Source: Bacillota bacterium
Lineage (GTDB): Bacteria > Bacillota > Sulfobacillia > Sulfobacillales > Sulfobacillaceae
Direction of reading: 5' to 3'
Assembly: GCA_021792935.1 (NCBI GenBank)
Contig: JAJYTS010000001.1
Location: forward strand, 72-64,071
DNA: 64,000 bases
Of the stretch, positions 1 through 64,000 are shown piece after piece. The notes under the pieces were generated by a model. The model had not been told where the DNA came from. It made no database searches and saw only the letters and a program-made list of their open reading frames with translations. The position numbers were made by a program, and so were the translations under genes. Every line of letters starts with the position of its first letter. Positions within the stretch are counted from its first letter, which is position 1.

Positions 1-1
1 C

Positions 2-94
2 AAGGCGTTACAAGCCTTAGGATTCTTCGGGTCGACCCGCCTGATGGATCCCGCGGCTTTCGCCGATTACCTAGACAGCACCGGAGCCGAGTAA
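2..94 (+). CDS. 3' end of a gene entering from the left edge (unidentified)
   Basis: Frame 2 reads KALQALGFFGSTRLMDPAAFADYLDSTGAE* to TAA at 92-94; too short to identify. Confidence 0.35.
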   Translation, partial: KALQALGFFGSTRLMDPAAFADYLDSTGAE

Positions 95-1140
95 CGGGAG
101 CGCTGATGCATATTGGCCCCAGAATCCGATGATTAGCGTCATGAATGGTTGTGGCGAGGCAGGTCCATGCGGTACCATCCGAGATAACGGTCGAAGGGGA
201 GACCAGACGAGGTCGTTGCCGCGCGATCGCGCTAAAATGTATCGGAACGCCGAGGGAAAGTAATGGTGAACGGCCACGCACAGCGGATCCTAGACCGCAT
301 ACTTATCAGTTGCCAAACGTACCTCCAGCGGCAATCAACAAGTGATGCCTTACCCGGCATGGACCGCCCGTGCAGAAATCTATGACAGTTGGGGATGCCC
401 CAGTTTGTGCGGGAGTGGAGTATCTGCGTTTCGATTCATACATCTTTTGATAGCGATTTTCTTCCTGTCTGGCCCACTATACGTTTTCTACCGTGGCGAC
501 CGTTATGGGGATTTCCTCAAACGCCCTGGTAATCATTCGGTGGCAGGTTGGCGGTTCATCTTCAATCCGTGGTTATTCCAGCCGATTATGCACGGCCTTG
601 CTCAAAAGTGGGCCGTGGACTTTTCAAGAATCTGGAACCTCGAATTCGGGGCTTCTTGCTATGGCCGACGTTCCGCTTCCGCAACCTCTTGCGGGAGTCC
701 GATAACTCAAAGCCTGGGCGCTCTCTTTCCCTCAAAACCCGGCGTGCAGATTTCCCGCCCGGGCTCCCGCTCATCCTCCGTTTTGATCGGGCTACCCCAG
801 AACTTAGGCAGATCGCGACTGATTTAGCAGTGAGTCTATAGAGATTAACTCCATTCGGGTACGATGCGTCGGCATGTACGCGTCTGAGAATTTCACTTAA
901 TGGCCGTTTGCTATCTGGGACGGCACATCGGGCCTTTGGGGGTCTCGGTGTGCCGATACCCCCATGTTTCAGACCGCAATGTTAATGCGTGAAATGCAAG
1001 ATATCAAAGCTTGAAACAGGATTCGAGGGCGCTGACCCTGGCTAGAGAAACCCGGACATGGACATTTTACCATCGTGACGGATCCCTGCGATGGCCATTT
1101 CCGCATCATTCAGTTTGCGCGCCACTTGGTCAAACGATCT

Positions 1141-3255
1141 TCAATGCAATACGTGGCCGGGAAGCGCCTCCGCCAAGGCCTCCATCACCCAGCCCCGCAA
1201 TCCCTGGTTTTCCTCTAAGGCCAAGTGAGGGTCGTGCTCCAAAATATGGCGCGCGGTATCGCGCGCTTGCCCTAACAGCACCAAATCATGAAGAGGGTCG
1301 GCAAGTTGGAAGCCTGCCACACCATGCTGGCGCATGCCTAAGACTTCGCCAGGACCCCGAATTTCCAAATCCCGCTCGGACAGCGCCAAACCATCTTGGG
1401 TTTCGACCATGGCCTTTAAGCGGGCTTCTCCTTCCGCCGTTGCCGGATCGGCCAAAAGGTAGCAAACAGAGGAACTTGAACCCCGCCCTACCCGCCCTCG
1501 CAACTGATGAAGCTGCGCCAGACCAAACCGATCCGCGCCCTCAATGACAATGATCGTCGCGTTGGGAACATCCACCCCTACCTCCAAAATGGTGGTGCCC
1601 ACCAATACGTCAATATGGCGGTTTCGAAACTGCTCCATCACGGAGGACTTTTCTTGAGGAGACATCCGCCCATGCACGAGCCCCACCCGCCAGCCGGGAA
1701 TCTTCGCCATTCCTTCCGCCAGCATGGTCGCGGCCTTTCCCTGGCTCTCCTCGCTCTCCTCCACCATGGGACAAATGACGTACGCCTGATGCCCCGCCTT
1801 CACCGCTTCCCGCACTTTCATGTACGCGTCACGGCGATCTTTCATGGGTAGATGCCAGGTGGCAATAGGTTGTCTTCCTGGCGGCAACCCTCGTATTTGC
1901 GAGACTTGCAAATCGCCGTACACGGTGAGCGCCAGAGTGCGGGGAATGGGCGTGGCCGTCATCACCAGCATATGCGGGTATAAGCCTTTTTCTCCCAACA
2001 GAGCTCTCTGCCGCACTCCAAAACGATGCTGCTCATCCACCACTACCAAGCCCAAACGCGCGAACACCAGCCGATCGGAAACCAAGGCTTGTGTTCCCAC
2101 CGCCACCAACGGCTCAAGATTCTGAAGGCGATCCGCTACCTGCGATGACTTAGAACGACCACTCACTAAAACCAACTCGATCCCAAGTGGGCGCAAATAG
2201 CTCTCCAGCAGCAAATAGTGTTGTTCCGCCAAAAGCTCGGTAGGCGCCATTAAAGCGGCTTGGTAGCCACTTCCCACCGCGGCCAGCAGCGATAAAGCGG
2301 CCAAGATGGTTTTCCCGGAGCCAACATCCCCTTGCAAAAGACGCGCCATGGGCCGGGGCTGTTGCAAATCCCCTCGAATTTCCTTCCATGCGGTTTTTTG
2401 ACCAGCGGTCAAGCTAAAGGGCAAGTCGCGCAAAAAGCGCCGAATCAAAAGGTTTTCTCCGTCTAGAACCGGACCACGAAAACTAGGCTCGGTGCGGTGC
2501 AGCCAGAAAACCGCTAACGACATGCGCAAAAATTCATCAAATACTAAGCGCCGGCGTGAAGATTCCCGCTCATCCCACGACAGGGGCCAATGTTGGTGGG
2601 CAATAGCCCAAGAACGATCCGGCAGGTCGTGATGCTGACGGATGGATAAGGGCAAGGGATCGCCCATTTGTGGAGCCCACCGCGGCACCACCCGCGACTG
2701 CAAATCCTGAACAAAACGCTGTTTAAGATCACCCGCCAAGGGATACACCGGGATCAAACCCAAGCGCGGTTCATGACCACTTTCCAATACCTCGAATTCC
2801 GGATGAGTCATGGTCAGTCGTCCACGAAAGCTATCTACTTTGCCCGATAAAATTACTTCGCGCCCCACAACGAGTTGACTCTTTAGCCAGGAGGCATGAA
2901 AAAATGTGGCATCCAAATAACCGGTTTGATCGGCAATGCGGATTTTAAACTGTCCCTGCCTCCCAAATCCCCGATCCTGAGCGCTTTCAACCCGTCCGCG
3001 CACCGTGACCGTTTCTCCTGCTCGCAGTTGCCAAATAGGGGTGAGGACGCTGCGATCAAGGTGTCGCCGAGGCCACAACGTCACTAAATCCTCGATGGTG
3101 TCCACGCCTAACTTGGTTAAGTCGTGGGCACGCTTGGGACCCACTCCCGGGAGCCGGCCAACGGAGTCCAAAAGGCCTAGGGCTGCCAGACCATCTCCAT
3201 CCAGGGGTCTTGCCTTGGAACCTGTACCAGTTCGGCGTTGAACGCGTCCTGCCAA
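1141..3255 (-). CDS. recG: ATP-dependent DNA helicase RecG
   Basis: Wedge/OB domain, LLQGDVGSGKT Walker A, DEQHRFG, MTATPIPRT, QLHQLRGRVGRG; follows the DAK2 gene as in Firmicutes. True start probably somewhat downstream of 3255. Confidence 0.97.
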   Translation of the reverse strand: MAGRVQRRTGTGSKARPLDGDGLAALGLLDSVGRLPGVGPKRAHDLTKLGVDTIEDLVTLWPRRHLDRSVLTPIWQLRAGETVTVRGRVESAQDRGFGRQGQFKIRIADQTGYLDATFFHASWLKSQLVVGREVILSGKVDSFRGRLTMTHPEFEVLESGHEPRLGLIPVYPLAGDLKQRFVQDLQSRVVPRWAPQMGDPLPLSIRQHHDLPDRSWAIAHQHWPLSWDERESSRRRLVFDEFLRMSLAVFWLHRTEPSFRGPVLDGENLLIRRFLRDLPFSLTAGQKTAWKEIRGDLQQPRPMARLLQGDVGSGKTILAALSLLAAVGSGYQAALMAPTELLAEQHYLLLESYLRPLGIELVLVSGRSKSSQVADRLQNLEPLVAVGTQALVSDRLVFARLGLVVVDEQHRFGVRQRALLGEKGLYPHMLVMTATPIPRTLALTVYGDLQVSQIRGLPPGRQPIATWHLPMKDRRDAYMKVREAVKAGHQAYVICPMVEESEESQGKAATMLAEGMAKIPGWRVGLVHGRMSPQEKSSVMEQFRNRHIDVLVGTTILEVGVDVPNATIIVIEGADRFGLAQLHQLRGRVGRGSSSSVCYLLADPATAEGEARLKAMVETQDGLALSERDLEIRGPGEVLGMRQHGVAGFQLADPLHDLVLLGQARDTARHILEHDPHLALEENQGLRGWVMEALAEALPGHVLH

Positions 3256-4601
3256 AAGACCGCCTCCTCCCGGCGCGCGGACTGACTCAAATATACGGTC
3301 ACGACTCCGAAATCTTCCATCTCACTGGATAAGGATTCTTTTACGGCATCCCGTGTGCGGTAAATCTGGCCGTCCAAGACGAAAGTATCGTCCTGCCTCC
3401 CAATTTTCCAATTTCTCATGGTGAGCAAGTGGCGCATTAAGCGCTCGCGATTAACCTCCCAGGAGTCGCCGACGACATATTCCAAAGCTGCCTGCCCTGC
3501 CAGGCCCAAAGAATTGGTGCCGACCGCCTGCATCAGGGTCCCGACCGGATTAACCCACAGGGTGTCCGGTTGGTCGGAGGCCTCACTCGGATCAATCACC
3601 ACATGCGTAGACTCGAACAAAGGACGAAAATCCCGGTGAACAACAATCCTCAGCCCCGCCTGAAGATGCCGCTGGGCCACCTGGTGGCGCATATCCAGCC
3701 ATTCCATCTCCCGCACGTCACCCACTTCTGTCAAGAGCCGCATCAGTTCGACCGGCTTATCCGTATGCACGTGGACTTTTACCGTTTCAAGGCCCGGGGC
3801 CACCACAATCGAGTCGCCCAACGCCGGCAGGCGCTCACCTAAGACCGAGGCGGGATTGTCGCAACGAAACCGATAGAGCAGGGCTTCCACATCATAATAA
3901 TTGGCGATGACCTTGCTAAAGGCGAAACTAGGGACTGGGGCGGCCGGAGAAAGTGACGGCAAGGACCGCTCAGGCTGCCTGCCTTGAGCAGCGTTTAGCC
4001 AGCCCCGTAGAATCGCCAGATAGCCTAGCCCTCCGGAGTCCAACATTTGCGTATGGCGCAGCGCCGGCAATTGATTTGTGGTGTCGCGCAGGGCGGCTTC
4101 TCCGCCTTCGACGGCACTCCGCAGACAAGCCGCCAGGTCTCCATCATCCAGCGCGCCCAATCCCACCGCATCCGCCACGGTAAGAATCGTGCCCTCAACC
4201 GGGTTGGCCACTTGCCGCCGGGCCCGCTGAGCCGCCTGGCACAAAGCCTGTTTCAACGCTTGTGAATTCATTACGGTTGCGTCTCGGCATGACTCAGCGA
4301 TTCCAGCCAAAATTTGCGATAAAATAACACCAGAATTTCCCCGGGCCGCCATGAGCGCACCATCCGCCGCGCGGGCGCTCACCGCGTCCAAGCCATCCCC
4401 GGGGGCGGAGCGCATCGCTAAAACGGCCCCTTCCAAAGTCGCTACCATGTTTCGGCCAGTGTCGCCATCAGCAACCGGAAATACGTTCCACCGGTCCAGC
4501 ACCTCTTGTTGTCGGCGCAACTCCTCCAGACCAGCTTCCATCCATTCCATAAACGTGACCCCAACCAGCCGCCATAAGGGCGGCGCACTTTGACTATTCA
4601 C
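3177..4601 (-). CDS. DAK2 domain protein (YloV/FakA family fatty acid kinase catalytic subunit)
   Basis: NVFPVADGDTGRNM, ARGNSGVILSQ, PVEGTILTV, DSGGLG, KVHVHT; GTG start inferred at 4601, overlapping the yloU end. Confidence 0.9.
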   Translation of the reverse strand: MNSQSAPPLWRLVGVTFMEWMEAGLEELRRQQEVLDRWNVFPVADGDTGRNMVATLEGAVLAMRSAPGDGLDAVSARAADGALMAARGNSGVILSQILAGIAESCRDATVMNSQALKQALCQAAQRARRQVANPVEGTILTVADAVGLGALDDGDLAACLRSAVEGGEAALRDTTNQLPALRHTQMLDSGGLGYLAILRGWLNAAQGRQPERSLPSLSPAAPVPSFAFSKVIANYYDVEALLYRFRCDNPASVLGERLPALGDSIVVAPGLETVKVHVHTDKPVELMRLLTEVGDVREMEWLDMRHQVAQRHLQAGLRIVVHRDFRPLFESTHVVIDPSEASDQPDTLWVNPVGTLMQAVGTNSLGLAGQAALEYVVGDSWEVNRERLMRHLLTMRNWKIGRQDDTFVLDGQIYRTRDAVKESLSSEMEDFGVVTVYLSQSARREEAVFWQDAFNAELVQVPRQDPWMEMVWQP

Positions 4602-4947
4602 CCGTTCGAATCCCATCCACATGAATCGTAACTTTGTCCGGATACAGGCCCACTGCTTCTCGCAAAGCCTCATTCACGGCTTGGCCCACACCTCGGCCTA
4701 CGCTGGCCAGCCGTGTTCCAAAGGCCATAATGAGGCGGATTTCCACCGTGTAATGGCCATCCCCGAGCTGGACGACCCGAATTCCGCGACTTAGGGCGTC
4801 ATGGTGCACAAGACTATTTAAATTATTTCCCAGTCCCCGCGGGCTCGTTTGCACCACTCCGGAAACCGACAAGGCCGCACGCGCGGCAATGGCCGCCAAT
4901 ACGTCATCATGCACCACGGTTTGTCCCCATTCAGTCTGCTTTTCCAT
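4594..4947 (-). CDS. Asp23/Gls24 family envelope stress response protein (YloU-like)
   Basis: MEKQTEWGQTVVHDDVLAAIAARAA...VTIHVDGIR; GGAGGAG RBS; lies between rpmB and DAK2. Confidence 0.9.
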   Translation of the reverse strand: MEKQTEWGQTVVHDDVLAAIAARAALSVSGVVQTSPRGLGNNLNSLVHHDALSRGIRVVQLGDGHYTVEIRLIMAFGTRLASVGRGVGQAVNEALREAVGLYPDKVTIHVDGIRTGE

Positions 4948-5035
4948 TGCCCTACAACTCCTCCGAGCTTGCGTCTCAGTGCCTTCCATGTTACCATAGG
5001 CGGGAATGTCACGGCACCGAAGGAGGCTCCCCACG

Positions 5036-5227
5036 ATGGCATATCGTTGTGAAATTTGTGACAAGCATACCGCTCACGGGAATAATGTTAGCCACTCGCA
5101 TAAGAAAACTAAGCGAGTGTGGCGCCCTAACATTCAACACGTCCGCGCTAAGGTTAATGGACGCACTCGGCGAATTTACGTATGCACGCGCTGTCTTAGG
5201 TCAGGTCGGGTGGAACGGGCGGTTTAA
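5036..5227 (+). CDS. rpmB: 50S ribosomal protein L28
   Basis: MAYRCEICDK...GNNVSHSHKKTKRVWRPNIQ...VCTRCLRSG; AAGGAGG RBS before ATG 5036; Zn-binding CxxC form. Confidence 0.98.
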   Translation: MAYRCEICDKHTAHGNNVSHSHKKTKRVWRPNIQHVRAKVNGRTRRIYVCTRCLRSGRVERAV

Positions 5228-6108
5228 CGGGCATCACCCGTCCGCATCTGATCCAACTCATTGGCGGTAAAGCGGTAGGCACTGCAACAATATTGGCATG
5301 TGACCTCCGCGCCGCCATCCGCGATTAAATCATCCAAATCCTGTGACGGTAGTGTTGACAAAGCACGGACAATGCTGGAACGGTTGCAACCGCAATCCCA
5401 TCGCAATGGCTCAGGGCTGTACCACTTAATCGCTTCGGGTAAAACATCCGCCAATAAAGCTTGCAACGCGTCGCCGTCTGCCAGTCGGCGGCTTATTTGA
5501 TTGAGGCGCGAAAAGCGATCGGCTGTCTCATCCGCCAACGCCGGGGGACATCCAGGCAAGGCTTGCACCAAAACCCCTCCCGAGCCGATTACCTCTCCCT
5601 TTGTCCCTACCAGCACTCCCACCGATACCGCGCTTGGCACCTGCTCGGACTGAATCAAATAATGCAGCACATCTTCCCCAATCTCTCCAGTTTTCAACGA
5701 GACTTGGCTTTGATACCAGTCACCATCCATGGTTTGCCGCAAAATAGTCAGGAAACCCCCATCGCCCACAGCTTGTCCCACCGCCAATTTCCCGTCGGAA
5801 CGGAGCGGGAGATCCACCTCTGGATGCTGCACGCGGGCCCGCAACAACCCTCCGGCGCGAATTTCCGCGACGACCCGTCCCAAAGGGCCGCCCCCCTGCG
5901 CCTCAACGGAAAGACGGGATTGCCCCTCTTTTAAATCGACGCCCAAAATAGCGGCACTACTAATCAGGCGGCCCATGGCGGCGGCAGCCACTGGCTGGGC
6001 CTGATGCGCACGCCGCGCGCTTTCGGCGGACTGGGTGGTCAACACCGCCACGCCGCGCAACAGGCCGCCAGCCGCCGTCGCCCGAATCCTGTAGTCAGAC
6101 GGCATCAC
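5224..6108 (-). CDS. hslO: Hsp33 redox-regulated chaperone
   Basis: GKLAVGQAVG, GEIGED, YLIQSEQVPS, C-terminal CGC...CQYC zinc motif. Confidence 0.95.
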   Translation of the reverse strand: MMPSDYRIRATAAGGLLRGVAVLTTQSAESARRAHQAQPVAAAAMGRLISSAAILGVDLKEGQSRLSVEAQGGGPLGRVVAEIRAGGLLRARVQHPEVDLPLRSDGKLAVGQAVGDGGFLTILRQTMDGDWYQSQVSLKTGEIGEDVLHYLIQSEQVPSAVSVGVLVGTKGEVIGSGGVLVQALPGCPPALADETADRFSRLNQISRRLADGDALQALLADVLPEAIKWYSPEPLRWDCGCNRSSIVRALSTLPSQDLDDLIADGGAEVTCQYCCSAYRFTANELDQMRTGDAR

Positions 6109-6194
6109 TTGGCTGGCTTAGTCGCCCAAAATCGCAATACCACCTGTAAAATCTTGCCCACCACCCGCGGCACCTTTACCACCTGCACTTGCAT
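6105..6194 (-). CDS. spoVM: Stage V sporulation protein M (29 aa; absent from the ORF track)
   Basis: MQVQVVKVPRVVGKILQVVLRFWATKPAK*; Lys7 and Pro9 plus amphipathic helix as in B. subtilis SpoVM (MKFYTIKLPKFLGGIVRAM...); AAAGGA RBS; canonical position between rpe and rpmB. Confidence 0.8.
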   Translation of the reverse strand: MQVQVVKVPRVVGKILQVVLRFWATKPAK

Positions 6195-6215
6195 TGCCAC
6201 TCATCCTTTCCGCTC

Positions 6216-6434
6216 CTACTGCGCCAACAAGCGCCAACCCACCCAAATGAGTCCGGCACCTACCACAATGGGGCCCAGACCAGCCCACAATAGCCATAAG
6301 CCAATGCCAAAGGGCCAAATCCACATCGGCAGCACTTTAATAATGAGCAAGGCGCCCAGTCCACCCAAGGCCAAGCCCCAAACCCGTCGGTGTCCCGAAT
6401 GGCGAAAATACCAATCATATCGGTGCGAACGCAT
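6216..6434 (-). CDS. Small membrane protein, hypothetical
   Basis: Strong GGAGGAGGTG RBS; hydrophobic Trp/Gly-rich 72 aa. Confidence 0.7.
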   Translation of the reverse strand: MRSHRYDWYFRHSGHRRVWGLALGGLGALLIIKVLPMWIWPFGIGLWLLWAGLGPIVVGAGLIWVGWRLLAQ

Positions 6435-6505
6435 TTCCCCACCTCCTCCGGCCACTCTTTCGCAATGGCAATCATCATGCTACGAAAGAGATGCCTTGAA
6501 GGTGC

Positions 6506-7147
6506 CTAGAGTCCGCGAAGATTTTGAATGCGCTTCACCGGATCATCCGCGCCGAATACGTAAGAACCCGCCACCAAAATATCTGCTCCCGCTTTTCGCG
6601 CCGATTCCCCCGTCTCTTGATTGATCCCGCCGTCCACTTCAATTAGGGGGCGTTGGCGCTGACCACGCATATCCACCAATCGCACAATTTTATCCAAAGC
6701 ACGGGGCCAAAAGGTCTGCCCTCCAAATCCCGGATTGACGCTCATGACCAACACATAATCCAGTTCTCCCAAAATATCGACAAGCTGTTCGACCGGGGTG
6801 GCGGGATTGACAGCCGCTCCCGCCAAAGCGCCCAACTGATGGATTTGGTCAATGGTTCGCTGCACATGCGGACACGCTTCGACGTGAATGGAAATCATAT
6901 CCGCACCGGCTTGGCGAAAATCGGACAGATATCGATCAGGCTCCACAATCATCATATGCACATCAAGAGGCAAATCAGTCGCCTTTCGGACAGCTTCGAC
7001 AATAACCGGACCCATGGTAATATTCGGCACAAAGCGCCCGTCCATCACATCCAGGTGAAGCAAATCCGCGGCAGTCTCCACTCTGACGATTTCATCGGCC
7101 AAATGCGCGAAATCACAAGACAGTAGCGACGGCGCAATCCGTACCAT
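6506..7147 (-). CDS. rpe: Ribulose-phosphate 3-epimerase
   Basis: IAPSLLSCDF, HLDVMDGRFVPN, LDVHMMI, MSVNPGFGGQ, IEVDGGI. Confidence 0.98.
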   Translation of the reverse strand: MVRIAPSLLSCDFAHLADEIVRVETAADLLHLDVMDGRFVPNITMGPVIVEAVRKATDLPLDVHMMIVEPDRYLSDFRQAGADMISIHVEACPHVQRTIDQIHQLGALAGAAVNPATPVEQLVDILGELDYVLVMSVNPGFGGQTFWPRALDKIVRLVDMRGQRQRPLIEVDGGINQETGESARKAGADILVAGSYVFGADDPVKRIQNLRGL

Positions 7148-7168
7148 AACAGGCTCCCCCAAACCACA

Positions 7169-8029
7169 TCAATATATTTTCACCCATTGCGACAAAAGTT
7201 TGCGATAGTGGCGATGACGCCAGGGAGCGATTTCTCCCCGGGCAACGGCGAGGGTCACCTCGCACCCTGGCTCTTGCCCATGCAAACAATCACCAAACCG
7301 ACAGTCAAAAGTCTGAAACTCTGGAAACGCGGATAGAATGACACGGCCTTCCGCCACCGTCGCCTCCAAGGCAGTATATCCCGGACTATCCGCCATCCAA
7401 TACCCATTTATTGGATATAACCGCACCCAGCGAGTTGTTTGCCGTCCTCGGCCCGACCGCCCCAGTTGCTGAGTTTGGGTCTCTTGCCGGGGAAGCATGG
7501 CATTTAACAAGGTAGACTTTCCCACCCCACTTTCCCCGGTTAATACCCAGATGCCTTGGCGACTTTGAGCGGTCAAGAACTCCACTCCCCGGCCCACCGT
7601 TGCCACCGTTCGCCATACCGGATATCCGGCAGCGCGATAGGCATTTTCAATCCGATCTAATTCGCTGGATTCAGCCGACAAATCTACTTTCGATAAAATG
7701 ACTTCCGCCTGCATTCCCCCCAACTTGGCGGCAACTAGCCTCTTATCCAATAATTCCAGACTGCCGCGGGGGTGGTCCAAGCTGAAAACCACAAATAATC
7801 CCGTCACATTAGAGACTGGCGGGCGCACCAACTGGTTTGTACGCGGCAATATCCGCTCAATCCGCCCCTCACCGGGATCAGTCCGCTCAAACTCCACCAT
7901 GTCGCCCACGAGAACGCGGCCAACGTCCCGCTTAACCCGGCCTTTGATATAGCACAAATAAGAATCCCCGCCGACACCCTCAACCGTGGGCCGATTAGCC
8001 TCAAGCAGGGTCACCAACCCCTCCATCAA
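7169..8029 (-). CDS. rsgA: Ribosome small subunit-dependent GTPase A
   Basis: OB fold, SKVD, GESGVGKSTL, GRQTT, DSPG, CRFGDCLH..EPGC zinc finger. Confidence 0.95.
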   Translation of the reverse strand: MMEGLVTLLEANRPTVEGVGGDSYLCYIKGRVKRDVGRVLVGDMVEFERTDPGEGRIERILPRTNQLVRPPVSNVTGLFVVFSLDHPRGSLELLDKRLVAAKLGGMQAEVILSKVDLSAESSELDRIENAYRAAGYPVWRTVATVGRGVEFLTAQSRQGIWVLTGESGVGKSTLLNAMLPRQETQTQQLGRSGRGRQTTRWVRLYPINGYWMADSPGYTALEATVAEGRVILSAFPEFQTFDCRFGDCLHGQEPGCEVTLAVARGEIAPWRHRHYRKLLSQWVKIY

Positions 8030-9999
8030 GGGGTGCCCCCCCCTAATGGCGAGCTGGATCCAGAGGGAGGAGACGAAGGCGAAATGGACGAACTGGATAC
8101 GCTCGGTGATAAGCTTCCCGCGGGGAACAACTTCTTATGTTGGTAGACTTGCCCATTCAAGAATATAAACATATTAGCCTGGGTACCATACCAAACGACG
8201 TGATATTCGATGGGCTGGTTAGGATTGACCTGTTGGTAATCCACCTCTTCATTTCGCGCCTCGTCGCTGACCACAATTTTTAACAGTGACTGAGGAGGCA
8301 CATTAGACGGAATAACCCAAGTGACCGTGGATTTCTCCATCGGATACGTATTGGATTGCGGCGCCGTACCACTCGAGACCGTAAGGCTAACTCCGGACAC
8401 GCCCTCCAGGGGGGAATAAGGAGAAGGGCTTTGATCGATAATGGTATTGGAAGGCTGCGTCGACCATTGCTGGCTGGGTGTGCCTAACGTGACATTGGTT
8501 CCCGCCAACCGACTTTCCGCTTGAACCAAGGTCAATCCCATCAAATTTGGCATCAGACTCTGGGATTGATTAGCCCCATTGGAGACCCATAACGTCACTG
8601 TGCTGCCTTGACCCACGGACGCATGCGCTTTAGGATACTGGCGAACGACCTCACCTTGGGGATATCCCGAGGCGACGCGGCGCACCTTGGCACGCAAGCC
8701 CACTATTTGCAACGACTGCTTCGCAAGCGACACCGGCTCCAAAGCCAATTCCGGCACCTTGATGGGGGCTGGTCCGGAAGAAAATACCAGCACCACTGAC
8801 TGACCCGCCTTAACCTGAGAGCCAGGGGCGGGGGTCTCCTTTAACACGCGGCCATTGGGCACCTGAGTGGACGACGCGTGCCCCCCTAGCGTGACTCCTA
8901 ATCTCCTTTGCGCCAACGCCAGGCGGGCACGGCTTAACGACTGTCCCCGCAGGTTGGGCACCGTTTCCAAAGGGGTATTAATCCAACGATTAAAGACCAG
9001 TACCACGGAACCTGCCAAAATCACCAGAGCGGCCCCGAACACCAGGTACCAATACCACTTGAGCCTCTTTTTGCGGACGCCGGCAGCCGATTTGTTTCCC
9101 CGATTGGCCCGCCGCGTTTTCGAGCCTGAGGATTCCTCGGGAGGGGCAACGAGGGGTGCCGCCTCTGGCAGCGATGGCTCGGGATGCAATACGCGGGCGA
9201 TATCTTGACGAAAGGCATGGGCCGACTGATATCGTTCGGCGGGATCCTTGCTTAACGCCCGTTCAACAACGTCAGCCACCGCCACGGATACTTGAGGCCG
9301 GAGCACGTCGATGCGAGGAGGCTCATCCTGCAAATGTTTAATCGCCACGCCTATGGCGCTGTCGCTCTCAAAAGGCCGCTGTCCGCTAAGCATTTCAAAC
9401 AATACCACGCCCAATGAATATAAATCTGACTGTGGGCCAATCAACTTGCCGCGAGCCTGTTCAGGGCTTAAATATTGAACGGTCCCGAGCAATGAACCCG
9501 TGTTAACCAGAGTTCCGGTTGTTGTCGCGTAGGCGATGCCAAAATCCGTAACCTTTACCTCGCCTTGTGGTGTTATTAAAATATTTTGCGGCTTAATATC
9601 GCGGTGCACCAATTTTCGGGCATGCGCCACCTCCAGCGCCTCTGCCACCTGATCGGCAATATCCATGGCTTCCGCGACGGAAAGCGGGGCGTCGCGATCC
9701 AACTTCGCCCGCAATGTCTCGCCCGCCACCAATTCCATCACCATAAAATAGATGTCGGGTTCTTCGCGCCCCACATCGTAAACTTGAACAACGTGTCGAT
9801 CGACTAGTGAGGCGGCTGCCCGCGCCTCCTGCTCGAAGCGGCGCACCACCTCGTCATCTTCCGCCCATTGATGCTTCAAAATTTTTACCGCGACCAGTCG
9901 ATTTAAGGTAATATCGCGGGCACGATATACCAACGACATGCCCCCAGTACCGATGCGCTCCAATACTTCATAGCGATTACCGAGAATATTACCCACCAT
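8026..9999 (-). CDS. prkC: PASTA-domain Ser/Thr protein kinase
   Basis: IGTGGMS, VAVKIL, HRDIKPQN, DFGIA, YLSPEQ; TM helix; three PASTA repeats. Confidence 0.96.
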   Translation of the reverse strand: MVGNILGNRYEVLERIGTGGMSLVYRARDITLNRLVAVKILKHQWAEDDEVVRRFEQEARAAASLVDRHVVQVYDVGREEPDIYFMVMELVAGETLRAKLDRDAPLSVAEAMDIADQVAEALEVAHARKLVHRDIKPQNILITPQGEVKVTDFGIAYATTTGTLVNTGSLLGTVQYLSPEQARGKLIGPQSDLYSLGVVLFEMLSGQRPFESDSAIGVAIKHLQDEPPRIDVLRPQVSVAVADVVERALSKDPAERYQSAHAFRQDIARVLHPEPSLPEAAPLVAPPEESSGSKTRRANRGNKSAAGVRKKRLKWYWYLVFGAALVILAGSVVLVFNRWINTPLETVPNLRGQSLSRARLALAQRRLGVTLGGHASSTQVPNGRVLKETPAPGSQVKAGQSVVLVFSSGPAPIKVPELALEPVSLAKQSLQIVGLRAKVRRVASGYPQGEVVRQYPKAHASVGQGSTVTLWVSNGANQSQSLMPNLMGLTLVQAESRLAGTNVTLGTPSQQWSTQPSNTIIDQSPSPYSPLEGVSGVSLTVSSGTAPQSNTYPMEKSTVTWVIPSNVPPQSLLKIVVSDEARNEEVDYQQVNPNQPIEYHVVWYGTQANMFIFLNGQVYQHKKLFPAGSLSPSVSSSSISPSSPPSGSSSPLGGGTP

Positions 10000-10720
10000 G
10001 GCTGCCACTCCACTCTTGATCATCCTCGGCCAGCACTACCGTAATATTATCGGGTCCCCCCCGGTGAAGTGCGAGATCAATCAAGGCGTCCACCAGCGAC
10101 TGCCCGGACAGCGGGCGACTTACCCGGACAATGTCTTCGTCGCTAAGAACCGCTGTGAGCCCATCGGTGCACAGGAGCAAACGACTGCGGGAATCCCAGG
10201 GAATCTCAGACGCATCCATGCGAACGCGATCAAAGGGTCCGACCACGCGGGTGAGGACATTTCGGTTTGGATGGCGCCGCGCTTCATCGGCGGTAATCCC
10301 TCCGGCGGCTTCCATCTCTCCCGCTATCGAATGGTCCACAGTTAGCCGCACCAAGTGATCGTCCACGAGCTGATATGCCCGGGAATCGCCCACATGCACT
10401 ACCAACAATCGCTGCGGAAATACCACTGCGGAGGTTAAGGTGGTCCCCATTCCCGTCAACGATTGATCGCGTTGACCAGACTCGAAAACGCGCCGGTTCG
10501 CCTGAGACGCCGCCGCAACGAGCCCACCAATGTCCAAAACATCCTTTACGATAGCGGCATCCAACGTTTCCAAGGCGATACGACTCGCCTCCTGACCAGC
10601 GGGGCCACCCCCCACACCATCGGCTACCGCTACCAGCACCCCGTCGCCGTTTACGGCGCGCATCAAATAGGCATCCTCATTGTTGGGCCGTTTTAGCCCC
10701 CGATGACTTTGCCCAAACAT
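9989..10720 (-). CDS. prpC: PP2C Ser/Thr phosphatase (Stp1/PrpC)
   Basis: RPNNEDA, VADGVGG, HVGDSRAY, LLCTDGL, GGPDNIT. Confidence 0.95.
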   Translation of the reverse strand: MFGQSHRGLKRPNNEDAYLMRAVNGDGVLVAVADGVGGGPAGQEASRIALETLDAAIVKDVLDIGGLVAAASQANRRVFESGQRDQSLTGMGTTLTSAVVFPQRLLVVHVGDSRAYQLVDDHLVRLTVDHSIAGEMEAAGGITADEARRHPNRNVLTRVVGPFDRVRMDASEIPWDSRSRLLLCTDGLTAVLSDEDIVRVSRPLSGQSLVDALIDLALHRGGPDNITVVLAEDDQEWSGSHGG

Positions 10721-10722
10721 CC

Positions 10723-11787
10723 TTAGGGCGATACCGGCTCCTCCTCCCGCAGCCGCAACTGACCGCATGCCGCGTCAATCTCTTGACCTAATTCTCTCCG
10801 TATCGTACAAGATATTCCGTATTCTTGCACGATGCTTTGAAAACGTCGAACATGGGCTTTAGGTGACGGCTGAAACGGATGCTCTGCCACGGGATTCCAG
10901 GGAATAAGATTAACGTGTGCCCCAAATCCGCCAATAAGCCGCCCCAATTCATGCGCCTCTTTCTCACCGTCATTGACGTCTTTAAGCAGCAAATATTCAA
11001 ACGTCACCCGTCGGCCGGTCTTCTCGGCGTAATAGCGACTCATGGGAATGAGCTGATCCAACGGATAGGCGCGATTGACGGGCATGAGGGAAAGCCGCAG
11101 GGCATCATTGGGGGCATGCAAGGAAACGGCCAGGGTGACTGGTTTGCCGCTATCCGCGAGGTGCTTAATGGCGGGTACGAGACCACTGGTGGAAACGGTA
11201 ATGTGACGATAGCTAAGATTCATCCCTTGAGAATGATGCGCCAATTCCAGAAATTGCATAAGCGCCTCCAAATTATCCAGAGGCTCACCAATACCCATAA
11301 CATCGACACGGCTGACCCGGGCTTGGCGCTCGGCTAATACGTGATTGCCGAAGGAAACCTGATCAGCCATTTCTCCTGCCGACAGCTGCCGAACTCTTCC
11401 CTTGAGCCCGGACGCGCAAAATTTGCAGCCCATGGCACATCCTACTTGTGAGGAGATGCAGACGCTATAGCCAAACCGATGCGGCAGCAACACCGTTTCC
11501 ACCCGTTGCTTGTCCGCCATTTCCAGCAGCAGTTTGGTGGTGCCATCATGGGCGCGCTGGCTTTCCACCAAGCGCAAACGATGGAAAGGATATTCCTGCG
11601 CCATGCGCTGACGAAGTGGCTTGGGCCACACCGGAATTTCCTCATAAGAGCCTATCCCGTGGCGCCACAGCCATTCGAACAACTGCGCCCCGCGAAAGCG
11701 CGGCTGCCCTTCCCGCTCCATCAACCGCTCCAATTCCTCGACCGTCATCGACAGAACGTCATCCGGGCCTATGCGGATTTTTGCCAA
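10723..11787 (-). CDS. rlmN: Dual-specificity RNA methyltransferase RlmN (radical SAM)
   Basis: CISSQVGCAMGCKFCAS, MGIGEP, IDAACGQL; TTG start after AGGGGAG. Confidence 0.97.
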   Translation of the reverse strand: MAKIRIGPDDVLSMTVEELERLMEREGQPRFRGAQLFEWLWRHGIGSYEEIPVWPKPLRQRMAQEYPFHRLRLVESQRAHDGTTKLLLEMADKQRVETVLLPHRFGYSVCISSQVGCAMGCKFCASGLKGRVRQLSAGEMADQVSFGNHVLAERQARVSRVDVMGIGEPLDNLEALMQFLELAHHSQGMNLSYRHITVSTSGLVPAIKHLADSGKPVTLAVSLHAPNDALRLSLMPVNRAYPLDQLIPMSRYYAEKTGRRVTFEYLLLKDVNDGEKEAHELGRLIGGFGAHVNLIPWNPVAEHPFQPSPKAHVRRFQSIVQEYGISCTIRRELGQEIDAACGQLRLREEEPVSP

Positions 11788-13108
11788 CTTTATCTCCCCT
11801 TTTTCGAATACGGGCAATAAAAAATCCATCCATTTGCAAATCGCCCGGAGCCAGTACTAAACAGCTTTGTTGGACATATGACCGCAGTGCCGGATGCGGC
11901 AAAAACGGCCCCACATCTTCCAGCCATAAATCAGGCCACTTCTCCAGGGCCGCTTGCACCACCTCGCCCGTTTCCTCAGGTTCGGTGGAGCAGGTGCTGT
12001 AAACAATCACCCCGTCAGGCACCACCACTTGTCTTGCCGCTCCCAGCAGGGCAAGCTGGCGGGCCCGCAACTCGGGAAACCTTTCGGCCTGCTTTCCCCA
12101 GCGGGCGTCTACTCGCCGCCGCAAAACCCCTAATCCACTGCAAGGAGCGTCCAGAATCGCCCGGTCATAGAGCTCTTCGTGTGTTGGCGCATATTGTTGA
12201 GCCGGCATCGACACCATCATGGCCCGATCCGAGTAGCCGCAGCGGACCAAATTCTGCTGGTAGAGCTTTAAGCGCTGCTGGGATATGTCTAGACCCGTTA
12301 GCCGGATTCCCCTTTGGCGCTCCAACGCGTGAATGGCCTTGCCACCTACTCCGACGGCTAGATCAATGACCGCCTCGTCTTTTTGAACATCCAAAACCCA
12401 ATTGACCAACATACCGCTTTCGTCCTGGACAGTTACTATTCCCTCCTTAAAAGCGGCTAAATCCTCTAACCACAAGGCGCCGTCCACCCGAATTGCCTCG
12501 GGAAGATAGGGTGAGGCCATCGCCTTAAACCCTGCCTGCCGCAACTGTTCCAATACCTGATCACGAGTCGCGCGCTCCAGATTGACCCGCAGCATGATCG
12601 GCGCAATCTCATTGTCGGCCTGCAAAACCTTTTCAAGATTAGTCCCATAACGCTTCGCCCACCGTTTTACAATCCAATCGGGATGAGAATACCGTTCGCC
12701 CAATGATAGCGATTCTGGCGACGGCGGATGGCCTTGTCCTCGCCTTAGCACCGCATTAACCAGCCCTTTAGCGCCTGGCGCCCGGACTTTGGCTTGTTCC
12801 ACGGCCGCGTGAACCGCCGCGTAAGCTGGCACCCGGTCCAAAAAGCCTAATTGAAAAAAGGCGAGCCGCAAAATGTCGCGAACGGTGACATCGAGGGGCC
12901 CCTGACGCCACATGGTGATCCACGCGTCTAAGTAGCGTTGTTGGCGCAAGACGCCGTACACCAGTTGCGTTGCCAAGGCCCGATCCGGTCCCGCGAACGA
13001 TCGTGTTGACGCGAGCGCCGCACTCACATGAGCGCCCTGGTGAATCCGCGCCAGCGCGGCCAATGCCCCATCCCGGGCTCTCCCGCCCCCGCTCAACGAA
13101 GCATCCAC
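11759..13108 (-). CDS. rsmB: 16S rRNA m5C967 methyltransferase
   Basis: NusB-like N-terminus, SHPDW, VQDESG, DAPCSGLG, YSTCS, DGFFIA. Confidence 0.96.
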   Translation of the reverse strand: MDASLSGGGRARDGALAALARIHQGAHVSAALASTRSFAGPDRALATQLVYGVLRQQRYLDAWITMWRQGPLDVTVRDILRLAFFQLGFLDRVPAYAAVHAAVEQAKVRAPGAKGLVNAVLRRGQGHPPSPESLSLGERYSHPDWIVKRWAKRYGTNLEKVLQADNEIAPIMLRVNLERATRDQVLEQLRQAGFKAMASPYLPEAIRVDGALWLEDLAAFKEGIVTVQDESGMLVNWVLDVQKDEAVIDLAVGVGGKAIHALERQRGIRLTGLDISQQRLKLYQQNLVRCGYSDRAMMVSMPAQQYAPTHEELYDRAILDAPCSGLGVLRRRVDARWGKQAERFPELRARQLALLGAARQVVVPDGVIVYSTCSTEPEETGEVVQAALEKWPDLWLEDVGPFLPHPALRSYVQQSCLVLAPGDLQMDGFFIARIRKRGDKVGKNPHRPG

Positions 13109-14013
13109 TCAGATGGTCCGCGATGTCCCCGCTGATAGGCGGCCGGGGTCATGATACCGCGCCCCGCCGGTTGGATGGCCGATATTCTTAAAACGCCCTG
13201 GCCACACGCTATCAACCAATCCCCGCCGTCGGAATGGATGCGGCCTGGGTGTTCGAGCGTTTGCGAACTCACGGTTTGGGCCCGTAAAACTTTGAGACGC
13301 TGCCCATCCAACATGGCATAAGTGCCTGGCTCCGGCGTCATAGCGCGAATGTGCGCGTCGATTCGCTCCGCGTCCCGCCCCCAGTCAATATGGCCTTCAC
13401 TGGCCAAAAATTTAGGAGCCTGGGTGACCCCTTGCTGCGATTGCGGGTTGGAGGGAAAAATGTGTTGGGGAAAACGCTGGATGGTGTCCCGCCATAGCGT
13501 TGCCCCTAAGTCCGCCATCCTTTGGGTCAATGTGGCGGTGTTGTCATCGGGCGCTATCGCCACTGACGCGTGAGCCACAATGGGGCCGGTATCAATTCCC
13601 GCATCCATGGCCATCAAGGTGACGCCAGACACCGGGTCGCCTTCCCGTATCGCCCAGGCCACCGGGTTAGGTCCACGCCAGCGGGGAAGCAAAGAAGCGT
13701 GCAGATTGTATGCACCAAAGCGAGGCGCATCTAGAAGCCATGGGCGCAAAATGCGCCCGAAAGCCGCCGTGATAATATAATCGGGCTGAAAGGCGCGAAT
13801 GACCTCGGACACGTCCCGCATCCGATCGGGGCGCAATACGTCCATCCCCTGGGTGAGCGCCCACTCCGCGACCGCAGAGGGAGTCACGCGGCGATGCCGT
13901 CCCAAGGGCATATCCGGCTTTGTCACCACCAAAAACGTATGGGGAGGAAAGGCGATAAGCTCAAGGATGCGCCGCGCGTATTCCGGCGTACCCATAAACA
14001 CGATGCGAGACAC
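13093..14013 (-). CDS. fmt: Methionyl-tRNA formyltransferase
   Basis: IVFMGTP, NLHASLLPRWRG, GIDTGP. Confidence 0.97.
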   Translation of the reverse strand: MSRIVFMGTPEYARRILELIAFPPHTFLVVTKPDMPLGRHRRVTPSAVAEWALTQGMDVLRPDRMRDVSEVIRAFQPDYIITAAFGRILRPWLLDAPRFGAYNLHASLLPRWRGPNPVAWAIREGDPVSGVTLMAMDAGIDTGPIVAHASVAIAPDDNTATLTQRMADLGATLWRDTIQRFPQHIFPSNPQSQQGVTQAPKFLASEGHIDWGRDAERIDAHIRAMTPEPGTYAMLDGQRLKVLRAQTVSSQTLEHPGRIHSDGGDWLIACGQGVLRISAIQPAGRGIMTPAAYQRGHRGPSEWMLR

Positions 14014-14035
14014 AAAATCTCCCCCCAAAAATAAT

Positions 14036-16189
14036 CTACATTAAAAGATACGGGTCGCGGGTGATGCGAAGACCCGCCAAGCGATTCTGCAATTCTTTAA
14101 GATGGGGCACCACCGATTGCTTCCCCGGGTCCGCAAAATGTTTAAGCAAAACATGATAGCGATAGCGACCCCGCACTCGCGACAACGGCGCCGGCGCCGG
14201 ACCCAACACCTCGTCGCCCGGCCACCCGGCCCGCAGTGCCTCAGCCCCCTGACGGGCGCTTTCCGCAACCGCCGCCCGATCCTCCCCTTCAAAAGCCAAC
14301 AGCCATAATTGAGAAAAAGGCGGATAGCGAGTGGCACTTCTAAAGGCTATTTCTTCCTCATAGAACGCGGAATAATCATGGGTCTTGGCCAATTTTATCG
14401 CATAATGGTCCGGATTGTAGGACTGAATCACCACGCGCCCGGGAATATCAGCCCGCCCTGACCGTCCCCCCGCCTGCACCAATAATTGAAAAGTACGCTC
14501 GGCGCTGCGAAAGTCCGGAAGATGAAGGGCGGTATCCGCCGCCACCACACCGACCAGCCCCACCCGAGGAAAATCCATCCCTTTGGCAATCATTTGCGTG
14601 CCGACCAGCACATCCGCCTCGCCTCGATAAAATTGATGATATAACGTGGCGTAATCTTGGGGGTCCTTCAAAACATCGCGATCAGCCCGCAATAGGCGCG
14701 CCTGCGGGAACAAGGCCCGCACTTCCTCTACCACCCTCTCAGTGCCCGCGCCAAAATAGCGAATCTTTTCGCTCCCGCATTCCGGACAGCGCTTGGGTAG
14801 GGGGAATTGGCGAAGGCAGTAATGACAGGCAAGCCGCTCTTCTTGTTGATGATAGGTGAGGGACACAGCGCAATCGGGGCACTCCAGAGCCTGCCCACAC
14901 GACCGGCATAAAACAAATGTTGAATAGCCGCGCCGATTTAAAAATAAAATGATTTGCTCATCTCGAGCTCGTGCCCGTGACATCTCGTCCTGAAGCAACC
15001 GGCTAAAAATGTGACGATTGCCCTCTTTGAGCTCATCCCGCATATCCACAATCTCGACCGTGGGCATGGTGCGCCCGAGGACTCGTCGGGGAATCTGAAC
15101 ATGGCCCATTTCCCCCGATTGCGCTTTATAGCGAGATTCAAGAGAAGGCGTAGCACTTCCCAAGACCACCAACGCGCCTTCCCGCTTTCCGCGCCACAAT
15201 GCCACCTCGCGGGTGTGATAGCGGGGATGCTCCTCCTGCTTATAGCTGGGTTCGTGCTCTTCGTCGATGACAATCACCGCCAAGGCTGTAAACGGGAGGA
15301 AAATAGCGGAACGGGCACCGACCACCACTTTTAAGCGGCCTTGTCGAACCGCTTCCCAAGTCTGTCTGCGCTCGTCCTGGGAAAGCCCTGAATGCCACAC
15401 CGCCACCCCGGAGCCAAAGCGACCGCGAAAACGCGTGACGGTCTGCGGGGTTAAGGCGATTTCCGGCAGCAATACCAGGGCCTGCTTTCCTCGTTCCAAG
15501 GCATCCGCAATAAGTGCCAAGTAAACTTCCGTCTTTCCCGACCCGGTAACCCCTTCTAAGAGCCAGGAGGTCGCCGGCTCCTGCAAAAATGACCGAAGCG
15601 CCCGATCTTGTTCCGGCGTTAAGGGATGAGGCGTCGTCAAAGCCGCGATGTCCTGAGGAGGAAGCGGCATCACCTCCACCACGTTCTCCTGAATTAAAGC
15701 GTGTAAGGCTGGTCCCGCCTGGGGAAAAGCGTCCAAAAGAGTGCGGCGGTCGACGGCGCCACAGCGGGCGATATACTCAAATAAAGACTGTTTGCGGGAC
15801 GGACGCCCTTGACGGGTGCCCTGAACCCGGTACCAGGTCTGGCTGGGGCGCGTCCTTTTACTCTTGCGCACCGAGGCGGGAATCATCGCGCGCAGCGCCT
15901 GCGGCAAGTAACAGAGATAACGTTCGCACATCCACTCCGCTAGTTCCAGCAATGGCGGCGTCACGACGGGCTCGGCGTCGCGGATGCCGACAATATCTTT
16001 AAGGCCGGAAATAGCTAGGCCGCTGTAAACGCGCCGGACCACCCCCGCAACCACCGTCCCCCGAAAAGGAACGCTGACAAGCTGGCCTATCGCGATGCTG
16101 TTTTGCAACACGTCCGGTATACGGTAAGTAAACGCGCGGTCCAATGCTTCCGCTACCCGGTCAATAATGACGTCGGCTAACGGTTCCAA
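14036..16189 (-). CDS. priA: Primosomal protein N'
   Basis: GVTGSGKTEVY, DEEHE, four CxxC pairs, GTQMIAKG. Confidence 0.97.
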   Translation of the reverse strand: MEPLADVIIDRVAEALDRAFTYRIPDVLQNSIAIGQLVSVPFRGTVVAGVVRRVYSGLAISGLKDIVGIRDAEPVVTPPLLELAEWMCERYLCYLPQALRAMIPASVRKSKRTRPSQTWYRVQGTRQGRPSRKQSLFEYIARCGAVDRRTLLDAFPQAGPALHALIQENVVEVMPLPPQDIAALTTPHPLTPEQDRALRSFLQEPATSWLLEGVTGSGKTEVYLALIADALERGKQALVLLPEIALTPQTVTRFRGRFGSGVAVWHSGLSQDERRQTWEAVRQGRLKVVVGARSAIFLPFTALAVIVIDEEHEPSYKQEEHPRYHTREVALWRGKREGALVVLGSATPSLESRYKAQSGEMGHVQIPRRVLGRTMPTVEIVDMRDELKEGNRHIFSRLLQDEMSRARARDEQIILFLNRRGYSTFVLCRSCGQALECPDCAVSLTYHQQEERLACHYCLRQFPLPKRCPECGSEKIRYFGAGTERVVEEVRALFPQARLLRADRDVLKDPQDYATLYHQFYRGEADVLVGTQMIAKGMDFPRVGLVGVVAADTALHLPDFRSAERTFQLLVQAGGRSGRADIPGRVVIQSYNPDHYAIKLAKTHDYSAFYEEEIAFRSATRYPPFSQLWLLAFEGEDRAAVAESARQGAEALRAGWPGDEVLGPAPAPLSRVRGRYRYHVLLKHFADPGKQSVVPHLKELQNRLAGLRITRDPYLLM

Positions 16190-17373
16190 CCGCCGTCTCC
16201 TTGGACCCGGCGGGAAATCCAATCGAGCAGTTGTTCGGCCGTGTCTTGCTTGGTTCCCCCAGTCATGGCGTCCACTCCATCGGCCGTTACCAACCAGGCC
16301 TCATGCTTGGCCTCGCCAAATCCGTGCCGCCCTCCCACGACATTCGCCACCATGGCGTCCAAGCCTTTCGCCTGGCGCTTTTCTTGCGCTTGCCGGACAG
16401 CATCTTCCGTTTGAGCGGCAAAGCCGATGATAAGCTTTTGCCCCCCATATCGCTGGGCTACATCCCGAATAATATCGGGGTTGGGCTCCATGCGCCAGGT
16501 CAGACTTAACGATTCTTTAGGAGCCTTCCGCGCCAACTGTTCCGCGGGTCGGAAATCCGAGACGGCGGCCGCCCCCACAAAGATATCCACATCCGGCATG
16601 CGCGAATGAACCGCTTCCGCCATCTGCAAAGCCGTTGTGACGCCAAGTTGTTCCACCGCGGCATGGGCAGGGGCAATCACCGACGGGCCTTTTACCAGAA
16701 CCACGCGAGCCCCGCGGCGGGCGGCCTGGTTGGCGATTAATACTCCCATGAGACCCGTGGATGGGTTGGTCAGCAACCGGACTGGATCAAATGGCTCCCA
16801 GGTCGAACCGGCCGTAATCAGCATCCGCAGCCCTGATAAGTCGTGGGGCGCGGTGACGTCACCAAGCCGCTCCAGCACCTCGGCCGGCTCCGCCATGCGA
16901 CCCGGCCCAATCCGCCCGGACGCCAACCGCCCTTCACCAGGACCCACCATTACCACACCATCATCGTTAAGAATTCGCGCATTGGCCTGAGTGCGGGGAT
17001 GCCGCCACATGTCCGGCTCCATGGCCGGCGCCATGATAACATGACCGCGAAATCCCAAATAGACGAGGCTCAGCATATCATCGGCCAACCCCGTGGCTAG
17101 CCTCGCCATTAAAGAAGCGGTGGCGGGCGCGATAATCAAGGCATCAGCCCAATGTGACAAGGCAATGTGCGACAAGGCCCCTTCCGGCTCGTCCACCACG
17201 CTCGTGGAAACGGGATGACCGCTCAAGGCCCGAAAAGTCATTGGGGCCACGAATTCCGCCGCCTTCGGTGTCAGGATTACGCGGACCTCATGTCCGGACT
17301 GCACCAACCTGCTCACCAATTCGCAAGACTTGTAAGCGGCGATGCCTCCGGACACCCCGACTAGCACACGCAT
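16177..17373 (-). CDS. coaBC: Phosphopantothenoylcysteine decarboxylase/synthase
   Basis: GVSGGIAAYK, APATA, DPVRLLTNPSTG, AAVSDF. Confidence 0.96.
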   Translation of the reverse strand: MRVLVGVSGGIAAYKSCELVSRLVQSGHEVRVILTPKAAEFVAPMTFRALSGHPVSTSVVDEPEGALSHIALSHWADALIIAPATASLMARLATGLADDMLSLVYLGFRGHVIMAPAMEPDMWRHPRTQANARILNDDGVVMVGPGEGRLASGRIGPGRMAEPAEVLERLGDVTAPHDLSGLRMLITAGSTWEPFDPVRLLTNPSTGLMGVLIANQAARRGARVVLVKGPSVIAPAHAAVEQLGVTTALQMAEAVHSRMPDVDIFVGAAAVSDFRPAEQLARKAPKESLSLTWRMEPNPDIIRDVAQRYGGQKLIIGFAAQTEDAVRQAQEKRQAKGLDAMVANVVGGRHGFGEAKHEAWLVTADGVDAMTGGTKQDTAEQLLDWISRRVQGDGGWNR

Positions 17374-17583
17374 CTATTTTATGCCGGACGGCGGCACTTC
17401 AACCGATACCAAACCCCGCTGTATTTCTTCTAAGGCAATAGTAACCGGCTTGGTCGCTTGCACATCGACCAGTGGCTGGTAACCATCCATAATCGCGCGA
17501 CCACGCCGGGCAGCCGCCACCACTAGGGCGTACTTGCTCTTCGTTTCATTAACCAGCTCTTGCACCGAACTTACCTTAGCCAC
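17374..17583 (-). CDS. rpoZ: RNA polymerase omega subunit
   Basis: SKYALVVAAARRGR...KPVTIALEEI. Confidence 0.95.
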   Translation of the reverse strand: MAKVSSVQELVNETKSKYALVVAAARRGRAIMDGYQPLVDVQATKPVTIALEEIQRGLVSVEVPPSGIK

Positions 17584-17584
17584 G

Positions 17585-17863
17585 CTATTCCTCGTCCTCC
17601 TCGTCCTCATCGTTGTCCACCGGCCGTGCGGTTAAACGATTGGCCACAGTCTCCGGTTGAACCGCGGACAAAATCACGTGCTCGCTATCGGTGATAATGA
17701 CGGCCCGGGTCCGGCGCCCATAAGTGGAATCGATCAGTACCCCACGATCCCGAGCCTCCGTGATTATGCGTTTGATGGGAGCGGAATCGGGGCTAACAAT
17801 GGCAACAATACGATTGGCCGACACAATATTCCCAAAGCCGATATTCACGAGCTTGATGTCCAA
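17585..17863 (-). CDS. remA: Extracellular matrix regulator RemA (DUF370)
   Basis: [28 protein letters not shown]...[28 protein letters not shown]. Confidence 0.96.
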
Positions 17864-17909
17864 ACTGGATCCTCCCCCCCGTCTCCCCGGCGCCTGTTTT
17901 CTCGATGGT

Positions 17910-17939
17910 ATCGTACGAAAAAATAATTGGCGCTGTCAA
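17910..17939 (-). promoter_or_regulatory. Sigma-A-type promoter for the remA-rpoZ-coaBC operon
   Basis: TTGACA (17939-17934), 18-nt spacer, TACGAT (17915-17910). Confidence 0.6.
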
Positions 17940-17963
17940 TTAATCTCTAGCCGTCCTCCCCGT

Positions 17964-18758
17964 CTATTGACGAAAGGGTTCCAGCCAAATCACCAGCAGC
18001 CATGAGCACACGCAGTAGATGCCGTACACGGCCACCCCTCGGCCCAGCGACGACCAGTTCAAGGGAACGCCCAACACATCCGCAGCACGGGAAAAATAGT
18101 CCGTTAGGAAGAGCTGCTGTGCCTCTGGCATGATGGGGAAGTCCCCTAAAAGCGCCATGAAAAGCAGTCCTCCCATCATTACCATCACGGTAGACACAGT
18201 ATGGCGGGAAAATGCGCTCACACACAGCGCCAGGGAGGCCACCGCGGTCTGTCCGGCACTACAGTAGGCGAACAGCACCAACAGGAGACGGATCAAGTCG
18301 GTAGAGGATGCCACCGTCCCTGCCGGTAAAATGGCGGCCCGCCATCCGAACAGGGCCAAGCCCCCCACTAGGCTCGACCCCACCAATACCGCCACGGCAA
18401 GCCAGGCATACGTGACCGCGATGAGCCATTTGGCAAAGTAAAGTCGCCAGGGGGGTATGCCCTGGGTTAACAACATAAACCAGGTGCCAGACTGCCGCTC
18501 CCCAGAAATGGCATCGCCACTCACCATGGTGACAAAGAAAGGCAACAGCACCAGGCTTGATACCGCCACCGCCAGCACCGGCACAAAAAAACTGTTAGGG
18601 ATCTCTTGGCCCACCAGCGCTTGTAGTGGTGACTGCTGACGTAGATGCTCGTAGACATAAGCAAACAGAAGGCCCATGCCCGCGAGGGACGCTAGCGACC
18701 CCCAGAACCGCCATAAATGAGTTTGCCGACGCCACTCCCATCTAACGCACGTCCACAT
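17964..18758 (-). CDS. ABC-2 type transporter permease
   Basis: DAISGERQSGTW..LLTQ motif; about six TM helices. Confidence 0.88.
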   Translation of the reverse strand: MWTCVRWEWRRQTHLWRFWGSLASLAGMGLLFAYVYEHLRQQSPLQALVGQEIPNSFFVPVLAVAVSSLVLLPFFVTMVSGDAISGERQSGTWFMLLTQGIPPWRLYFAKWLIAVTYAWLAVAVLVGSSLVGGLALFGWRAAILPAGTVASSTDLIRLLLVLFAYCSAGQTAVASLALCVSAFSRHTVSTVMVMMGGLLFMALLGDFPIMPEAQQLFLTDYFSRAADVLGVPLNWSSLGRGVAVYGIYCVCSWLLVIWLEPFRQ

Positions 18759-19662
18759 GACTATCCCCCAGATAGCGCAAAAGCCGCGACTCGAGACTGG
18801 CGCTGCGGATGACTACCGTACGAATCCGAAACCCTTGTTGAATAAGAATGCGATTAACTTCCTCCAGATCCCGGGCCGGGCTCCATAAGGCCAAGACCCG
18901 GTCAGAGGACGGGCAGCGAGCCCAGATTCCCAAACCGCGGAGAAAAGCCACGGCAGGTCCGGCGGGATAAATTTCCCACAGAACTTCCTCTCCTCGATCT
19001 TTACCTAAATCTGCCGGAGACCCGAAATACCGAAGCCAGCCACCGTCAAACACGGCGATCTGATCACATAGCCGCTCAACGTCTTGCATCAAGTGGCTTG
19101 ACATAATAAAGGTCGCGCCTAATTCCTGACGCGCCTGCTCAATGACTCCGCGCATTTCTTCCAACCTCGCGGGGTCCAGTCCATCCTGCGGCTCATCCAA
19201 GACCATTAATCCCGGCCTTTTTAGCAACGCCACGGCAATCCCCAACCGTTGCCGCATTCCGTGTGAGAATCCCCCCACCTTATTCAAGCGGGCCTCATAC
19301 AAATGGACAGCCTGTAGAACCTCGATCACCCGTTGGCGCGGGCAACCCGTTAAGTCTGCCAACATGGCCAAATTTTCCGCCGCGCTCAAATAAGGGTAGA
19401 ACCGTGGAAGATCCACGAATCCGCCGACATCAACCATAGCCCGCTCAGGGCGCGGCCACAGCGCCACACCATTGAGCCAAATGTTTCCACGGGTAGGCCG
19501 GGACAGTCCCAACAACAGCCGCAGCAAAGTTGACTTCCCCGCTCCATTAGGGCCAACGAGTCCCAGCGCACTTCCCGGCGCAACATGAAACGACATATCG
19601 TGCAAACCCACTTTTCGTCCATAACGCTTAACGACATGGACAACATCAACCGTTACCGCCAT
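18742..19662 (-). CDS. ABC transporter ATP-binding protein (BcrA-like)
   Basis: GPNGAGKST, FSHGMRQRLG, LDEP, SSH. Confidence 0.93.
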   Translation of the reverse strand: MAVTVDVVHVVKRYGRKVGLHDMSFHVAPGSALGLVGPNGAGKSTLLRLLLGLSRPTRGNIWLNGVALWPRPERAMVDVGGFVDLPRFYPYLSAAENLAMLADLTGCPRQRVIEVLQAVHLYEARLNKVGGFSHGMRQRLGIAVALLKRPGLMVLDEPQDGLDPARLEEMRGVIEQARQELGATFIMSSHLMQDVERLCDQIAVFDGGWLRYFGSPADLGKDRGEEVLWEIYPAGPAVAFLRGLGIWARCPSSDRVLALWSPARDLEEVNRILIQQGFRIRTVVIRSASLESRLLRYLGDSHVDVR

Positions 19663-20726
19663 GCGGCTTTGGCCCATTGCGCCACGATGGCTTGCGGGCG
19701 GCTGCTGAAAAGCGTGACCTCACGCCCGTGGCGGTGAAACGTCACAATGGCGAAAATCCCGTCCGTCACACCCCGACCACCCGGCAAAGCGGATACCGGA
19801 TGCAGGAATGGGGCGCCAGGGCCCTTAAATGCCGCGGCGGCGGTATCCACCACCAAGACGCGTCCCGCTCCGGTGCCATAAACCGCCAACGCGTTATCGC
19901 CCACCTGATGCTGACTCGACCGAGCCAATGGACCCAGAGTTGGAGGGAACCGAATGGCAGGGTAGGATCCGGACAAAGAGCTCACCTTTCCTACTACCGC
20001 AGCGATGATCGGGGAAACCCTCCAGGCTACTTGGCGCCCAGCCGTCGGAAGATTGGCACCCTCTCCCGGGGGACCAAGAGTTAACCGCTGGGCTCTGGCC
20101 ATGAATGCCACATCGCCGGCTGCGTTCTTCACCCGCATGCCAAGAGGCACAAAGCTGGAACCATCAAACCAATAAGTCAGCGACCCCCACAATGTTCCTG
20201 GCAGTAAGGGGGTTAACGTGACCCGATAAGCGGGGCGGCCGTCAAAGCGCAGAACCTTTACGGAAGAATGCCATGTCTTAAAGGAGGGCAATCCCCAGGG
20301 AGCCCATGTGGCCATTCCCTTGGGCAAGACTTCTACCGTCCGCTCATTGTCCGCCGCGACATACGCTATTACTTTGGCGCCACGTCGCGCCACCACGCCA
20401 ACAACGGCATTGTTGTCATTTAATTCCTGAAGCCGCCACCGCTTGGGGCTTTCTTCATAAAGTGCCACCGTATGCACGGAGGAATCTGGCACAGGCAAGT
20501 TCAACAGTCGCGGGATGTTTAAACTTTGCGGCAGCAAATTGTTTTGATAGGCCAGTATTTCTGAGAATTCCACCCGATCCAAGGCTCTATGCGCCTTGCG
20601 AAAAACCTGGGGAACGGTTAAACGCGGCAACAGGGATGGTGAGGGGCGTAAAAACCGGTAATAGAACCCCAGTCCCGCGCCTAATACCGCCAAAGTGCCA
20701 AACCCCAACCATTTTCTCGTATCCAT
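19653..20726 (-). CDS. Membrane-anchored LolA/RseB-like protein
   Basis: N-terminal TM; beta-rich segments YEESPKRWRLQ and GRPAYRVTLTP...LTYWFDGSSFVPLGMRV resemble LolA-like folds; overlaps the ABC ATPase start. Confidence 0.55.
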   Translation of the reverse strand: MDTRKWLGFGTLAVLGAGLGFYYRFLRPSPSLLPRLTVPQVFRKAHRALDRVEFSEILAYQNNLLPQSLNIPRLLNLPVPDSSVHTVALYEESPKRWRLQELNDNNAVVGVVARRGAKVIAYVAADNERTVEVLPKGMATWAPWGLPSFKTWHSSVKVLRFDGRPAYRVTLTPLLPGTLWGSLTYWFDGSSFVPLGMRVKNAAGDVAFMARAQRLTLGPPGEGANLPTAGRQVAWRVSPIIAAVVGKVSSLSGSYPAIRFPPTLGPLARSSQHQVGDNALAVYGTGAGRVLVVDTAAAAFKGPGAPFLHPVSALPGGRGVTDGIFAIVTFHRHGREVTLFSSRPQAIVAQWAKAAWR

Positions 20727-20850
20727 GGCGGTCCCCCCTATGGTCACCCATAGTTTACCCCGCCTGCCAGCACCTCACTCCTCTTCCATAATATTTCGCG
20801 CCGGCACCTATGCTATACTGGCCCCAAAGAATCTCACAAGGAGCGCTCCA

Positions 20851-21471
20851 TTGCTCACCATTGTTCAAACCGTCAGTAACTGGCTGAACGCCGTCGGGGT
20901 GCTGGCCGTCTTTTTGGTGTTGTTTGTCGAATGCTTTGGAATTCCGACGCCGGATGAAATCATCCTCGTGTTTTCGGGATACCTCGTCTCGAGACATCAA
21001 TTCAGCTACCCACTAGTCATTCTGGTAGCCGTCGCCGGCAGCACCTTCGGGGCCAGCGGCGCCTATTTTCTGGCGCGATTCGGGGGCCGGCGATTAATGT
21101 TGAAATACTTCCGCTTTATTTTTCGCAGCCCCGACCGCCTTACCTATTGGGAAAACTATTTTGCCCGCCGCGGAGACATTGTCGTCCTTATCGGCCGCAT
21201 CTTGTCTGGAGTGCGAGCTGTTATTTCCTATCCCGCCGGACTCTTCGAAATGCCGTACTGGCGATTCTTGCTCTACACTATTATCGGATCTCTAATTTGG
21301 GCGCTGCTTGCCGTTACCCTGGGATACCTTGTCGGTCCCCACGTGGTCCAGGCTCTAACCGCCAGCAAACGCTACGAAATTCCCATCCTGGCCGCCACTA
21401 TAGCGGTTGTAGCGGCATGGTATCTCTGGGATCGGCAACGCAAGAAACGCAGACTGGGCAAATCTTCTTAG
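20851..21471 (+). CDS. DedA family membrane protein
   Basis: ECFGIPTPDEIILVFSG, GRILSGVRAVISYPAG; AAGGAG RBS before TTG. Confidence 0.92.
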   Translation: MLTIVQTVSNWLNAVGVLAVFLVLFVECFGIPTPDEIILVFSGYLVSRHQFSYPLVILVAVAGSTFGASGAYFLARFGGRRLMLKYFRFIFRSPDRLTYWENYFARRGDIVVLIGRILSGVRAVISYPAGLFEMPYWRFLLYTIIGSLIWALLAVTLGYLVGPHVVQALTASKRYEIPILAATIAVVAAWYLWDRQRKKRRLGKSS

Positions 21472-22337
21472 AAAAGCGAGGGCCATAGGTATCGCCCGCT
21501 GAAAACCTCTTGGGCAGGACCCGTGAGATAGACGGGAGAATCACCTTCGGACCATTCCACCTGCAGAACTCCCCCGGGAACCGCTAAAGATACGGGCGAG
21601 ACCGCTAAATCTAATCGAATAGCGGCCGCCGCGCAGGCCGCCGCACCGGTTCCACAGGCCAAGGTTAAGCCCGCCCCCCGCTCCCAGTGGCGAACCGCCA
21701 AGCGGTGGCGATCAACAACTTCCACGGAATGAACATTGATGCGGCTGGGAAACCGGGGATGATGCTCCAATTTGGCGCCCAGACGGGCCATTGTGGCCTC
21801 ATCCCACCGTGAACCAAATATTATCAAGTGAGGATTTCCCATAGACACCAGGCATGCCTGAAATACCCCTTCATTCTCTAAAGAAACCTCTTCATTGAGA
21901 AAAGGGTGATCCCCGCCCCCGACCAGTCCCGAATCTTTGGCGGCGAAACGGGGCGGTCCCATGTTAACGCGAATTCGATAAGCCTTATCGCCCTGAAGCT
22001 CAACCACCTGGGGATATAACAATCCAGCATCGGTCTCAATCACCTGCTCAACACCCGCCAGCCCGCGGTCGTACAGCCATTTAGCCAACGCCCTAAGTCC
22101 ATTGCCGCACATTTCCGAGCGGCTGCCGTCCGCGTTATAAATGGTCATGCGGGCATCCGCTCTTTCAGAGTGGCCAATCAGGATAATTCCATCGGCGCCC
22201 ACTCCAAAATGGCGATCACAAATATGGCGGGCTAAATCTGGCCAATTGTTCGCCTCATCCTCTCCACTACGGACATCAAAATATAAATAATCGTTGCCCA
22301 ATCCATGCAGCTTCTCAAATAGCCACTCCATCACCAA
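21468..22337 (-). CDS. dapF: Diaminopimelate epimerase
   Basis: KLHGLGNDY, NADGSRSEMCGNG, SMGNPH, ERGAGLTLACGTG. Confidence 0.97.
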   Translation of the reverse strand: MVMEWLFEKLHGLGNDYLYFDVRSGEDEANNWPDLARHICDRHFGVGADGIILIGHSERADARMTIYNADGSRSEMCGNGLRALAKWLYDRGLAGVEQVIETDAGLLYPQVVELQGDKAYRIRVNMGPPRFAAKDSGLVGGGDHPFLNEEVSLENEGVFQACLVSMGNPHLIIFGSRWDEATMARLGAKLEHHPRFPSRINVHSVEVVDRHRLAVRHWERGAGLTLACGTGAAACAAAAIRLDLAVSPVSLAVPGGVLQVEWSEGDSPVYLTGPAQEVFSGRYLWPSLF

Positions 22338-22343
22338 TCCCCC

Positions 22344-25022
22344 TTAGCGCGCTAGTACTCGGGACGAACGGCGCAAAGGCCGCAAGGCCAAATCCCGCAG
22401 GGCCGCCAACAACTGAATAAATCCAGATGCCAACACCACAATGACCCAATCGCCACCCGTCAACGGATCTGTCTTGAATAGATGCTGCAGCCAAGGCACA
22501 TAAAGAACGGCGACCAGCATAGCGGTTGAGGAAAAAACCGCCATCAGAGCCCATGGGTTTGAAAACAGCCCCACTTCCAGAAAACTCCGGTCTTCGGCAC
22601 GCGCGTCAAACACATGGAACAACTGGCTTAAAATGAGAGCGGCCAAGGCCATGCTGCGCGCTTCGCGCAGCCCCATCCCCCATGGCCCTAAGCTTAAGAT
22701 AAAAACGGCCAAAGTGCTAACCCCAATTAAAATTCCGCGAAAGGCAATCTTAGTCCCCAATCCCCGCGCAAACACGGATTCCTGAGGAGGGCGCGGCTTT
22801 CGCTCCATGACGCTCGGGTCAGGAGGGTCGATGCCTAGAGCCATGGCTGGCAATCCATCCGTCACTAAATTCACGAAAAGAATTTGAATGGGTAAAAGGG
22901 GAAGAGGAAGCCCCATGAACGCGGCCAAAAACATCACCAACACTTCGCCCATATTACACGACAACAGGTAACGAATAAACTTGCGAATATTGTCGTAGAT
23001 AGCCCGGCCCTCCTGAACCGCGCGCACAATGGTGGCAAAGTTGTCATCGGTAAGAATCATGGCGGAAGCTTCCTTTGTCACGTCGGTTCCACTTAGCCCC
23101 ATAGCCACACCAATGTCGGCCTCCTTAACCGCTGGGGCGTCATTCACTCCGTCCCCGGTCATGGCGACAATATGCCCCAAGGACTTCCAAGCCCGAACCA
23201 CCCGCAATTTGTGGGGCGGAGACACCCGCGCGTAGACCCGGACCTTAACAACGCGCTGGCGTAATTGCTGGTCGTCCATTTGGTCCAGCTCGCGGCCGGT
23301 CAATATCTCATCATCGGGATCCAGCATGCCGAGTTCACGAGCTATGGCCCGTGCGGTATGCGGATGGTCGCCCGTAATCATCACGGTGCGAACGCCCGCG
23401 CGCTGCGCTTTCCGCACCGCCTCAGCCGCCTCCGGGCGCGGAGGGTCTTTCATTCCCGCAAGCCCCAGCACCACCAATCCTTCTTCCCAAGAATTGACCG
23501 GTTCAAGGCTTGCGGCGGGGCGATAAGCGAGCAGCAACACCCGCAAGGCATCGCCCGCCATGGTTTCATTCGCGGCTGCAATGTCCCTCCGAAGCTTGTC
23601 GGTCAGAGGAGTCACTTGCCCGTCCCATTCCACCGATCGGCAGCGAGGCAGCAAACTATCGCAGGCCCCTTTCACATAAATAAACGCCTGACGATTTTCG
23701 TTATAAACCATCACCGACATGCGCTGCCGCTCAGATTCAAAAGGGATTTCCCCTGTCCGCACGTACGCGTTGAGCTCGCGATCACCAACACCTAAATCCT
23801 GCGCCATTCCCAACAGAGCCAATTCAGTCGGGTCGCCGCGCCCGGGAGAACTCCCCGACTCCCGCTGGGCGTTATTGCATAAGGCCGCGGCCCGGGCAAG
23901 GCGCTCGAGAGTCTCTCTTAACTCCATCCCTAGTTTTTGCGGGCTATCCAATCCCTTGCCGTCTTTTATGTTAAGGCGATTCCCCCCAACCCAGACATCG
24001 GTCACGGACATTTGATTGCGCGTCAAAGTCCCGGTTTTATCCGAGCAGATGACAGTTGTGCAGCCTAGTGTCTCGACAGCCGGCAGCCGTCGCACAATCG
24101 CATGGGCGCGAATCATCCGCTGCACCCCCAAGGCTAGCGCGATCGTGACAATGGCCGGTAGGCCCTCAGGAATTGCCGCCACGGCCAGACTTACCCCGGT
24201 TAGAAACATTTGGTATAGCGGCTCGCCCCGGACTAATCCGGTTATGACCACGACACCAACAATTAGCAAGGATAAAATCACCAGGATTTTTCCTAGCTGT
24301 TCCAAACGTCCTTGCAACGGAGTTTTCTCCTCCACTGCGTCACCAATAAGATGCGCGATTGTCCCCACTTCGGTTTGCATACCGGTCGCCACCACCAAAG
24401 CGCGCCCTCGGCCGCGAGACACGCTGGTTCCCATAAACACCATGTTGTTTCGCTCCGCGAGCGGACAGTCTGGGTCGGGTACCCTGTCCACGGTTTTCTC
24501 CACACCCGTTGATTCCCCGGTTAAGGTCGCTTCCTCCGCCACCAGAGACAACGCGAAGAGAATACGGGCATCGGCGGGAACGCGATCCCCCGCTTCCAAT
24601 TGGATAACATCGCCGGGAACTAGCTCTTGTGCCAAAATTTCGTGGAGGCGACCGTCACGAATGACGTGCGCTTGCGGCGCGGTAAGAGCGCGCAAGGTTT
24701 CCACCGATTTTTCCGCCCGAAACTCCTGCATAAACCCTAATACCGCGTTCATTACGACAATAGCCACAATGGTGATGCCGTCACCCGTTTCCCCCAATAG
24801 AAACGAAATCACGGTCGCTCCTAATAGAACCAGCACCATAAAATCTTGAAACTGCGCGAGAAGAAGCCGTAAAGGAGAACTCTTTTTCCCCCATCGCAAG
24901 GCATTGGGTCCGATGCTATTTAAACGATGTCCGGCCTCGGCGCTAGTAAGTCCCGCATCTGGGTAAGACCCCAGCCGCGAAGCGACTTCCTGCGGTTCCA
25001 GGGTATGCCAAAGGACAGCCAA
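22344..25022 (-). CDS. yloB: P-type IIA calcium-transporting ATPase (YloB-like)
   Basis: [36 protein letters not shown]. Confidence 0.93.
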
Positions 25023-25051
25023 CCAGATCCCTCCTGTCCGTTCTCGCCATT

Positions 25052-25080
25052 AGGGTATGTCCCCGTCGCAGCGAACAGAA
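25052..25080 (-). promoter_or_regulatory. Possible sigma-E (mother-cell) promoter of yloB
   Basis: TTCTGTT, 14-nt spacer, CATACCCT; resembles the sigE consensus (kmATAtt-14-CATAcawT). Confidence 0.35.
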
Positions 25081-25700
25081 CAAGCCGGGCCTCGTGGCCA
25101 ATTTTCTAAACCGCAAACACGCATGAAAAGCGCCACGGTTAATTGACACGACAACGCATGCTCAAATCGTTCGGCTTCGCCGTGCGTTCCCCTACCTGTC
25201 AGAGAGCCATCGCTCAGCCAACCGGTGTCGGCGCAAAACTACTTCGGCGCACCGCCATCCTTGTTCGGGGGTGCGCTCAGCAATGTCACCGCTCTTTTCC
25301 AAGCGGCCCGCGAAACGCTAACGTCTGACACCCCAGATACTCATTAGCGATTCGAGGCGCTTGCAGCGGACGGTTTTCGGTCGTCAAAACATAGACTGTT
25401 TCACACTATGATTCAGCTCCAGGCAAGGCCGCATCATCCGAGGGTTTAGCTGGCATTCTATTCCCCCCAACCCTTCCGTAGAATCCCTTTATTCCCTATT
25501 ATGGCATGCCGGGCAGTAGCGGAAACTGCCGCGAAAACATCTCTTGACAGCTTGACCGGGTTGCTGCGCTCCGCCATCCCAGAACATTCAGCGGCAAGCA
25601 GCCATCATGGCCAGTTCGCCCTGGGTTAAATCCTATTTTCCCCGACAACATATTCCGGTATAATTGATAGGATTTATATAATTTGGGAGGTGCTCTTTTT

Positions 25701-26999
25701 TTGGAAGAATCATTGCGGCGCGCACTCAGCACGCCCGAAGTCTTATTTTTAGGCATTAATGGCGTGGTCGGTGCCGGTATTTTTCTTTTGCCGGGCACAG
25801 TAGCAAAAGATGCTGGCAACCATGCCGTTTGGGCCTATTTGGTGGCGGGCGCCATCATCATTCTCATTGGATTGGCCTTTGCTGAAGCGAGCAGCATGGT
25901 ATCAAATACCGGGGGACCCTATGTCTACACCAGCAAAGCCATGGGCCGAACCGTGGGATTCACGGTGGGGTGGATGAGCTGGGTAACCTTTGTAACCGGA
26001 TGGGCCGCTTTGTCGGTGGGTCTGGCCGGGTACCTCATTGTATTAATCCCTAGCTTGGCTCCTTTTAAAGCCGTAATTATCCTCGGAATCATCGGTCTTC
26101 TCTGCCTCTTGAATTCGTTGGGAATCCGACGCGGATCGGGCGCGGTGGCATTTTTTACCGTGGCCAAACTACTCCCACTCGCGCTGCTAATCCTCTATGG
26201 GCTCTTTTCTCTATCCACTTCTACGAGCCACCCCTATATGGGCGGCACTCCCACCCACTTCGGGCAAGCTGTGCTGGTCTTAATTTTCGCCTACGGAGGA
26301 TTTGAAATGGCCTCCATACCCGCCGGAGAAATGACCAACCCCAAGCGCTCGGCCGCCATAGGAGTGGTTGGTACACTTGTCGGCACCACCATCTTTTACG
26401 CGCTGATACAATGGGCCACACAGCGGCTAGATCCCTCCCTGGCGAGCTCCGCTACTCCGGTAGGGGCCGCCGGCGCCATGATGTTCGCAGGAGGAGCCAT
26501 CGTGATGACCATCGGCGCCACAATCTCAATTTTAGGCACCCAAAGCGGTGTGGCCCTATCGGCACCACGAGTGCTCTACGCTCTCTCCCTGGGAGATGGA
26601 CTCCCACCCGTCTTCTCAAAAGTATGGCGCCGCTTTCAAACGCCCGTGGTGGCCATTTGGGTGACTGGAGTGTTGGCATCATTGCTGGCGCTTACCGGAA
26701 CATTTACCCACCTCATCTTATTGAACGTTGCCGCCCGGCTGTACGAATACGGCATGGTGTGCATCGCCGTAATCATACTGAGATTGCGGGATCCTAAGTC
26801 CACACGCGCCTTCCGGCTTCCACTCGGCATTACCATTCCTTTGGTCGCGGCTATTTTATGCCTGGCTTTACTCACCCGCGAATCAGGTCAACAAATAGTG
26901 GCAGCCGCTGCCGCCTTGGTCATTGGGGTTCTCATCTTTGCCATTGACAAAGTGACACGACGTCGCCCCGACACCCAAAACATGGCCAACCAAAAATAA
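25701..26999 (+). CDS. APC family amino acid permease
   Basis: GINGVVGAGIF, GGPYVY, FAYGGFE, PRVLYALS; about 12 TM. Confidence 0.92.
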   Translation: MEESLRRALSTPEVLFLGINGVVGAGIFLLPGTVAKDAGNHAVWAYLVAGAIIILIGLAFAEASSMVSNTGGPYVYTSKAMGRTVGFTVGWMSWVTFVTGWAALSVGLAGYLIVLIPSLAPFKAVIILGIIGLLCLLNSLGIRRGSGAVAFFTVAKLLPLALLILYGLFSLSTSTSHPYMGGTPTHFGQAVLVLIFAYGGFEMASIPAGEMTNPKRSAAIGVVGTLVGTTIFYALIQWATQRLDPSLASSATPVGAAGAMMFAGGAIVMTIGATISILGTQSGVALSAPRVLYALSLGDGLPPVFSKVWRRFQTPVVAIWVTGVLASLLALTGTFTHLILLNVAARLYEYGMVCIAVIILRLRDPKSTRAFRLPLGITIPLVAAILCLALLTRESGQQIVAAAAALVIGVLIFAIDKVTRRRPDTQNMANQK

Positions 27000-27410
27000 A
27001 ACGCACCGTCGCGGCGCTTGAAGCCGTTCCACAACGGTGTCTTTCGAGGGCCGCGGCGATCCCCGTTAACCCGCGTTTGCCACCCGTGGCTAAACTCTGG
27101 TTGATGACTCCTTAGAGGATAGGGGCGGTAGGTCAGGGGTTCGTCAAAGTTAGAGATGCGAGGGCGAATAAAGCCCCACAACTTCGTAATGAGAACTCCT
27201 CATCGGCACTGTGCCCGGCAACCCCCACCAATGCGTAGCTGGGCACGCGACAATAGCCAGGTTGTGGCGATATGAGACGCGGATGGATGACTGTCGTTTC
27301 ACCCCAATACCTTTGGCCTAACTAACAGGCATCACCCTCGCCGCGGTGAAAAACGCGAGACTTCGTTTCCATAGTGAGAACCCAGGCAACGCAACACTGA
27401 CTTTTCTATC

Positions 27411-28403
27411 TCAGATGCCATCGAGTACCGGTTCGAACGCACGCTGCCGCCAATGGCCGGCCCATCCATCGTACCCATATTCCTCACACCATCCAACAAG
27501 GCGCCGGTTTTCCACAAGGGCCTCGGCGGGTCTATAGGTCGTTAAAAAACCTAGCCAATCGGAATATAAGTCGAACCATCCGCTGCGTCCGATGTAACGA
27601 ACCGTGAGAGGGTCTGACAAGGCGTAACGAAGCCGCTTTTCGGCCACTGCGGTATCGCCGCCATGGGCGGCAACCAATAAGTCAAGCCCCCAAAGGACGC
27701 GATCATATTCCAGGTTCCAATCAAGTTCAAAAGTTCGGATGCTGCTGCGGCGAATCCCCGCTAGGCGGCTGGGCGCTTGCTGCCAAGCCACATGGCCCAA
27801 AAGCCACCAGTATACCATCCAGGTGATGGGGGCGTTGGCCAGGTGCGAAGTCGCCTCGCTCACCGTGTCCAAATCCACAGATAATCCCTGATGCCAACGC
27901 GCCACTTCGCGGCTCACGACAAAGGCCGCGTGATAATTGGGCGCTAGCTCGGACCAGGCCTCTTCATCCTTTTGCAAGGCATCATAGGCTTGAACAGCAT
28001 CTTTTAACCGTCCCAAACTATGCAATCCGCTAGCGCGGTTTGCCAAGGCTCGAGCTCGCATCCCGGAATTCGTGGGGCTGCGCTTGAGAATCTGTTCGGT
28101 GTAAGCCACGGCTTGCGCCCAATGTTCGCGAGCCGCCGATTGCTGGGCACTTTGTTCGAGCCCTAGAAGCACACTGGTTGCCGAAGTCCCGCGCATGGCG
28201 CCGACGGTCATGACCAAGGCATGCAGGCGCATGGCCAAAGGCTGATTGCCACGTCGGACAGCAAATCGCTCGGCCGCTAAAGCGAGCCGATAGGAGCGAT
28301 TGAGGTCACCACGCGAAAACCTAGCCAAAACGTACCGCTCCGGATGGGCTATCGTAAACGCGCGTGGTGCGCCGAGACGATGACGTCGAGTCCACTGCGG
28401 CAT
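27411..28403 (-). CDS. Helical/TPR-containing hypothetical protein
   Basis: ALANRASGLHSLGRLKDAVQAYDAL fits the TPR consensus; AGGGGG RBS; no enzyme motif seen. Confidence 0.65.
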   Translation of the reverse strand: MPQWTRRHRLGAPRAFTIAHPERYVLARFSRGDLNRSYRLALAAERFAVRRGNQPLAMRLHALVMTVGAMRGTSATSVLLGLEQSAQQSAAREHWAQAVAYTEQILKRSPTNSGMRARALANRASGLHSLGRLKDAVQAYDALQKDEEAWSELAPNYHAAFVVSREVARWHQGLSVDLDTVSEATSHLANAPITWMVYWWLLGHVAWQQAPSRLAGIRRSSIRTFELDWNLEYDRVLWGLDLLVAAHGGDTAVAEKRLRYALSDPLTVRYIGRSGWFDLYSDWLGFLTTYRPAEALVENRRLVGWCEEYGYDGWAGHWRQRAFEPVLDGI

Positions 28404-28656
28404 GTTACGCCCCCTTTCTCTCCCTGTAGATAGAACGTCTCTCCCATACTTTTACATTTAATCCTAAATCTCATGGCCCGTACAAATTTATATCAAAAAA
28501 GAAGGAATTTGGCACTAAATGGTAGAACTAGAATAAACAGACATCTTCCCTAGCGCCATTACCCATTACTACGGAACTAAGGGGCGCGGAACAGTCAAGT
28601 GACGATACCCAATAGCACCGTCACCCCGCGACATCCCATGAAGGGAGGTGATTATC

Positions 28657-28812
28657 ATGAACCGGCTTCGAATGGCAATCATGCTACTGTTGGGTTTCAT
28701 AACGCTCGGCGGGGGTTTGTCAGCAGTGGTCGCCGCGCAACAGGCGGCGACACTCACTGCCTCCGCAACCACGTCGCCACCGTCCCCAAACGGCGTTCCG
28801 TGGCTCGACTAA
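28657..28812 (+). CDS. 51-aa secreted pro-peptide (absent from the ORF track)
   Basis: AAGGGAGGTG RBS; MNRLRMAIMLLLGFITLGGGLSAVVAAQQAATLTASATTSPPSPNGVPWLD*; Sec signal peptide; has its own terminator. Confidence 0.8.
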   Translation: MNRLRMAIMLLLGFITLGGGLSAVVAAQQAATLTASATTSPPSPNGVPWLD

Positions 28813-28837
28813 ATCCTTAATCCAAGACTATCATACT

Positions 28838-28887
28838 ATCCCATTCAGTCATTGACCGCATAAATCAAGGCTGAATGGGATTTTTTT
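28838..28887 (+). terminator. Intrinsic terminator after the peptide gene (converges on the gltB end)
   Basis: ATCCCATTCAGTC...GGCTGAATGGGAT stem followed by a T-run. Confidence 0.75.
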
Positions 28888-28919
28888 CGTTCATCTGCGT
28901 TACCTTGGGGAATGGAGCC

Positions 28920-31900
28920 CTATTCCGTGACCACATCCTGATCCAATTGCTCTAACGCTGCCACCACTTTCAAGAATGATCCAGGGATATTGCCAGCCAG
29001 GGCCGCTATCTCGTCCGCCCGGGCTTTTTGGTCAGAGGCCATGAGAGCCGAAACCGCCTCATTCAACAACCCCGCTATCGGCTCATAATCCTTCGGGTCC
29101 AACTCTTGAATAACGACGTGGGCCGACCGGGATAGTCGCGAGGACAAAAATTCCTGTGTCAGGCCAACCGACTCGTCGTGCCGCAAATAGATGGTGCCCC
29201 CTGTCATTCCTGCCGCCAGCCAAGGGCCAGGATCCGCCAACACGAGGACTTCGCCCTGGGTCATATATTCGAATCCAAACCCCTTAATAGCGGCGGTATC
29301 CCACCAACTGCGACTGTCACAAGGATTTAATAAGCCGTCGCCCATAATAATCACCCGCGCCCCGCCCAAACGCACCCCAGCTCGGGAGTCGGCCGCTCCC
29401 TGGACAACGATGACTCCTCCCTGCGCCCCATAGGCCAAGCTTTTGCCGACATGTCCTCCGTACCGGCCATTTTTCATAATCCCAATGTGACCGCCCGACG
29501 CACCCTTTCCCGCTCCGTCCTGGGCGCCTCCCAAGGCTAGGCAAGTTACGCCCGGACTCAAAAAGGCTCCAAATCCTTGGCCAGCCACGCCCCGCACAAC
29601 AATCTCGGCCTGCTCGCCGTCCGGCTTGGCCGCGCGCCGCCCCGATTGCCGCACGCCAGCCAAACGCCGGTCACTGGCGTTAAACGCCACAGGGGCGCGA
29701 ACCGGCTCCGGAGAATAATGAACAACCGTACTTTCGGCCACTCCGCTCGCTTCCGATACCATTAACACTTCCGACTCCTCCGCGAGCGAGGCAACCCAGT
29801 CCATGTAATCCACGTTTTCCTGTTCATTCCACTGGCGCAGCCACTGCCACTTCCCGACCGCTTCCTCCACGGTCGAGACACCCAGCCAGCGCAGACGCGT
29901 TTCTAATGCCTCGCCTAAGCATAGGAAGAAGGTCACCAAATTGTCACTGGCACGGTGTGCTTCTTGCGGCACAAACCGCTTTAGCCCCCGCTCTCGAGCC
30001 TCTTCCACGGTTTCAATCTGCGTGGTGATGCCTACGTGGCAAGTATCCATCTGGCATTGCCGACAGATTGTACATCCCAACGCGACCATGGCCATGGTGC
30101 CAAATCCCACGCGATTGGCGCCCAACAAAATAAACTTAATCACATCATCAGCGGAATGAACGCCCCCATCAGCCCATATTTCCACTTGATCGCGAACGCC
30201 CGCTTGCAAAAGCGCATTATGCACCAACGGAATTCCCACATCACTGGGGAGCCCAGCGTAACGCAAGGCATGGATGCGAGCAGCTCCGGTGCCGCCGTCA
30301 AATCCCGATAGCGCGACCACATCGGCCCCTGCCTTAACTATTCCCACGGCAATGGTGCCAATGTTGGGAACGACGGGAACTTTCACGACCACCTTGAGGT
30401 TGGGATTCACCGCCTTCAACTCGTCAATCAACTGACGCAAGTCCTCAATGGAATACAAATCGTGATTGTTGCTGGGAGATATCAAGTCAATACCGGGCTT
30501 GGCATTTCGAGCGCGAGCCACCTTTTCCGACACTTTCTTGCCGGGAAGATGCCCTCCCTCACCGGGCTTGGCGCCTTGCCCAATTTTTATCTCCGCGTAA
30601 TTGGCGCCGTTTAAAAGCGTCGCATTAACGCCGAAACGACCGGAGGCAATTTGAAATCCCCGCCAGGGAGTATATTTGCCAATCATATCGGGGATCTCTC
30701 CCCCCTCCCCGTTCATCGCCAAGATATTGAGACGGGCCGCGGCATTAGCGTAGGCGCGATATGAAGTTTCACCCTGCGATCCAAAAGACATGGAAGAAAT
30801 CACGAAGGGATAGTCGTGTTGGCCGACCTTTAAGGAAACCTTTCCGCTAAAGCGTGGTTCTTGGTGCGGCACCACCAGTGAATGCCGTAGTTGAATGGGC
30901 ATTTTCCGCTCAAGTTCCAACATCGTCTCGTGATACTGCTCCACCTCAATTTCTCCCCGCACCATTTGCTGCGCGGCCTTATACACATGCGGATTGAAGC
31001 GGGTGGTATATCGCGGATGCGCATTACCCTGGATTGCGGTGAGCCGATCATGGAGCACCGCTGCCCGCTTGCGTTCCCAGGTGGTCAGTGAAGGAGGGGC
31101 CCAGGTCTCGACCCCCAGAATCTCGGCAACCTCACGGGGAAGGCCGATAGCGGAAAAATTCCGCCCATATCCGGCCAACCAATGGGTTCCCATGGTGGAC
31201 ATAATTTTCTCCAATCCATTATTTAACACGGTAATAGGAAGGGGCTGTCCCGCCTGTCCCCACAGGGCATGTGGGACCAGAGCCCGCGCGCCCATTCCCA
31301 GCAGAACGACAGCGTCATGCAGATTGCGAATCATACCGCTGCGGATAATGATGGATGTGTCGCGAGCCCATCCGCCTTGCAGCAGAGCTTGTTCTACAGC
31401 ACTGACCGTCAATACCGGATCCAGGGTCACTGCTTCACCCTCTTGGTATCCGTCTTGGTCGGTTAATAACAAGAGCTGCACACCCTCTTTGGCAAAGGCG
31501 AGCGCTTGTTCGACAACGGCCTGAACTCCCGCTAGTTCCGAAATCTGGGCCTCCCACCGCAACGGGATAGACTTTGCGCGAGATCCGAACTGGGACATGA
31601 TGGCCTCGACGTCGTCATCGGCAAGCCAGGGATGGTCAAGCCGAACACTGGGACCCGCCACCGGCCCTCCGGGGGTCTCCGGCCGAGCTCCAAGCCAGGT
31701 GTGAAGGCGAAAATGCTCCCCCTCTCGCTCTCGGTCTAAAGCAGGATTTGTCACCACGGCAACTGTTTCGTGCAAATAATCGGAAATAGGAACGATTCCC
31801 TTGGCAAGAGCCGCCAACGGTCCGTCAAACCCTAGAGACGTTATGGGTTCGTGCCCGGTTTGCACCCACGACTTTACCATCAGTAAATCATCGCGGGTCC

Positions 31901-33161
31901 AGCCGTCCGCCGCCAACTGCCAAGTGGGCAGTTCGGAAACCGCGGGACCATCACCCCCCGACGCGAAGGATACGGGCGGGGAAGAAGACTTAATCCGTGC
32001 TAGCAGCGAACCGGTAATCTCCTCCATACTAACAGTGGTGACCGGCCCATCCTCCTGCCAAGTCCACCCCACGACTTCTCCCGGGCCAATCATGCGCGGT
32101 TCCGCCACCCAAAGGCGCGGCTCGATCACCCCAACCTCCGACGACAAAATAATTTGGTCCTCTGTTTCCACCACCCATAAGGGTCTTAGCCCCATGGCGT
32201 CCACGGCGGCCGCCAATTCTCGTCCATTGGTGGCAATTAACGCCTGCGGACCTTGAACAACAGGGTTCCAGAAGGTTTCCAGCGCTTCGTAGGCGGTCCG
32301 CCATTCAACAGGCCAGGTCTCCACCACGGCGGGCGAGGGCGCGCTCAACAGCCGTAAAGTCTCCGGTAAACTCAATCCATAGCGGGTTGATAACTGGATC
32401 AAAGCCCGATCTAAAGTTTGCGAATCACTGCCTTCCTGCAAGGCATCAATTTGAAGGCCCTGCAGTTCCCGTCGCAAACGCGCAATGGTATTAATCTCGC
32501 CATTGTGCGCCAACCACATAAAGGGTTGGACCCGTCGCAGTTCGGTGGTGGTGTTGGTGGAAAATCGATTATGAGCCACCACTACCCGCGGGTGAAAAGA
32601 TTCCGTCCAAAGCTTATAGGCATGCTCGGCGACCGTCCGCGCGTCAGCACGCATTTTCATGGTAGCCAAGTCCCGTCCAAAGACGGCAACCTGCCCCGGG
32701 AATGCCTCTTCAAGATGCTCAAGCGCTTGAAAGCCGACATCACGGAGTGGCCCATCCGCGAGACATACGGCGCTCCAAATGCCTTCACCGCCGTCAACCA
32801 CGTCCCAGTAGCCCGCCACAAAGCGCAGCCCTTCCCGCAGCAGAATGGGTTTAAGCACTTCCACCGCTTTCCGGTCGTCGGCAACCGGCAAAACCAAGGA
32901 CACAAACCATAACTTCTCCCAGTCGACAGGGATGCCTAGTTCGCGCAACCGCCGCTCCCATAATGTTTTAGGCAGCGAAGTGATGATGCCGGTGCCATCG
33001 GATTGTCCCGCCAACTGTCCGGAACGGTGCTCCATAGCCGCCAGCGCTTCCAAAGCCGAATGCCACACGGGGACTTTCCCCGGTTTTTTCGGATCCTTTA
33101 ATAAGGCAGCATAAACGGCGCATGCATCAAACTCTCGGGAGTGGTGGGGCAAAACCGGCAT
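28920..33161 (-). CDS. gltB: Glutamate synthase large subunit
   Basis: Pro-peptide ...DA|C, HNRFSTNT, AHNGEINT, MSFGS, GEGGE, QIASGRFG, IKIGQGAKPGEGGHL, CTICRQCQMDTC, GXGXG domain. Confidence 0.93.
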   Translation of the reverse strand: MPVLPHHSREFDACAVYAALLKDPKKPGKVPVWHSALEALAAMEHRSGQLAGQSDGTGIITSLPKTLWERRLRELGIPVDWEKLWFVSLVLPVADDRKAVEVLKPILLREGLRFVAGYWDVVDGGEGIWSAVCLADGPLRDVGFQALEHLEEAFPGQVAVFGRDLATMKMRADARTVAEHAYKLWTESFHPRVVVAHNRFSTNTTTELRRVQPFMWLAHNGEINTIARLRRELQGLQIDALQEGSDSQTLDRALIQLSTRYGLSLPETLRLLSAPSPAVVETWPVEWRTAYEALETFWNPVVQGPQALIATNGRELAAAVDAMGLRPLWVVETEDQIILSSEVGVIEPRLWVAEPRMIGPGEVVGWTWQEDGPVTTVSMEEITGSLLARIKSSSPPVSFASGGDGPAVSELPTWQLAADGWTRDDLLMVKSWVQTGHEPITSLGFDGPLAALAKGIVPISDYLHETVAVVTNPALDREREGEHFRLHTWLGARPETPGGPVAGPSVRLDHPWLADDDVEAIMSQFGSRAKSIPLRWEAQISELAGVQAVVEQALAFAKEGVQLLLLTDQDGYQEGEAVTLDPVLTVSAVEQALLQGGWARDTSIIIRSGMIRNLHDAVVLLGMGARALVPHALWGQAGQPLPITVLNNGLEKIMSTMGTHWLAGYGRNFSAIGLPREVAEILGVETWAPPSLTTWERKRAAVLHDRLTAIQGNAHPRYTTRFNPHVYKAAQQMVRGEIEVEQYHETMLELERKMPIQLRHSLVVPHQEPRFSGKVSLKVGQHDYPFVISSMSFGSQGETSYRAYANAAARLNILAMNGEGGEIPDMIGKYTPWRGFQIASGRFGVNATLLNGANYAEIKIGQGAKPGEGGHLPGKKVSEKVARARNAKPGIDLISPSNNHDLYSIEDLRQLIDELKAVNPNLKVVVKVPVVPNIGTIAVGIVKAGADVVALSGFDGGTGAARIHALRYAGLPSDVGIPLVHNALLQAGVRDQVEIWADGGVHSADDVIKFILLGANRVGFGTMAMVALGCTICRQCQMDTCHVGITTQIETVEEARERGLKRFVPQEAHRASDNLVTFFLCLGEALETRLRWLGVSTVEEAVGKWQWLRQWNEQENVDYMDWVASLAEESEVLMVSEASGVAESTVVHYSPEPVRAPVAFNASDRRLAGVRQSGRRAAKPDGEQAEIVVRGVAGQGFGAFLSPGVTCLALGGAQDGAGKGASGGHIGIMKNGRYGGHVGKSLAYGAQGGVIVVQGAADSRAGVRLGGARVIIMGDGLLNPCDSRSWWDTAAIKGFGFEYMTQGEVLVLADPGPWLAAGMTGGTIYLRHDESVGLTQEFLSSRLSRSAHVVIQELDPKDYEPIAGLLNEAVSALMASDQKARADEIAALAGNIPGSFLKVVAALEQLDQDVVTE

Positions 33162-33365
33162 AATAAATAACCCTCCTATCACGTCTATGGTGAAGTAGGC
33201 GTTGTTACATCAGGGCGCTAAAGCGTCACCCGTCAACGCTAAGTTCTCGATCCGCTGAAATACACAATCTCGAAAAAGACCTGGATCAACTCTCTGGCGC
33301 AGCTACTGAGTAATTGAGGTAAGGCCTGAAAGTGACGCAACCGACAGCGGTGGTACAATGTCGCA

Positions 33366-33387
33366 ATTATACAGTCATTTGTATAAT
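33366..33387. promoter_or_regulatory. Perfect palindrome between divergent gltB and the MBL hydrolase gene
   Basis: ATTATACA-N6-TGTATAAT; regulator unknown. Confidence 0.35.
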
Positions 33388-33498
33388 AACGCAAGCCTAA
33401 AAGAGGAATTTAAGGGATTTTTAAACGTATATGCGACCATCGCCCTAGTCTGATACAATACTTTCGTTGTACAAATTTTAGACGGGTGGGTAGGATAA

Positions 33499-34488
33499 AT
33501 GAAGATTTCGCGGCCTCTCCCTCATATCACGCAGTTGCTGGTGCCCGTTCCCCTTCCGGTTCATTACACCAATTCTTACGTGATTGACACCGAAAACGGC
33601 TACATCATCGTCGACGCCGGCATGGACACAGCAGAAGCGCGTAGAGTGTGGGAAGACTTCATTGCTGACACAAAAATCGATCAAGCGACCGTGCGATTTA
33701 TATTTATAACACACTTTCACCCAGACCACATGGGATTGGCCCATTGGCTATCCGCGCGATTGCGGGCGCCCATCGCGATGATGGGGGAAGAAGCCCAGTT
33801 TGCCCATAATTACGCCGCCCACCATCAACAAAGCGTCGAGCGGATAAGAGAGTTCTACGCGCGACATAACGTTCCCGATTCCTTGATCGATAGTTGGATA
33901 GCCCTGGACCGGGCATTTCAGGAAACCGTCACCATGCCCGCCACAATTGACCCAATACAACCGGAGCAGACTCTGCGGATTGGGTCCATGGACCTGCGAT
34001 TCATCGAGCAAGGCGGCCATACCGGTCATCAAGGGCTCATTTACCTTCCCCGTCAAAACGTGTTGGTGACGGGCGATCAAGTATTGTCCCGCATTACCCC
34101 TAACGTTAGTGTATGGCCCTTAGGGGAAAAAAACCCCCTGGCCAGCTATCTCGCATCGCTCCGCCGCCTGCTGGATTTGCCCCATCCCCTTGGTCTTGCC
34201 GCCCATGAGGCAATAATTCCCGACGTGAACAGGCGGGTGGAACAGATCTTGGAACATCACCGGCAGCGAAATGACAAACTAATCGGATTGCTAAGCGACA
34301 GCCCCAAATCCGCCTATGAATTGACGCGCCTCTTGTTCCAGCGGCCACTTGACGACTATCAAGTTCGCTTCGCGATTGGAGAAACTCTGGCCCATTTGGA
34401 ATTTCTTAAAGAAGAACATCAAGTCGGTTCCACAAATCATGAAGGCACTCTTATTTATGAATCTCTCAGACCCGCGGTCAACCAATAA
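33499..34488 (+). CDS. MBL-fold metallo-hydrolase
   Basis: THFHPDHMG, GHTGH, TGDQVL, AHE, GETLAHL. Confidence 0.92.
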   Translation: MKISRPLPHITQLLVPVPLPVHYTNSYVIDTENGYIIVDAGMDTAEARRVWEDFIADTKIDQATVRFIFITHFHPDHMGLAHWLSARLRAPIAMMGEEAQFAHNYAAHHQQSVERIREFYARHNVPDSLIDSWIALDRAFQETVTMPATIDPIQPEQTLRIGSMDLRFIEQGGHTGHQGLIYLPRQNVLVTGDQVLSRITPNVSVWPLGEKNPLASYLASLRRLLDLPHPLGLAAHEAIIPDVNRRVEQILEHHRQRNDKLIGLLSDSPKSAYELTRLLFQRPLDDYQVRFAIGETLAHLEFLKEEHQVGSTNHEGTLIYESLRPAVNQ

Positions 34489-34707
34489 CGGAGGCAGCAG
34501 CGGAGACGCCCCCGCATTCTCTGGCACGCAGAGCGGTGACCCGCCACCCGTATAGGGTGGGGTGGCATCATCATATGAATTCATTGGAATGGTGTTTAAG
34601 CAGGGCCTTGGCGAAACCGCCCGTGGAAGGTATCCCCTTAACCGTAATCCTTTTGTAACATCTTTAGTGTTACCTAAAACTAAAGAGGCGGGAAAGGATG
34701 TGAAAAA

Positions 34708-35715
34708 GTGGGCGTGGTCACATCGGCTCTCCGGGTAATGGGGCTGGTACTGCTGGGTGTGGGTGCATTTGAAGTGTTTCACCCCTGGAACAACTCCGCT
34801 ACGCCATCCTTTAAAGGACCCAGCACGCCAGCCGTCAACACCATCCAGTGGTCGCCCCCTGGAAATCTCCCGGCAAACAGCGCCCCTTCTGGGAGACAAT
34901 CATCCCAGCCGCCTACCGCCATCGAGGCGAATTCTCTTAATTGGGCTGGCATCGTTCAGCAATCATCTGGGGAAATGAGCGTCGAGGCCGCCTGGAAAGT
35001 GCCAAACTTTTCGCAACCGGCCTCCAATCCTAATAGTGCCGTTGCTGAATGGATTGGACTGGGAGGCGTCGCCTCAAACAACCTCATCCAAATCGGAACC
35101 ATTACCAGCCCCAATGCATCCGGGCAAGCTATGACCACCGTGTTTTGGGAAAACCTTCCCCACCCGGCGGTGCAAGCCGCCGACATCCCCACCGGGTCCA
35201 CGGTTAATGCGGCGATAAAACCATCGGGGGCGGATCAGTGGCGTTTGACTCTTACCGTCGCAGGGCGGAAAGGCGCGGTTATTGACCAAGTGGTTCGCCT
35301 CACGCCCGCACAAGCCACGGCTGTTGAGTCATCTGCCGATTGGATTACGGAAGCGCCTTCCACCAATCAAGGCCAGGCGCCACTGGCTCCCGTATCCAAG
35401 ACGACCATGACCGCTGTTAAAGCGAACGGTGTCCCCCTGTCGCAAATCAACCCAAACACACTGCAATCCATCGGCCTTTACGACTCAAACGGGCAACTCA
35501 TCGCTGAGCCCTCCGCTAACACCTCTCGCGACAGCGTCACCGTCACCACCGTATATAACCCCGACACATCATCCTCTCTCCCCCCTGGCCCTGGCTGGAA
35601 CCCGCACTCCTTCAATCCTGGAGGGTACGGACATCCCTATGGCCCTCAGGGCTGGAACTCCTCTCCCGCGACAGGCTATCCGGCAAACGGCGCTCCTTGG
35701 GGACCGGGCTGGTAG
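34708..35715 (+). CDS. G1 family glutamic endopeptidase
   Basis: SLNWAG, AEWIGLGG, LIQIGT (catalytic Gln), SADWITEAP (catalytic Glu); N-terminal signal/anchor. Confidence 0.85.
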   Translation: MGVVTSALRVMGLVLLGVGAFEVFHPWNNSATPSFKGPSTPAVNTIQWSPPGNLPANSAPSGRQSSQPPTAIEANSLNWAGIVQQSSGEMSVEAAWKVPNFSQPASNPNSAVAEWIGLGGVASNNLIQIGTITSPNASGQAMTTVFWENLPHPAVQAADIPTGSTVNAAIKPSGADQWRLTLTVAGRKGAVIDQVVRLTPAQATAVESSADWITEAPSTNQGQAPLAPVSKTTMTAVKANGVPLSQINPNTLQSIGLYDSNGQLIAEPSANTSRDSVTVTTVYNPDTSSSLPPGPGWNPHSFNPGGYGHPYGPQGWNSSPATGYPANGAPWGPGW

Positions 35716-35894
35716 GGACGTCGTCACCCCCAACCCCGCATAAACGTACCGGCGATTCATGATGCCAGCCTACGAGCAAAGAAAGGGGCTTGGTCCCTTC
35801 TTCCCCTATTTGGTGCTAGTCTATAGTTATCGAATTGGGAAGGATGACGTTATGGCCACGGACAGCCCAAGAATTCACCAGGGACACGTGAGGG

Positions 35895-36587
35895 ATGCTT
35901 AGTCCGCGAAATACATTCCCGACCACCCAACTAATCTCATTGATTTTTCCCATTATGCTGGGCTATTCCGCGGCCGCCATCGCGTTTGGCGCTCTCGCTG
36001 CGGCTTGGCATTGGCAAAGCGCTATTATTGTGGGCTTTTCGTTATTACTCTATTCGGGCGCCCTGCAATCCACCGTACTGGGTTTAACCATTGTTAATCC
36101 GTCATTCGCGTTAGTCTTCACGCTTTCTCTGGCCGTCAATTTGCGCCATATGCTTTATGGTCCTCATCTGCAAACGCGAGACAGAGAGTGGAAACGCTTA
36201 GACCGTTGGGTTATCGGCGGCCTTTTAACCGACGAACTTTATGCCTTAGGTCTCGATCCATCCCTCAACCGCAAGCAGTGGAGGGCTGCCGGACTCATGC
36301 TTTATGGTTGCTGGGCAGCCTCCACCGCCGTGGGGGTGGCCAGCGCACATGTGGTGCCCCATCAATGGCTTCTTGCCATGAGCTTGGCGCTTCCTTCTCT
36401 CTTTATGGGCCTTTTAATCCCGCGCCTGTCGTCTCAGAGCGATTGGTTGGCGGCACTTGTCGCGGCGGCGCTAGCCGCCCTAGGCCGATGGCTGCACTGG
36501 CCTGACGCGTATATCATCATCCCTATCGCCATGGGTGCCAGCGCCGGCTATTGGGCCCAGCGAAGAAAGGTTCCGACAAGCTCATGA
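35895..36587 (+). CDS. azlC: AzlC family branched-chain amino acid exporter
   Basis: YSGALQ, VNLRHMLYG, LTDELYA. Confidence 0.9.
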   Translation: MLSPRNTFPTTQLISLIFPIMLGYSAAAIAFGALAAAWHWQSAIIVGFSLLLYSGALQSTVLGLTIVNPSFALVFTLSLAVNLRHMLYGPHLQTRDREWKRLDRWVIGGLLTDELYALGLDPSLNRKQWRAAGLMLYGCWAASTAVGVASAHVVPHQWLLAMSLALPSLFMGLLIPRLSSQSDWLAALVAAALAALGRWLHWPDAYIIIPIAMGASAGYWAQRRKVPTSS

Positions 36588-36883
36588 CCTGGACCTGGCT
36601 CATCATTTTGAGTGCTCTCGGATATGCTCAGCGCACCATTCCCTGGGCGATGTCCGCACGCTTTAATCTCCCTGGCAAGGTCACGGTGTGGTTGCGCTAT
36701 GTGGGCCCAGCCGCTTTCGCCACCCTTCTCGTCACCGACATCACCAAAGTGACAATGCCCGCCTTGTTGTCCCTAGCCGTCGCAGGGTTTATTAGTTGGC
36801 GGACGCGCAACTTGGGTTTGGCGGTATTAGCCGCCTTAGCCGTAAATATCGCTGCGCAAGCCATCACCCTGATTAATGCCTAA
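36584..36883 (+). CDS. azlD: AzlD domain protein
   Basis: ATGA overlap with azlC; WLRYVGPAAFATL, SWRTRNL. Confidence 0.85.
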   Translation: MTWTWLIILSALGYAQRTIPWAMSARFNLPGKVTVWLRYVGPAAFATLLVTDITKVTMPALLSLAVAGFISWRTRNLGLAVLAALAVNIAAQAITLINA

Positions 36884-36974
36884 AACCAGGGTGGTGCGAG
36901 CCGTCCCCCCATACGCTTTTATGACGGCATTAAGGCTATAATGAGAGAAAAACTAGCGAATAGGAGATGTTGAC

Positions 36975-37076
36975 ATGGTCGTACTTCATACTATCTTGTT
37001 GCTGATTGCCACCGTTATAGGCTCGACCATCATCGCCCTGGTTATGGGAATGATCGTCTCGGCTCTCACTAAATAG
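36975..37076 (+). CDS. 33-aa single-TM small protein (absent from the ORF track)
   Basis: AGGAG RBS; MVVLHTILLLIATVIGSTIIALVMGMIVSALTK*. Confidence 0.55.
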   Translation: MVVLHTILLLIATVIGSTIIALVMGMIVSALTK

Positions 37077-37141
37077 CCCCGTCTTTTTGCTAAAAGGCAC
37101 TCGGCCATTCGCGACTGGGTTACGGGGCGTTAAAAGAGCAT

Positions 37142-37159
37142 CTACGACCAAAGTTGTAG
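37142..37159. promoter_or_regulatory. Near-palindrome upstream of the two-component operon, possible NarL-family site
   Basis: CTACGAC-CAAA-GTTGTAG. Confidence 0.3.
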
Positions 37160-37305
37160 TCTGACCTAGACCAACAACCCATTGGAAGCTCACAGACGGC
37201 CGGTTATTGTCGGAGTACTGAAGTTCTTCCAAGTAAAGTTGCCGGTCGTTGCGGAAGCCCCCGGATCGGGCACCGCGGGCACTGGCAAGGGGGGGAACAC
37301 TAACA

Positions 37306-38877
37306 ATGGCGTCAAACGGCGACGGGCCGATTCGGCTGCTCTCTGAAGGTGAGGAAGCGCGGCTTCTCAAAGACATTGCCGAATCGCTCAACGAAGCCAA
37401 TGATGTCTCATCCGCCATGTCCGCTATTTTGCCCCGGTTGAGCCAAGTGCTAGGGCTGAAGACAGCATGGGCATTCCGCTACGACCCGCAGCGCGCCACC
37501 TTTGTGGAAGTGGGCGCCAGCGGCCTTCCCCCCGCTTTATCCGCCAATAACGCGGAAGCACTCAGATCCAGTTGGTGCGAGTGCCAAGACCGAATGGTGA
37601 AGGGACATCTCGATACGGCGGTCAATATCGTACGCTGCAGTCGCTTGCGAGACGCCATAGGAGACAAACAGGGCCTCAAATATCACGCCTCTATTCCCCT
37701 CAAAATGAATGGACGGCCCCTAGGGATCTTAAACGTGGCTGCCAGCGGTGCTCAGGTATTCACACGGCCAGCCTTAGATCTTCTTCGCGCTATCGGCTTT
37801 CACGTTGCGGTCACGATAGACCGCGCGGCCCTCATGGCGGACATGAAACGACGCAATCAGCAACTAGAATCGCTGGGGCTGGTTGCCCGAGAACTGACCG
37901 GCATTAGCGATCGCACCCAACTTCTACAACAAGCTATCAATGTATTTGCCGCCCATATGGGATTTGAGGGAGTCGGCTTGTTTGAGGGGTCAACGCTGTT
38001 ATGCGAAGTGGTTAACAGCGAGCCCGGAGAAGTGGAATACTCCTATCGCAAACAGGAGGACGCGCTGCTCCCCCCGGCAGAAAGAAAAATCTTGGCGGAT
38101 GCCTGTTCAGCGCTTTCTGTGCCCATCCCTCATTATCCCTATGAAATCCGTGTCGAAGCCCGCAACATGGCCGCATTTGGCCCTATCGACGAAGAGATCC
38201 TTAACGCTTTTGCCTGGTACCTCACCACTTGGCTGGAACAAACCCTCTTGCATCGACAAGCCCTGGATGCCGCGCGTTGGGCCGAGCGGCGTCAACTGGC
38301 CGCCGATTTGCATGATTCGGTAAGCCAGCACTTGTTTTCGGCCCAGCTTATCGCTCGCACGCTTCGTCAACGCAGCGCCTCCCACCCGACCGAAACGCTG
38401 GCAGAACGGCTGGAATCGGTTCTGCAAACAAGTCGGCAAGAAATGCGGCGCCTTATCCAAGCTTTGCGCCCCGACTCCGCCCCGTTAACTTTGGAACTAC
38501 GACATCGGCTTATCCGTCTTCATTCCGTACTCGGATCCCGGCTTTCGTGGAATCTTGCCGAGGTGGATTGGCAGTTGCCCGGCCCTGTTACCGATGCCGT
38601 ATTGCGGATTATTGACGAGGCGCTGCAAAACGCCATGAAGCACGCGCCTCAGGCGGCCATTCGGGTGATTTTACGCGCGGGAGAATCCATCATCGTGGTT
38701 CGGGTTATCGACCAGGGACCCGGATTTAATCCATCCAACGTGAAAAGCGGATATGGGTTGAACACCATGCGCGACCGCGCTCAAGCCGCGGGGTTGAGAT
38801 TCCGATTAACCAGTCAGGCGCGAAAGGGGACCAAAGTGACCATTGTGATACCAAAGGAGGTGGCCAACCATCATTAA
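37306..38877 (+). CDS. GAF-domain HisKA_3 sensor histidine kinase (YhcY-like)
   Basis: Cys-containing GAF (WCEC...VRCSRL...HASIPL), ERRQLAADLHDSVSQ H-box, EALQNAMKHA, DQGPGF, GYGL. Confidence 0.9.
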   Translation: MASNGDGPIRLLSEGEEARLLKDIAESLNEANDVSSAMSAILPRLSQVLGLKTAWAFRYDPQRATFVEVGASGLPPALSANNAEALRSSWCECQDRMVKGHLDTAVNIVRCSRLRDAIGDKQGLKYHASIPLKMNGRPLGILNVAASGAQVFTRPALDLLRAIGFHVAVTIDRAALMADMKRRNQQLESLGLVARELTGISDRTQLLQQAINVFAAHMGFEGVGLFEGSTLLCEVVNSEPGEVEYSYRKQEDALLPPAERKILADACSALSVPIPHYPYEIRVEARNMAAFGPIDEEILNAFAWYLTTWLEQTLLHRQALDAARWAERRQLAADLHDSVSQHLFSAQLIARTLRQRSASHPTETLAERLESVLQTSRQEMRRLIQALRPDSAPLTLELRHRLIRLHSVLGSRLSWNLAEVDWQLPGPVTDAVLRIIDEALQNAMKHAPQAAIRVILRAGESIIVVRVIDQGPGFNPSNVKSGYGLNTMRDRAQAAGLRFRLTSQARKGTKVTIVIPKEVANHH

Positions 38878-39502
38878 TGCCATTCAAGTCGGATTAATTG
38901 ACGATCACCCAGTCGTGCGGGAAGGTCTTCGAGTGTTCTTGGAATCAGCTCCCGATATTCGCGTCAGCTTAGACTGCGACGGTGGAGAAACTGCCCTTGA
39001 CGCCTTAAAACACGCAACCTGTGACGTCATTCTGCTGGACTTGGTTCTTCGTCGGGGAATGGACGGCGTCACAACATTCAACCGTATCCGGGAGACGTGG
39101 CCCCACATGGCTATTATTATTTTAACGTCATACCAAGACCCAACTAGTTTAAGCTATCTTCAGAGCCACGGCGCATCCGGCTACTTGGACAAAACCATAA
39201 GTCCAGACGATCTGTTGCAAGCCATTCGCCTGGTGGCACGGGGACACTCCGTCTGGGACCCCACCCCTAAGCTTCCCTCGCCGACTCTCCTAGAGCCACT
39301 CACTAGTAGAGAAACCCACGTTCTACAGTTGCTGGCAGAAGGACTTTCCAACAAAGAAATTGGTTCCCGGCTCGCGATTAGCGAGAAAACGGTGAAGGTG
39401 CACGTGAGCCACATCTTAGGCAAGCTAAATGTCTACGACCGCACTCAGGCCGTCATCAGCGCGCATCAAAGAGGGCTGGTGCACCTTTCCACCAATAGTT
39501 AA
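38870..39502 (+). CDS. NarL/LuxR family response regulator (start codon non-canonical or frameshifted)
   Basis: IQVGLIDDHPVVREG, LLDL, LTSRETHVLQLLAEGLSNKEIG..SEKTVKVHVSHILGKL. Confidence 0.9.
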   Translation: MINAIQVGLIDDHPVVREGLRVFLESAPDIRVSLDCDGGETALDALKHATCDVILLDLVLRRGMDGVTTFNRIRETWPHMAIIILTSYQDPTSLSYLQSHGASGYLDKTISPDDLLQAIRLVARGHSVWDPTPKLPSPTLLEPLTSRETHVLQLLAEGLSNKEIGSRLAISEKTVKVHVSHILGKLNVYDRTQAVISAHQRGLVHLSTNS

Positions 39503-40587
39503 GAACGCGATAGGTTTTTGATGGTCTCCACCAATTCATCAATATAAGGCATGGGGGGGACGGTTATTCGAGCGTATCCCGCCAGTCCAAAAACCTTTGT
39601 AAGCCGCACCACATAGCCGCTGCCGAGCATGGATCGCGAAAACTCGTCATCGTCCCCAAAGATGCGCACCGTGACAAAATTAGCATCGCTGGGATAATAC
39701 GCAATTCCCGCCTCGGTTAGCTGGTTCATAAAATAAGTACGGGCGGCAATGGTCTCCGCAACAACACGCTCAAAATACTCCGTATCCTCCAGCGCTCCCC
39801 TAGCCGCGGCCCACGCCACCGCATTCACGGAAAAAGCGTCTCGCACCTTCCACAACGACGCAATAACGGAAGCGGGCCCTGCTGCCCAACCCACTCTTAG
39901 GGATGCCAAGGCAAACAATTTAGAAAAAGTGCGAACCCATACGACAGGGCGTCCGTTGCGAATCTGGGCGGCGATATCCGGCTGCGTATTCTGGCAAAAC
40001 TCATGATAGGCCGCGTCAACGACAACCAGGACGTGGGATGGCACCCGGCTCCAAAAATCTTCCCATGCGGACGCTGAAAAAGCCGCGCCGGTCGGATTGT
40101 TGGGACTGCACAGATAGATAAGCCGAGTTCGGTTGGTTACTGCTGCCAGGATACCCTCCAGATCGTTTGCCCCGTTGGCATCAAGTGCGACAGGAACCGG
40201 CGTTCCACCCGTTAGCAAGGTACTATGGCGATACGCAGAAAAGCTTGGCGAAGGAAATACCACTTCATCGCCGGAGCGCACGTAGGCCTGGGCAATAAGC
40301 CGCAGAACCTCGTCAGCCCCATTCCCCACCAAAATCTGTGACGATTCGAGTCCATGTCGTCGGCCAATAGCCTCTAACAACTCTGGTTCGCGAACCACCG
40401 GGTAGTAATTTAATTGGGCCAGCACGTTGCTGGCAGCGGCGACTGACTTGGGTGACGGGCCCCAGAGGCTTTCATTGGAGGCCAGTTTTAAAAGCTCTTG
40501 GCGGCCGCTATCGGCGCGGGCCTGACTCAACGGCATCCCCGGTGAATATAGTGTCATTGAAGCAACTTCCGGACGCGGGTCAACCAT
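39499..40587 (-). CDS. hisC: Histidinol-phosphate aminotransferase
   Basis: KLASNE, GNGADE, SPNNPTG, DAAY, RTFSKLFALASLRVG. Confidence 0.88.
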   Translation of the reverse strand: MVDPRPEVASMTLYSPGMPLSQARADSGRQELLKLASNESLWGPSPKSVAAASNVLAQLNYYPVVREPELLEAIGRRHGLESSQILVGNGADEVLRLIAQAYVRSGDEVVFPSPSFSAYRHSTLLTGGTPVPVALDANGANDLEGILAAVTNRTRLIYLCSPNNPTGAAFSASAWEDFWSRVPSHVLVVVDAAYHEFCQNTQPDIAAQIRNGRPVVWVRTFSKLFALASLRVGWAAGPASVIASLWKVRDAFSVNAVAWAAARGALEDTEYFERVVAETIAARTYFMNQLTEAGIAYYPSDANFVTVRIFGDDDEFSRSMLGSGYVVRLTKVFGLAGYARITVPPMPYIDELVETIKNLSRS

Positions 40588-40872
40588 GCCAACGGCCTCC
40601 TCTCCTACACGTATAGTAGTGTCATGACGATCTCACTCGCCCATTATAGCGCCGCCTACCTTGTGACAAAAGTATGGCTTTTCTGACCGCGAGCTCCACC
40701 AATGCGTACGTAACCGCGGCCCGAAGTCAAACCCGCAAGAGATTTCGCGCGAGCACAATCAGATAAAGACATGATACACTGAATAGCATACCCATGGCGT
40801 CCCCAAGGGCCGGGTGTGGAACCCCAGAACCGGCCGTTGGTCCGCCATATAAAGTTGAGGTGGTACAGCGAG

Positions 40873-41451
40873 ATGGTGGGACAAATTATCGTCCTCATTG
40901 GACCCAGCGGAGTGGGGAAAACCACGTTGGCCGAAAGGGCTCAAAGTGATGGTCTGGCAGATCGCATCACCACTTGCACCACCCGCGCGCCCCGCCCCCA
41001 CGAAACTCCCAACAAAGACTACTACTTCATGTCGCTGCATGAATTCTCCCAACGCGAGAGTCTGGGCGAGTTTGTGGAAAATGAATGGATCCACGGAAAC
41101 CGGTATGGGGTTCTGGTTCACGAGCTATCGGAAGCTCTTGGAGCGGGCAAGACCGCCATTATTTCGCTAGGATACGGTGGTGCCAGTCGGGTCAAGGAAA
41201 TTTGGCCGCAAAATGTGCATGTGGTAGGCATCCTGCCGCCGTCAACCGACAGCCTGAAAAGTCGGCTGCGAGGCCGCGGGGCCAAAGAAGACGATATGGC
41301 CATTCGCCTGCGGTCTATTGATGGCGAAGCCAAATCGGTGCGTCAATTAGCCGACACCATTGTCGTCAACGATCAATTCGAAGAGGCCTACCAACAACTC
41401 CGCCACGTGCTCAATCCTTCTGGCTGCACCCGACATGCCGCCGATAGCTGA
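40873..41451 (+). CDS. gmk: Guanylate kinase
   Basis: GPSGVGKTT, TCTTRAPRPHE..DYYF, HGNRYG, LPPS, IVVND. Confidence 0.82.
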   Translation: MVGQIIVLIGPSGVGKTTLAERAQSDGLADRITTCTTRAPRPHETPNKDYYFMSLHEFSQRESLGEFVENEWIHGNRYGVLVHELSEALGAGKTAIISLGYGGASRVKEIWPQNVHVVGILPPSTDSLKSRLRGRGAKEDDMAIRLRSIDGEAKSVRQLADTIVVNDQFEEAYQQLRHVLNPSGCTRHAADS

Positions 41452-41731
41452 CAAGCCGACGAATTAACCGACAGCCGCTCCGGTGTTCCCCTCCCCAAAA
41501 TAACCGTAACGTACACCATCGCCCGCAAGAACAAGCAAAAAAATTTCACCGACCCTCAGACTCCGTGCCTTCTAAATCACGAATGGCCCGATCATTACGA
41601 TTTGTTTTCCATGACCAACCCCCGCATAATTAATTGGCTAAATTTAGCATTGCCAGCGGGAATCCGCTATGCTGAAATAGATTGCACCGTGGGCAGCGAG
41701 CATTCCGCACTAACAAAAGGAGCCTTACATC

Positions 41732-43240
41732 ATGGAACGATTTTCCGACGCGTTTCATCTCATTCAGGCACTAAGCGCCGATCCCGCCACCGTTTCTCTG
41801 ATATCCCGCGCGATAAATGCACAGGTGGTTTTGGATACTTGGATGCACGGCCCCTTTGAAGAAACCATTACGCCTGAGGCTGAAAGCCGGTTAAGTGAAT
41901 ATGCCCACCAGTTGGGGGTAGAAGCTGCCGCCAATCAGTCGGTTTTTCCCCGCTATCCCATGCCTGAAAGTTATAGCGAGGCCCTATTTAAGACAACCTT
42001 GACGGCGATGGCGCTCTACCAGCTACGCAGCGGCGAGCCTGTCCGCATTGTGGACGAGCCTGCCGTCACCAAGACTTACGCAATTCTTCGCCGCTTTGTT
42101 GAATCAGAACCGCTAGGCTTAACGGCCGTGGCGCGCGTTTTCGGCATTATCTGGATGCACGAGGATTTGAACGCCCTTATTTTTTATAAACGCATGGAGC
42201 GAAACGCCTTTCTGGCAGGAGGTCACCGGCCCGGGAACGGATCCATGTTGGCGGAACAACTGAAGGTGTATCACACCGCTGGCCTTGTCCGCGAAATCTT
42301 TACCGGGGGAGGCGACATGCTGGAGATTACCGATCGGGGCCAAACAATTTTTGTACAACTGCACCGGGTATTGGAGGAGGCGGGTGAACTCGATTGGCGC
42401 GCTAATCAGCAGCGATGGCTCATCTTTCATGAAATGCATTACGATACCATAATCGCGCGACTTTCTCCGGACACCGCCCCAATGACCGACCGGTTTCTTA
42501 AATGGGTCGATTTACAGCCAGGGCAATCCGTATTGGAGGTGGGAGCGGGAACCGGGCGAGTGACCATTGAGCATGGACTATATCGCCGCGTCCAGCCAGG
42601 CGGCCGTATTGTAGCCCTCGACCCCTCTACCGGTCTCCTTCAAACCTTAATGGCAAAGTGCCAGGAACAACGCGTGAACAACGTGGAGACCGTCACCGGC
42701 CGGGCGGAATCCCTACCCTTTGCCGATAATAGCTTTGACGTCACGGTTGCGGTGGCATCCCTGCATTTCACTGACATCGAACAATCTTTGCGCGAAATTA
42801 TTCGCGTTACCAAGCCAGGTGGGCAAATAGCGGTATTCTCCCCAACTCCGGCCTTCGACCTGCGCGAAGTGCCCATGATGTCGCTCTGGCTGCGCCCGCT
42901 TAGCGACCTGGCCGACCGCTTTAACATGCCATTTGGAGACCATAACGGTTTGGCCCCTGGCCAACTAGAAACTCTTTTCCGTACCCACCTCTCTCTGACG
43001 GACGTAACATATCACAGCATGCCATGGCTTCTGGCCGCCGAAGACCATCGCGCGGCCTTCATATTCTTTGTAAAAGGAGCCGCGTTATATCAGAATATCC
43101 TAGCCCGCCTGCCCCTCAGCGAACGCTGGGCTTTCTTGCAGCGACTAGAAGAGCGGGGAGACGAAATCGCGGCCCACACCACCATCGAGGAAAAACGCCA
43201 CATCTATAAATCCGAGGCCATTCTTGCCCGAGTACGGTAG
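41732..43240 (+). CDS. Class I SAM-dependent methyltransferase with long N-terminal extension
   Basis: VLEVGAGTG, ALDPS, AESLPFADNSFD, RVTKPGG. Confidence 0.85.
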   Translation: MERFSDAFHLIQALSADPATVSLISRAINAQVVLDTWMHGPFEETITPEAESRLSEYAHQLGVEAAANQSVFPRYPMPESYSEALFKTTLTAMALYQLRSGEPVRIVDEPAVTKTYAILRRFVESEPLGLTAVARVFGIIWMHEDLNALIFYKRMERNAFLAGGHRPGNGSMLAEQLKVYHTAGLVREIFTGGGDMLEITDRGQTIFVQLHRVLEEAGELDWRANQQRWLIFHEMHYDTIIARLSPDTAPMTDRFLKWVDLQPGQSVLEVGAGTGRVTIEHGLYRRVQPGGRIVALDPSTGLLQTLMAKCQEQRVNNVETVTGRAESLPFADNSFDVTVAVASLHFTDIEQSLREIIRVTKPGGQIAVFSPTPAFDLREVPMMSLWLRPLSDLADRFNMPFGDHNGLAPGQLETLFRTHLSLTDVTYHSMPWLLAAEDHRAAFIFFVKGAALYQNILARLPLSERWAFLQRLEERGDEIAAHTTIEEKRHIYKSEAILARVR

Positions 43241-43290
43241 TGGCCTAACGTCATGGCACCGGCGGAGGAACTAAGCGCGGAGAGCGCATC

Positions 43291-43860
43291 CTAGGGACCT
43301 TCACCCGGTATAAAAGAACTGACATAAGTGGCAACGCGCCAGTGTCCATGACTGCGCCGTAGCCAGGCGGTCCCATGCGATCCGTTGACCACCATGCTAA
43401 GCTTCCGAATTTGGGATCTCCGGGGAAGGCCGCTAATATTCGCGAACCACACTTTATCCTGCCAGGTGGCATGAGCCCAGTGACCAATAACGACTACCGA
43501 ATCCACTTTAAGAGAAATGCGTTTAACGATTTGACGTTGATAGGGCCACAATTTCAAGTAAACCTGGAAAATATGATGGTCTCTGGCATTCGCGGAGGAA
43601 TTAGAAGTAAATGTATCCGCAAGCAACCGGTACTCGCTACGCTGAAGTTTCCGTAACTCGGCTGGCGAAGGTTTATGGTCTCGCGGCAAATCCACACCCA
43701 TGAGGTTCAAAGGGCTTTCCAATGCCATCGCACGGGTCAATACGGCACCAACCGGCCGATAGGCGCGGTTCGACGCTGCGGCACCCGCAACGGCAACCCC
43801 TAATACCGTGAAGACAACACTACCAGCTACCCAACGCCATCGAATGGATATCGCCCCCAA
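43291..43860 (-). CDS. Secreted/membrane-anchored hypothetical protein
   Basis: N-terminal signal-like hydrophobic stretch; beta-rich C-terminus (..WLRRSHGHWRVATY) suggestive of an NTF2-like fold. Confidence 0.55.
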   Translation of the reverse strand: MGAISIRWRWVAGSVVFTVLGVAVAGAAASNRAYRPVGAVLTRAMALESPLNLMGVDLPRDHKPSPAELRKLQRSEYRLLADTFTSNSSANARDHHIFQVYLKLWPYQRQIVKRISLKVDSVVVIGHWAHATWQDKVWFANISGLPRRSQIRKLSMVVNGSHGTAWLRRSHGHWRVATYVSSFIPGEGP

Positions 43861-44461
43861 TTTCGTGCCATCACTAACCTAACGACTAAGTGAGGGGCAT
43901 TATACCAAGAGGCGTTTTTAACAAAAAATATAAACAACAGTCACGATTATCCCCCAACGGAAGACAAATAGCTTTGCGTATCTCCCGAAAAAACTTCTAT
44001 GAAACAAATCATAGAACCCCACGAGAGCAGCCATAAAGAGACCGGGAAAATGGGCCGATCAAAAAAATAATGCCGAAGTGCGCCTCAACGACCGATAGCC
44101 CGTCTTGACGCCTATTGCATACCACCAGCACTTGCCGCCGGGCGGCTGCCCTCGTTTCAAAGCGGGCAGTGCTTAAAATGGAGGGCGGGGGCGCGACCAC
44201 CACCACGGGAAGAGCCTCACCATCACGGATCACCATGAGACGGCGCTTTTCGCGACAAGCCTTCCCTTTGCGGCCATGTTGGCAAGAAATATGACACAAC
44301 TTAGTTGCTTAGGACCGAGAGTTAGGTTGGGTGAGCTTGGTGAACCAGATCGCCCGTCAGTAAGGACGCCGCGAGACCGCCATTTTAAATTCCAGTCTCT
44401 TGTCCAAGTTTTAGGTGGCATGATTGCCCAATGTTTCAGTGTTTGGCCTTGATAGATGTCC

Positions 44462-44797
44462 TTAGCGATTGCTTTCATTCGATCCAACAAATCCCACCGT
44501 GATTTGCGAAACGCTCCGTACAAAACTTGGCTGAACGGAATCCGTTTGGGGCACATGAAGGTGGTGCGGAGCGGTATCGACCTCAGCTTGGTCATAATGT
44601 GGAGCATTATTAAAACGATAGCGGTTACTGCCCTGTTGCCAATGATACCTATAACGCCCTGTGCTGCCGTGGAAAACGTCCAGAAAGCTCCCGTCTCGCA
44701 ACTCTAAACGTACGTTACGCTCTTCTTGAATGATGGTTGCCGATAATACGAGATCCGGAAACTGCTTTAAACAAAAAGCGGCAACCTCATTAATCGT
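44462..44797 (-). CDS. DUF6516/TumE-like toxin (start uncertain)
   Basis: DGSFLDV..GRYRYHWQ...RFNNAPHY...TAPHHLH family signature; follows a small antitoxin-like gene. Confidence 0.75.
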   Translation of the reverse strand, partial: TINEVAAFCLKQFPDLVLSATIIQEERNVRLELRDGSFLDVFHGSTGRYRYHWQQGSNRYRFNNAPHYDQAEVDTAPHHLHVPQTDSVQPSFVRSVSQITVGFVGSNESNR

Positions 44798-45086
44798 CTC
44801 GAATTGGCCTCCTGGTGCTGATAATCTGTTGCCACAGTTTGTGACGATACCCTTGTAGTCCTTCGAGTCGGATCGCGTCTTCCCATGCAGGGTGCCCATC
44901 AATTGTCCCATCGCGAATTAACGCCTCAATACCATCTGGCGATTCTGTGCCATATTGTTGGGCGATCACCACGATCCGCTGATCAATCTCAGCAATCTTC
45001 TTGAAAAGCCATGTTTCTAGGGCCTCTTGCAATAAAGTCGATTCCGGTACCCCAAGCTCACGGCTTAACTGGGCTAATGTAGACAT
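44790..45086 (-). CDS. Putative antitoxin (TumA-like)
   Basis: 98 aa, LAQLSRELGVPE...QYG..IRDGTIDGHPAWEDAIRL; GAGGGGTG RBS; overlaps the toxin gene. Confidence 0.7.
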   Translation of the reverse strand: MSTLAQLSRELGVPESTLLQEALETWLFKKIAEIDQRIVVIAQQYGTESPDGIEALIRDGTIDGHPAWEDAIRLEGLQGYRHKLWQQIISTRRPIRDD

Positions 45087-45218
45087 CGCACCCCTCTCTT
45101 ATCTACCCGCAATCTCCTGCCATGTGCTAATTATACTGCCGTACTGATAGAATCACGCTACACCGTCAGCGATAATTGCTGTCAATCTAGAGTATCATTC
45201 TACTGAACCTTCTAATAC

Positions 45219-45510
45219 CTATACCACCCACCGCCGCTTCTTATGGATTCCGCTAACATTGGGCGGGTCTTCTGTCACATAGACAACCCCAACTCGTTCC
45301 AGTCGTTCAAGCCAGCGCCAAGCTTGACCACGGCCAACACCTAAAACTTGAGCAATCAGGCCAGAGGTTACGGGCATCCCGGAGGGCCACTCACGGACGA
45401 CTTGCTGCACGCGAGCCCACGAAACAGGTTCTGACGGGAGTATTAGGAGTCGACTGACGCCATCGCTGCCACAACTGGCGTAGCGTAGTTACTTCAAACT
45501 CAGCCGCCAT
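45219..45510 (-). pseudogene. Frameshifted winged-HTH protein
   Basis: AGGGGA RBS with ATG 45510 (MAAEFEVTTLRQLWQRW..) is in one frame; the HTH (VTSGLIAQVLGVGRGQAWRWLERLERVGVV) is in another. Confidence 0.5.
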
Positions 45511-46533
45511 GATGTCCCCTCCCGTCTGCCTTTCTGACACCATTATAGGGCGTCAGGCCAAGAAGGCCAAAGAAGGTCAGATACTTCGTGACAAGCTCCA
45601 CGTTAAGGATGCGACGTACGACAGTAGCGCTACCCAGCCTGCCGGTTGTCCAGGGTAGACAATGTGCTTATTAGCTTGGCTAATCCTCCAATACCCAGCA
45701 TAGTGATCCATGCACGCATATGCTGCGGCCAAAGGGCCACCGCGCCGAGCAATACTAAGTCACTGGCCATGAACCCCAAAATCCCCTAGGCCATTAGCGC
45801 TGAATCTGTTTGCATATATCCTAGCCGCTGCGACCACCTAACCCCAGCGTCACGAACAGCTAAAAAATTAGGATATCCGTATTTGGTGATTGAAATGGCC
45901 CCGCTACCTCGACATCTCTGGATTTCTTGCGCCTGTTGAAAAGACGCCATCGGGCGTAATGGGGTCGTCACTGGGATCGTGTTGATCTGGACTCGCAACG
46001 GGGTTCTCTCAATCCTCATGGAGCGTGTTGCTTGGTCGTTCGCGTTCGGTACTATCGCCAGGGTCATCGCAATTCCGGCTGGCATGGATTGAATAGCGTA
46101 ACCAGTCCAAATCCATCCCGTGGAATCGCCACGTCTTCGGATGCCTCCACGAATGCAAGGCCGATGTGCATCTGGCTGATTTGCTTTCTGGTAACATGCG
46201 TCATCCGTTGGAACAGCGCTGGAAACCCATCACGTCCCTGTCCTCCAACCAGCAAGTCGTGTCGCGGTTCTTAGGCGATTGATGGTCCGTCCCCACATGG
46301 ACTCTTTCCGATGGCTTCCATCACCGCGCAAAGCGGCGCGATGGCGTGTCTCATCGTGTCCGTACCCTCTGAGTCCTTCCCCAGGATGGCCTACGCCGCA
46401 GAACCGCTTGTCCCCGCGTTTGGGGCCGTTGGATGCGCCTTTTAGACTGGAATTGCCGTTATCGGGGGATTTTGGACCCGCTGGTTACCCTCCCCAATCG
46501 CCCACGTATTCCAGTTGAGAAAGGACGTTCTCG

Positions 46534-46776
46534 ATGGCCCCTATCTCTCGTCTTCGACGGCGCTGGCTTGCCATAGCCGCTGTGGCGCCCTTCGTGGGGA
46601 CAACCCTGCTGGTGCCGGTCTCGTTCGCGCAAGCGGCGACAACGCCCGCCATGACCAGTGCGCCGCCGAAACCGGTCGTCTACACCCCGCCCACACACCT
46701 GAATCGCACGCCCGTCCGGCGAACTGAACCCACAGTGCTAAGCCGCATGACAATGAGTGGCAATACTGCCATATAG
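46534..46776 (+). pseudogene. Truncated secreted precursor (signal peptide plus Pro/Thr linker)
   Basis: AAAGGA RBS; MAPISRLRRRWLAIAAVAPFVGTTLLVPVSFAQAATT...; ends without a mature domain. Confidence 0.5.
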
Positions 46777-46810
46777 CGTTAGCGCCAACACCTTAAAGGA
46801 GGGAGTCATT

Positions 46811-47215
46811 ATGGGAGGACACTATACAGCTACCATCATCATAGGACTGGGACTTATTGCCATAATGGGATTCGCTCAACAGCTGGTAGTGAGCTATCAT
46901 CGCAAGCTGGCACCCGAGGAATATGTTTGGTGGTGGCGTCTTACCCTTGGATTGGAAGCAGTGATCTGGGGAGTCGGGATTTGGCCTGTTGGGCTACTGT
47001 CTCTCATCGTGTGGGTAGGCCTTTATGTTCGTCTGAACGACGAAATGAAGTTTTATCGAGAACATTACCTGCCACACCGTATTGTCGATTTCGGGGTTCC
47101 AGAAGGTCAAACGCCCACCTATAAGCCACTAGCCAAGCCGGTACGTATCTTGTTTGTCATTGGAGTGATAATCGTGCTCAGTTTGGCGTTTCTCAATCTC
47201 TGGATTCACCGTTAA
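46811..47215 (+). CDS. Membrane protein, immunity-like
   Basis: AAGGAGGGAG RBS; 134 aa with 3-4 TM; directly follows the truncated secreted ORF. Confidence 0.7.
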   Translation: MGGHYTATIIIGLGLIAIMGFAQQLVVSYHRKLAPEEYVWWWRLTLGLEAVIWGVGIWPVGLLSLIVWVGLYVRLNDEMKFYREHYLPHRIVDFGVPEGQTPTYKPLAKPVRILFVIGVIIVLSLAFLNLWIHR

Positions 47216-47818
47216 GAAAGATGTCCGCATGCACTATTACAATCCTACAAATCCATCTCGAACAGCACGATTTTCAATTAAGCCTACCCTCCATCATCGG
47301 CAGGGCGACCCTTCTGACGCCTATGATGATTGTTGCGAGCAGGGATGCTTTGCCTATGTGCCGGAACCCTATTTATCGGCAAAGTGGCTACTGAAGAAGG
47401 TGGTCAGACGTATGAATGGGTTCACCATCCAGTGCAGCCCATGAACAGACGCCCGCTAACAACTACGGGACGGAGATATCCTCGTCGATAGATTCCCATC
47501 GCAAAAACTGACCGCCCCCCAAATGATCACGGCTCGCTGGTCAGCAGTAGATGCATGGGCCAGATTGGGTAGGTTTGCCAGTGGATGGCGTAATTCTCCA
47601 TCGTTCGATAGTTGGATAATGAGTTGCTGACGTCGTCGTATTGGCGCTAATTAAATTTGGCATTAGTTTAGCTAAAATGGCTGCCATTTGAGCTGCATGG
47701 ATTGGCTAAAGGCGTTAACAAGTCTGACCATCAAGACCGCGCCTAGTCTAACTCCCCGCCACGATGGGCGGGGTGTCAGGATAAGGCATGATCGACGCAC
47801 TCGACCCGGGGCTTAACT

Positions 47819-48585
47819 ATGACTCGAATTAAGGCAAATCAAAAAGGATTAAAACGGTTAATTGTGGGTGGAGCTATACTGGCAATGCCACTTTTAGGTG
47901 CAACTGCATTTGCACAATCAACAACTGCAACTTTGCCAGCACCTCAGATGGCTCAAGCCGCACAAGTAGCTAGCGAAACTGAAAACATCAATACGACTAA
48001 TGGATATGTTTCGGACAACGCTCAGGTGTTGGCCAGTTTTGGACTATCAGCCAGCCAAATTCAATATGTTGAGAACACGATTCAGACATACGATACAACG
48101 AATGGTCTAACAGCTACTTCTACGAGTCAAACTACCCCTACAAGTGACAGCATTTCTCCAAATGCAGGGATTTGGGTGACTACTGACTTATATTCGGGTC
48201 AGAAGATTATGCTATATGAAGGCGCTCAGCCCGGTATTGGTTGGCAACATATGATGTATCGTCATAATTGGGCAAATCTCGGAACGGCCCAAACAACTGT
48301 AGAAATTGTCTGCCATAACCCGGATAGTTGGACAATCCAGTCCAATGGACGATACGCTTATTACAAATGGTTTGATACAACGGTCCCGTTTGAAAGCTGG
48401 GAAGTTGAATTTTGGTCGTGGTAAATGCGGGCAACGCTAATGGTAATAGTGACACCGGACCTGGTGCCGTTGTAACTGGATATCCAGTGTCTGGCAACTT
48501 TGTAACGGAAACATGGAATGGTGTACCAGATACCTCAATTGTTCCATGGTGGGTTAATGAGGGCCTATATTCACAGAAACTCTGA
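47819..48585 (+). pseudogene. Secreted polymorphic-toxin-like nuclease, frameshifted near 48410
   Basis: Signal peptide (..ATAFA|Q), S/T-rich linker, LYEG...GWQHMMYRH motif; ORF stops at 48424 but the -1 frame continues LVVVN...GAVVTGYP...SQKL* to 48585. Confidence 0.7.
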
Positions 48586-48605
48586 TTTACGTGGCGAGGT
48601 GTAGT

Positions 48606-49052
48606 ATGGACGACAAACTCTTAGAGTCCCAATTCTTAGCATCCCTGTACAGCGCACTAAAGGGAATTTCCCAGAATGGCATCCTCGTTTCGAATGTTCA
48701 AGAGGAGAGTCATTCAGACATTACTCGGTCCGCCTATCGCGTCATTCCCCATAAGTTTGGGTGGCGGTGGATCCTCCGAGGAACTGCGGAGCGGTGGTGG
48801 CTAGAGATTCTGGATGATCGGGCTCCAATGCGTGGGCGCCCGTACTACATCGACCCACATGGTGATGAAGAGTTCTTTGCTTTGGCCGCGGTAAGTGACG
48901 TTACAACGTCAGACCGTATCACCTACTTTGTATCCATGTTACTGACCCATATGGATGAGAAACTGGTGGGCCAGAAAGAAGCTCACCGTGCGTATAGTGA
49001 AGGAGCAACAATCGACAATCCTCCTTGGATTCATACAGATTCCGCAGGCTAA
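48606..49052 (+). CDS. Hypothetical cytoplasmic protein, candidate immunity protein
   Basis: GAGGTG RBS; starts 20 nt after the reconstructed toxin stop; no signal peptide. Confidence 0.65.
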   Translation: MDDKLLESQFLASLYSALKGISQNGILVSNVQEESHSDITRSAYRVIPHKFGWRWILRGTAERWWLEILDDRAPMRGRPYYIDPHGDEEFFALAAVSDVTTSDRITYFVSMLLTHMDEKLVGQKEAHRAYSEGATIDNPPWIHTDSAG

Positions 49053-49068
49053 AAAAGTGTGGGCAACA

Positions 49069-49089
49069 GGGACGAGCACTCCTCGTCCC
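49069..49089 (+). terminator. Hairpin after the candidate immunity gene
   Basis: GGGACGAG-CACTC-CTCGTCCC; weak U-tract. Confidence 0.4.
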
Positions 49090-49394
49090 CCCTATTTGCG
49101 CGGGTATCCTAGCCCCTAACTAGCAATATTTCTAGCAGTCATTCTAAACGTGCCGCATCAATATGCGAAGGTGACTTCGCACAGGATCTCTTATTCTAGC
49201 CTCCCCTCATAACTAGAAACGGAAGCCGAATTGTTGATCACGAATAGTCGCCTCCCATTGCCCAGATCCCAACGGAACTGTTGCCACTGAGATCATCAAT
49301 TTGCTGGGGAAACCTCTATGAGAGTCGTCTGCCTCAGTATGGTTCCCTTTTCGCCCTCATTGACTTTGGAATCAGGCCATTAGCGGATACGAGT

Positions 49395-50027
49395 TTATCG
49401 TATGACCTTTATCCACCCGTGGCCAGCCAATGCCGCCATGGGAGCGATAAATATCCATAAGACATTGAGCAGCAACACCGCCGGGAGAACAGTCATCCAG
49501 AGAGGCCCATGGCGCTTCTTCGCCTCCTCCTGATAGGTTAAGCGCGTTTGCAAATGGCGTACATGCGCCTGGATTTGGGCGGAGGAGATTCCATGGAGAT
49601 AGCCATGCCGCAGCAACAACCATGTTAAGGGCGCATCTGGCCCCAGCGGCCCCAACTCGGGCATGGCGTGGGACCGACGGCTGATGCGCTGCGCCGCCTC
49701 CGATATTGTGGATTTCAACCAGGGCTCTGCCTCCGCGGCAATCTCCACCGCCTGCCAAAAAGTTAGCCCCGCCGTGAGCAGAACCGCTGTTTCCTGCCAA
49801 AACCGCACCAGCGCCGACTGGCGCTCCAAGTCGCTGACCCCCCCGCGCGGCTTGCGGTTCATCGCCAGAAACACGGCGCTAAAAAGTGCGGCCAAAAGCC
49901 ATGGCAGCCTCTCCGCGGTTATTAACGCACCCGGTGCCACACCGATTAGGGCCGTCCAGGCCAGCGATTCACGCTCCCACCACATCAACCATGCCACCGC
50001 GGCACACCAAGCGGCTATCACCATCAT
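49395..50027 (-). CDS. TadC-like (T2SS F family) membrane platform protein
   Basis: VLLTAGLTFWQAVE motif; C-terminal TM LPAVLL...FIAP; follows TadB-like gene. Confidence 0.7.
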   Translation of the reverse strand: MMVIAAWCAAVAWLMWWERESLAWTALIGVAPGALITAERLPWLLAALFSAVFLAMNRKPRGGVSDLERQSALVRFWQETAVLLTAGLTFWQAVEIAAEAEPWLKSTISEAAQRISRRSHAMPELGPLGPDAPLTWLLLRHGYLHGISSAQIQAHVRHLQTRLTYQEEAKKRHGPLWMTVLPAVLLLNVLWIFIAPMAALAGHGWIKVIR

Positions 50028-50728
50028 GGCATCTGCGCCTCCCGCCGAATGTAATAGGCCAACACCGCAAAAACAGCAAAGATGGTAATTCCCACCCCAA
50101 GGATGGTGCCGTCCCCCAGACGGCTGGTGAGCAGTGCTTGATAGAAAGAGGGAACCAAGAGCCGAAATACCGCCAGCACTCCTGCTGGTGCAAATGCCAA
50201 AATTAAAATGGTGGACCGCTGCGTGGCCTCTTCCAATCGGCGCGCTTGCCGGAGCGCGTGTCGATTTTGGATGGCGTCACTTGCCCATTCCGCCACCGGC
50301 AGCAATGATCCGCCGTGGCGACGCACCATCAGCGCAACCTGCGCCAAAAACGAGAGACTCGCCACGCGAAACTGGTTGGCGACGGCCTGCAAGACTTGCT
50401 CCCCGGCGTCGCCTCCCCCCCACTGCGATCTATATCCTAGTTCGTCTAACGCGGCGGCTAAACTCCCTTTCACGCCCAGCATCTGCCGCAGTCGAACCAT
50501 AAATACTAAAGCGGCCTGTTCCGCCTCACCCCGACGCGTTTCCGCTTGGCAGGCATCCCGGTAAAACGCCAGACCCAACCCGATCCAGAGCCCAGACAAC
50601 ATCATCCAGTCATCCTGCATCACCATACCGACCACAAAACCTGTCGCCAGAATCCAGGCGGCCTCTCCTCGCAACCAGACATATACACCCATCCCCACGG
50701 CGGTTGCCTCGACCAAGACCCCCATCAT
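50024..50728 (-). CDS. TadB-like (T2SS F family) membrane platform protein
   Basis: GSLAAALDE, VRRHGGSL, PSFYQALLTSRLG motifs; ATGA-coupled to cpaF. Confidence 0.78.
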   Translation of the reverse strand: MMGVLVEATAVGMGVYVWLRGEAAWILATGFVVGMVMQDDWMMLSGLWIGLGLAFYRDACQAETRRGEAEQAALVFMVRLRQMLGVKGSLAAALDELGYRSQWGGGDAGEQVLQAVANQFRVASLSFLAQVALMVRRHGGSLLPVAEWASDAIQNRHALRQARRLEEATQRSTILILAFAPAGVLAVFRLLVPSFYQALLTSRLGDGTILGVGITIFAVFAVLAYYIRREAQMP

Positions 50729-51912
50729 CCAACGCCATCCCTTTGCAACTCTCCACCATCCCAATGCCAACGCAGATGAAGCGCTTGCGCCCTGACGTCC
50801 ATGACAGTGTCGACCCGGCGGTTCCCCCCCGGTTCTCGCACTAAATAAACGATCACGTCGATGGTGTCCATAATCTGCGCCGTGAGCGACTCAAAGGACA
50901 GTCCCTGAGCCCGCTGCAAGGCCATGCGGGCGAGCCGATGCACGGCCCGCATCCCTCCATCGGCGCAATGTACGGTACAGAGGCTGCCTGGATGGCCACT
51001 ACTCATCGCATCGATAAGGTCAAGCGCCTCTGGCCCGCGCACTTCTCCCACAATTATGCGGTCCGGCCGCATGCGAAGCGCATTGGCCACCAAATCCCGG
51101 ACGGTGAAATGACCAAACGCTTCCAATCTCACGGTGTTAGGATGAGGAACGTTGAGTTCCCGCACATCTTCAATGGTTACCAGACGCTCATCTTGTGCCG
51201 CGCAGCCAACCAACAGCCGCAACAGGGATGTTTTCCCCGAACTGGCGCCGCCCGCGATGATAATATTTTTGCGGGAGCGAACCATAAAGGCCAGATCTTC
51301 CCACAAGTCAGTGCTAATGGAACCGAGGTGAAACCAGTCATCAATCCCCATCAGATTCATGGGGGCACGCCGAATAGTAATGGTGGGAACCTCGCTCACC
51401 GGAGGAAGAACACAATGGATGCGCGAACCATCGCTGAGGCGCGCGTCACATAAGGGAGTCTCCGTATTGAGTTCGCGCCCCGCCCGATTGGCGATGCGGC
51501 GCGCCAGATCCTCCACTTCCTGGCCGTGGTAAAATTCCACGGGGCACGGCTCAATCACTCCGTGCCGCTCAACATAGACATGTTGTCCGTTCACCATAAT
51601 TTCCGTAACGGTATCATCTAAGAGCAAAGGGTCTAAGGGGCCAAGCCCGGTTATCCGATTAATGACCGAACGCCGAAAAAAGGGAAGCAAATGCGACGGG
51701 CAATCGGCGTCGTCGCGCACGACGACATCTAATGCCTCTTCCAATAGCCGTATTCTATCCGCATCCCACACCAGATGGGAAATTCTCTGAGGAAATTCCG
51801 ACTGAAGCCGACCCATCCACCGTGATAACACTGCCTCTCCGTCGGCAACGGCTTCTCCCGCCGCGCCATCCCAAGCGGGAGTCTCTTCCGGGAACCACGC
51901 ATCCCTAGACAT
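50725..51912 (-). CDS. cpaF: CpaF/TadA family pilus assembly ATPase
   Basis: GLGPLDPLLLDDTVTEIMVNG, DARLSDGSR, GGASSGKT, TIEDVREL, ALRMRPDRIIVGEVRGPEA. Confidence 0.93.
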   Translation of the reverse strand: MSRDAWFPEETPAWDGAAGEAVADGEAVLSRWMGRLQSEFPQRISHLVWDADRIRLLEEALDVVVRDDADCPSHLLPFFRRSVINRITGLGPLDPLLLDDTVTEIMVNGQHVYVERHGVIEPCPVEFYHGQEVEDLARRIANRAGRELNTETPLCDARLSDGSRIHCVLPPVSEVPTITIRRAPMNLMGIDDWFHLGSISTDLWEDLAFMVRSRKNIIIAGGASSGKTSLLRLLVGCAAQDERLVTIEDVRELNVPHPNTVRLEAFGHFTVRDLVANALRMRPDRIIVGEVRGPEALDLIDAMSSGHPGSLCTVHCADGGMRAVHRLARMALQRAQGLSFESLTAQIMDTIDVIVYLVREPGGNRRVDTVMDVRAQALHLRWHWDGGELQRDGVG

Positions 51913-51915
51913 TAT

Positions 51916-52875
51916 TTATCCCTTCTTTCTCGGTAAAATGTGAAAACCGCGGCGGCCCGGCGCCGGCGGAAGCGTGGCAGCGGAGGAAAGCGCGACAAAA
52001 CACCATTTGTTGGCTCTGCTACGATCCCTATAGGCCAAGGGCTCCGGGGCGGCGATGAGCCATTGCGCGTCCTGGCGATACAGTCGAATAAACTCTACGG
52101 TTCGCTCCACCAGCCACTCCGGCGTTGCTGCATCGACCCATAGCACAACCCAGGGAATCCGTTGAACCAAATCGACGGTGTAGACATTCATGAGTTCAGG
52201 GCCCAAATACCAGCCCTGCCAGGGCCATTGCTGGCGCACCATCCGCTCTATCCCTCGGGCGTCGGGGAGCACAAGGGCCGGCATCCAAGGTGGTGGAGCC
52301 GGAATTAAAGGGTGCCCCTTAACCATATGAGGGCGGAACTGCTCAAAGCGATACCGACTTTGCCGATGAAGGTCAGGGCACCACTCTAAGCTCAGTTGAG
52401 CGGATTTGAAGTCGAGGTCAACCCATCCGCCCCCCGTTCCATACCTGGCATCGGCCCACTTGGTCAAGAAAGTTACAATAGGGTTGATGGGGCGATAGGG
52501 GAACAGCGAAAATAAGAGCCAACTCTTACCCATGGGCAGCGGCTCCAAAGAACTTTCAGATTGCCACCACTGGCTAAGATGATTCTGGTCAATCTCTCCC
52601 CGCCAAATATCTAAGCCAGGGATAGCGCTTTGAAAGAGCGGGTGTTGAAAATCATGCCCCACCCAGAGTACACAGTGGCGCCCTTCCAAGTCTGTTCTTT
52701 TAAGCCAGTCCAGCGCGTCCGAAAAGCCCTGCAGATTTTGTCCCAACAAAACACGCTCAACCTGGCTCCATCGTGTTAGCACCTCAGCCCAGGACGCCGC
52801 CGAGACCACGTTGGCAGGACTCATCTGCCGGCAATATTGCTCTACACCGGCATGCCCGCTTGCCACTACAATCAT
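51916..52875 (-). CDS. Degenerate CpaE/TadZ-like protein
   Basis: Lies between CpaB and CpaF; residual WVDLDF MinD-like motif; no Walker A. Confidence 0.5.
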   Translation of the reverse strand: MIVVASGHAGVEQYCRQMSPANVVSAASWAEVLTRWSQVERVLLGQNLQGFSDALDWLKRTDLEGRHCVLWVGHDFQHPLFQSAIPGLDIWRGEIDQNHLSQWWQSESSLEPLPMGKSWLLFSLFPYRPINPIVTFLTKWADARYGTGGGWVDLDFKSAQLSLEWCPDLHRQSRYRFEQFRPHMVKGHPLIPAPPPWMPALVLPDARGIERMVRQQWPWQGWYLGPELMNVYTVDLVQRIPWVVLWVDAATPEWLVERTVEFIRLYRQDAQWLIAAPEPLAYRDRSRANKWCFVALSSAATLPPAPGRRGFHILPRKKG

Positions 52876-53423
52876 GACGTCAATCCCACCAATTCGATGG
52901 TGCCACGGCCGCGCAATGCCTCAAAACCTAGCGCCTCATGAATGGGCATGGCCACGTCAATACTGGCGGGAAGCCCCACGCCGCTACTTTTGCTCACAAC
53001 CGGAACAGGCCCCGATTGCCATTTCACCTGCTGGCCGGTTTTCAATAAAATGTCGACCTCGCTGCCCGTCTTCGCCACCGCCTCATCTACGGCGCTAGTA
53101 GGGGCCACAGCTACCAAAACAACGTCTTGGGCATAATGGCCAACATCTTGCGGGCTTATCAATTCCCCGGGAAACAGATCGGTGTTGGCAAATCCCCGTA
53201 GTTGCCGCAAAGATACCCGGTGGAGCCTTTGCTCAGGAATCCAACGGATGTCCTGAGCCCGAATGGGTCCCCCCTTGGCCACGAACGTTTTGACCACCGG
53301 AACAAATATGGATATGGCGGCGGTTTTGGAATGAGCCAAGCTCAAAACGCCAAACACCACAGCGCTAATGGCAAGCGCTACCAGGCCAGCTCGGCGCTGC
53401 AACCGTTCTCGCAAACCCTTCAT
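52872..53423 (-). CDS. SAF-domain CpaB/RcpC-like protein
   Basis: N-terminal TM, VPVVKTFVAKGGPIRAQDI, ANTDLFPGELI, GSEVDIL. Confidence 0.75.
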   Translation of the reverse strand: MKGLRERLQRRAGLVALAISAVVFGVLSLAHSKTAAISIFVPVVKTFVAKGGPIRAQDIRWIPEQRLHRVSLRQLRGFANTDLFPGELISPQDVGHYAQDVVLVAVAPTSAVDEAVAKTGSEVDILLKTGQQVKWQSGPVPVVSKSSGVGLPASIDVAMPIHEALGFEALRGRGTIELVGLTS

Positions 53424-55099
53424 GATTGCCTTCCCCCCTCTCCCACATTCGCCAACAATAATTGCTCACGGCGAGACGCCACAATCCGGATGGGCACATG
53501 ATCGTCACCCAACACCAGAAGCCCTTCCCCTAACCCGGCGGTCTCGATAATGCGCACTTCCCCTTCATGAAGCCGCATTAATTGCGCCACCTCCGCCAGG
53601 CTTTCGGGGTGCTGGCGCAAAAGCAATGTCATAGGAGCATTGCGAAGACATACTTCCGCTGCTCGATTTCTTGTGAAGTCCCCAATGTCTTGCGACAACA
53701 ACGAGATCGCCGTACCCCATTTCCTTGCCCGACGGAACAACTCTTCCAGATAGGCGGCGCTTTCTCCATCGTTAAGCAAATGCCAGGCTTCATCAAAAAT
53801 CAGCAGTCGTCGCACCGCCTCAGACCCCATACGGCGCATGAGCCATTCGGTTAAGGCTAGATAGGCAGGACCCTTCATGGCATCGCTTAAGTGGCTGCAG
53901 TCATACACCTCAAATTGGCCATGATCACGCCGAGAGCCAGTTCCTACTGAGGATCTCCACCTTTGGTACGCGAGCTCTAGGCGTTGACATGCCCGCGGGC
54001 TGTCTACTCCCAACTCCTGCAGCAATTCCGCGATGTCTACCTGGCCAGATTGGTCGGGAATAAAGCGCGACCGATTTCCGCGCAAAATCCGCCAAAGCGC
54101 GTCATGAACCAAGCCGCCGTATTCCGTCATGAGTTCCGGGGATAAGCGTTTCAGGAGACGAAGTAGAAAATCGGCTTGACGGGCACCTTCATCTATGTCT
54201 TGAGACATGGGCAATATAAAAGGATCATAGGGGAACCCGGCCTGGCTTGAATTCCCCCCTCCCAGTTTCCAGACGGTAGCGCCCACGTCTTGCAGCATTG
54301 CATACTCTCCTTCAGGATCTACGATGCTTATAGCCCATCCCCGATAACGGGAACGTAGGGCTTCCAGTTTCGCAGCAAAGCTCTTGCCAGCGCCCGACCA
54401 GCCGATGGTGATAGAATGAGGAGACGCAAGCTGAAACCTATCGGCAACGATGAAGTTGCGACTGATGGGATTAACTCCGAGAACTTGACCTTTGGGATGC
54501 ACCACGTCTTGTGATGAGAAAGGAAACAGCGTCGACCAAGCGCGGCTGTCCATCTCCCGCGTCTTATCACTTGGCTCCCCCAACGGCAGACCGCGTTTGA
54601 GTCCAATTTCCTGCTGATAGCGCAATAAGCGCACTGTCAAAAGCATGCTTTGGGCGAGACTTTCCAACAGCCGGCTGGTATTTTCAAGAGTTTCCAGGTC
54701 GGAGGCCCATAAGGTAATGATGAGCCCCACCTCTATCATGCGGATTTCACCCTTGGCCAGGTCTAGCCGCACTTTTTCGGCATCCTCCAAAGCGACCGCT
54801 CGCTCCGCGCGGCCGACTCGTCCTTGGGCGCGATCAGCGTCCTGCGAACCGCGGTGCCAAATCATACGGCGGCTCATAGTTCGCACCGCCTCCCCACTAT
54901 CCACGGGGGCACTGCGAAAAACCATGGATATGGGCTGCGGAAATCCTAACAGCGGCTCCAGCCACCCCGGCCGTACGTCGCGCGGATACCCCACCACCGT
55001 GTAGCTGCGCGCATATCGCGAACCGACCTCGGCGTAGGTGGGTAGAATCCTTAGATGAGAAGGCCAAACAATGTCAACCGGGTCGGACTTTTTACTCAT
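53420..55099 (-). CDS. virB4: VirB4-like conjugal transfer ATPase
   Basis: GWSGAGKS, IVDPEGEY, LLIFDEAWHLL, LFRRARKWG, SQDIGDF, GEGLL. Confidence 0.9.
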   Translation of the reverse strand: MSKKSDPVDIVWPSHLRILPTYAEVGSRYARSYTVVGYPRDVRPGWLEPLLGFPQPISMVFRSAPVDSGEAVRTMSRRMIWHRGSQDADRAQGRVGRAERAVALEDAEKVRLDLAKGEIRMIEVGLIITLWASDLETLENTSRLLESLAQSMLLTVRLLRYQQEIGLKRGLPLGEPSDKTREMDSRAWSTLFPFSSQDVVHPKGQVLGVNPISRNFIVADRFQLASPHSITIGWSGAGKSFAAKLEALRSRYRGWAISIVDPEGEYAMLQDVGATVWKLGGGNSSQAGFPYDPFILPMSQDIDEGARQADFLLRLLKRLSPELMTEYGGLVHDALWRILRGNRSRFIPDQSGQVDIAELLQELGVDSPRACQRLELAYQRWRSSVGTGSRRDHGQFEVYDCSHLSDAMKGPAYLALTEWLMRRMGSEAVRRLLIFDEAWHLLNDGESAAYLEELFRRARKWGTAISLLSQDIGDFTRNRAAEVCLRNAPMTLLLRQHPESLAEVAQLMRLHEGEVRIIETAGLGEGLLVLGDDHVPIRIVASRREQLLLANVGEGGRQS

Positions 55100-55692
55100 C
55101 GTGACTGCCACACCCAGTTGGTGCCCCGAGGTAAAGTCTGCCCACCGCCCAAACTGGCGTAGAGAAATCGAAAGAGACCATCACGCTCCAGAGTTTTCAC
55201 CCGTATACCCATGGGTTTTAGACTCGCCGCAATAATATCGCGTCGCCGCTCCAATTCCATTTCCGCTTCATCCCACAGCACTTCTCCCCGCCGCAAAGGA
55301 CGTGATCGGGAATCAGACCCCTCCCAAGACAGGATAATGAAAAACCGCCGTCGCACCAGATTCTGTAGATTGGCGGTTTCCTGCAAAAACTCAATGTAAT
55401 CCCCTAGCGAGGGCCTAAGGTGAGGCTCGACATCCTCTTCCCGCAGCTTCAAGTCACCTAAGTACTCATCGATTCGCACGTGATCCGAACGAACCAATAT
55501 CTCCACCGGGAAGCTTAACCCATTTAAGAAAGCGGTATAAGCGGTGACCAACCTTTCCTGGTCTCTGTGCGAACGGAGCCCAAAGTTTACCGGAACCGCC
55601 TCGAACACCGCAGAAAACCGGTCGCGTCCAACCAAGCAAATGCTTGGTCCAATAGCCCGGATCGGAAAAACTTGACTTATGCGTGCAGCCAT
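55096..55692 (-). CDS. VirB4-associated protein (TrsD/PrgI C-terminal-like)
   Basis: PVNFGLRS..DQE....YTAFLNGLSFPVEILVRS, RRFFIIL pattern typical of the gene preceding VirB4 in Gram-positive T4SS. Confidence 0.7.
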   Translation of the reverse strand: MAARISQVFPIRAIGPSICLVGRDRFSAVFEAVPVNFGLRSHRDQERLVTAYTAFLNGLSFPVEILVRSDHVRIDEYLGDLKLREEDVEPHLRPSLGDYIEFLQETANLQNLVRRRFFIILSWEGSDSRSRPLRRGEVLWDEAEMELERRRDIIAASLKPMGIRVKTLERDGLFRFLYASLGGGQTLPRGTNWVWQSR

Positions 55693-55746
55693 TCCCACAC
55701 ACCTCACGTTTCTCAATTAATAAAAGTGGTTGTGTTTAATCCGCTC

Positions 55747-56022
55747 CTAGGGCAGATATAAATGCGGTTTGAGCCGAAACATTACGTAGCGGGCGAACCA
55801 TTCCGGCAGTGTGACGTCTTGAATTCGCGCCGTGGCCAGAAGAATCCCCATCACTGCCAAACTTGCCATTGCCACCAATCGCCCAGTGATTGAAAACTCC
55901 CACCCATGCCACACCGCGACATCGGCCAACCCGGAACCTGCCAGCCAAGGTAGCTGAGACAGCCGCAGGCCAAACAATACCTCTGGTTCCGAGGTTAGCG
56001 GCACATAAATGGTTCGAATCAT
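55747..56022 (-). CDS. PrgI family (VirB3-like) protein
   Basis: EPEVLFGLRLSQL, two TM, TLPEWFARYVMFRLKPHLY. Confidence 0.78.
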   Translation of the reverse strand: MIRTIYVPLTSEPEVLFGLRLSQLPWLAGSGLADVAVWHGWEFSITGRLVAMASLAVMGILLATARIQDVTLPEWFARYVMFRLKPHLYLP

Positions 56023-56813
56023 CTCCATAATCTATTCCCCCCTGCCGCAATACCCACTAGCCGCCGCAACTGCCCCGGAAGTTTGGTCATGTACCATAAC
56101 AACGCTAATTCCATCAAGACTCCAGCCATTCCCCATTGATGGCCAGATGACATAAGATGCACCGCCAGCCAAAATGCGCCAGCATGAAAAGACTGAATAA
56201 AAATCACGACGCCTAGTTCCCGCGCGATGTTTGTCAGAGCTGAATCATTGTCCTGCGCGGCCCACCATAAGGCGAACCAGGGAATAGCCGCTGTCAACAA
56301 GAAAATCTCAATGGTTCGCACCGCGTAAAAAAGTCCAAGATAAAGCATGAGAAGCAACATGGCGCTGCCTACCAACAAAACCACCAGAGGAGAGAGCGCG
56401 CCACCCGTGGCGGGCAAACCGGGTGTCCAATTTAAAGCCTCCTGCAAAAGAGATAAGACCACACCGTTGTTAATATCTAAAGCCGCTTTCACCAGCCATA
56501 GCCCCGTTAAGCTGATAAAGCCCGCCGTAACCAGCCGCTCTAAATACAAGGGAGCCGACATGCGCCGCCAAGACCAGCTAAGCTGCGGCCACATGCTTTT
56601 TAGGGATACGCTTACCATGATCACCACCACCAAACTCCCGGCCAAATCACGGCTTAGATTATAAAAATGAGTCACGATCGACGGCCAACTTAGCGGGTGA
56701 AGCACGGTTGACGACATCCAACTCCCGGACAAGTCCACCACTTGCCGCCACATCCAACCAGATATCGCGTCAACCGCCTCCACGACGGGGTCAATATGCA
56801 AAATGGTGCTCAT
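56019..56813 (-). CDS. VirB6/TrbL-like polytopic membrane protein
   Basis: ALDINN, YAVRTIEIFLLTAAIP, VIFIQSFHA, MTKLPGQL. Confidence 0.78.
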   Translation of the reverse strand: MSTILHIDPVVEAVDAISGWMWRQVVDLSGSWMSSTVLHPLSWPSIVTHFYNLSRDLAGSLVVVIMVSVSLKSMWPQLSWSWRRMSAPLYLERLVTAGFISLTGLWLVKAALDINNGVVLSLLQEALNWTPGLPATGGALSPLVVLLVGSAMLLLMLYLGLFYAVRTIEIFLLTAAIPWFALWWAAQDNDSALTNIARELGVVIFIQSFHAGAFWLAVHLMSSGHQWGMAGVLMELALLWYMTKLPGQLRRLVGIAAGGNRLWR

Positions 56814-57043
56814 GAAACGACGTACTGAATTAGCTGCCTTAACATATCCACCATGAGAACTAGCCCCAACCCCATTGCCGCCCGGGCCATCAACTCTTTA
56901 CTACTCTGCACCGCGCGGGAATTATGCGATAGCATAAAGCGAATAGCGCCATAGACCATCACTAAGGTAAAAATTCCACCAGCCAGATCGACCAATATGC
57001 CTGTCAATCGGGTAATGGCCGAAACCAGTGACGCATCAGGCAT
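56810..57043 (-). CDS. VirB2/TrbC-like T4SS pilin
   Basis: 77 aa, two hydrophobic helices with YGAIRFMLS...SSKELMARAAMGLGLV loop; GGAGGG RBS; no type IV prepilin G|FxxxE site. Confidence 0.72.
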   Translation of the reverse strand: MPDASLVSAITRLTGILVDLAGGIFTLVMVYGAIRFMLSHNSRAVQSSKELMARAAMGLGLVLMVDMLRQLIQYVVS

Positions 57044-57058
57044 GGTAGTCCCTCCAAC

Positions 57059-57090
57059 AAAAAAAGGTCGGTGAGGTTGTCCTCACCGAC
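57059..57090 (-). terminator. Intrinsic terminator immediately upstream of the pilin RBS
   Basis: Perfect 10-bp stem GTCGGTGAGG-ACAA-CCTCACCGAC, then C and T7, ending 3 nt before GGAGGG. Confidence 0.8.
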
Positions 57091-57130
57091 AATATTGCGA
57101 CGTCTCGACCGTGAATTCCCTGTCAAAATT

Positions 57131-57220
57131 TTCGACGAAGATCGACAATTCCACCAAACTAGACGGCGGTAGATTTCACGCCGCGCTTCAATCTCAGGGA
57201 TAAGTCGACGGTTATCGACA
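57131..57220 (-). promoter_or_regulatory. Two tandem Spo0A-box-like pairs
   Basis: TGTCGAT-aac-CGTCGAC (57220-57204) and TGTCGAT-ctt-CGTCGAA (57147-57131) versus the 0A consensus TGNCGAA. Confidence 0.5.
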
Positions 57221-57258
57221 TTTTTACATAAATCATCCATTTTTCCGACAGTGCGTCC

Positions 57259-57744
57259 CTAAGAGAAACGCCGTCTATGCTTGAGGCGATCTTGACGCCG
57301 CGCTTCCGCCGCATGAAAACGCTCTTTTTCCTCCAGGGATAGGAGAAGCAGAGGAGGCACCGCCACCGGTTGTCCCTGTGAATTCAACGCCACAAAGGTT
57401 AAAAATGCCGTTGACGTTTTCCGCCGTTCCCCGGTGTCCATATTTTCACCGTAGACCTCGACGCCGACTTCCATCGACGTTCTTCCCGCCCAATTCACTT
57501 GTGCCACAAGATGCACGACCTCCCCCACCTGAATGGAGTGGAGAAACTCCAGGCTATCCATAGAGGCCGTGACTGATACATGGCCGGCATGGCGGTTGGC
57601 GGTAACCGCAGCCGCTAAGTCAATCCAATGCATCAACCGTCCACCCAGCAGCTTCCCCAATTGATTGGAATCGCTAGGAAGCACTAACTCTGTCATTTCC
57701 GTGCGCGATTGCGCTACGGCCTTTCCCTCCGTTGCCGCCACCAT
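57259..57744 (-). CDS. Acyl-CoA thioesterase (HotDog, YkhA/YciA type)
   Basis: VLPSDSN..GKLLGGRLMHWID, VTASMD, GRTSMEVGV. Confidence 0.93.
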   Translation of the reverse strand: MVAATEGKAVAQSRTEMTELVLPSDSNQLGKLLGGRLMHWIDLAAAVTANRHAGHVSVTASMDSLEFLHSIQVGEVVHLVAQVNWAGRTSMEVGVEVYGENMDTGERRKTSTAFLTFVALNSQGQPVAVPPLLLLSLEEKERFHAAEARRQDRLKHRRRFS

Positions 57745-57843
57745 TGACACCTCCGCATAAGCTTGGCCCACGAGGCCAAGCTACCTTCGCCTAATTTCAA
57801 TACCAGAACAAAAGCAGGCTTGTCAAACGGAAAGGAGAGTTTC

Positions 57844-59277
57844 GTGCATACCAACCTCAAACACCCGGGTCGGCTCGCCCATAAGCCGCGTACGTCCCAT
57901 CAGGCTTTCCACCACGATTTGAGCTCATCCGCCCTGACTTTGCTCACCGTGGGCGGAGTGATGGGCTCCGGCTTGTTTATGGCCAGCGGGCTAGCCATCC
58001 AACACGCGGGGCCTATTATTCTACCGTTGTTCGCGCTCGGGTGGCTTCTTATGACTATTGAAATTAATGCCCTGGCGGAAATGTCTATCGCGACACCCAC
58101 GCCCGGCTCATTCATTGTCTTTACCCGTGAGGTGTTGGGGCCGGGGTGGACCTTCGTATCGGGATGGGTATTTTGGTTTTCCAGCGTATTAACCATGTCG
58201 AGCGAGGTTACGGCCGCGGCCCTCTTTTCCCGCTATTGGTTTCCGGGAATGGCGCTTTGGATATGGTCGCTCCTCTATTCCGCCCTTATTATCGGGCTAA
58301 ACTTTATTAGTGTGCGTGGCTTTGGCGAAGTCGAAAGTTTTATGGCTGGAACCAAAATCTTGGCGGTGTTAGGGTTCATCGCCACGGGCCTGCTCATTCT
58401 CCTGCATGCCCTGCCCGCCCGACACCCTCTGCCGTCCCTCAGCGGTATGCTGGGGCAGAATGGGGGGTGGTTTCCCCATGGCTGGTCCGGCGCCCTTCCC
58501 GCTATGATTCTGGTTTTGTTTGCCTATGCCGGCACGGGCGTAATCGGACTTGCCGCGGCAGAGTCAAAAAACCCGCATCGCACGGTGAAACGGGCCGTCT
58601 CTAACACGGTGCTGTTAATCTTGTTTCTATACCTCGGATCAATATTTATTATTTTGGCCCTCACCCCCTGGCATCAACAGTCGGACAGAATCAGCCCTTT
58701 CGTGCTGGCCCTGCACACGAGCACTCTACCCGACGTCAGTTTAGTCATGAATGTTGTGTTGCTCTTAGCCGTTTTATCCACCATGAATGCCGCGTTGTAT
58801 TCCAACGTACGCGTTCTCTATTCTCTCTCCCAACAAAAGCAGGCCCCCCGGTGGCTGGGCCGATTAAATTCTCGGGGGCTTCCCACCCATGCCATATGGG
58901 CTAGCGCCGCACTATTAGGTCTCACCATTATTTTGGCCTATGTACTCCCCAAAAAAGCCTATAGCTATCTGGTTACCGCCACCGGCTTTCAAGCCATGTT
59001 TATCTGGCTCATGGTGCTTCTCACCCAGCGCTTCTATCGCCCATACCTTGAGCGGCGCCACCCAGAAAAACTGATGCATAAACTGTGGGGATTCCCTTAC
59101 ACCACCTACTTCGCCATGGCTTTGGTATTAGCGGCGATGGCCGTTTCTCCTTTAGCTAAAGGAGAACTGCCGGGCGCGTTGGTGGGTGTGGGCGGGATTG
59201 CGGTGGCATTTGCGGCCTGGCTTTTAATGCGGGATCGAATAGCAACAGACGCGAACAACTCCCAGGAAAAGTCGTAG
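57844..59277 (+). CDS. Amino acid permease (AAT/GabP-like)
   Basis: GGVMGSGLF, FGEVES, FAYAGT, SPFV, STMNAALY. Confidence 0.92.
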   Translation: MHTNLKHPGRLAHKPRTSHQAFHHDLSSSALTLLTVGGVMGSGLFMASGLAIQHAGPIILPLFALGWLLMTIEINALAEMSIATPTPGSFIVFTREVLGPGWTFVSGWVFWFSSVLTMSSEVTAAALFSRYWFPGMALWIWSLLYSALIIGLNFISVRGFGEVESFMAGTKILAVLGFIATGLLILLHALPARHPLPSLSGMLGQNGGWFPHGWSGALPAMILVLFAYAGTGVIGLAAAESKNPHRTVKRAVSNTVLLILFLYLGSIFIILALTPWHQQSDRISPFVLALHTSTLPDVSLVMNVVLLLAVLSTMNAALYSNVRVLYSLSQQKQAPRWLGRLNSRGLPTHAIWASAALLGLTIILAYVLPKKAYSYLVTATGFQAMFIWLMVLLTQRFYRPYLERRHPEKLMHKLWGFPYTTYFAMALVLAAMAVSPLAKGELPGALVGVGGIAVAFAAWLLMRDRIATDANNSQEKS

Positions 59278-59285
59278 TTCTCCCC

Positions 59286-60626
59286 TCATCGGCTGACTAA
59301 TAGCGAGGCCACTTCCACATGGTCGGTGCGCGGAAACATATCCACGGGGATGGCGCTACTTAACTCATAGGCGGGGGCAAGAAGGCGGATATCACGCGCC
59401 CAAGTTTCGGGATTGCAACTCACATAGATAATGCGGGATGGACGAAGCGCTTGCAAGGCGTCCACAACTACACCGTCCAAACCGGAACGAGGAGGATCGA
59501 CAATGACGGCATCAGGAGACTTGATCCCACTATCCAGCCAACGTTTGACCAGGTCTTGCACCCGCCCCTTCTCCATCACGATATTGGTGCGTCCGTTTAG
59601 AGAAAAATTTATCTCGGCATCGGCGCCCGCTTCCTCATTCACCTCGATGGCGCGAACCATTTTCGTCCTGGAGGAGGCGAGCGTGGCCAATGTGCCTACC
59701 CCAGAATAGAGGTCCCAAAGCTCGTCGCAGTGAGGAGGCAAAAAATCCAGCGCAATCTGATAGAGCACGGCGGCCTGCTCGGGATTAACCTGAAAGAAGG
59801 ACGTGAAGGAAAGCCGAAAAGAGGCCCCTAAAATTGTTTCCATAATGTAAGGCTCGCCCGCCAGCAGGCGGGTGGCATCTCCAAGCACGCGGTTGTCAGT
59901 CCGCTGGTTAATACTTAAGCCGACTCCCGCCACTTCAGGCACACGCCTCATTAACGACTGCGCAAACGCCAACAAGCCTGGATGATCCGCATATACAACG
60001 ACCAGCACCAAAGCGCGCCGCTGCAGCCGAGAGGAACGAATCAGCAAATGACGGAGAATCCCAGAGCGGCGCGATTCATCATACGGGGCCAATCCGCTTT
60101 GGTTGGCAATTTCCGCCGCCTGCTCCAGCACCCTATTAACCAGGTCGTCTTGAATATCGCAATGGGTAGCCTCGACCACTTCGTGACTGTTGCGCTGGTA
60201 TAATCCCAACGTTATCTCTCCCGCCACCCCGCCAAAAGGAAACTGTCCTTTGTTGCGATATCCGTACGGATTATCACTGCCACGAATGCTTTGCAATGCG
60301 ACAACGTCATGCCCATAGCGTCTGAGCGCTTCTCGCACCCTATTTTCCTTATATCGCAATTCTTCCGGGTACTGCCAATGCTGAAAAGCGCATCCGCCGC
60401 AGATCCCAAAAATAGGGCAGACCGGCTTGATGCGAGTAGGCGACGGTGTCAGAACCCGAACAAGGCGCGCCCGAGAAAATTTCGAGCGCTCTTCGGTGAC
60501 TTCCACGGCAACCGACTCCCCGGGAAGGGCCCCGGGGACAAAAACCAGGCGGCCATCCGGCATTCGCCCCACGCCGTCACCAGACTGCCCCATCCGCTCA
60601 ATAGCCAAGGTAACCGTTTGCGCCAC
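59286..60626 (-). CDS. rlmD: 23S rRNA m5U1939 methyltransferase
   Basis: TRAM domain, CPIFGICGGC, SFFQVN, DPPRSG, YVSCNP, DMFPRTDHVE. Confidence 0.96.
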   Translation of the reverse strand: MAQTVTLAIERMGQSGDGVGRMPDGRLVFVPGALPGESVAVEVTEERSKFSRARLVRVLTPSPTRIKPVCPIFGICGGCAFQHWQYPEELRYKENRVREALRRYGHDVVALQSIRGSDNPYGYRNKGQFPFGGVAGEITLGLYQRNSHEVVEATHCDIQDDLVNRVLEQAAEIANQSGLAPYDESRRSGILRHLLIRSSRLQRRALVLVVVYADHPGLLAFAQSLMRRVPEVAGVGLSINQRTDNRVLGDATRLLAGEPYIMETILGASFRLSFTSFFQVNPEQAAVLYQIALDFLPPHCDELWDLYSGVGTLATLASSRTKMVRAIEVNEEAGADAEINFSLNGRTNIVMEKGRVQDLVKRWLDSGIKSPDAVIVDPPRSGLDGVVVDALQALRPSRIIYVSCNPETWARDIRLLAPAYELSSAIPVDMFPRTDHVEVASLLVSR

Positions 60627-60628
60627 GG

Positions 60629-62095
60629 CTATTCCCGGTCGCCGGCTATGGTATCCCGCAATAGTTGATTTACCAAATCAGGCTTGGCCTGGCCACGGGT
60701 TCTCTTCATCACCTGACCTACCAAAAAAGCTAACGCCTTATCTTTCCCCGATAGATAATCGGCCACCACCGCTTGATGCTCGCGCAAAACCGCCAACACC
60801 ACCGCGCGAATGGCCTCGGTATCGGTAATTTGACTGAGTCCCTTTTCTTCAACCACCATCGCCGCACTCTTTCCAGATTCGAACATTAACTCCAAGACCT
60901 CTTTGGCCATGCGCCCCGATAAGGTGCCTTTGTCAATAAGGCGCAGCAACTCCACCAAACTCGGCGGGTTCACGGAAGCCCGCGCAAAGCTTTCCCCACG
61001 CGCGTTGAGCAGGCGGGAAACGTCCGACAACATCCAATTGGTAAGAGTTCGCTCATCCTCATATAAATCGGCCGCCGCACACCAGTACTCATAGGCCTCT
61101 CGGTCCAGCACCAGCACTTCCGCATCTTTAGACGGGATGCCACGAGACGCCAAATCCTCGCGAATCGCCTCAGGCAAGGCAGGCAGCCCATCTCCGATAT
61201 TTTTAATCCAGGCCTCTTCCAATTCCAGGGGAGGCAAGTCCGGCTCCGGGAAATAGCGGTAGTCGTTGGCCTCTTCCTTGCTGCGCTGGCTGTAGGTCGT
61301 TCCCGTAGCATCGTCAAATCCCCGAGTTTCCTTGACGATGCGTTCTCCCTGGGCTAAACGCTCAGATTGCCGTTGCACCTCGTACTCAATTCCTCGCTGC
61401 ACGTTGCGAATGGAATTGACATTCTTAATTTCAACCCGAGGCAAATCCTCGAGTTCTCCCTGGTATTCCGCCGGGCGCAACGACACGTTGGCGTCACAGC
61501 GCATGGATCCCTCTTCCATCCGCAAGTCAGAAACGTTCAAGTAACTAAGGGTAGCCCGCAACTCGGTCAAATACAATCGCGCCTCTTCCGCCGAACGCAA
61601 ATCCGGCTCCGATACTATTTCCACCAACGGGACCCCCGCGCGGTTCAGGTCCACCAATGAACCGGTGGCATCTCCTAAGCGCTGTCCTAAATGGTTTAGC
61701 TTGCCGGCATCCTCTTCCACGTGTATCCGTCGGATTCCAATGCGGTGAGTCTCCCCATTGCCCGATCGGATTCCAACCCACCCATATTCCGCCAAAGGCT
61801 GGTCATACTGAGAGATCTGATAGGCTTTGGGCAAATCGGGATAAAAGTACTGTTTGCGGTCAAATTTGGAAAACGCATGGACTTGGCAGTGTAAGGCCAG
61901 GGCCGAGCGCACCGCCATGCGAATCGCTTCTTGATTGAGAACCGGCAGAACCCCCGGCATGCCCAAACACACCGGACAGGTCTGGGAGTTGGGAGAAGCG
62001 CCAAACTGGGTGGAGCAAAGGCAAAATAGCTTGGAATTCGTCTTTAATTCGACGTGCACTTCCAAACCGACAATAACCTGATACCCGTTATTCAT
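60629..62095 (-). CDS. gatB: Asp/Glu-tRNA amidotransferase subunit B
   Basis: [34 protein letters not shown]. Confidence 0.98.
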
Positions 62096-63542
62096 GATCC
62101 ACCCCCGTCGGCCAAGGCAATTTCGGCAATACCGCTTCCAGAGCCGCGGCGGCCTGGAACAATTGGCTTTCTTGAAATGGCGGAGCCAACCACTGCAGCC
62201 CCACCGGAAGCCCTTCCGACAGCCCTACCGGCATGGAAAGGCCAGGTATGCCTGCTAAATTGGCGGTAGCCGTAAAAATATCGCCGAGGTACATTTTAAT
62301 GGGATCATCATCGCGGGATCCCAAAGGAAAAGCACAATCAGGAGTGGTCGGAGTGACAATGAAGTCTACCTGGCCAAACGCTTGATCAAAGTCGCGCCGA
62401 ATTAGCGTGCGAACCTTCTGGGCAGTCAGGTAATAGGCATCATAATAGCCAGCGGAAAGAGCGTGAGTCCCCAACAAAATACGGCGCTTCACCTCGGCGC
62501 CAAATCCCTGATCCCGGGTGGTTTCATACATATTAACCAAATCATGACCGTCGACCCGCATGCCGTAGCGCACGCCGTCATAGCGCGAAAGATTGGACGA
62601 CGCTTCCGCCGGGGCAATGAGATAATAGGTGGCAATGGCATAGGAGGTATGAGGCAAGGAAATTTCCACCAATTGGTGGCCCAAACTCCTTAGACGCTCC
62701 AAGGCCTGGTCCATTGCCGCACGCACTCCCGGCTCAATCCCCTCGCCAAAATATTCGCGAGGAAGGCCAATGCGCCACGGTCCATTCCCCCGGGCAAGCG
62801 TCGCGGAGGGCGCTGCCGTAGAAGTGGAATCCCTTGGGTCAACACCCTCAATTGCCTCATAAAGCAAACGGGCATCTTCCACGCTACGGGCCATGGGGCC
62901 AATTTGGTCAAGGCTGGAGGCGAAAGCGATAAGCCCGTAGCGGGAAACGCGACCATAAGTGGGCTTCATTCCCACGATGCCGCAGTATGACGCGGGCTGC
63001 CGTATCGACCCACCGGTGTCCGAACCCAGCGCCAACGGTGTAAGCCCCGCCGCCACAGCGGCGGCGGACCCGCCGCTCGATCCCCCCGGAACCCGCGACA
63101 GTTCCCAGGGATTGTGAGTTGGATGCCAGGCGGAATGCTCCGTGGACGATCCCATGGCAAACTCGTCCAGATTAGTCTTTCCCACGATAATGGCACCGGC
63201 GGCCAGCAGCTTTTCAATGACGGCCGCGTCAAAAGGCGACATAAAATCTCGTAAAATTTTAGACCCGGCAGTGGTTGGCATCCCCCGGGTCACAATATTG
63301 TCTTTAACGGCAACGGGAACACCCGATAACGGGTGGTCGGCACGCTTGCCTTCTGCCCAGCCATCCTGTTCTTTAGCCCGCGCCAAGGCACCTTCCTCAT
63401 TGACGTGCAAAAACGCCCCGATTTCGCCGTCTCGGGCGGCAATGCGCTGAAGATGGGAGGACACCACCGCTTCGGCACTTATTTTGCCCTCGACAAAGTG
63501 TTGATGAAGCTCATGAGCGGTGGCGCGCCAATGATTATCCAC
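62088..63542 (-). CDS. gatA: Asp/Glu-tRNA amidotransferase subunit A
   Basis: [43 protein letters not shown]. Confidence 0.98.
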
Positions 63543-63840
63543 GGTTGTCGGCTCCCCCCAAAATGCGAGGAACGACAAACATGCCGTCTTGCACCTCGGG
63601 CCCATTATCGGTCGCGTCCACTGTGGAGAGGGACTCCCCAACCCGGTCTTGGCGCAGCGGAAGCTTGGCACCCGCCACGTGCATGGTAGGCGGAACCCCA
63701 TCCAAATCCAGTTCCTGCAAAGTGGATACGTATGTTAATACACGGTTAAGATCCCGGCGCACCGTCCCCAACTCTTCCGTCGTCAGACGCAATCGGGCCA
63801 AATGCGCCACATGCAAAATTTCCGCGTCCCCTAGTTCCAA
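63535..63840 (-). CDS. gatC: Asp/Glu-tRNA amidotransferase subunit C
   Basis: HVAHLARL...LRQD...FVVPRI; TTG start at 63840. Confidence 0.95.
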
Positions 63841-64000
63841 CCCTATAACCCCCCGTGTTGTATCCCCCGAATTATAGCATTGTCGGGAATAATGCTCACT
63901 AACAGCGGCCAATCCCCATGTCTTCGACAAAGAAATTGTCATGGAGTATGCGCAATGATATCCCACAGGCTCATCCCGATAACGATGCCCTAAAACGCAT

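Follow-up and report, generated by a model that had tools for sequence, protein, structure and literature searches.

A T4SS with a Tad-like layout has already been published for the Sulfobacillus plasmids pL15 and pY0017 (PMC6803676). An array of VirB4, MinD-like, CpaF-like and TadB/TadC-like genes is part of their backbone and is found again in the integrated plasmid of S. thermotolerans Kr1 (PMC6803676) and on a 248-kb second replicon (G023), where VirB4, the MinD-like gene, CpaF and two 305-aa genes form one array and TraG lies at a distance of about 10 kb. This plasmid version is mobile, and TraG, a relaxase, a primase and a lytic transglycosylase are encoded nearby. Another genome (G060) carries TrsD-VirB4-CpaF.

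The tra region of the pAW63/pXO2 family of Bacillus plasmids also serves Gram-positive conjugation. It contains VirB4, VirD4 and a VirB11/CpaF-like ATPase (PMC1196294), and in pAW63 the VirB11-like gene is followed by two genes of about 250-280 aa. The Patescibacteria have chromosomal T4SS of the MPF-FATA type, which mostly lack a relaxase and are thought to have been co-opted for other roles (PMC12102498). The archaeal Ced and Ted systems, with a VirB2-like pilin, a VirB6-like channel and VirB4, are likewise chromosomal, lineage-wide and derived from conjugation, and the Ted loci include a ParA/MinD-like gene (PMC9905601).

Gene content of the operon

The locus studied here is contained in a window of 64,000 nucleotides from a MAG that is 60% complete. 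The source genome belongs to the Sulfobacillales, which are acid-loving mineral oxidisers. We confirmed that positions 49395-57043 of the minus strand carry ten co-oriented, intact and mostly overlapping ORFs with zero internal stops, at the coordinates given in the earlier note (Table 1). They encode a VirB2-like pilin, VirB6/TrbL, PrgI/VirB3, a VirB4 which is split into a TrsD-like piece and the ATPase, and CpaB/RcpC-like, CpaE/TadZ-like, CpaF, TadB-like and TadC-like proteins. Neither a VirB1-like hydrolase nor a VirB8/TcpC-like protein is encoded in the operon.

Table 1. Position of the operon genes and of the sequence elements upstream of them
Feature	Position	Strand	Evidence or remark
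Conserved upstream region, putative control region	57067..57147	(-)	direct repeats, TTGACA-like box, hairpin and T-run
Direct repeats in this region	TGTCGAT 57147-57141, GTCGAA 57136-57131	(-)	
TTGACA-like box in this region	57126-57121	(-)	
10-bp GC-rich hairpin, then T-run (terminator-like)	57090-57067	(-)	~12 nt before the pilin RBS
VirB2-like T4SS pilin, 77 aa	56810..57043	(-)	PF18895 in 15/15 orthologs, best E 3.6e-11
VirB6/TrbL-like polytopic membrane protein, 264 aa	56019..56813	(-)	TrbL_4 in 17/24 orthologs, best E 6.4e-8
PrgI/VirB3-like small membrane protein, 93 aa	55747..56028	(-)	PF12666, E 1.7e-4
TrsD/TraC-like protein, detached VirB4 N-terminal domain	55096..55716	(-)	CD1110 VirB4 model and TrsD family, both weak
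VirB4 ATPase (C-terminal two thirds), 563 aa	53420..55111	(-)	CD1110 family E 1.6e-60; P-loop_TraG and AAA_10 matches
CpaB/RcpC-like protein, 183 aa	52872..53423	(-)	predicted fold: top Foldseek match RcpC (9GZR), E 6.8e-6
CpaE/TadZ-like two-domain protein, 319 aa	51916..52875	(-)	predicted fold: TadZ (3FKQ) top, then MinD/Soj/FlhG and ParA folds
CpaF/TadA (VirB11-superfamily) hexameric secretion ATPase, 395 aa	50725..51912	(-)	T2SSE 1e-41, TIGR03819 8.5e-75, VirB11 2.4e-63
TadB-like single-T2SSF-domain platform protein	50024..50728	(-)	hhalign 95.6%, E 1e-8, vs the genome's canonical TadB
TadC-like platform protein, 210 aa	49395..50027	(-)	hhalign 87.5%, E 3.6e-6, vs the TadB-like profile

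The pilin consists of two hydrophobic helices without an obvious leader. With an identity of 52-87% across the order and a dN/dS of 0.04, its gene is one of the operon's best conserved and most strongly constrained, and its stop codon overlaps the VirB6 gene (ATGA). The longest ORF at the position of PrgI (55736-56050, 104 aa) is not conserved in the relatives and was rejected; the 93-aa frame, which they do share, was taken instead. The TrsD-like protein aligns with positions 15-163 of the CD1110 VirB4 model; its gene probably starts at the ATG at 55692 and is also among the most conserved of the set (52-81% identity, dN/dS 0.02).

ATGA overlaps link VirB4 to CpaB and CpaB to CpaE. The CpaB-like protein starts with a membrane helix and continues with beta domains (AF2 model, pLDDT 88), and RcpC, a component of the Tad alignment complex, leads the next Foldseek match by four orders of magnitude. 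The CpaE-like protein comprises a receiver-like and a MinD/ParA-like domain, has lost Walker A (AF2 model, pLDDT 84.8) and gave no Pfam match. Only 52 representatives among 1.84 billion proteins match this family, and even one of the weakest full-length matches was located in the same kind of locus; the family exists only in this operon locus. In CpaF the catalytic boxes are intact and, as had been noticed before, both ATPases keep Walker A and B (GWSGAGKS and LLIFDE in VirB4, GGASSGKT and DRIIVGEVRG in CpaF). The TadB-like gene probably begins at the ATG at 50728, which overlaps the stop codon of CpaF (ATGA). Its TadC-like neighbour shows weak T2SSF and PilC matches and did not match canonical TadC significantly when the two were compared directly.

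Elsewhere in the genome (contig C32) a canonical Tad locus (type IVc pilus) is present in full, together with Flp. It shares the CpaB, CpaE, CpaF, TadB and TadC types in identical order with the operon, but it alone has an adjacent Flp in this genome, an adjacent prepilin peptidase (tadV) in the complete relative G012, a CpaE with Walker A and longer TadB/C proteins. The Tad-like genes of the operon are diverged paralogs of this locus, shortened, without Flp and fused to T4SS genes. As the unlinked flp of this genome and tadV of G012 adjoin this second locus, they are no proof that two conventional systems merely lie next to each other.

Comparison with the described systems

The hybrid is not unique, contrary to what the earlier note had implied, since Sulfobacillus plasmids combine VirB4, MinD-like, CpaF and TadB/C-like genes with TraG (PMC6803676; G023), and in an identical host lineage. 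Unlike the plasmid version, the operon has no TraG, relaxase, primase or lytic transglycosylase adjacent to it and occupies a single fixed site. The identity to the plasmid proteins is only 25% for VirB4 and 34% for CpaF, slightly below the 37-43% between the operon CpaF and the canonical Tad CpaF. For the pAW63/pXO2 family, which is plasmid-borne, VirB2-like pilin, CpaB-like and CpaE-like genes are not described (PMC1196294). The Patescibacteria systems resemble the operon in being of the monoderm type, in their VirB2-like pilin and in their chromosomal fixation, but they belong to another VirB4 clade (~27% identity), and a Tad-like module is not reported for them (PMC12102498). A PrgI/TraC-like/VirB4 locus of the Patescibacteria type was found adjacent to dnaA (L051).

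Distribution and inheritance

Orthologs of VirB4 were detected in 23/24 genomes of the family and in 8/8 and 1/1 genomes of two sister families, the identity dropping with distance from 66% to 38%; other orders had none in seven genomes, one of which gave a weak match only (E 6e-12). Wherever a fetched locus includes sufficient flank, the gene order beside thioesterase, permease, rlmD, gatB and gatA is the same as in the window, in agreement with the position downstream of a thioesterase near gat genes and rlmD that had been described. The operon and flank trees have 8 of 13 bipartitions in common, and operon and flank co-diverge (Mantel r 0.93; 0/2000 permutations reach this value). In the one unsaturated genome pair nine operon genes were measurable, and their dN/dS is 0.02-0.21, the Tad-like genes included. 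Distribution, Mantel test and dN/dS bear out a chromosomal locus that is syntenic beside the thioesterase and gatBA, vertically inherited and under purifying selection, and the notion that the two halves are a single conserved unit is supported.

The nearest outside VirB4s are those of conjugative elements, and the locus might accordingly be read as what is left of a decaying ICE or plasmid, or as two conventional systems, a fragment of a T4SS and a Tad pilus, merely side by side. Local decay and rearrangement do occur: there is a tandem duplicate with one copy frameshifted (G026), a TAG lies within VirB4 (G004) and a group II intron is inserted between CpaE and CpaF (G012). Furthermore the CpaF-TadB-TadC trio can relocate and is separated from the other seven genes in G023, G018, G012 and an L075 contig, so that the physical coupling of the two halves is putative. 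Still, this reading is hardly credible. The operon occupies one site throughout the order, where integrase, att site and tRNA are all absent, its nine measured genes are constrained, VirB4, CpaB and CpaE are tied by their overlaps, the separate Tad locus has its own Flp and, in G012, its own peptidase, and the CpaE-like family is confined to the operon. No match to relaxase, VirD4 or integrase families was obtained in the ten genes or the scanned flanking ORFs of the window, and the window has no tRNA. The array is not an ICE remnant. Since the distribution is not patchy, att sites and integrase were not found and selection is not relaxed, the proposal of a domesticated machine survives the tests set for it.

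A second locus with a coupling protein

The absence of DNA-processing genes claimed earlier holds for the window but not for the system, as relatives keep an unlinked, equally conserved pair of a T4CP gene and a Replic_Relax-like gene. The pair has a fixed location of its own, with a phosphoglucomutase/phosphomannomutase-family gene (PGM) on one side and minC on the other. The VirD4-like coupling protein is intact, with TM segments, GPTGSGKS and FLYIDEF motifs and matches to PF02534 (1e-13) and the CD1115 family (1.4e-10). It is followed by the Replic_Relax/PD-(D/E)xK-like gene with invariant PD...ExD.G.E...K residues. The pair occurs in 21/24 genomes of the family and in 8/8 and 1/1 genomes of the sister families, and G013 lacks both the pair and VirB4. 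Replic_Relax is also found on the conjugative elements that have the nearest outside VirB4 clades. In our MAG the region is unassembled and we assume its presence. A shared phyletic pattern and a shared type of ancestry are what suggests a link between pair and operon; the co-occurrence discriminates weakly, because nearly all genomes of the order carry both.

We consider it fairly probable that the operon is domesticated and vertically inherited, derives from a monoderm conjugative T4SS with a Tad-like motor module, and moves DNA between cells. The substrate is most likely DNA passed between cells of the lineage, and donor-type export is favoured over import because the coupling protein is retained. 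The ancestral conjugative T4SS, of the Gram-positive type, would already have borne the motor module. Pilin, VirB6, PrgI/VirB3 and the split VirB4 would make up a channel through the membrane and probably also form a short filament of the VirB2 type. CpaF on the TadB/TadC platform would act as a second motor, the RcpC-like wall-spanning protein and the catalytically dead TadZ-like organiser as an alignment complex, and together these may substitute for the VirB7-11 parts that monoderms do not have. The membrane-anchored VirD4-like ATPase and the PD-(D/E)xK-type Replic_Relax-like protein would process and feed the substrate.

Alternatively the machine could assemble a filament on the cell surface that serves adhesion, biofilm formation or contact between cells, or could secrete proteins, with the VirD4-like protein serving proteins or being unrelated. 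The strong conservation of the pilin would fit, as would the RcpC-like, TadZ-like, CpaF and TadB/C proteins, which are pilus-assembly parts, and the co-option assumed for the mostly relaxase-less Patescibacteria systems (PMC12102498); moreover, a canonical MOB relaxase was not found in the complete relative G012. However, almost the same set of genomes retains a coupling ATPase and a nuclease-like Replic_Relax gene at a fixed site, in G039 beside SbcC/SbcD-like DNA-end-processing genes, and adhesion is already served by the complete canonical Tad locus with Flp. We regard a filament or protein secretion as rather unlikely.

A further alternative, going back to the Ced-like machine proposed at first, is a domesticated T4SS that imports DNA in the manner of Ced or ComB. 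ComB is not known to have a coupling protein. A VirB2/VirB6/VirB4 set that is chromosomal and passed on vertically reproduces the Ced/Ted pattern exactly, Ted loci have a MinD/ParA-like gene as well (PMC9905601), and the window contains neither relaxase nor T4CP. The strict form of the analogy, an importer without a T4CP, is weakened because an intact T4CP is conserved across the Sulfobacillales. Neither a T4CP nor a CpaF/TadB/TadC motor or an RcpC-like protein is described for Ced/Ted (PMC9905601), while the Sulfobacillales system has all three, and the similarity to CedB goes no further than a generic P-loop (E 3e-4). An importer of this kind is quite improbable.

Upstream region and transcripts

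The repeats, the box and the hairpin 5' of the pilin gene are kept throughout the genus and in some of the family, and a 17-nt motif of this region is unique in the 2.02-Mb assembly. No promoter motif common to the operon and the VirD4-like gene emerged: among the VirD4 upstream regions scanned, one copy with two mismatches was found in G003 and none in the others. RNA-library contigs from four studies, in which DNA carry-over is possible, span the operon of the cultured relative S. thermosulfidooxidans.

Gene content of the operon

The operon comprises ten uninterrupted genes on the minus strand of the window, running from 57043 to 49395, with start/stop overlaps of the ATGA type at five junctions, among them VirB4/CpaB, CpaB/CpaE and CpaF/TadB. 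The gene list of the earlier note, a type IV secretion system (T4SS)-like half joined to a Tad-like half, was borne out by family profiles, profile–profile comparison and predicted folds (see the table). The assembly that contains the window as its contig C91 (G000) has a size of 2.02 Mb in 141 contigs and is about 60% complete; its close relatives include Sulfobacillus acidophilus, S. thermosulfidooxidans DSM 9293, S. thermotolerans, S. harzensis and Ca. Hydrogenisulfobacillus filiaventi.

Genes of the operon and of the separate canonical Tad locus, with the evidence for their assignment
Feature	Location	Strand	Evidence
VirB2-like pilin	operon	-	PF18895 (T4SS_pilin) in 15/15 orthologs
VirB6/TrbL channel protein	operon	-	TrbL_4 in 17/24 orthologs
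PrgI/VirB3, 93 aa	55747-56028	-	PF12666, E 1.7e-4
TrsD-like protein	operon	-	aligns with first ~160 residues of CD1110-type VirB4
VirB4 ATPase, remainder	operon	-	CD1110 family, E 1.6e-60; Walker A GWSGAGKS, Walker B LLIFDE
CpaB-like, 183 aa	operon	-	predicted fold, pLDDT 88; RcpC of the Tad alignment complex (9GZR), E 6.8e-6
CpaE-like, 319 aa	operon	-	predicted fold, pLDDT 84.8; best match 3FKQ, E 5.6e-4
CpaF	operon	-	T2SSE, 1e-41; TIGR03819, 8.5e-75; catalytic boxes intact
TadB-like	operon	-	hhalign 95.6% with the genome's own canonical TadB
TadC-like	operon	-	hhalign 87.5% with the operon TadB-like protein
Canonical Tad locus	contig C32 of G000 (L048 7283-12408)		RcpC/CpaB 252 aa, Walker-A-type CpaE 409 aa, CpaF 451 aa, TadB, TadC
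Flp-like gene	C32:20484-20591		just upstream of the canonical Tad locus

In the T4SS half VirB4 is encoded in two pieces, a TrsD-like N-domain and a separate ATPase, and the order of pilin, VirB6/TrbL and PrgI next to VirB4 matches that of conjugative elements from outside. Two further open reading frames, of 104 aa (55736-56050) and 78 aa (57004-57240), were dropped as genes since their frames are not conserved. A search of the whole window against Rfam, the pilin leader included, returned zero families.

In the Tad half the TadC-like profile gave no significant hhalign match to the single canonical TadC, and neither did the CpaB-like and CpaE-like profiles to single canonical Tad proteins. 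Likewise, a profile search of the CpaB-, CpaE-, TadB- and TadC-like alignments against the PDB sequences yielded zero significant matches. As the CpaB-like and CpaE-like proteins offered no usable sequence signal, we folded them from alignments of their orthologs. For the predicted CpaB-like fold the runner-up was four orders of magnitude weaker than the match to RcpC. The CpaE-like protein is predicted to consist of a receiver-like domain and a MinD/ParA-like domain; its best match, 3FKQ, is the TadZ structure from Eubacterium rectale and was followed by MinD, Soj and FlhG. Walker A has been lost from the MinD domain. Accessory proteins of the CpaB/RcpC and CpaE/TadZ type thus appear to be present, recognizable at the level of the predicted fold only. 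The CpaE-like family is small, with only 52 representatives among 1.84 billion proteins. A complex prediction for VirB4 and the CpaE-like protein gave a score of 0.24, which is below the mark and speaks neither for nor against binding.

The genome has in addition a canonical Tad locus, whose Tad genes are followed by DUF192 and small open reading frames. Flp matches adjoin this separate locus in G000, in the complete relative G012, in G023 and in Ca. H. filiaventi (G026), and in G012 there is a prepilin peptidase match some 4 kb away from the canonical CpaF gene. Compared with this locus the Tad-like genes of the operon are shorter, diverged paralogs (the CpaF proteins are 37-43% identical) with no Flp of their own; neither Flp pilin, pseudopilins nor TadV prepilin peptidase was found in the operon of any relative.

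Distribution and inheritance

Within the family 23/24 genomes have an ortholog of VirB4, and so do the genomes of two sister families (8/8 and 1/1); the identity declines smoothly from 66% to 38%. The other orders of the class, represented by seven genomes, had none (0/7), one of these genomes giving a weak match with an E value of 6e-12. Outside the order the TrsD profile was run on a sample of 250 genomes from the phylum and gave only weak and patchy matches. When plasmids were searched with VirB4 by tblastn, all matches were below 30% identity, and Tad-like genes are absent from the best annotated one (Pontibacillus).

The array follows gatA-gatB-rlmD-permease-thioesterase in all fetched loci whose flanks were long enough. 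The same flanks adjoin it even on a contig whose full-length CpaE-like match ranks among the weakest from the 1.84 billion proteins. A tree of pilin, VirB6 and TrsD has 8/13 bipartitions in common with a tree of gatB, rlmD and thioesterase, the conflicts being confined to weakly supported nodes, and the pairwise distances of operon and flanks correlate with r = 0.93, a value matched by 0/2000 permutations. For all nine operon genes measured dN/dS is 0.02-0.21 in a single pair of loci (L024-L026), the only fully usable one, most others being saturated at synonymous sites.

The possibility, raised in the earlier note, that the operon is a remnant of a mobile element would lead one to expect an integrase, att sites and a patchy distribution. 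This is not what we find: scanning the flanking open reading frames gave zero integrase matches, there is no tRNA within the window, and the fixed site, the order-wide presence, the divergence in step with the flanks and the dN/dS values argue against such a remnant. We consider it very probable that the operon is a fixed and selected hybrid which derives from a conjugation system.

The seven genes from the pilin to the CpaE-like gene are always kept together. The CpaF-TadB-TadC trio is displaced in four cases, yet retained at 50-56% identity: it lies 24 kb away in S. thermosulfidooxidans, on a different contig in genome G018, non-adjacent on the contig of locus L075, and in G012 inverted behind a group II intron, whose reverse transcriptase/maturase gene (L011 6413-7726) separates it from the CpaE-like gene. 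Ca. H. filiaventi shows a tandem duplication of thioesterase and T4SS-Tad array (L013 2900-10000 and L013 15700-20000 + L014 1-2800), with pilin, TrsD and VirB4 frameshifted in one copy and the other copy intact. A single in-frame TAG is found in the VirB4 ortholog of genome G004 (G004:C107:19594-21258, L004).

Coupling protein and DNA processing

The earlier note described the operon as lacking DNA-processing genes. This holds within the window, whereas relatives keep an intact VirD4-like gene and a Replic_Relax-like gene as a pair, unlinked to the operon and at a fixed site. The VirD4-like gene came to light by family scans of those relatives whose sole VirB4 is the conserved one. It encodes about 490-510 aa, matches PF02534 (1e-13), TrwB_AAD_bind and the CD1115 family, and its product has N-terminal membrane segments and the motifs GPTGSGKS and FLYIDEF. 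After it follows the Replic_Relax-like gene (PF13814, 4.5e-7 in G012 and 3.5e-12 in G039, a genome from another order of the class), whose invariant residues form the pattern PD...ExD.G.E...K, which would be typical of PD-(D/E)xK nucleases.

In the family the pair lies between a gene of the phosphoglucomutase/phosphomannomutase family (PGM) and minC, and in the sister families next to PGM. It is present in 21/24, 8/8 and 1/1 genomes, that is, in 30/33 other genomes of the order. Genome G013 has neither the pair nor VirB4, and in G004 (91% complete) the VirD4-like gene was not found. No coupling protein was detected in the window or in the assembled 60% of G000. The orthologous PGM and minC are missing from this assembly as well and its contig C93 stops just short of the site, so that the absence of VirD4 probably reflects an assembly gap and is not evidence of loss. 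Our scan for MOB relaxases covered PF03432, for which neither G000 nor the complete relative G012 has a match. In G039 SbcC-like and SbcD-like genes stand immediately upstream of the VirD4-like and Replic_Relax genes (L061 8965-14375), an arrangement which recalls the Rad50/HerA genes adjoining archaeal Ted loci.

Relation to known systems

A mobile precedent for the combination is the backbone of the pL15/pY0017 plasmids described in the S. thermotolerans genome paper, a conjugation system with T4SS and T2SS homologs whose genes comprise MinD-like, CpaF-like, TadB/TadC-like, relaxase, TraG and VirB4 (PMC6803676). The 248-kb second replicon of G023 carries in one array VirB4 (690 aa), a MinD-like protein (469 aa), CpaF (443 aa) and two 305-aa genes; TraG is located some 10 kb away from this array. 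Similarly, in pAW63 two genes of about 250-280 aa come after one for a VirB11-like ATPase, and another family of the phylum has the order TrsD-VirB4-CpaF.

The next-nearest VirB4 clades are 27-29% identical and belong to two kinds of system. The first kind are conjugative elements that encode pilin, TrbL, PrgI, VirB4 as well as Replic_Relax, and a TraC-like gene occurs in one of them together with TraG and an integrase. The second is represented by a metagenome contig on which PrgI, TraC-like and VirB4 genes directly adjoin dnaN-dnaA (L051 8290-13303), matching the origin-proximal T4SS described for Patescibacteria. In view of the mobile precedent and these nearest clades, the most fitting reading of the operon is that of a conjugation module which was captured and became fixed, and which already included the Tad-like parts.

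With the archaeal Ced/Ted systems the operon shares a chromosomal, lineage-wide set of VirB2, VirB6 and VirB4. A coupling protein, which is not among the described components of Ced/Ted, is conserved in the relatives at the unlinked site.

Possible function

VirB2, VirB3, VirB4 and VirB6 would form channel and filament, CpaF with TadB/C would act as motor, the RcpC-like protein as conduit and the TadZ-like protein as catalytically dead organizer. The motor and these two proteins may replace the outer parts that are absent from monoderm systems, and the coupling protein and its nuclease-like partner would deliver the DNA. That the operon serves DNA transfer has in our estimate close to an even chance, perhaps slightly less, and export is favoured over import. 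A role in adhesion, contact or protein secretion is a serious rival to DNA transfer.

A wider reading, which we put forward tentatively and with the balance somewhat against it, is that of an order-wide chromosomal mating apparatus moving chromosomal DNA between Sulfobacillales cells. Its parts would be a T4SS with a VirB2 pilus, a second motor of Tad origin and an unlinked coupling ATPase, the last accompanied by a PD-(D/E)xK nuclease that would take the role of the classical relaxase. With such an apparatus these cultivable acidophiles would offer a bacterial analogue of archaeal Ced/Ted, and the apparatus would belong to a broader class of monoderm chromosomal T4SS-Tad hybrids that has yet to be described. 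Domesticated T4SSs occur in Helicobacter (ComB) and Neisseria. They are also known from archaea (Ced/Ted, PMC9905601) and Patescibacteria (PMC12102498). Our literature search found no paper on the present chromosomal system, on a domesticated T4SS that is fixed throughout an entire order of cultivable Bacillota, or on a T4SS machine with a Tad-type motor as permanent part, and a T4SS review of December 2025 mentions neither Tad nor CpaF.

Sulfobacillus species are grown in the laboratory and used in bioleaching. Owing to this laboratory growth, three questions can be put to a direct test: the role of CpaF/TadB/TadC-like modules in Gram-positive conjugation, the possible formation of VirB2 pili by monoderms, and a possible influence of chromosomal DNA exchange on these populations.

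Putative control region and flanking genes

The operon of S. thermosulfidooxidans is present in RNA-seq assemblies from four studies, where the contigs indicate presence only, not transcript ends or expression levels, and are compatible with DNA carry-over. The pilin gene is preceded by a block of sequence that is shared throughout the genus and by part of the family. Its elements are two direct repeats (GTCGAA) spaced about 11 nt from each other, one TTGACA/TAGACA box and one TACCAT-like box, and, just before the ribosome binding site, a GGTGAGG/CCTCACC hairpin with a T-run. The 17-nt core of the block is unique in the G000 assembly. A copy with two mismatches (GTCGAAAATTGCGACAA) lies just upstream of the VirD4-like gene in genome G003 (L057 9017-9033), and none was found at the other VirD4 or detached CpaF loci scanned. 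A regulon linking the pilin promoter with these loci is unsupported by this single copy.

Between TadC and the housekeeping genes the window has a gene-poor region (43291-49394) with a GC content of 47-52% compared with about 56%. It contains a TumE-toxin-like open reading frame (44462-44911) and several others with no family match. In genome G005 the aminotransferase gene (window 39499-40587) follows immediately after TadC; the roughly 9 kb that separate the two genes in the window, this region among them, therefore look inserted or variable. A stretch some 10 kb away from the operon (37249-39502) holds a gene for a HisKA_3 histidine kinase with a GAF domain, followed by a 195-aa open reading frame which possibly encodes its response regulator.
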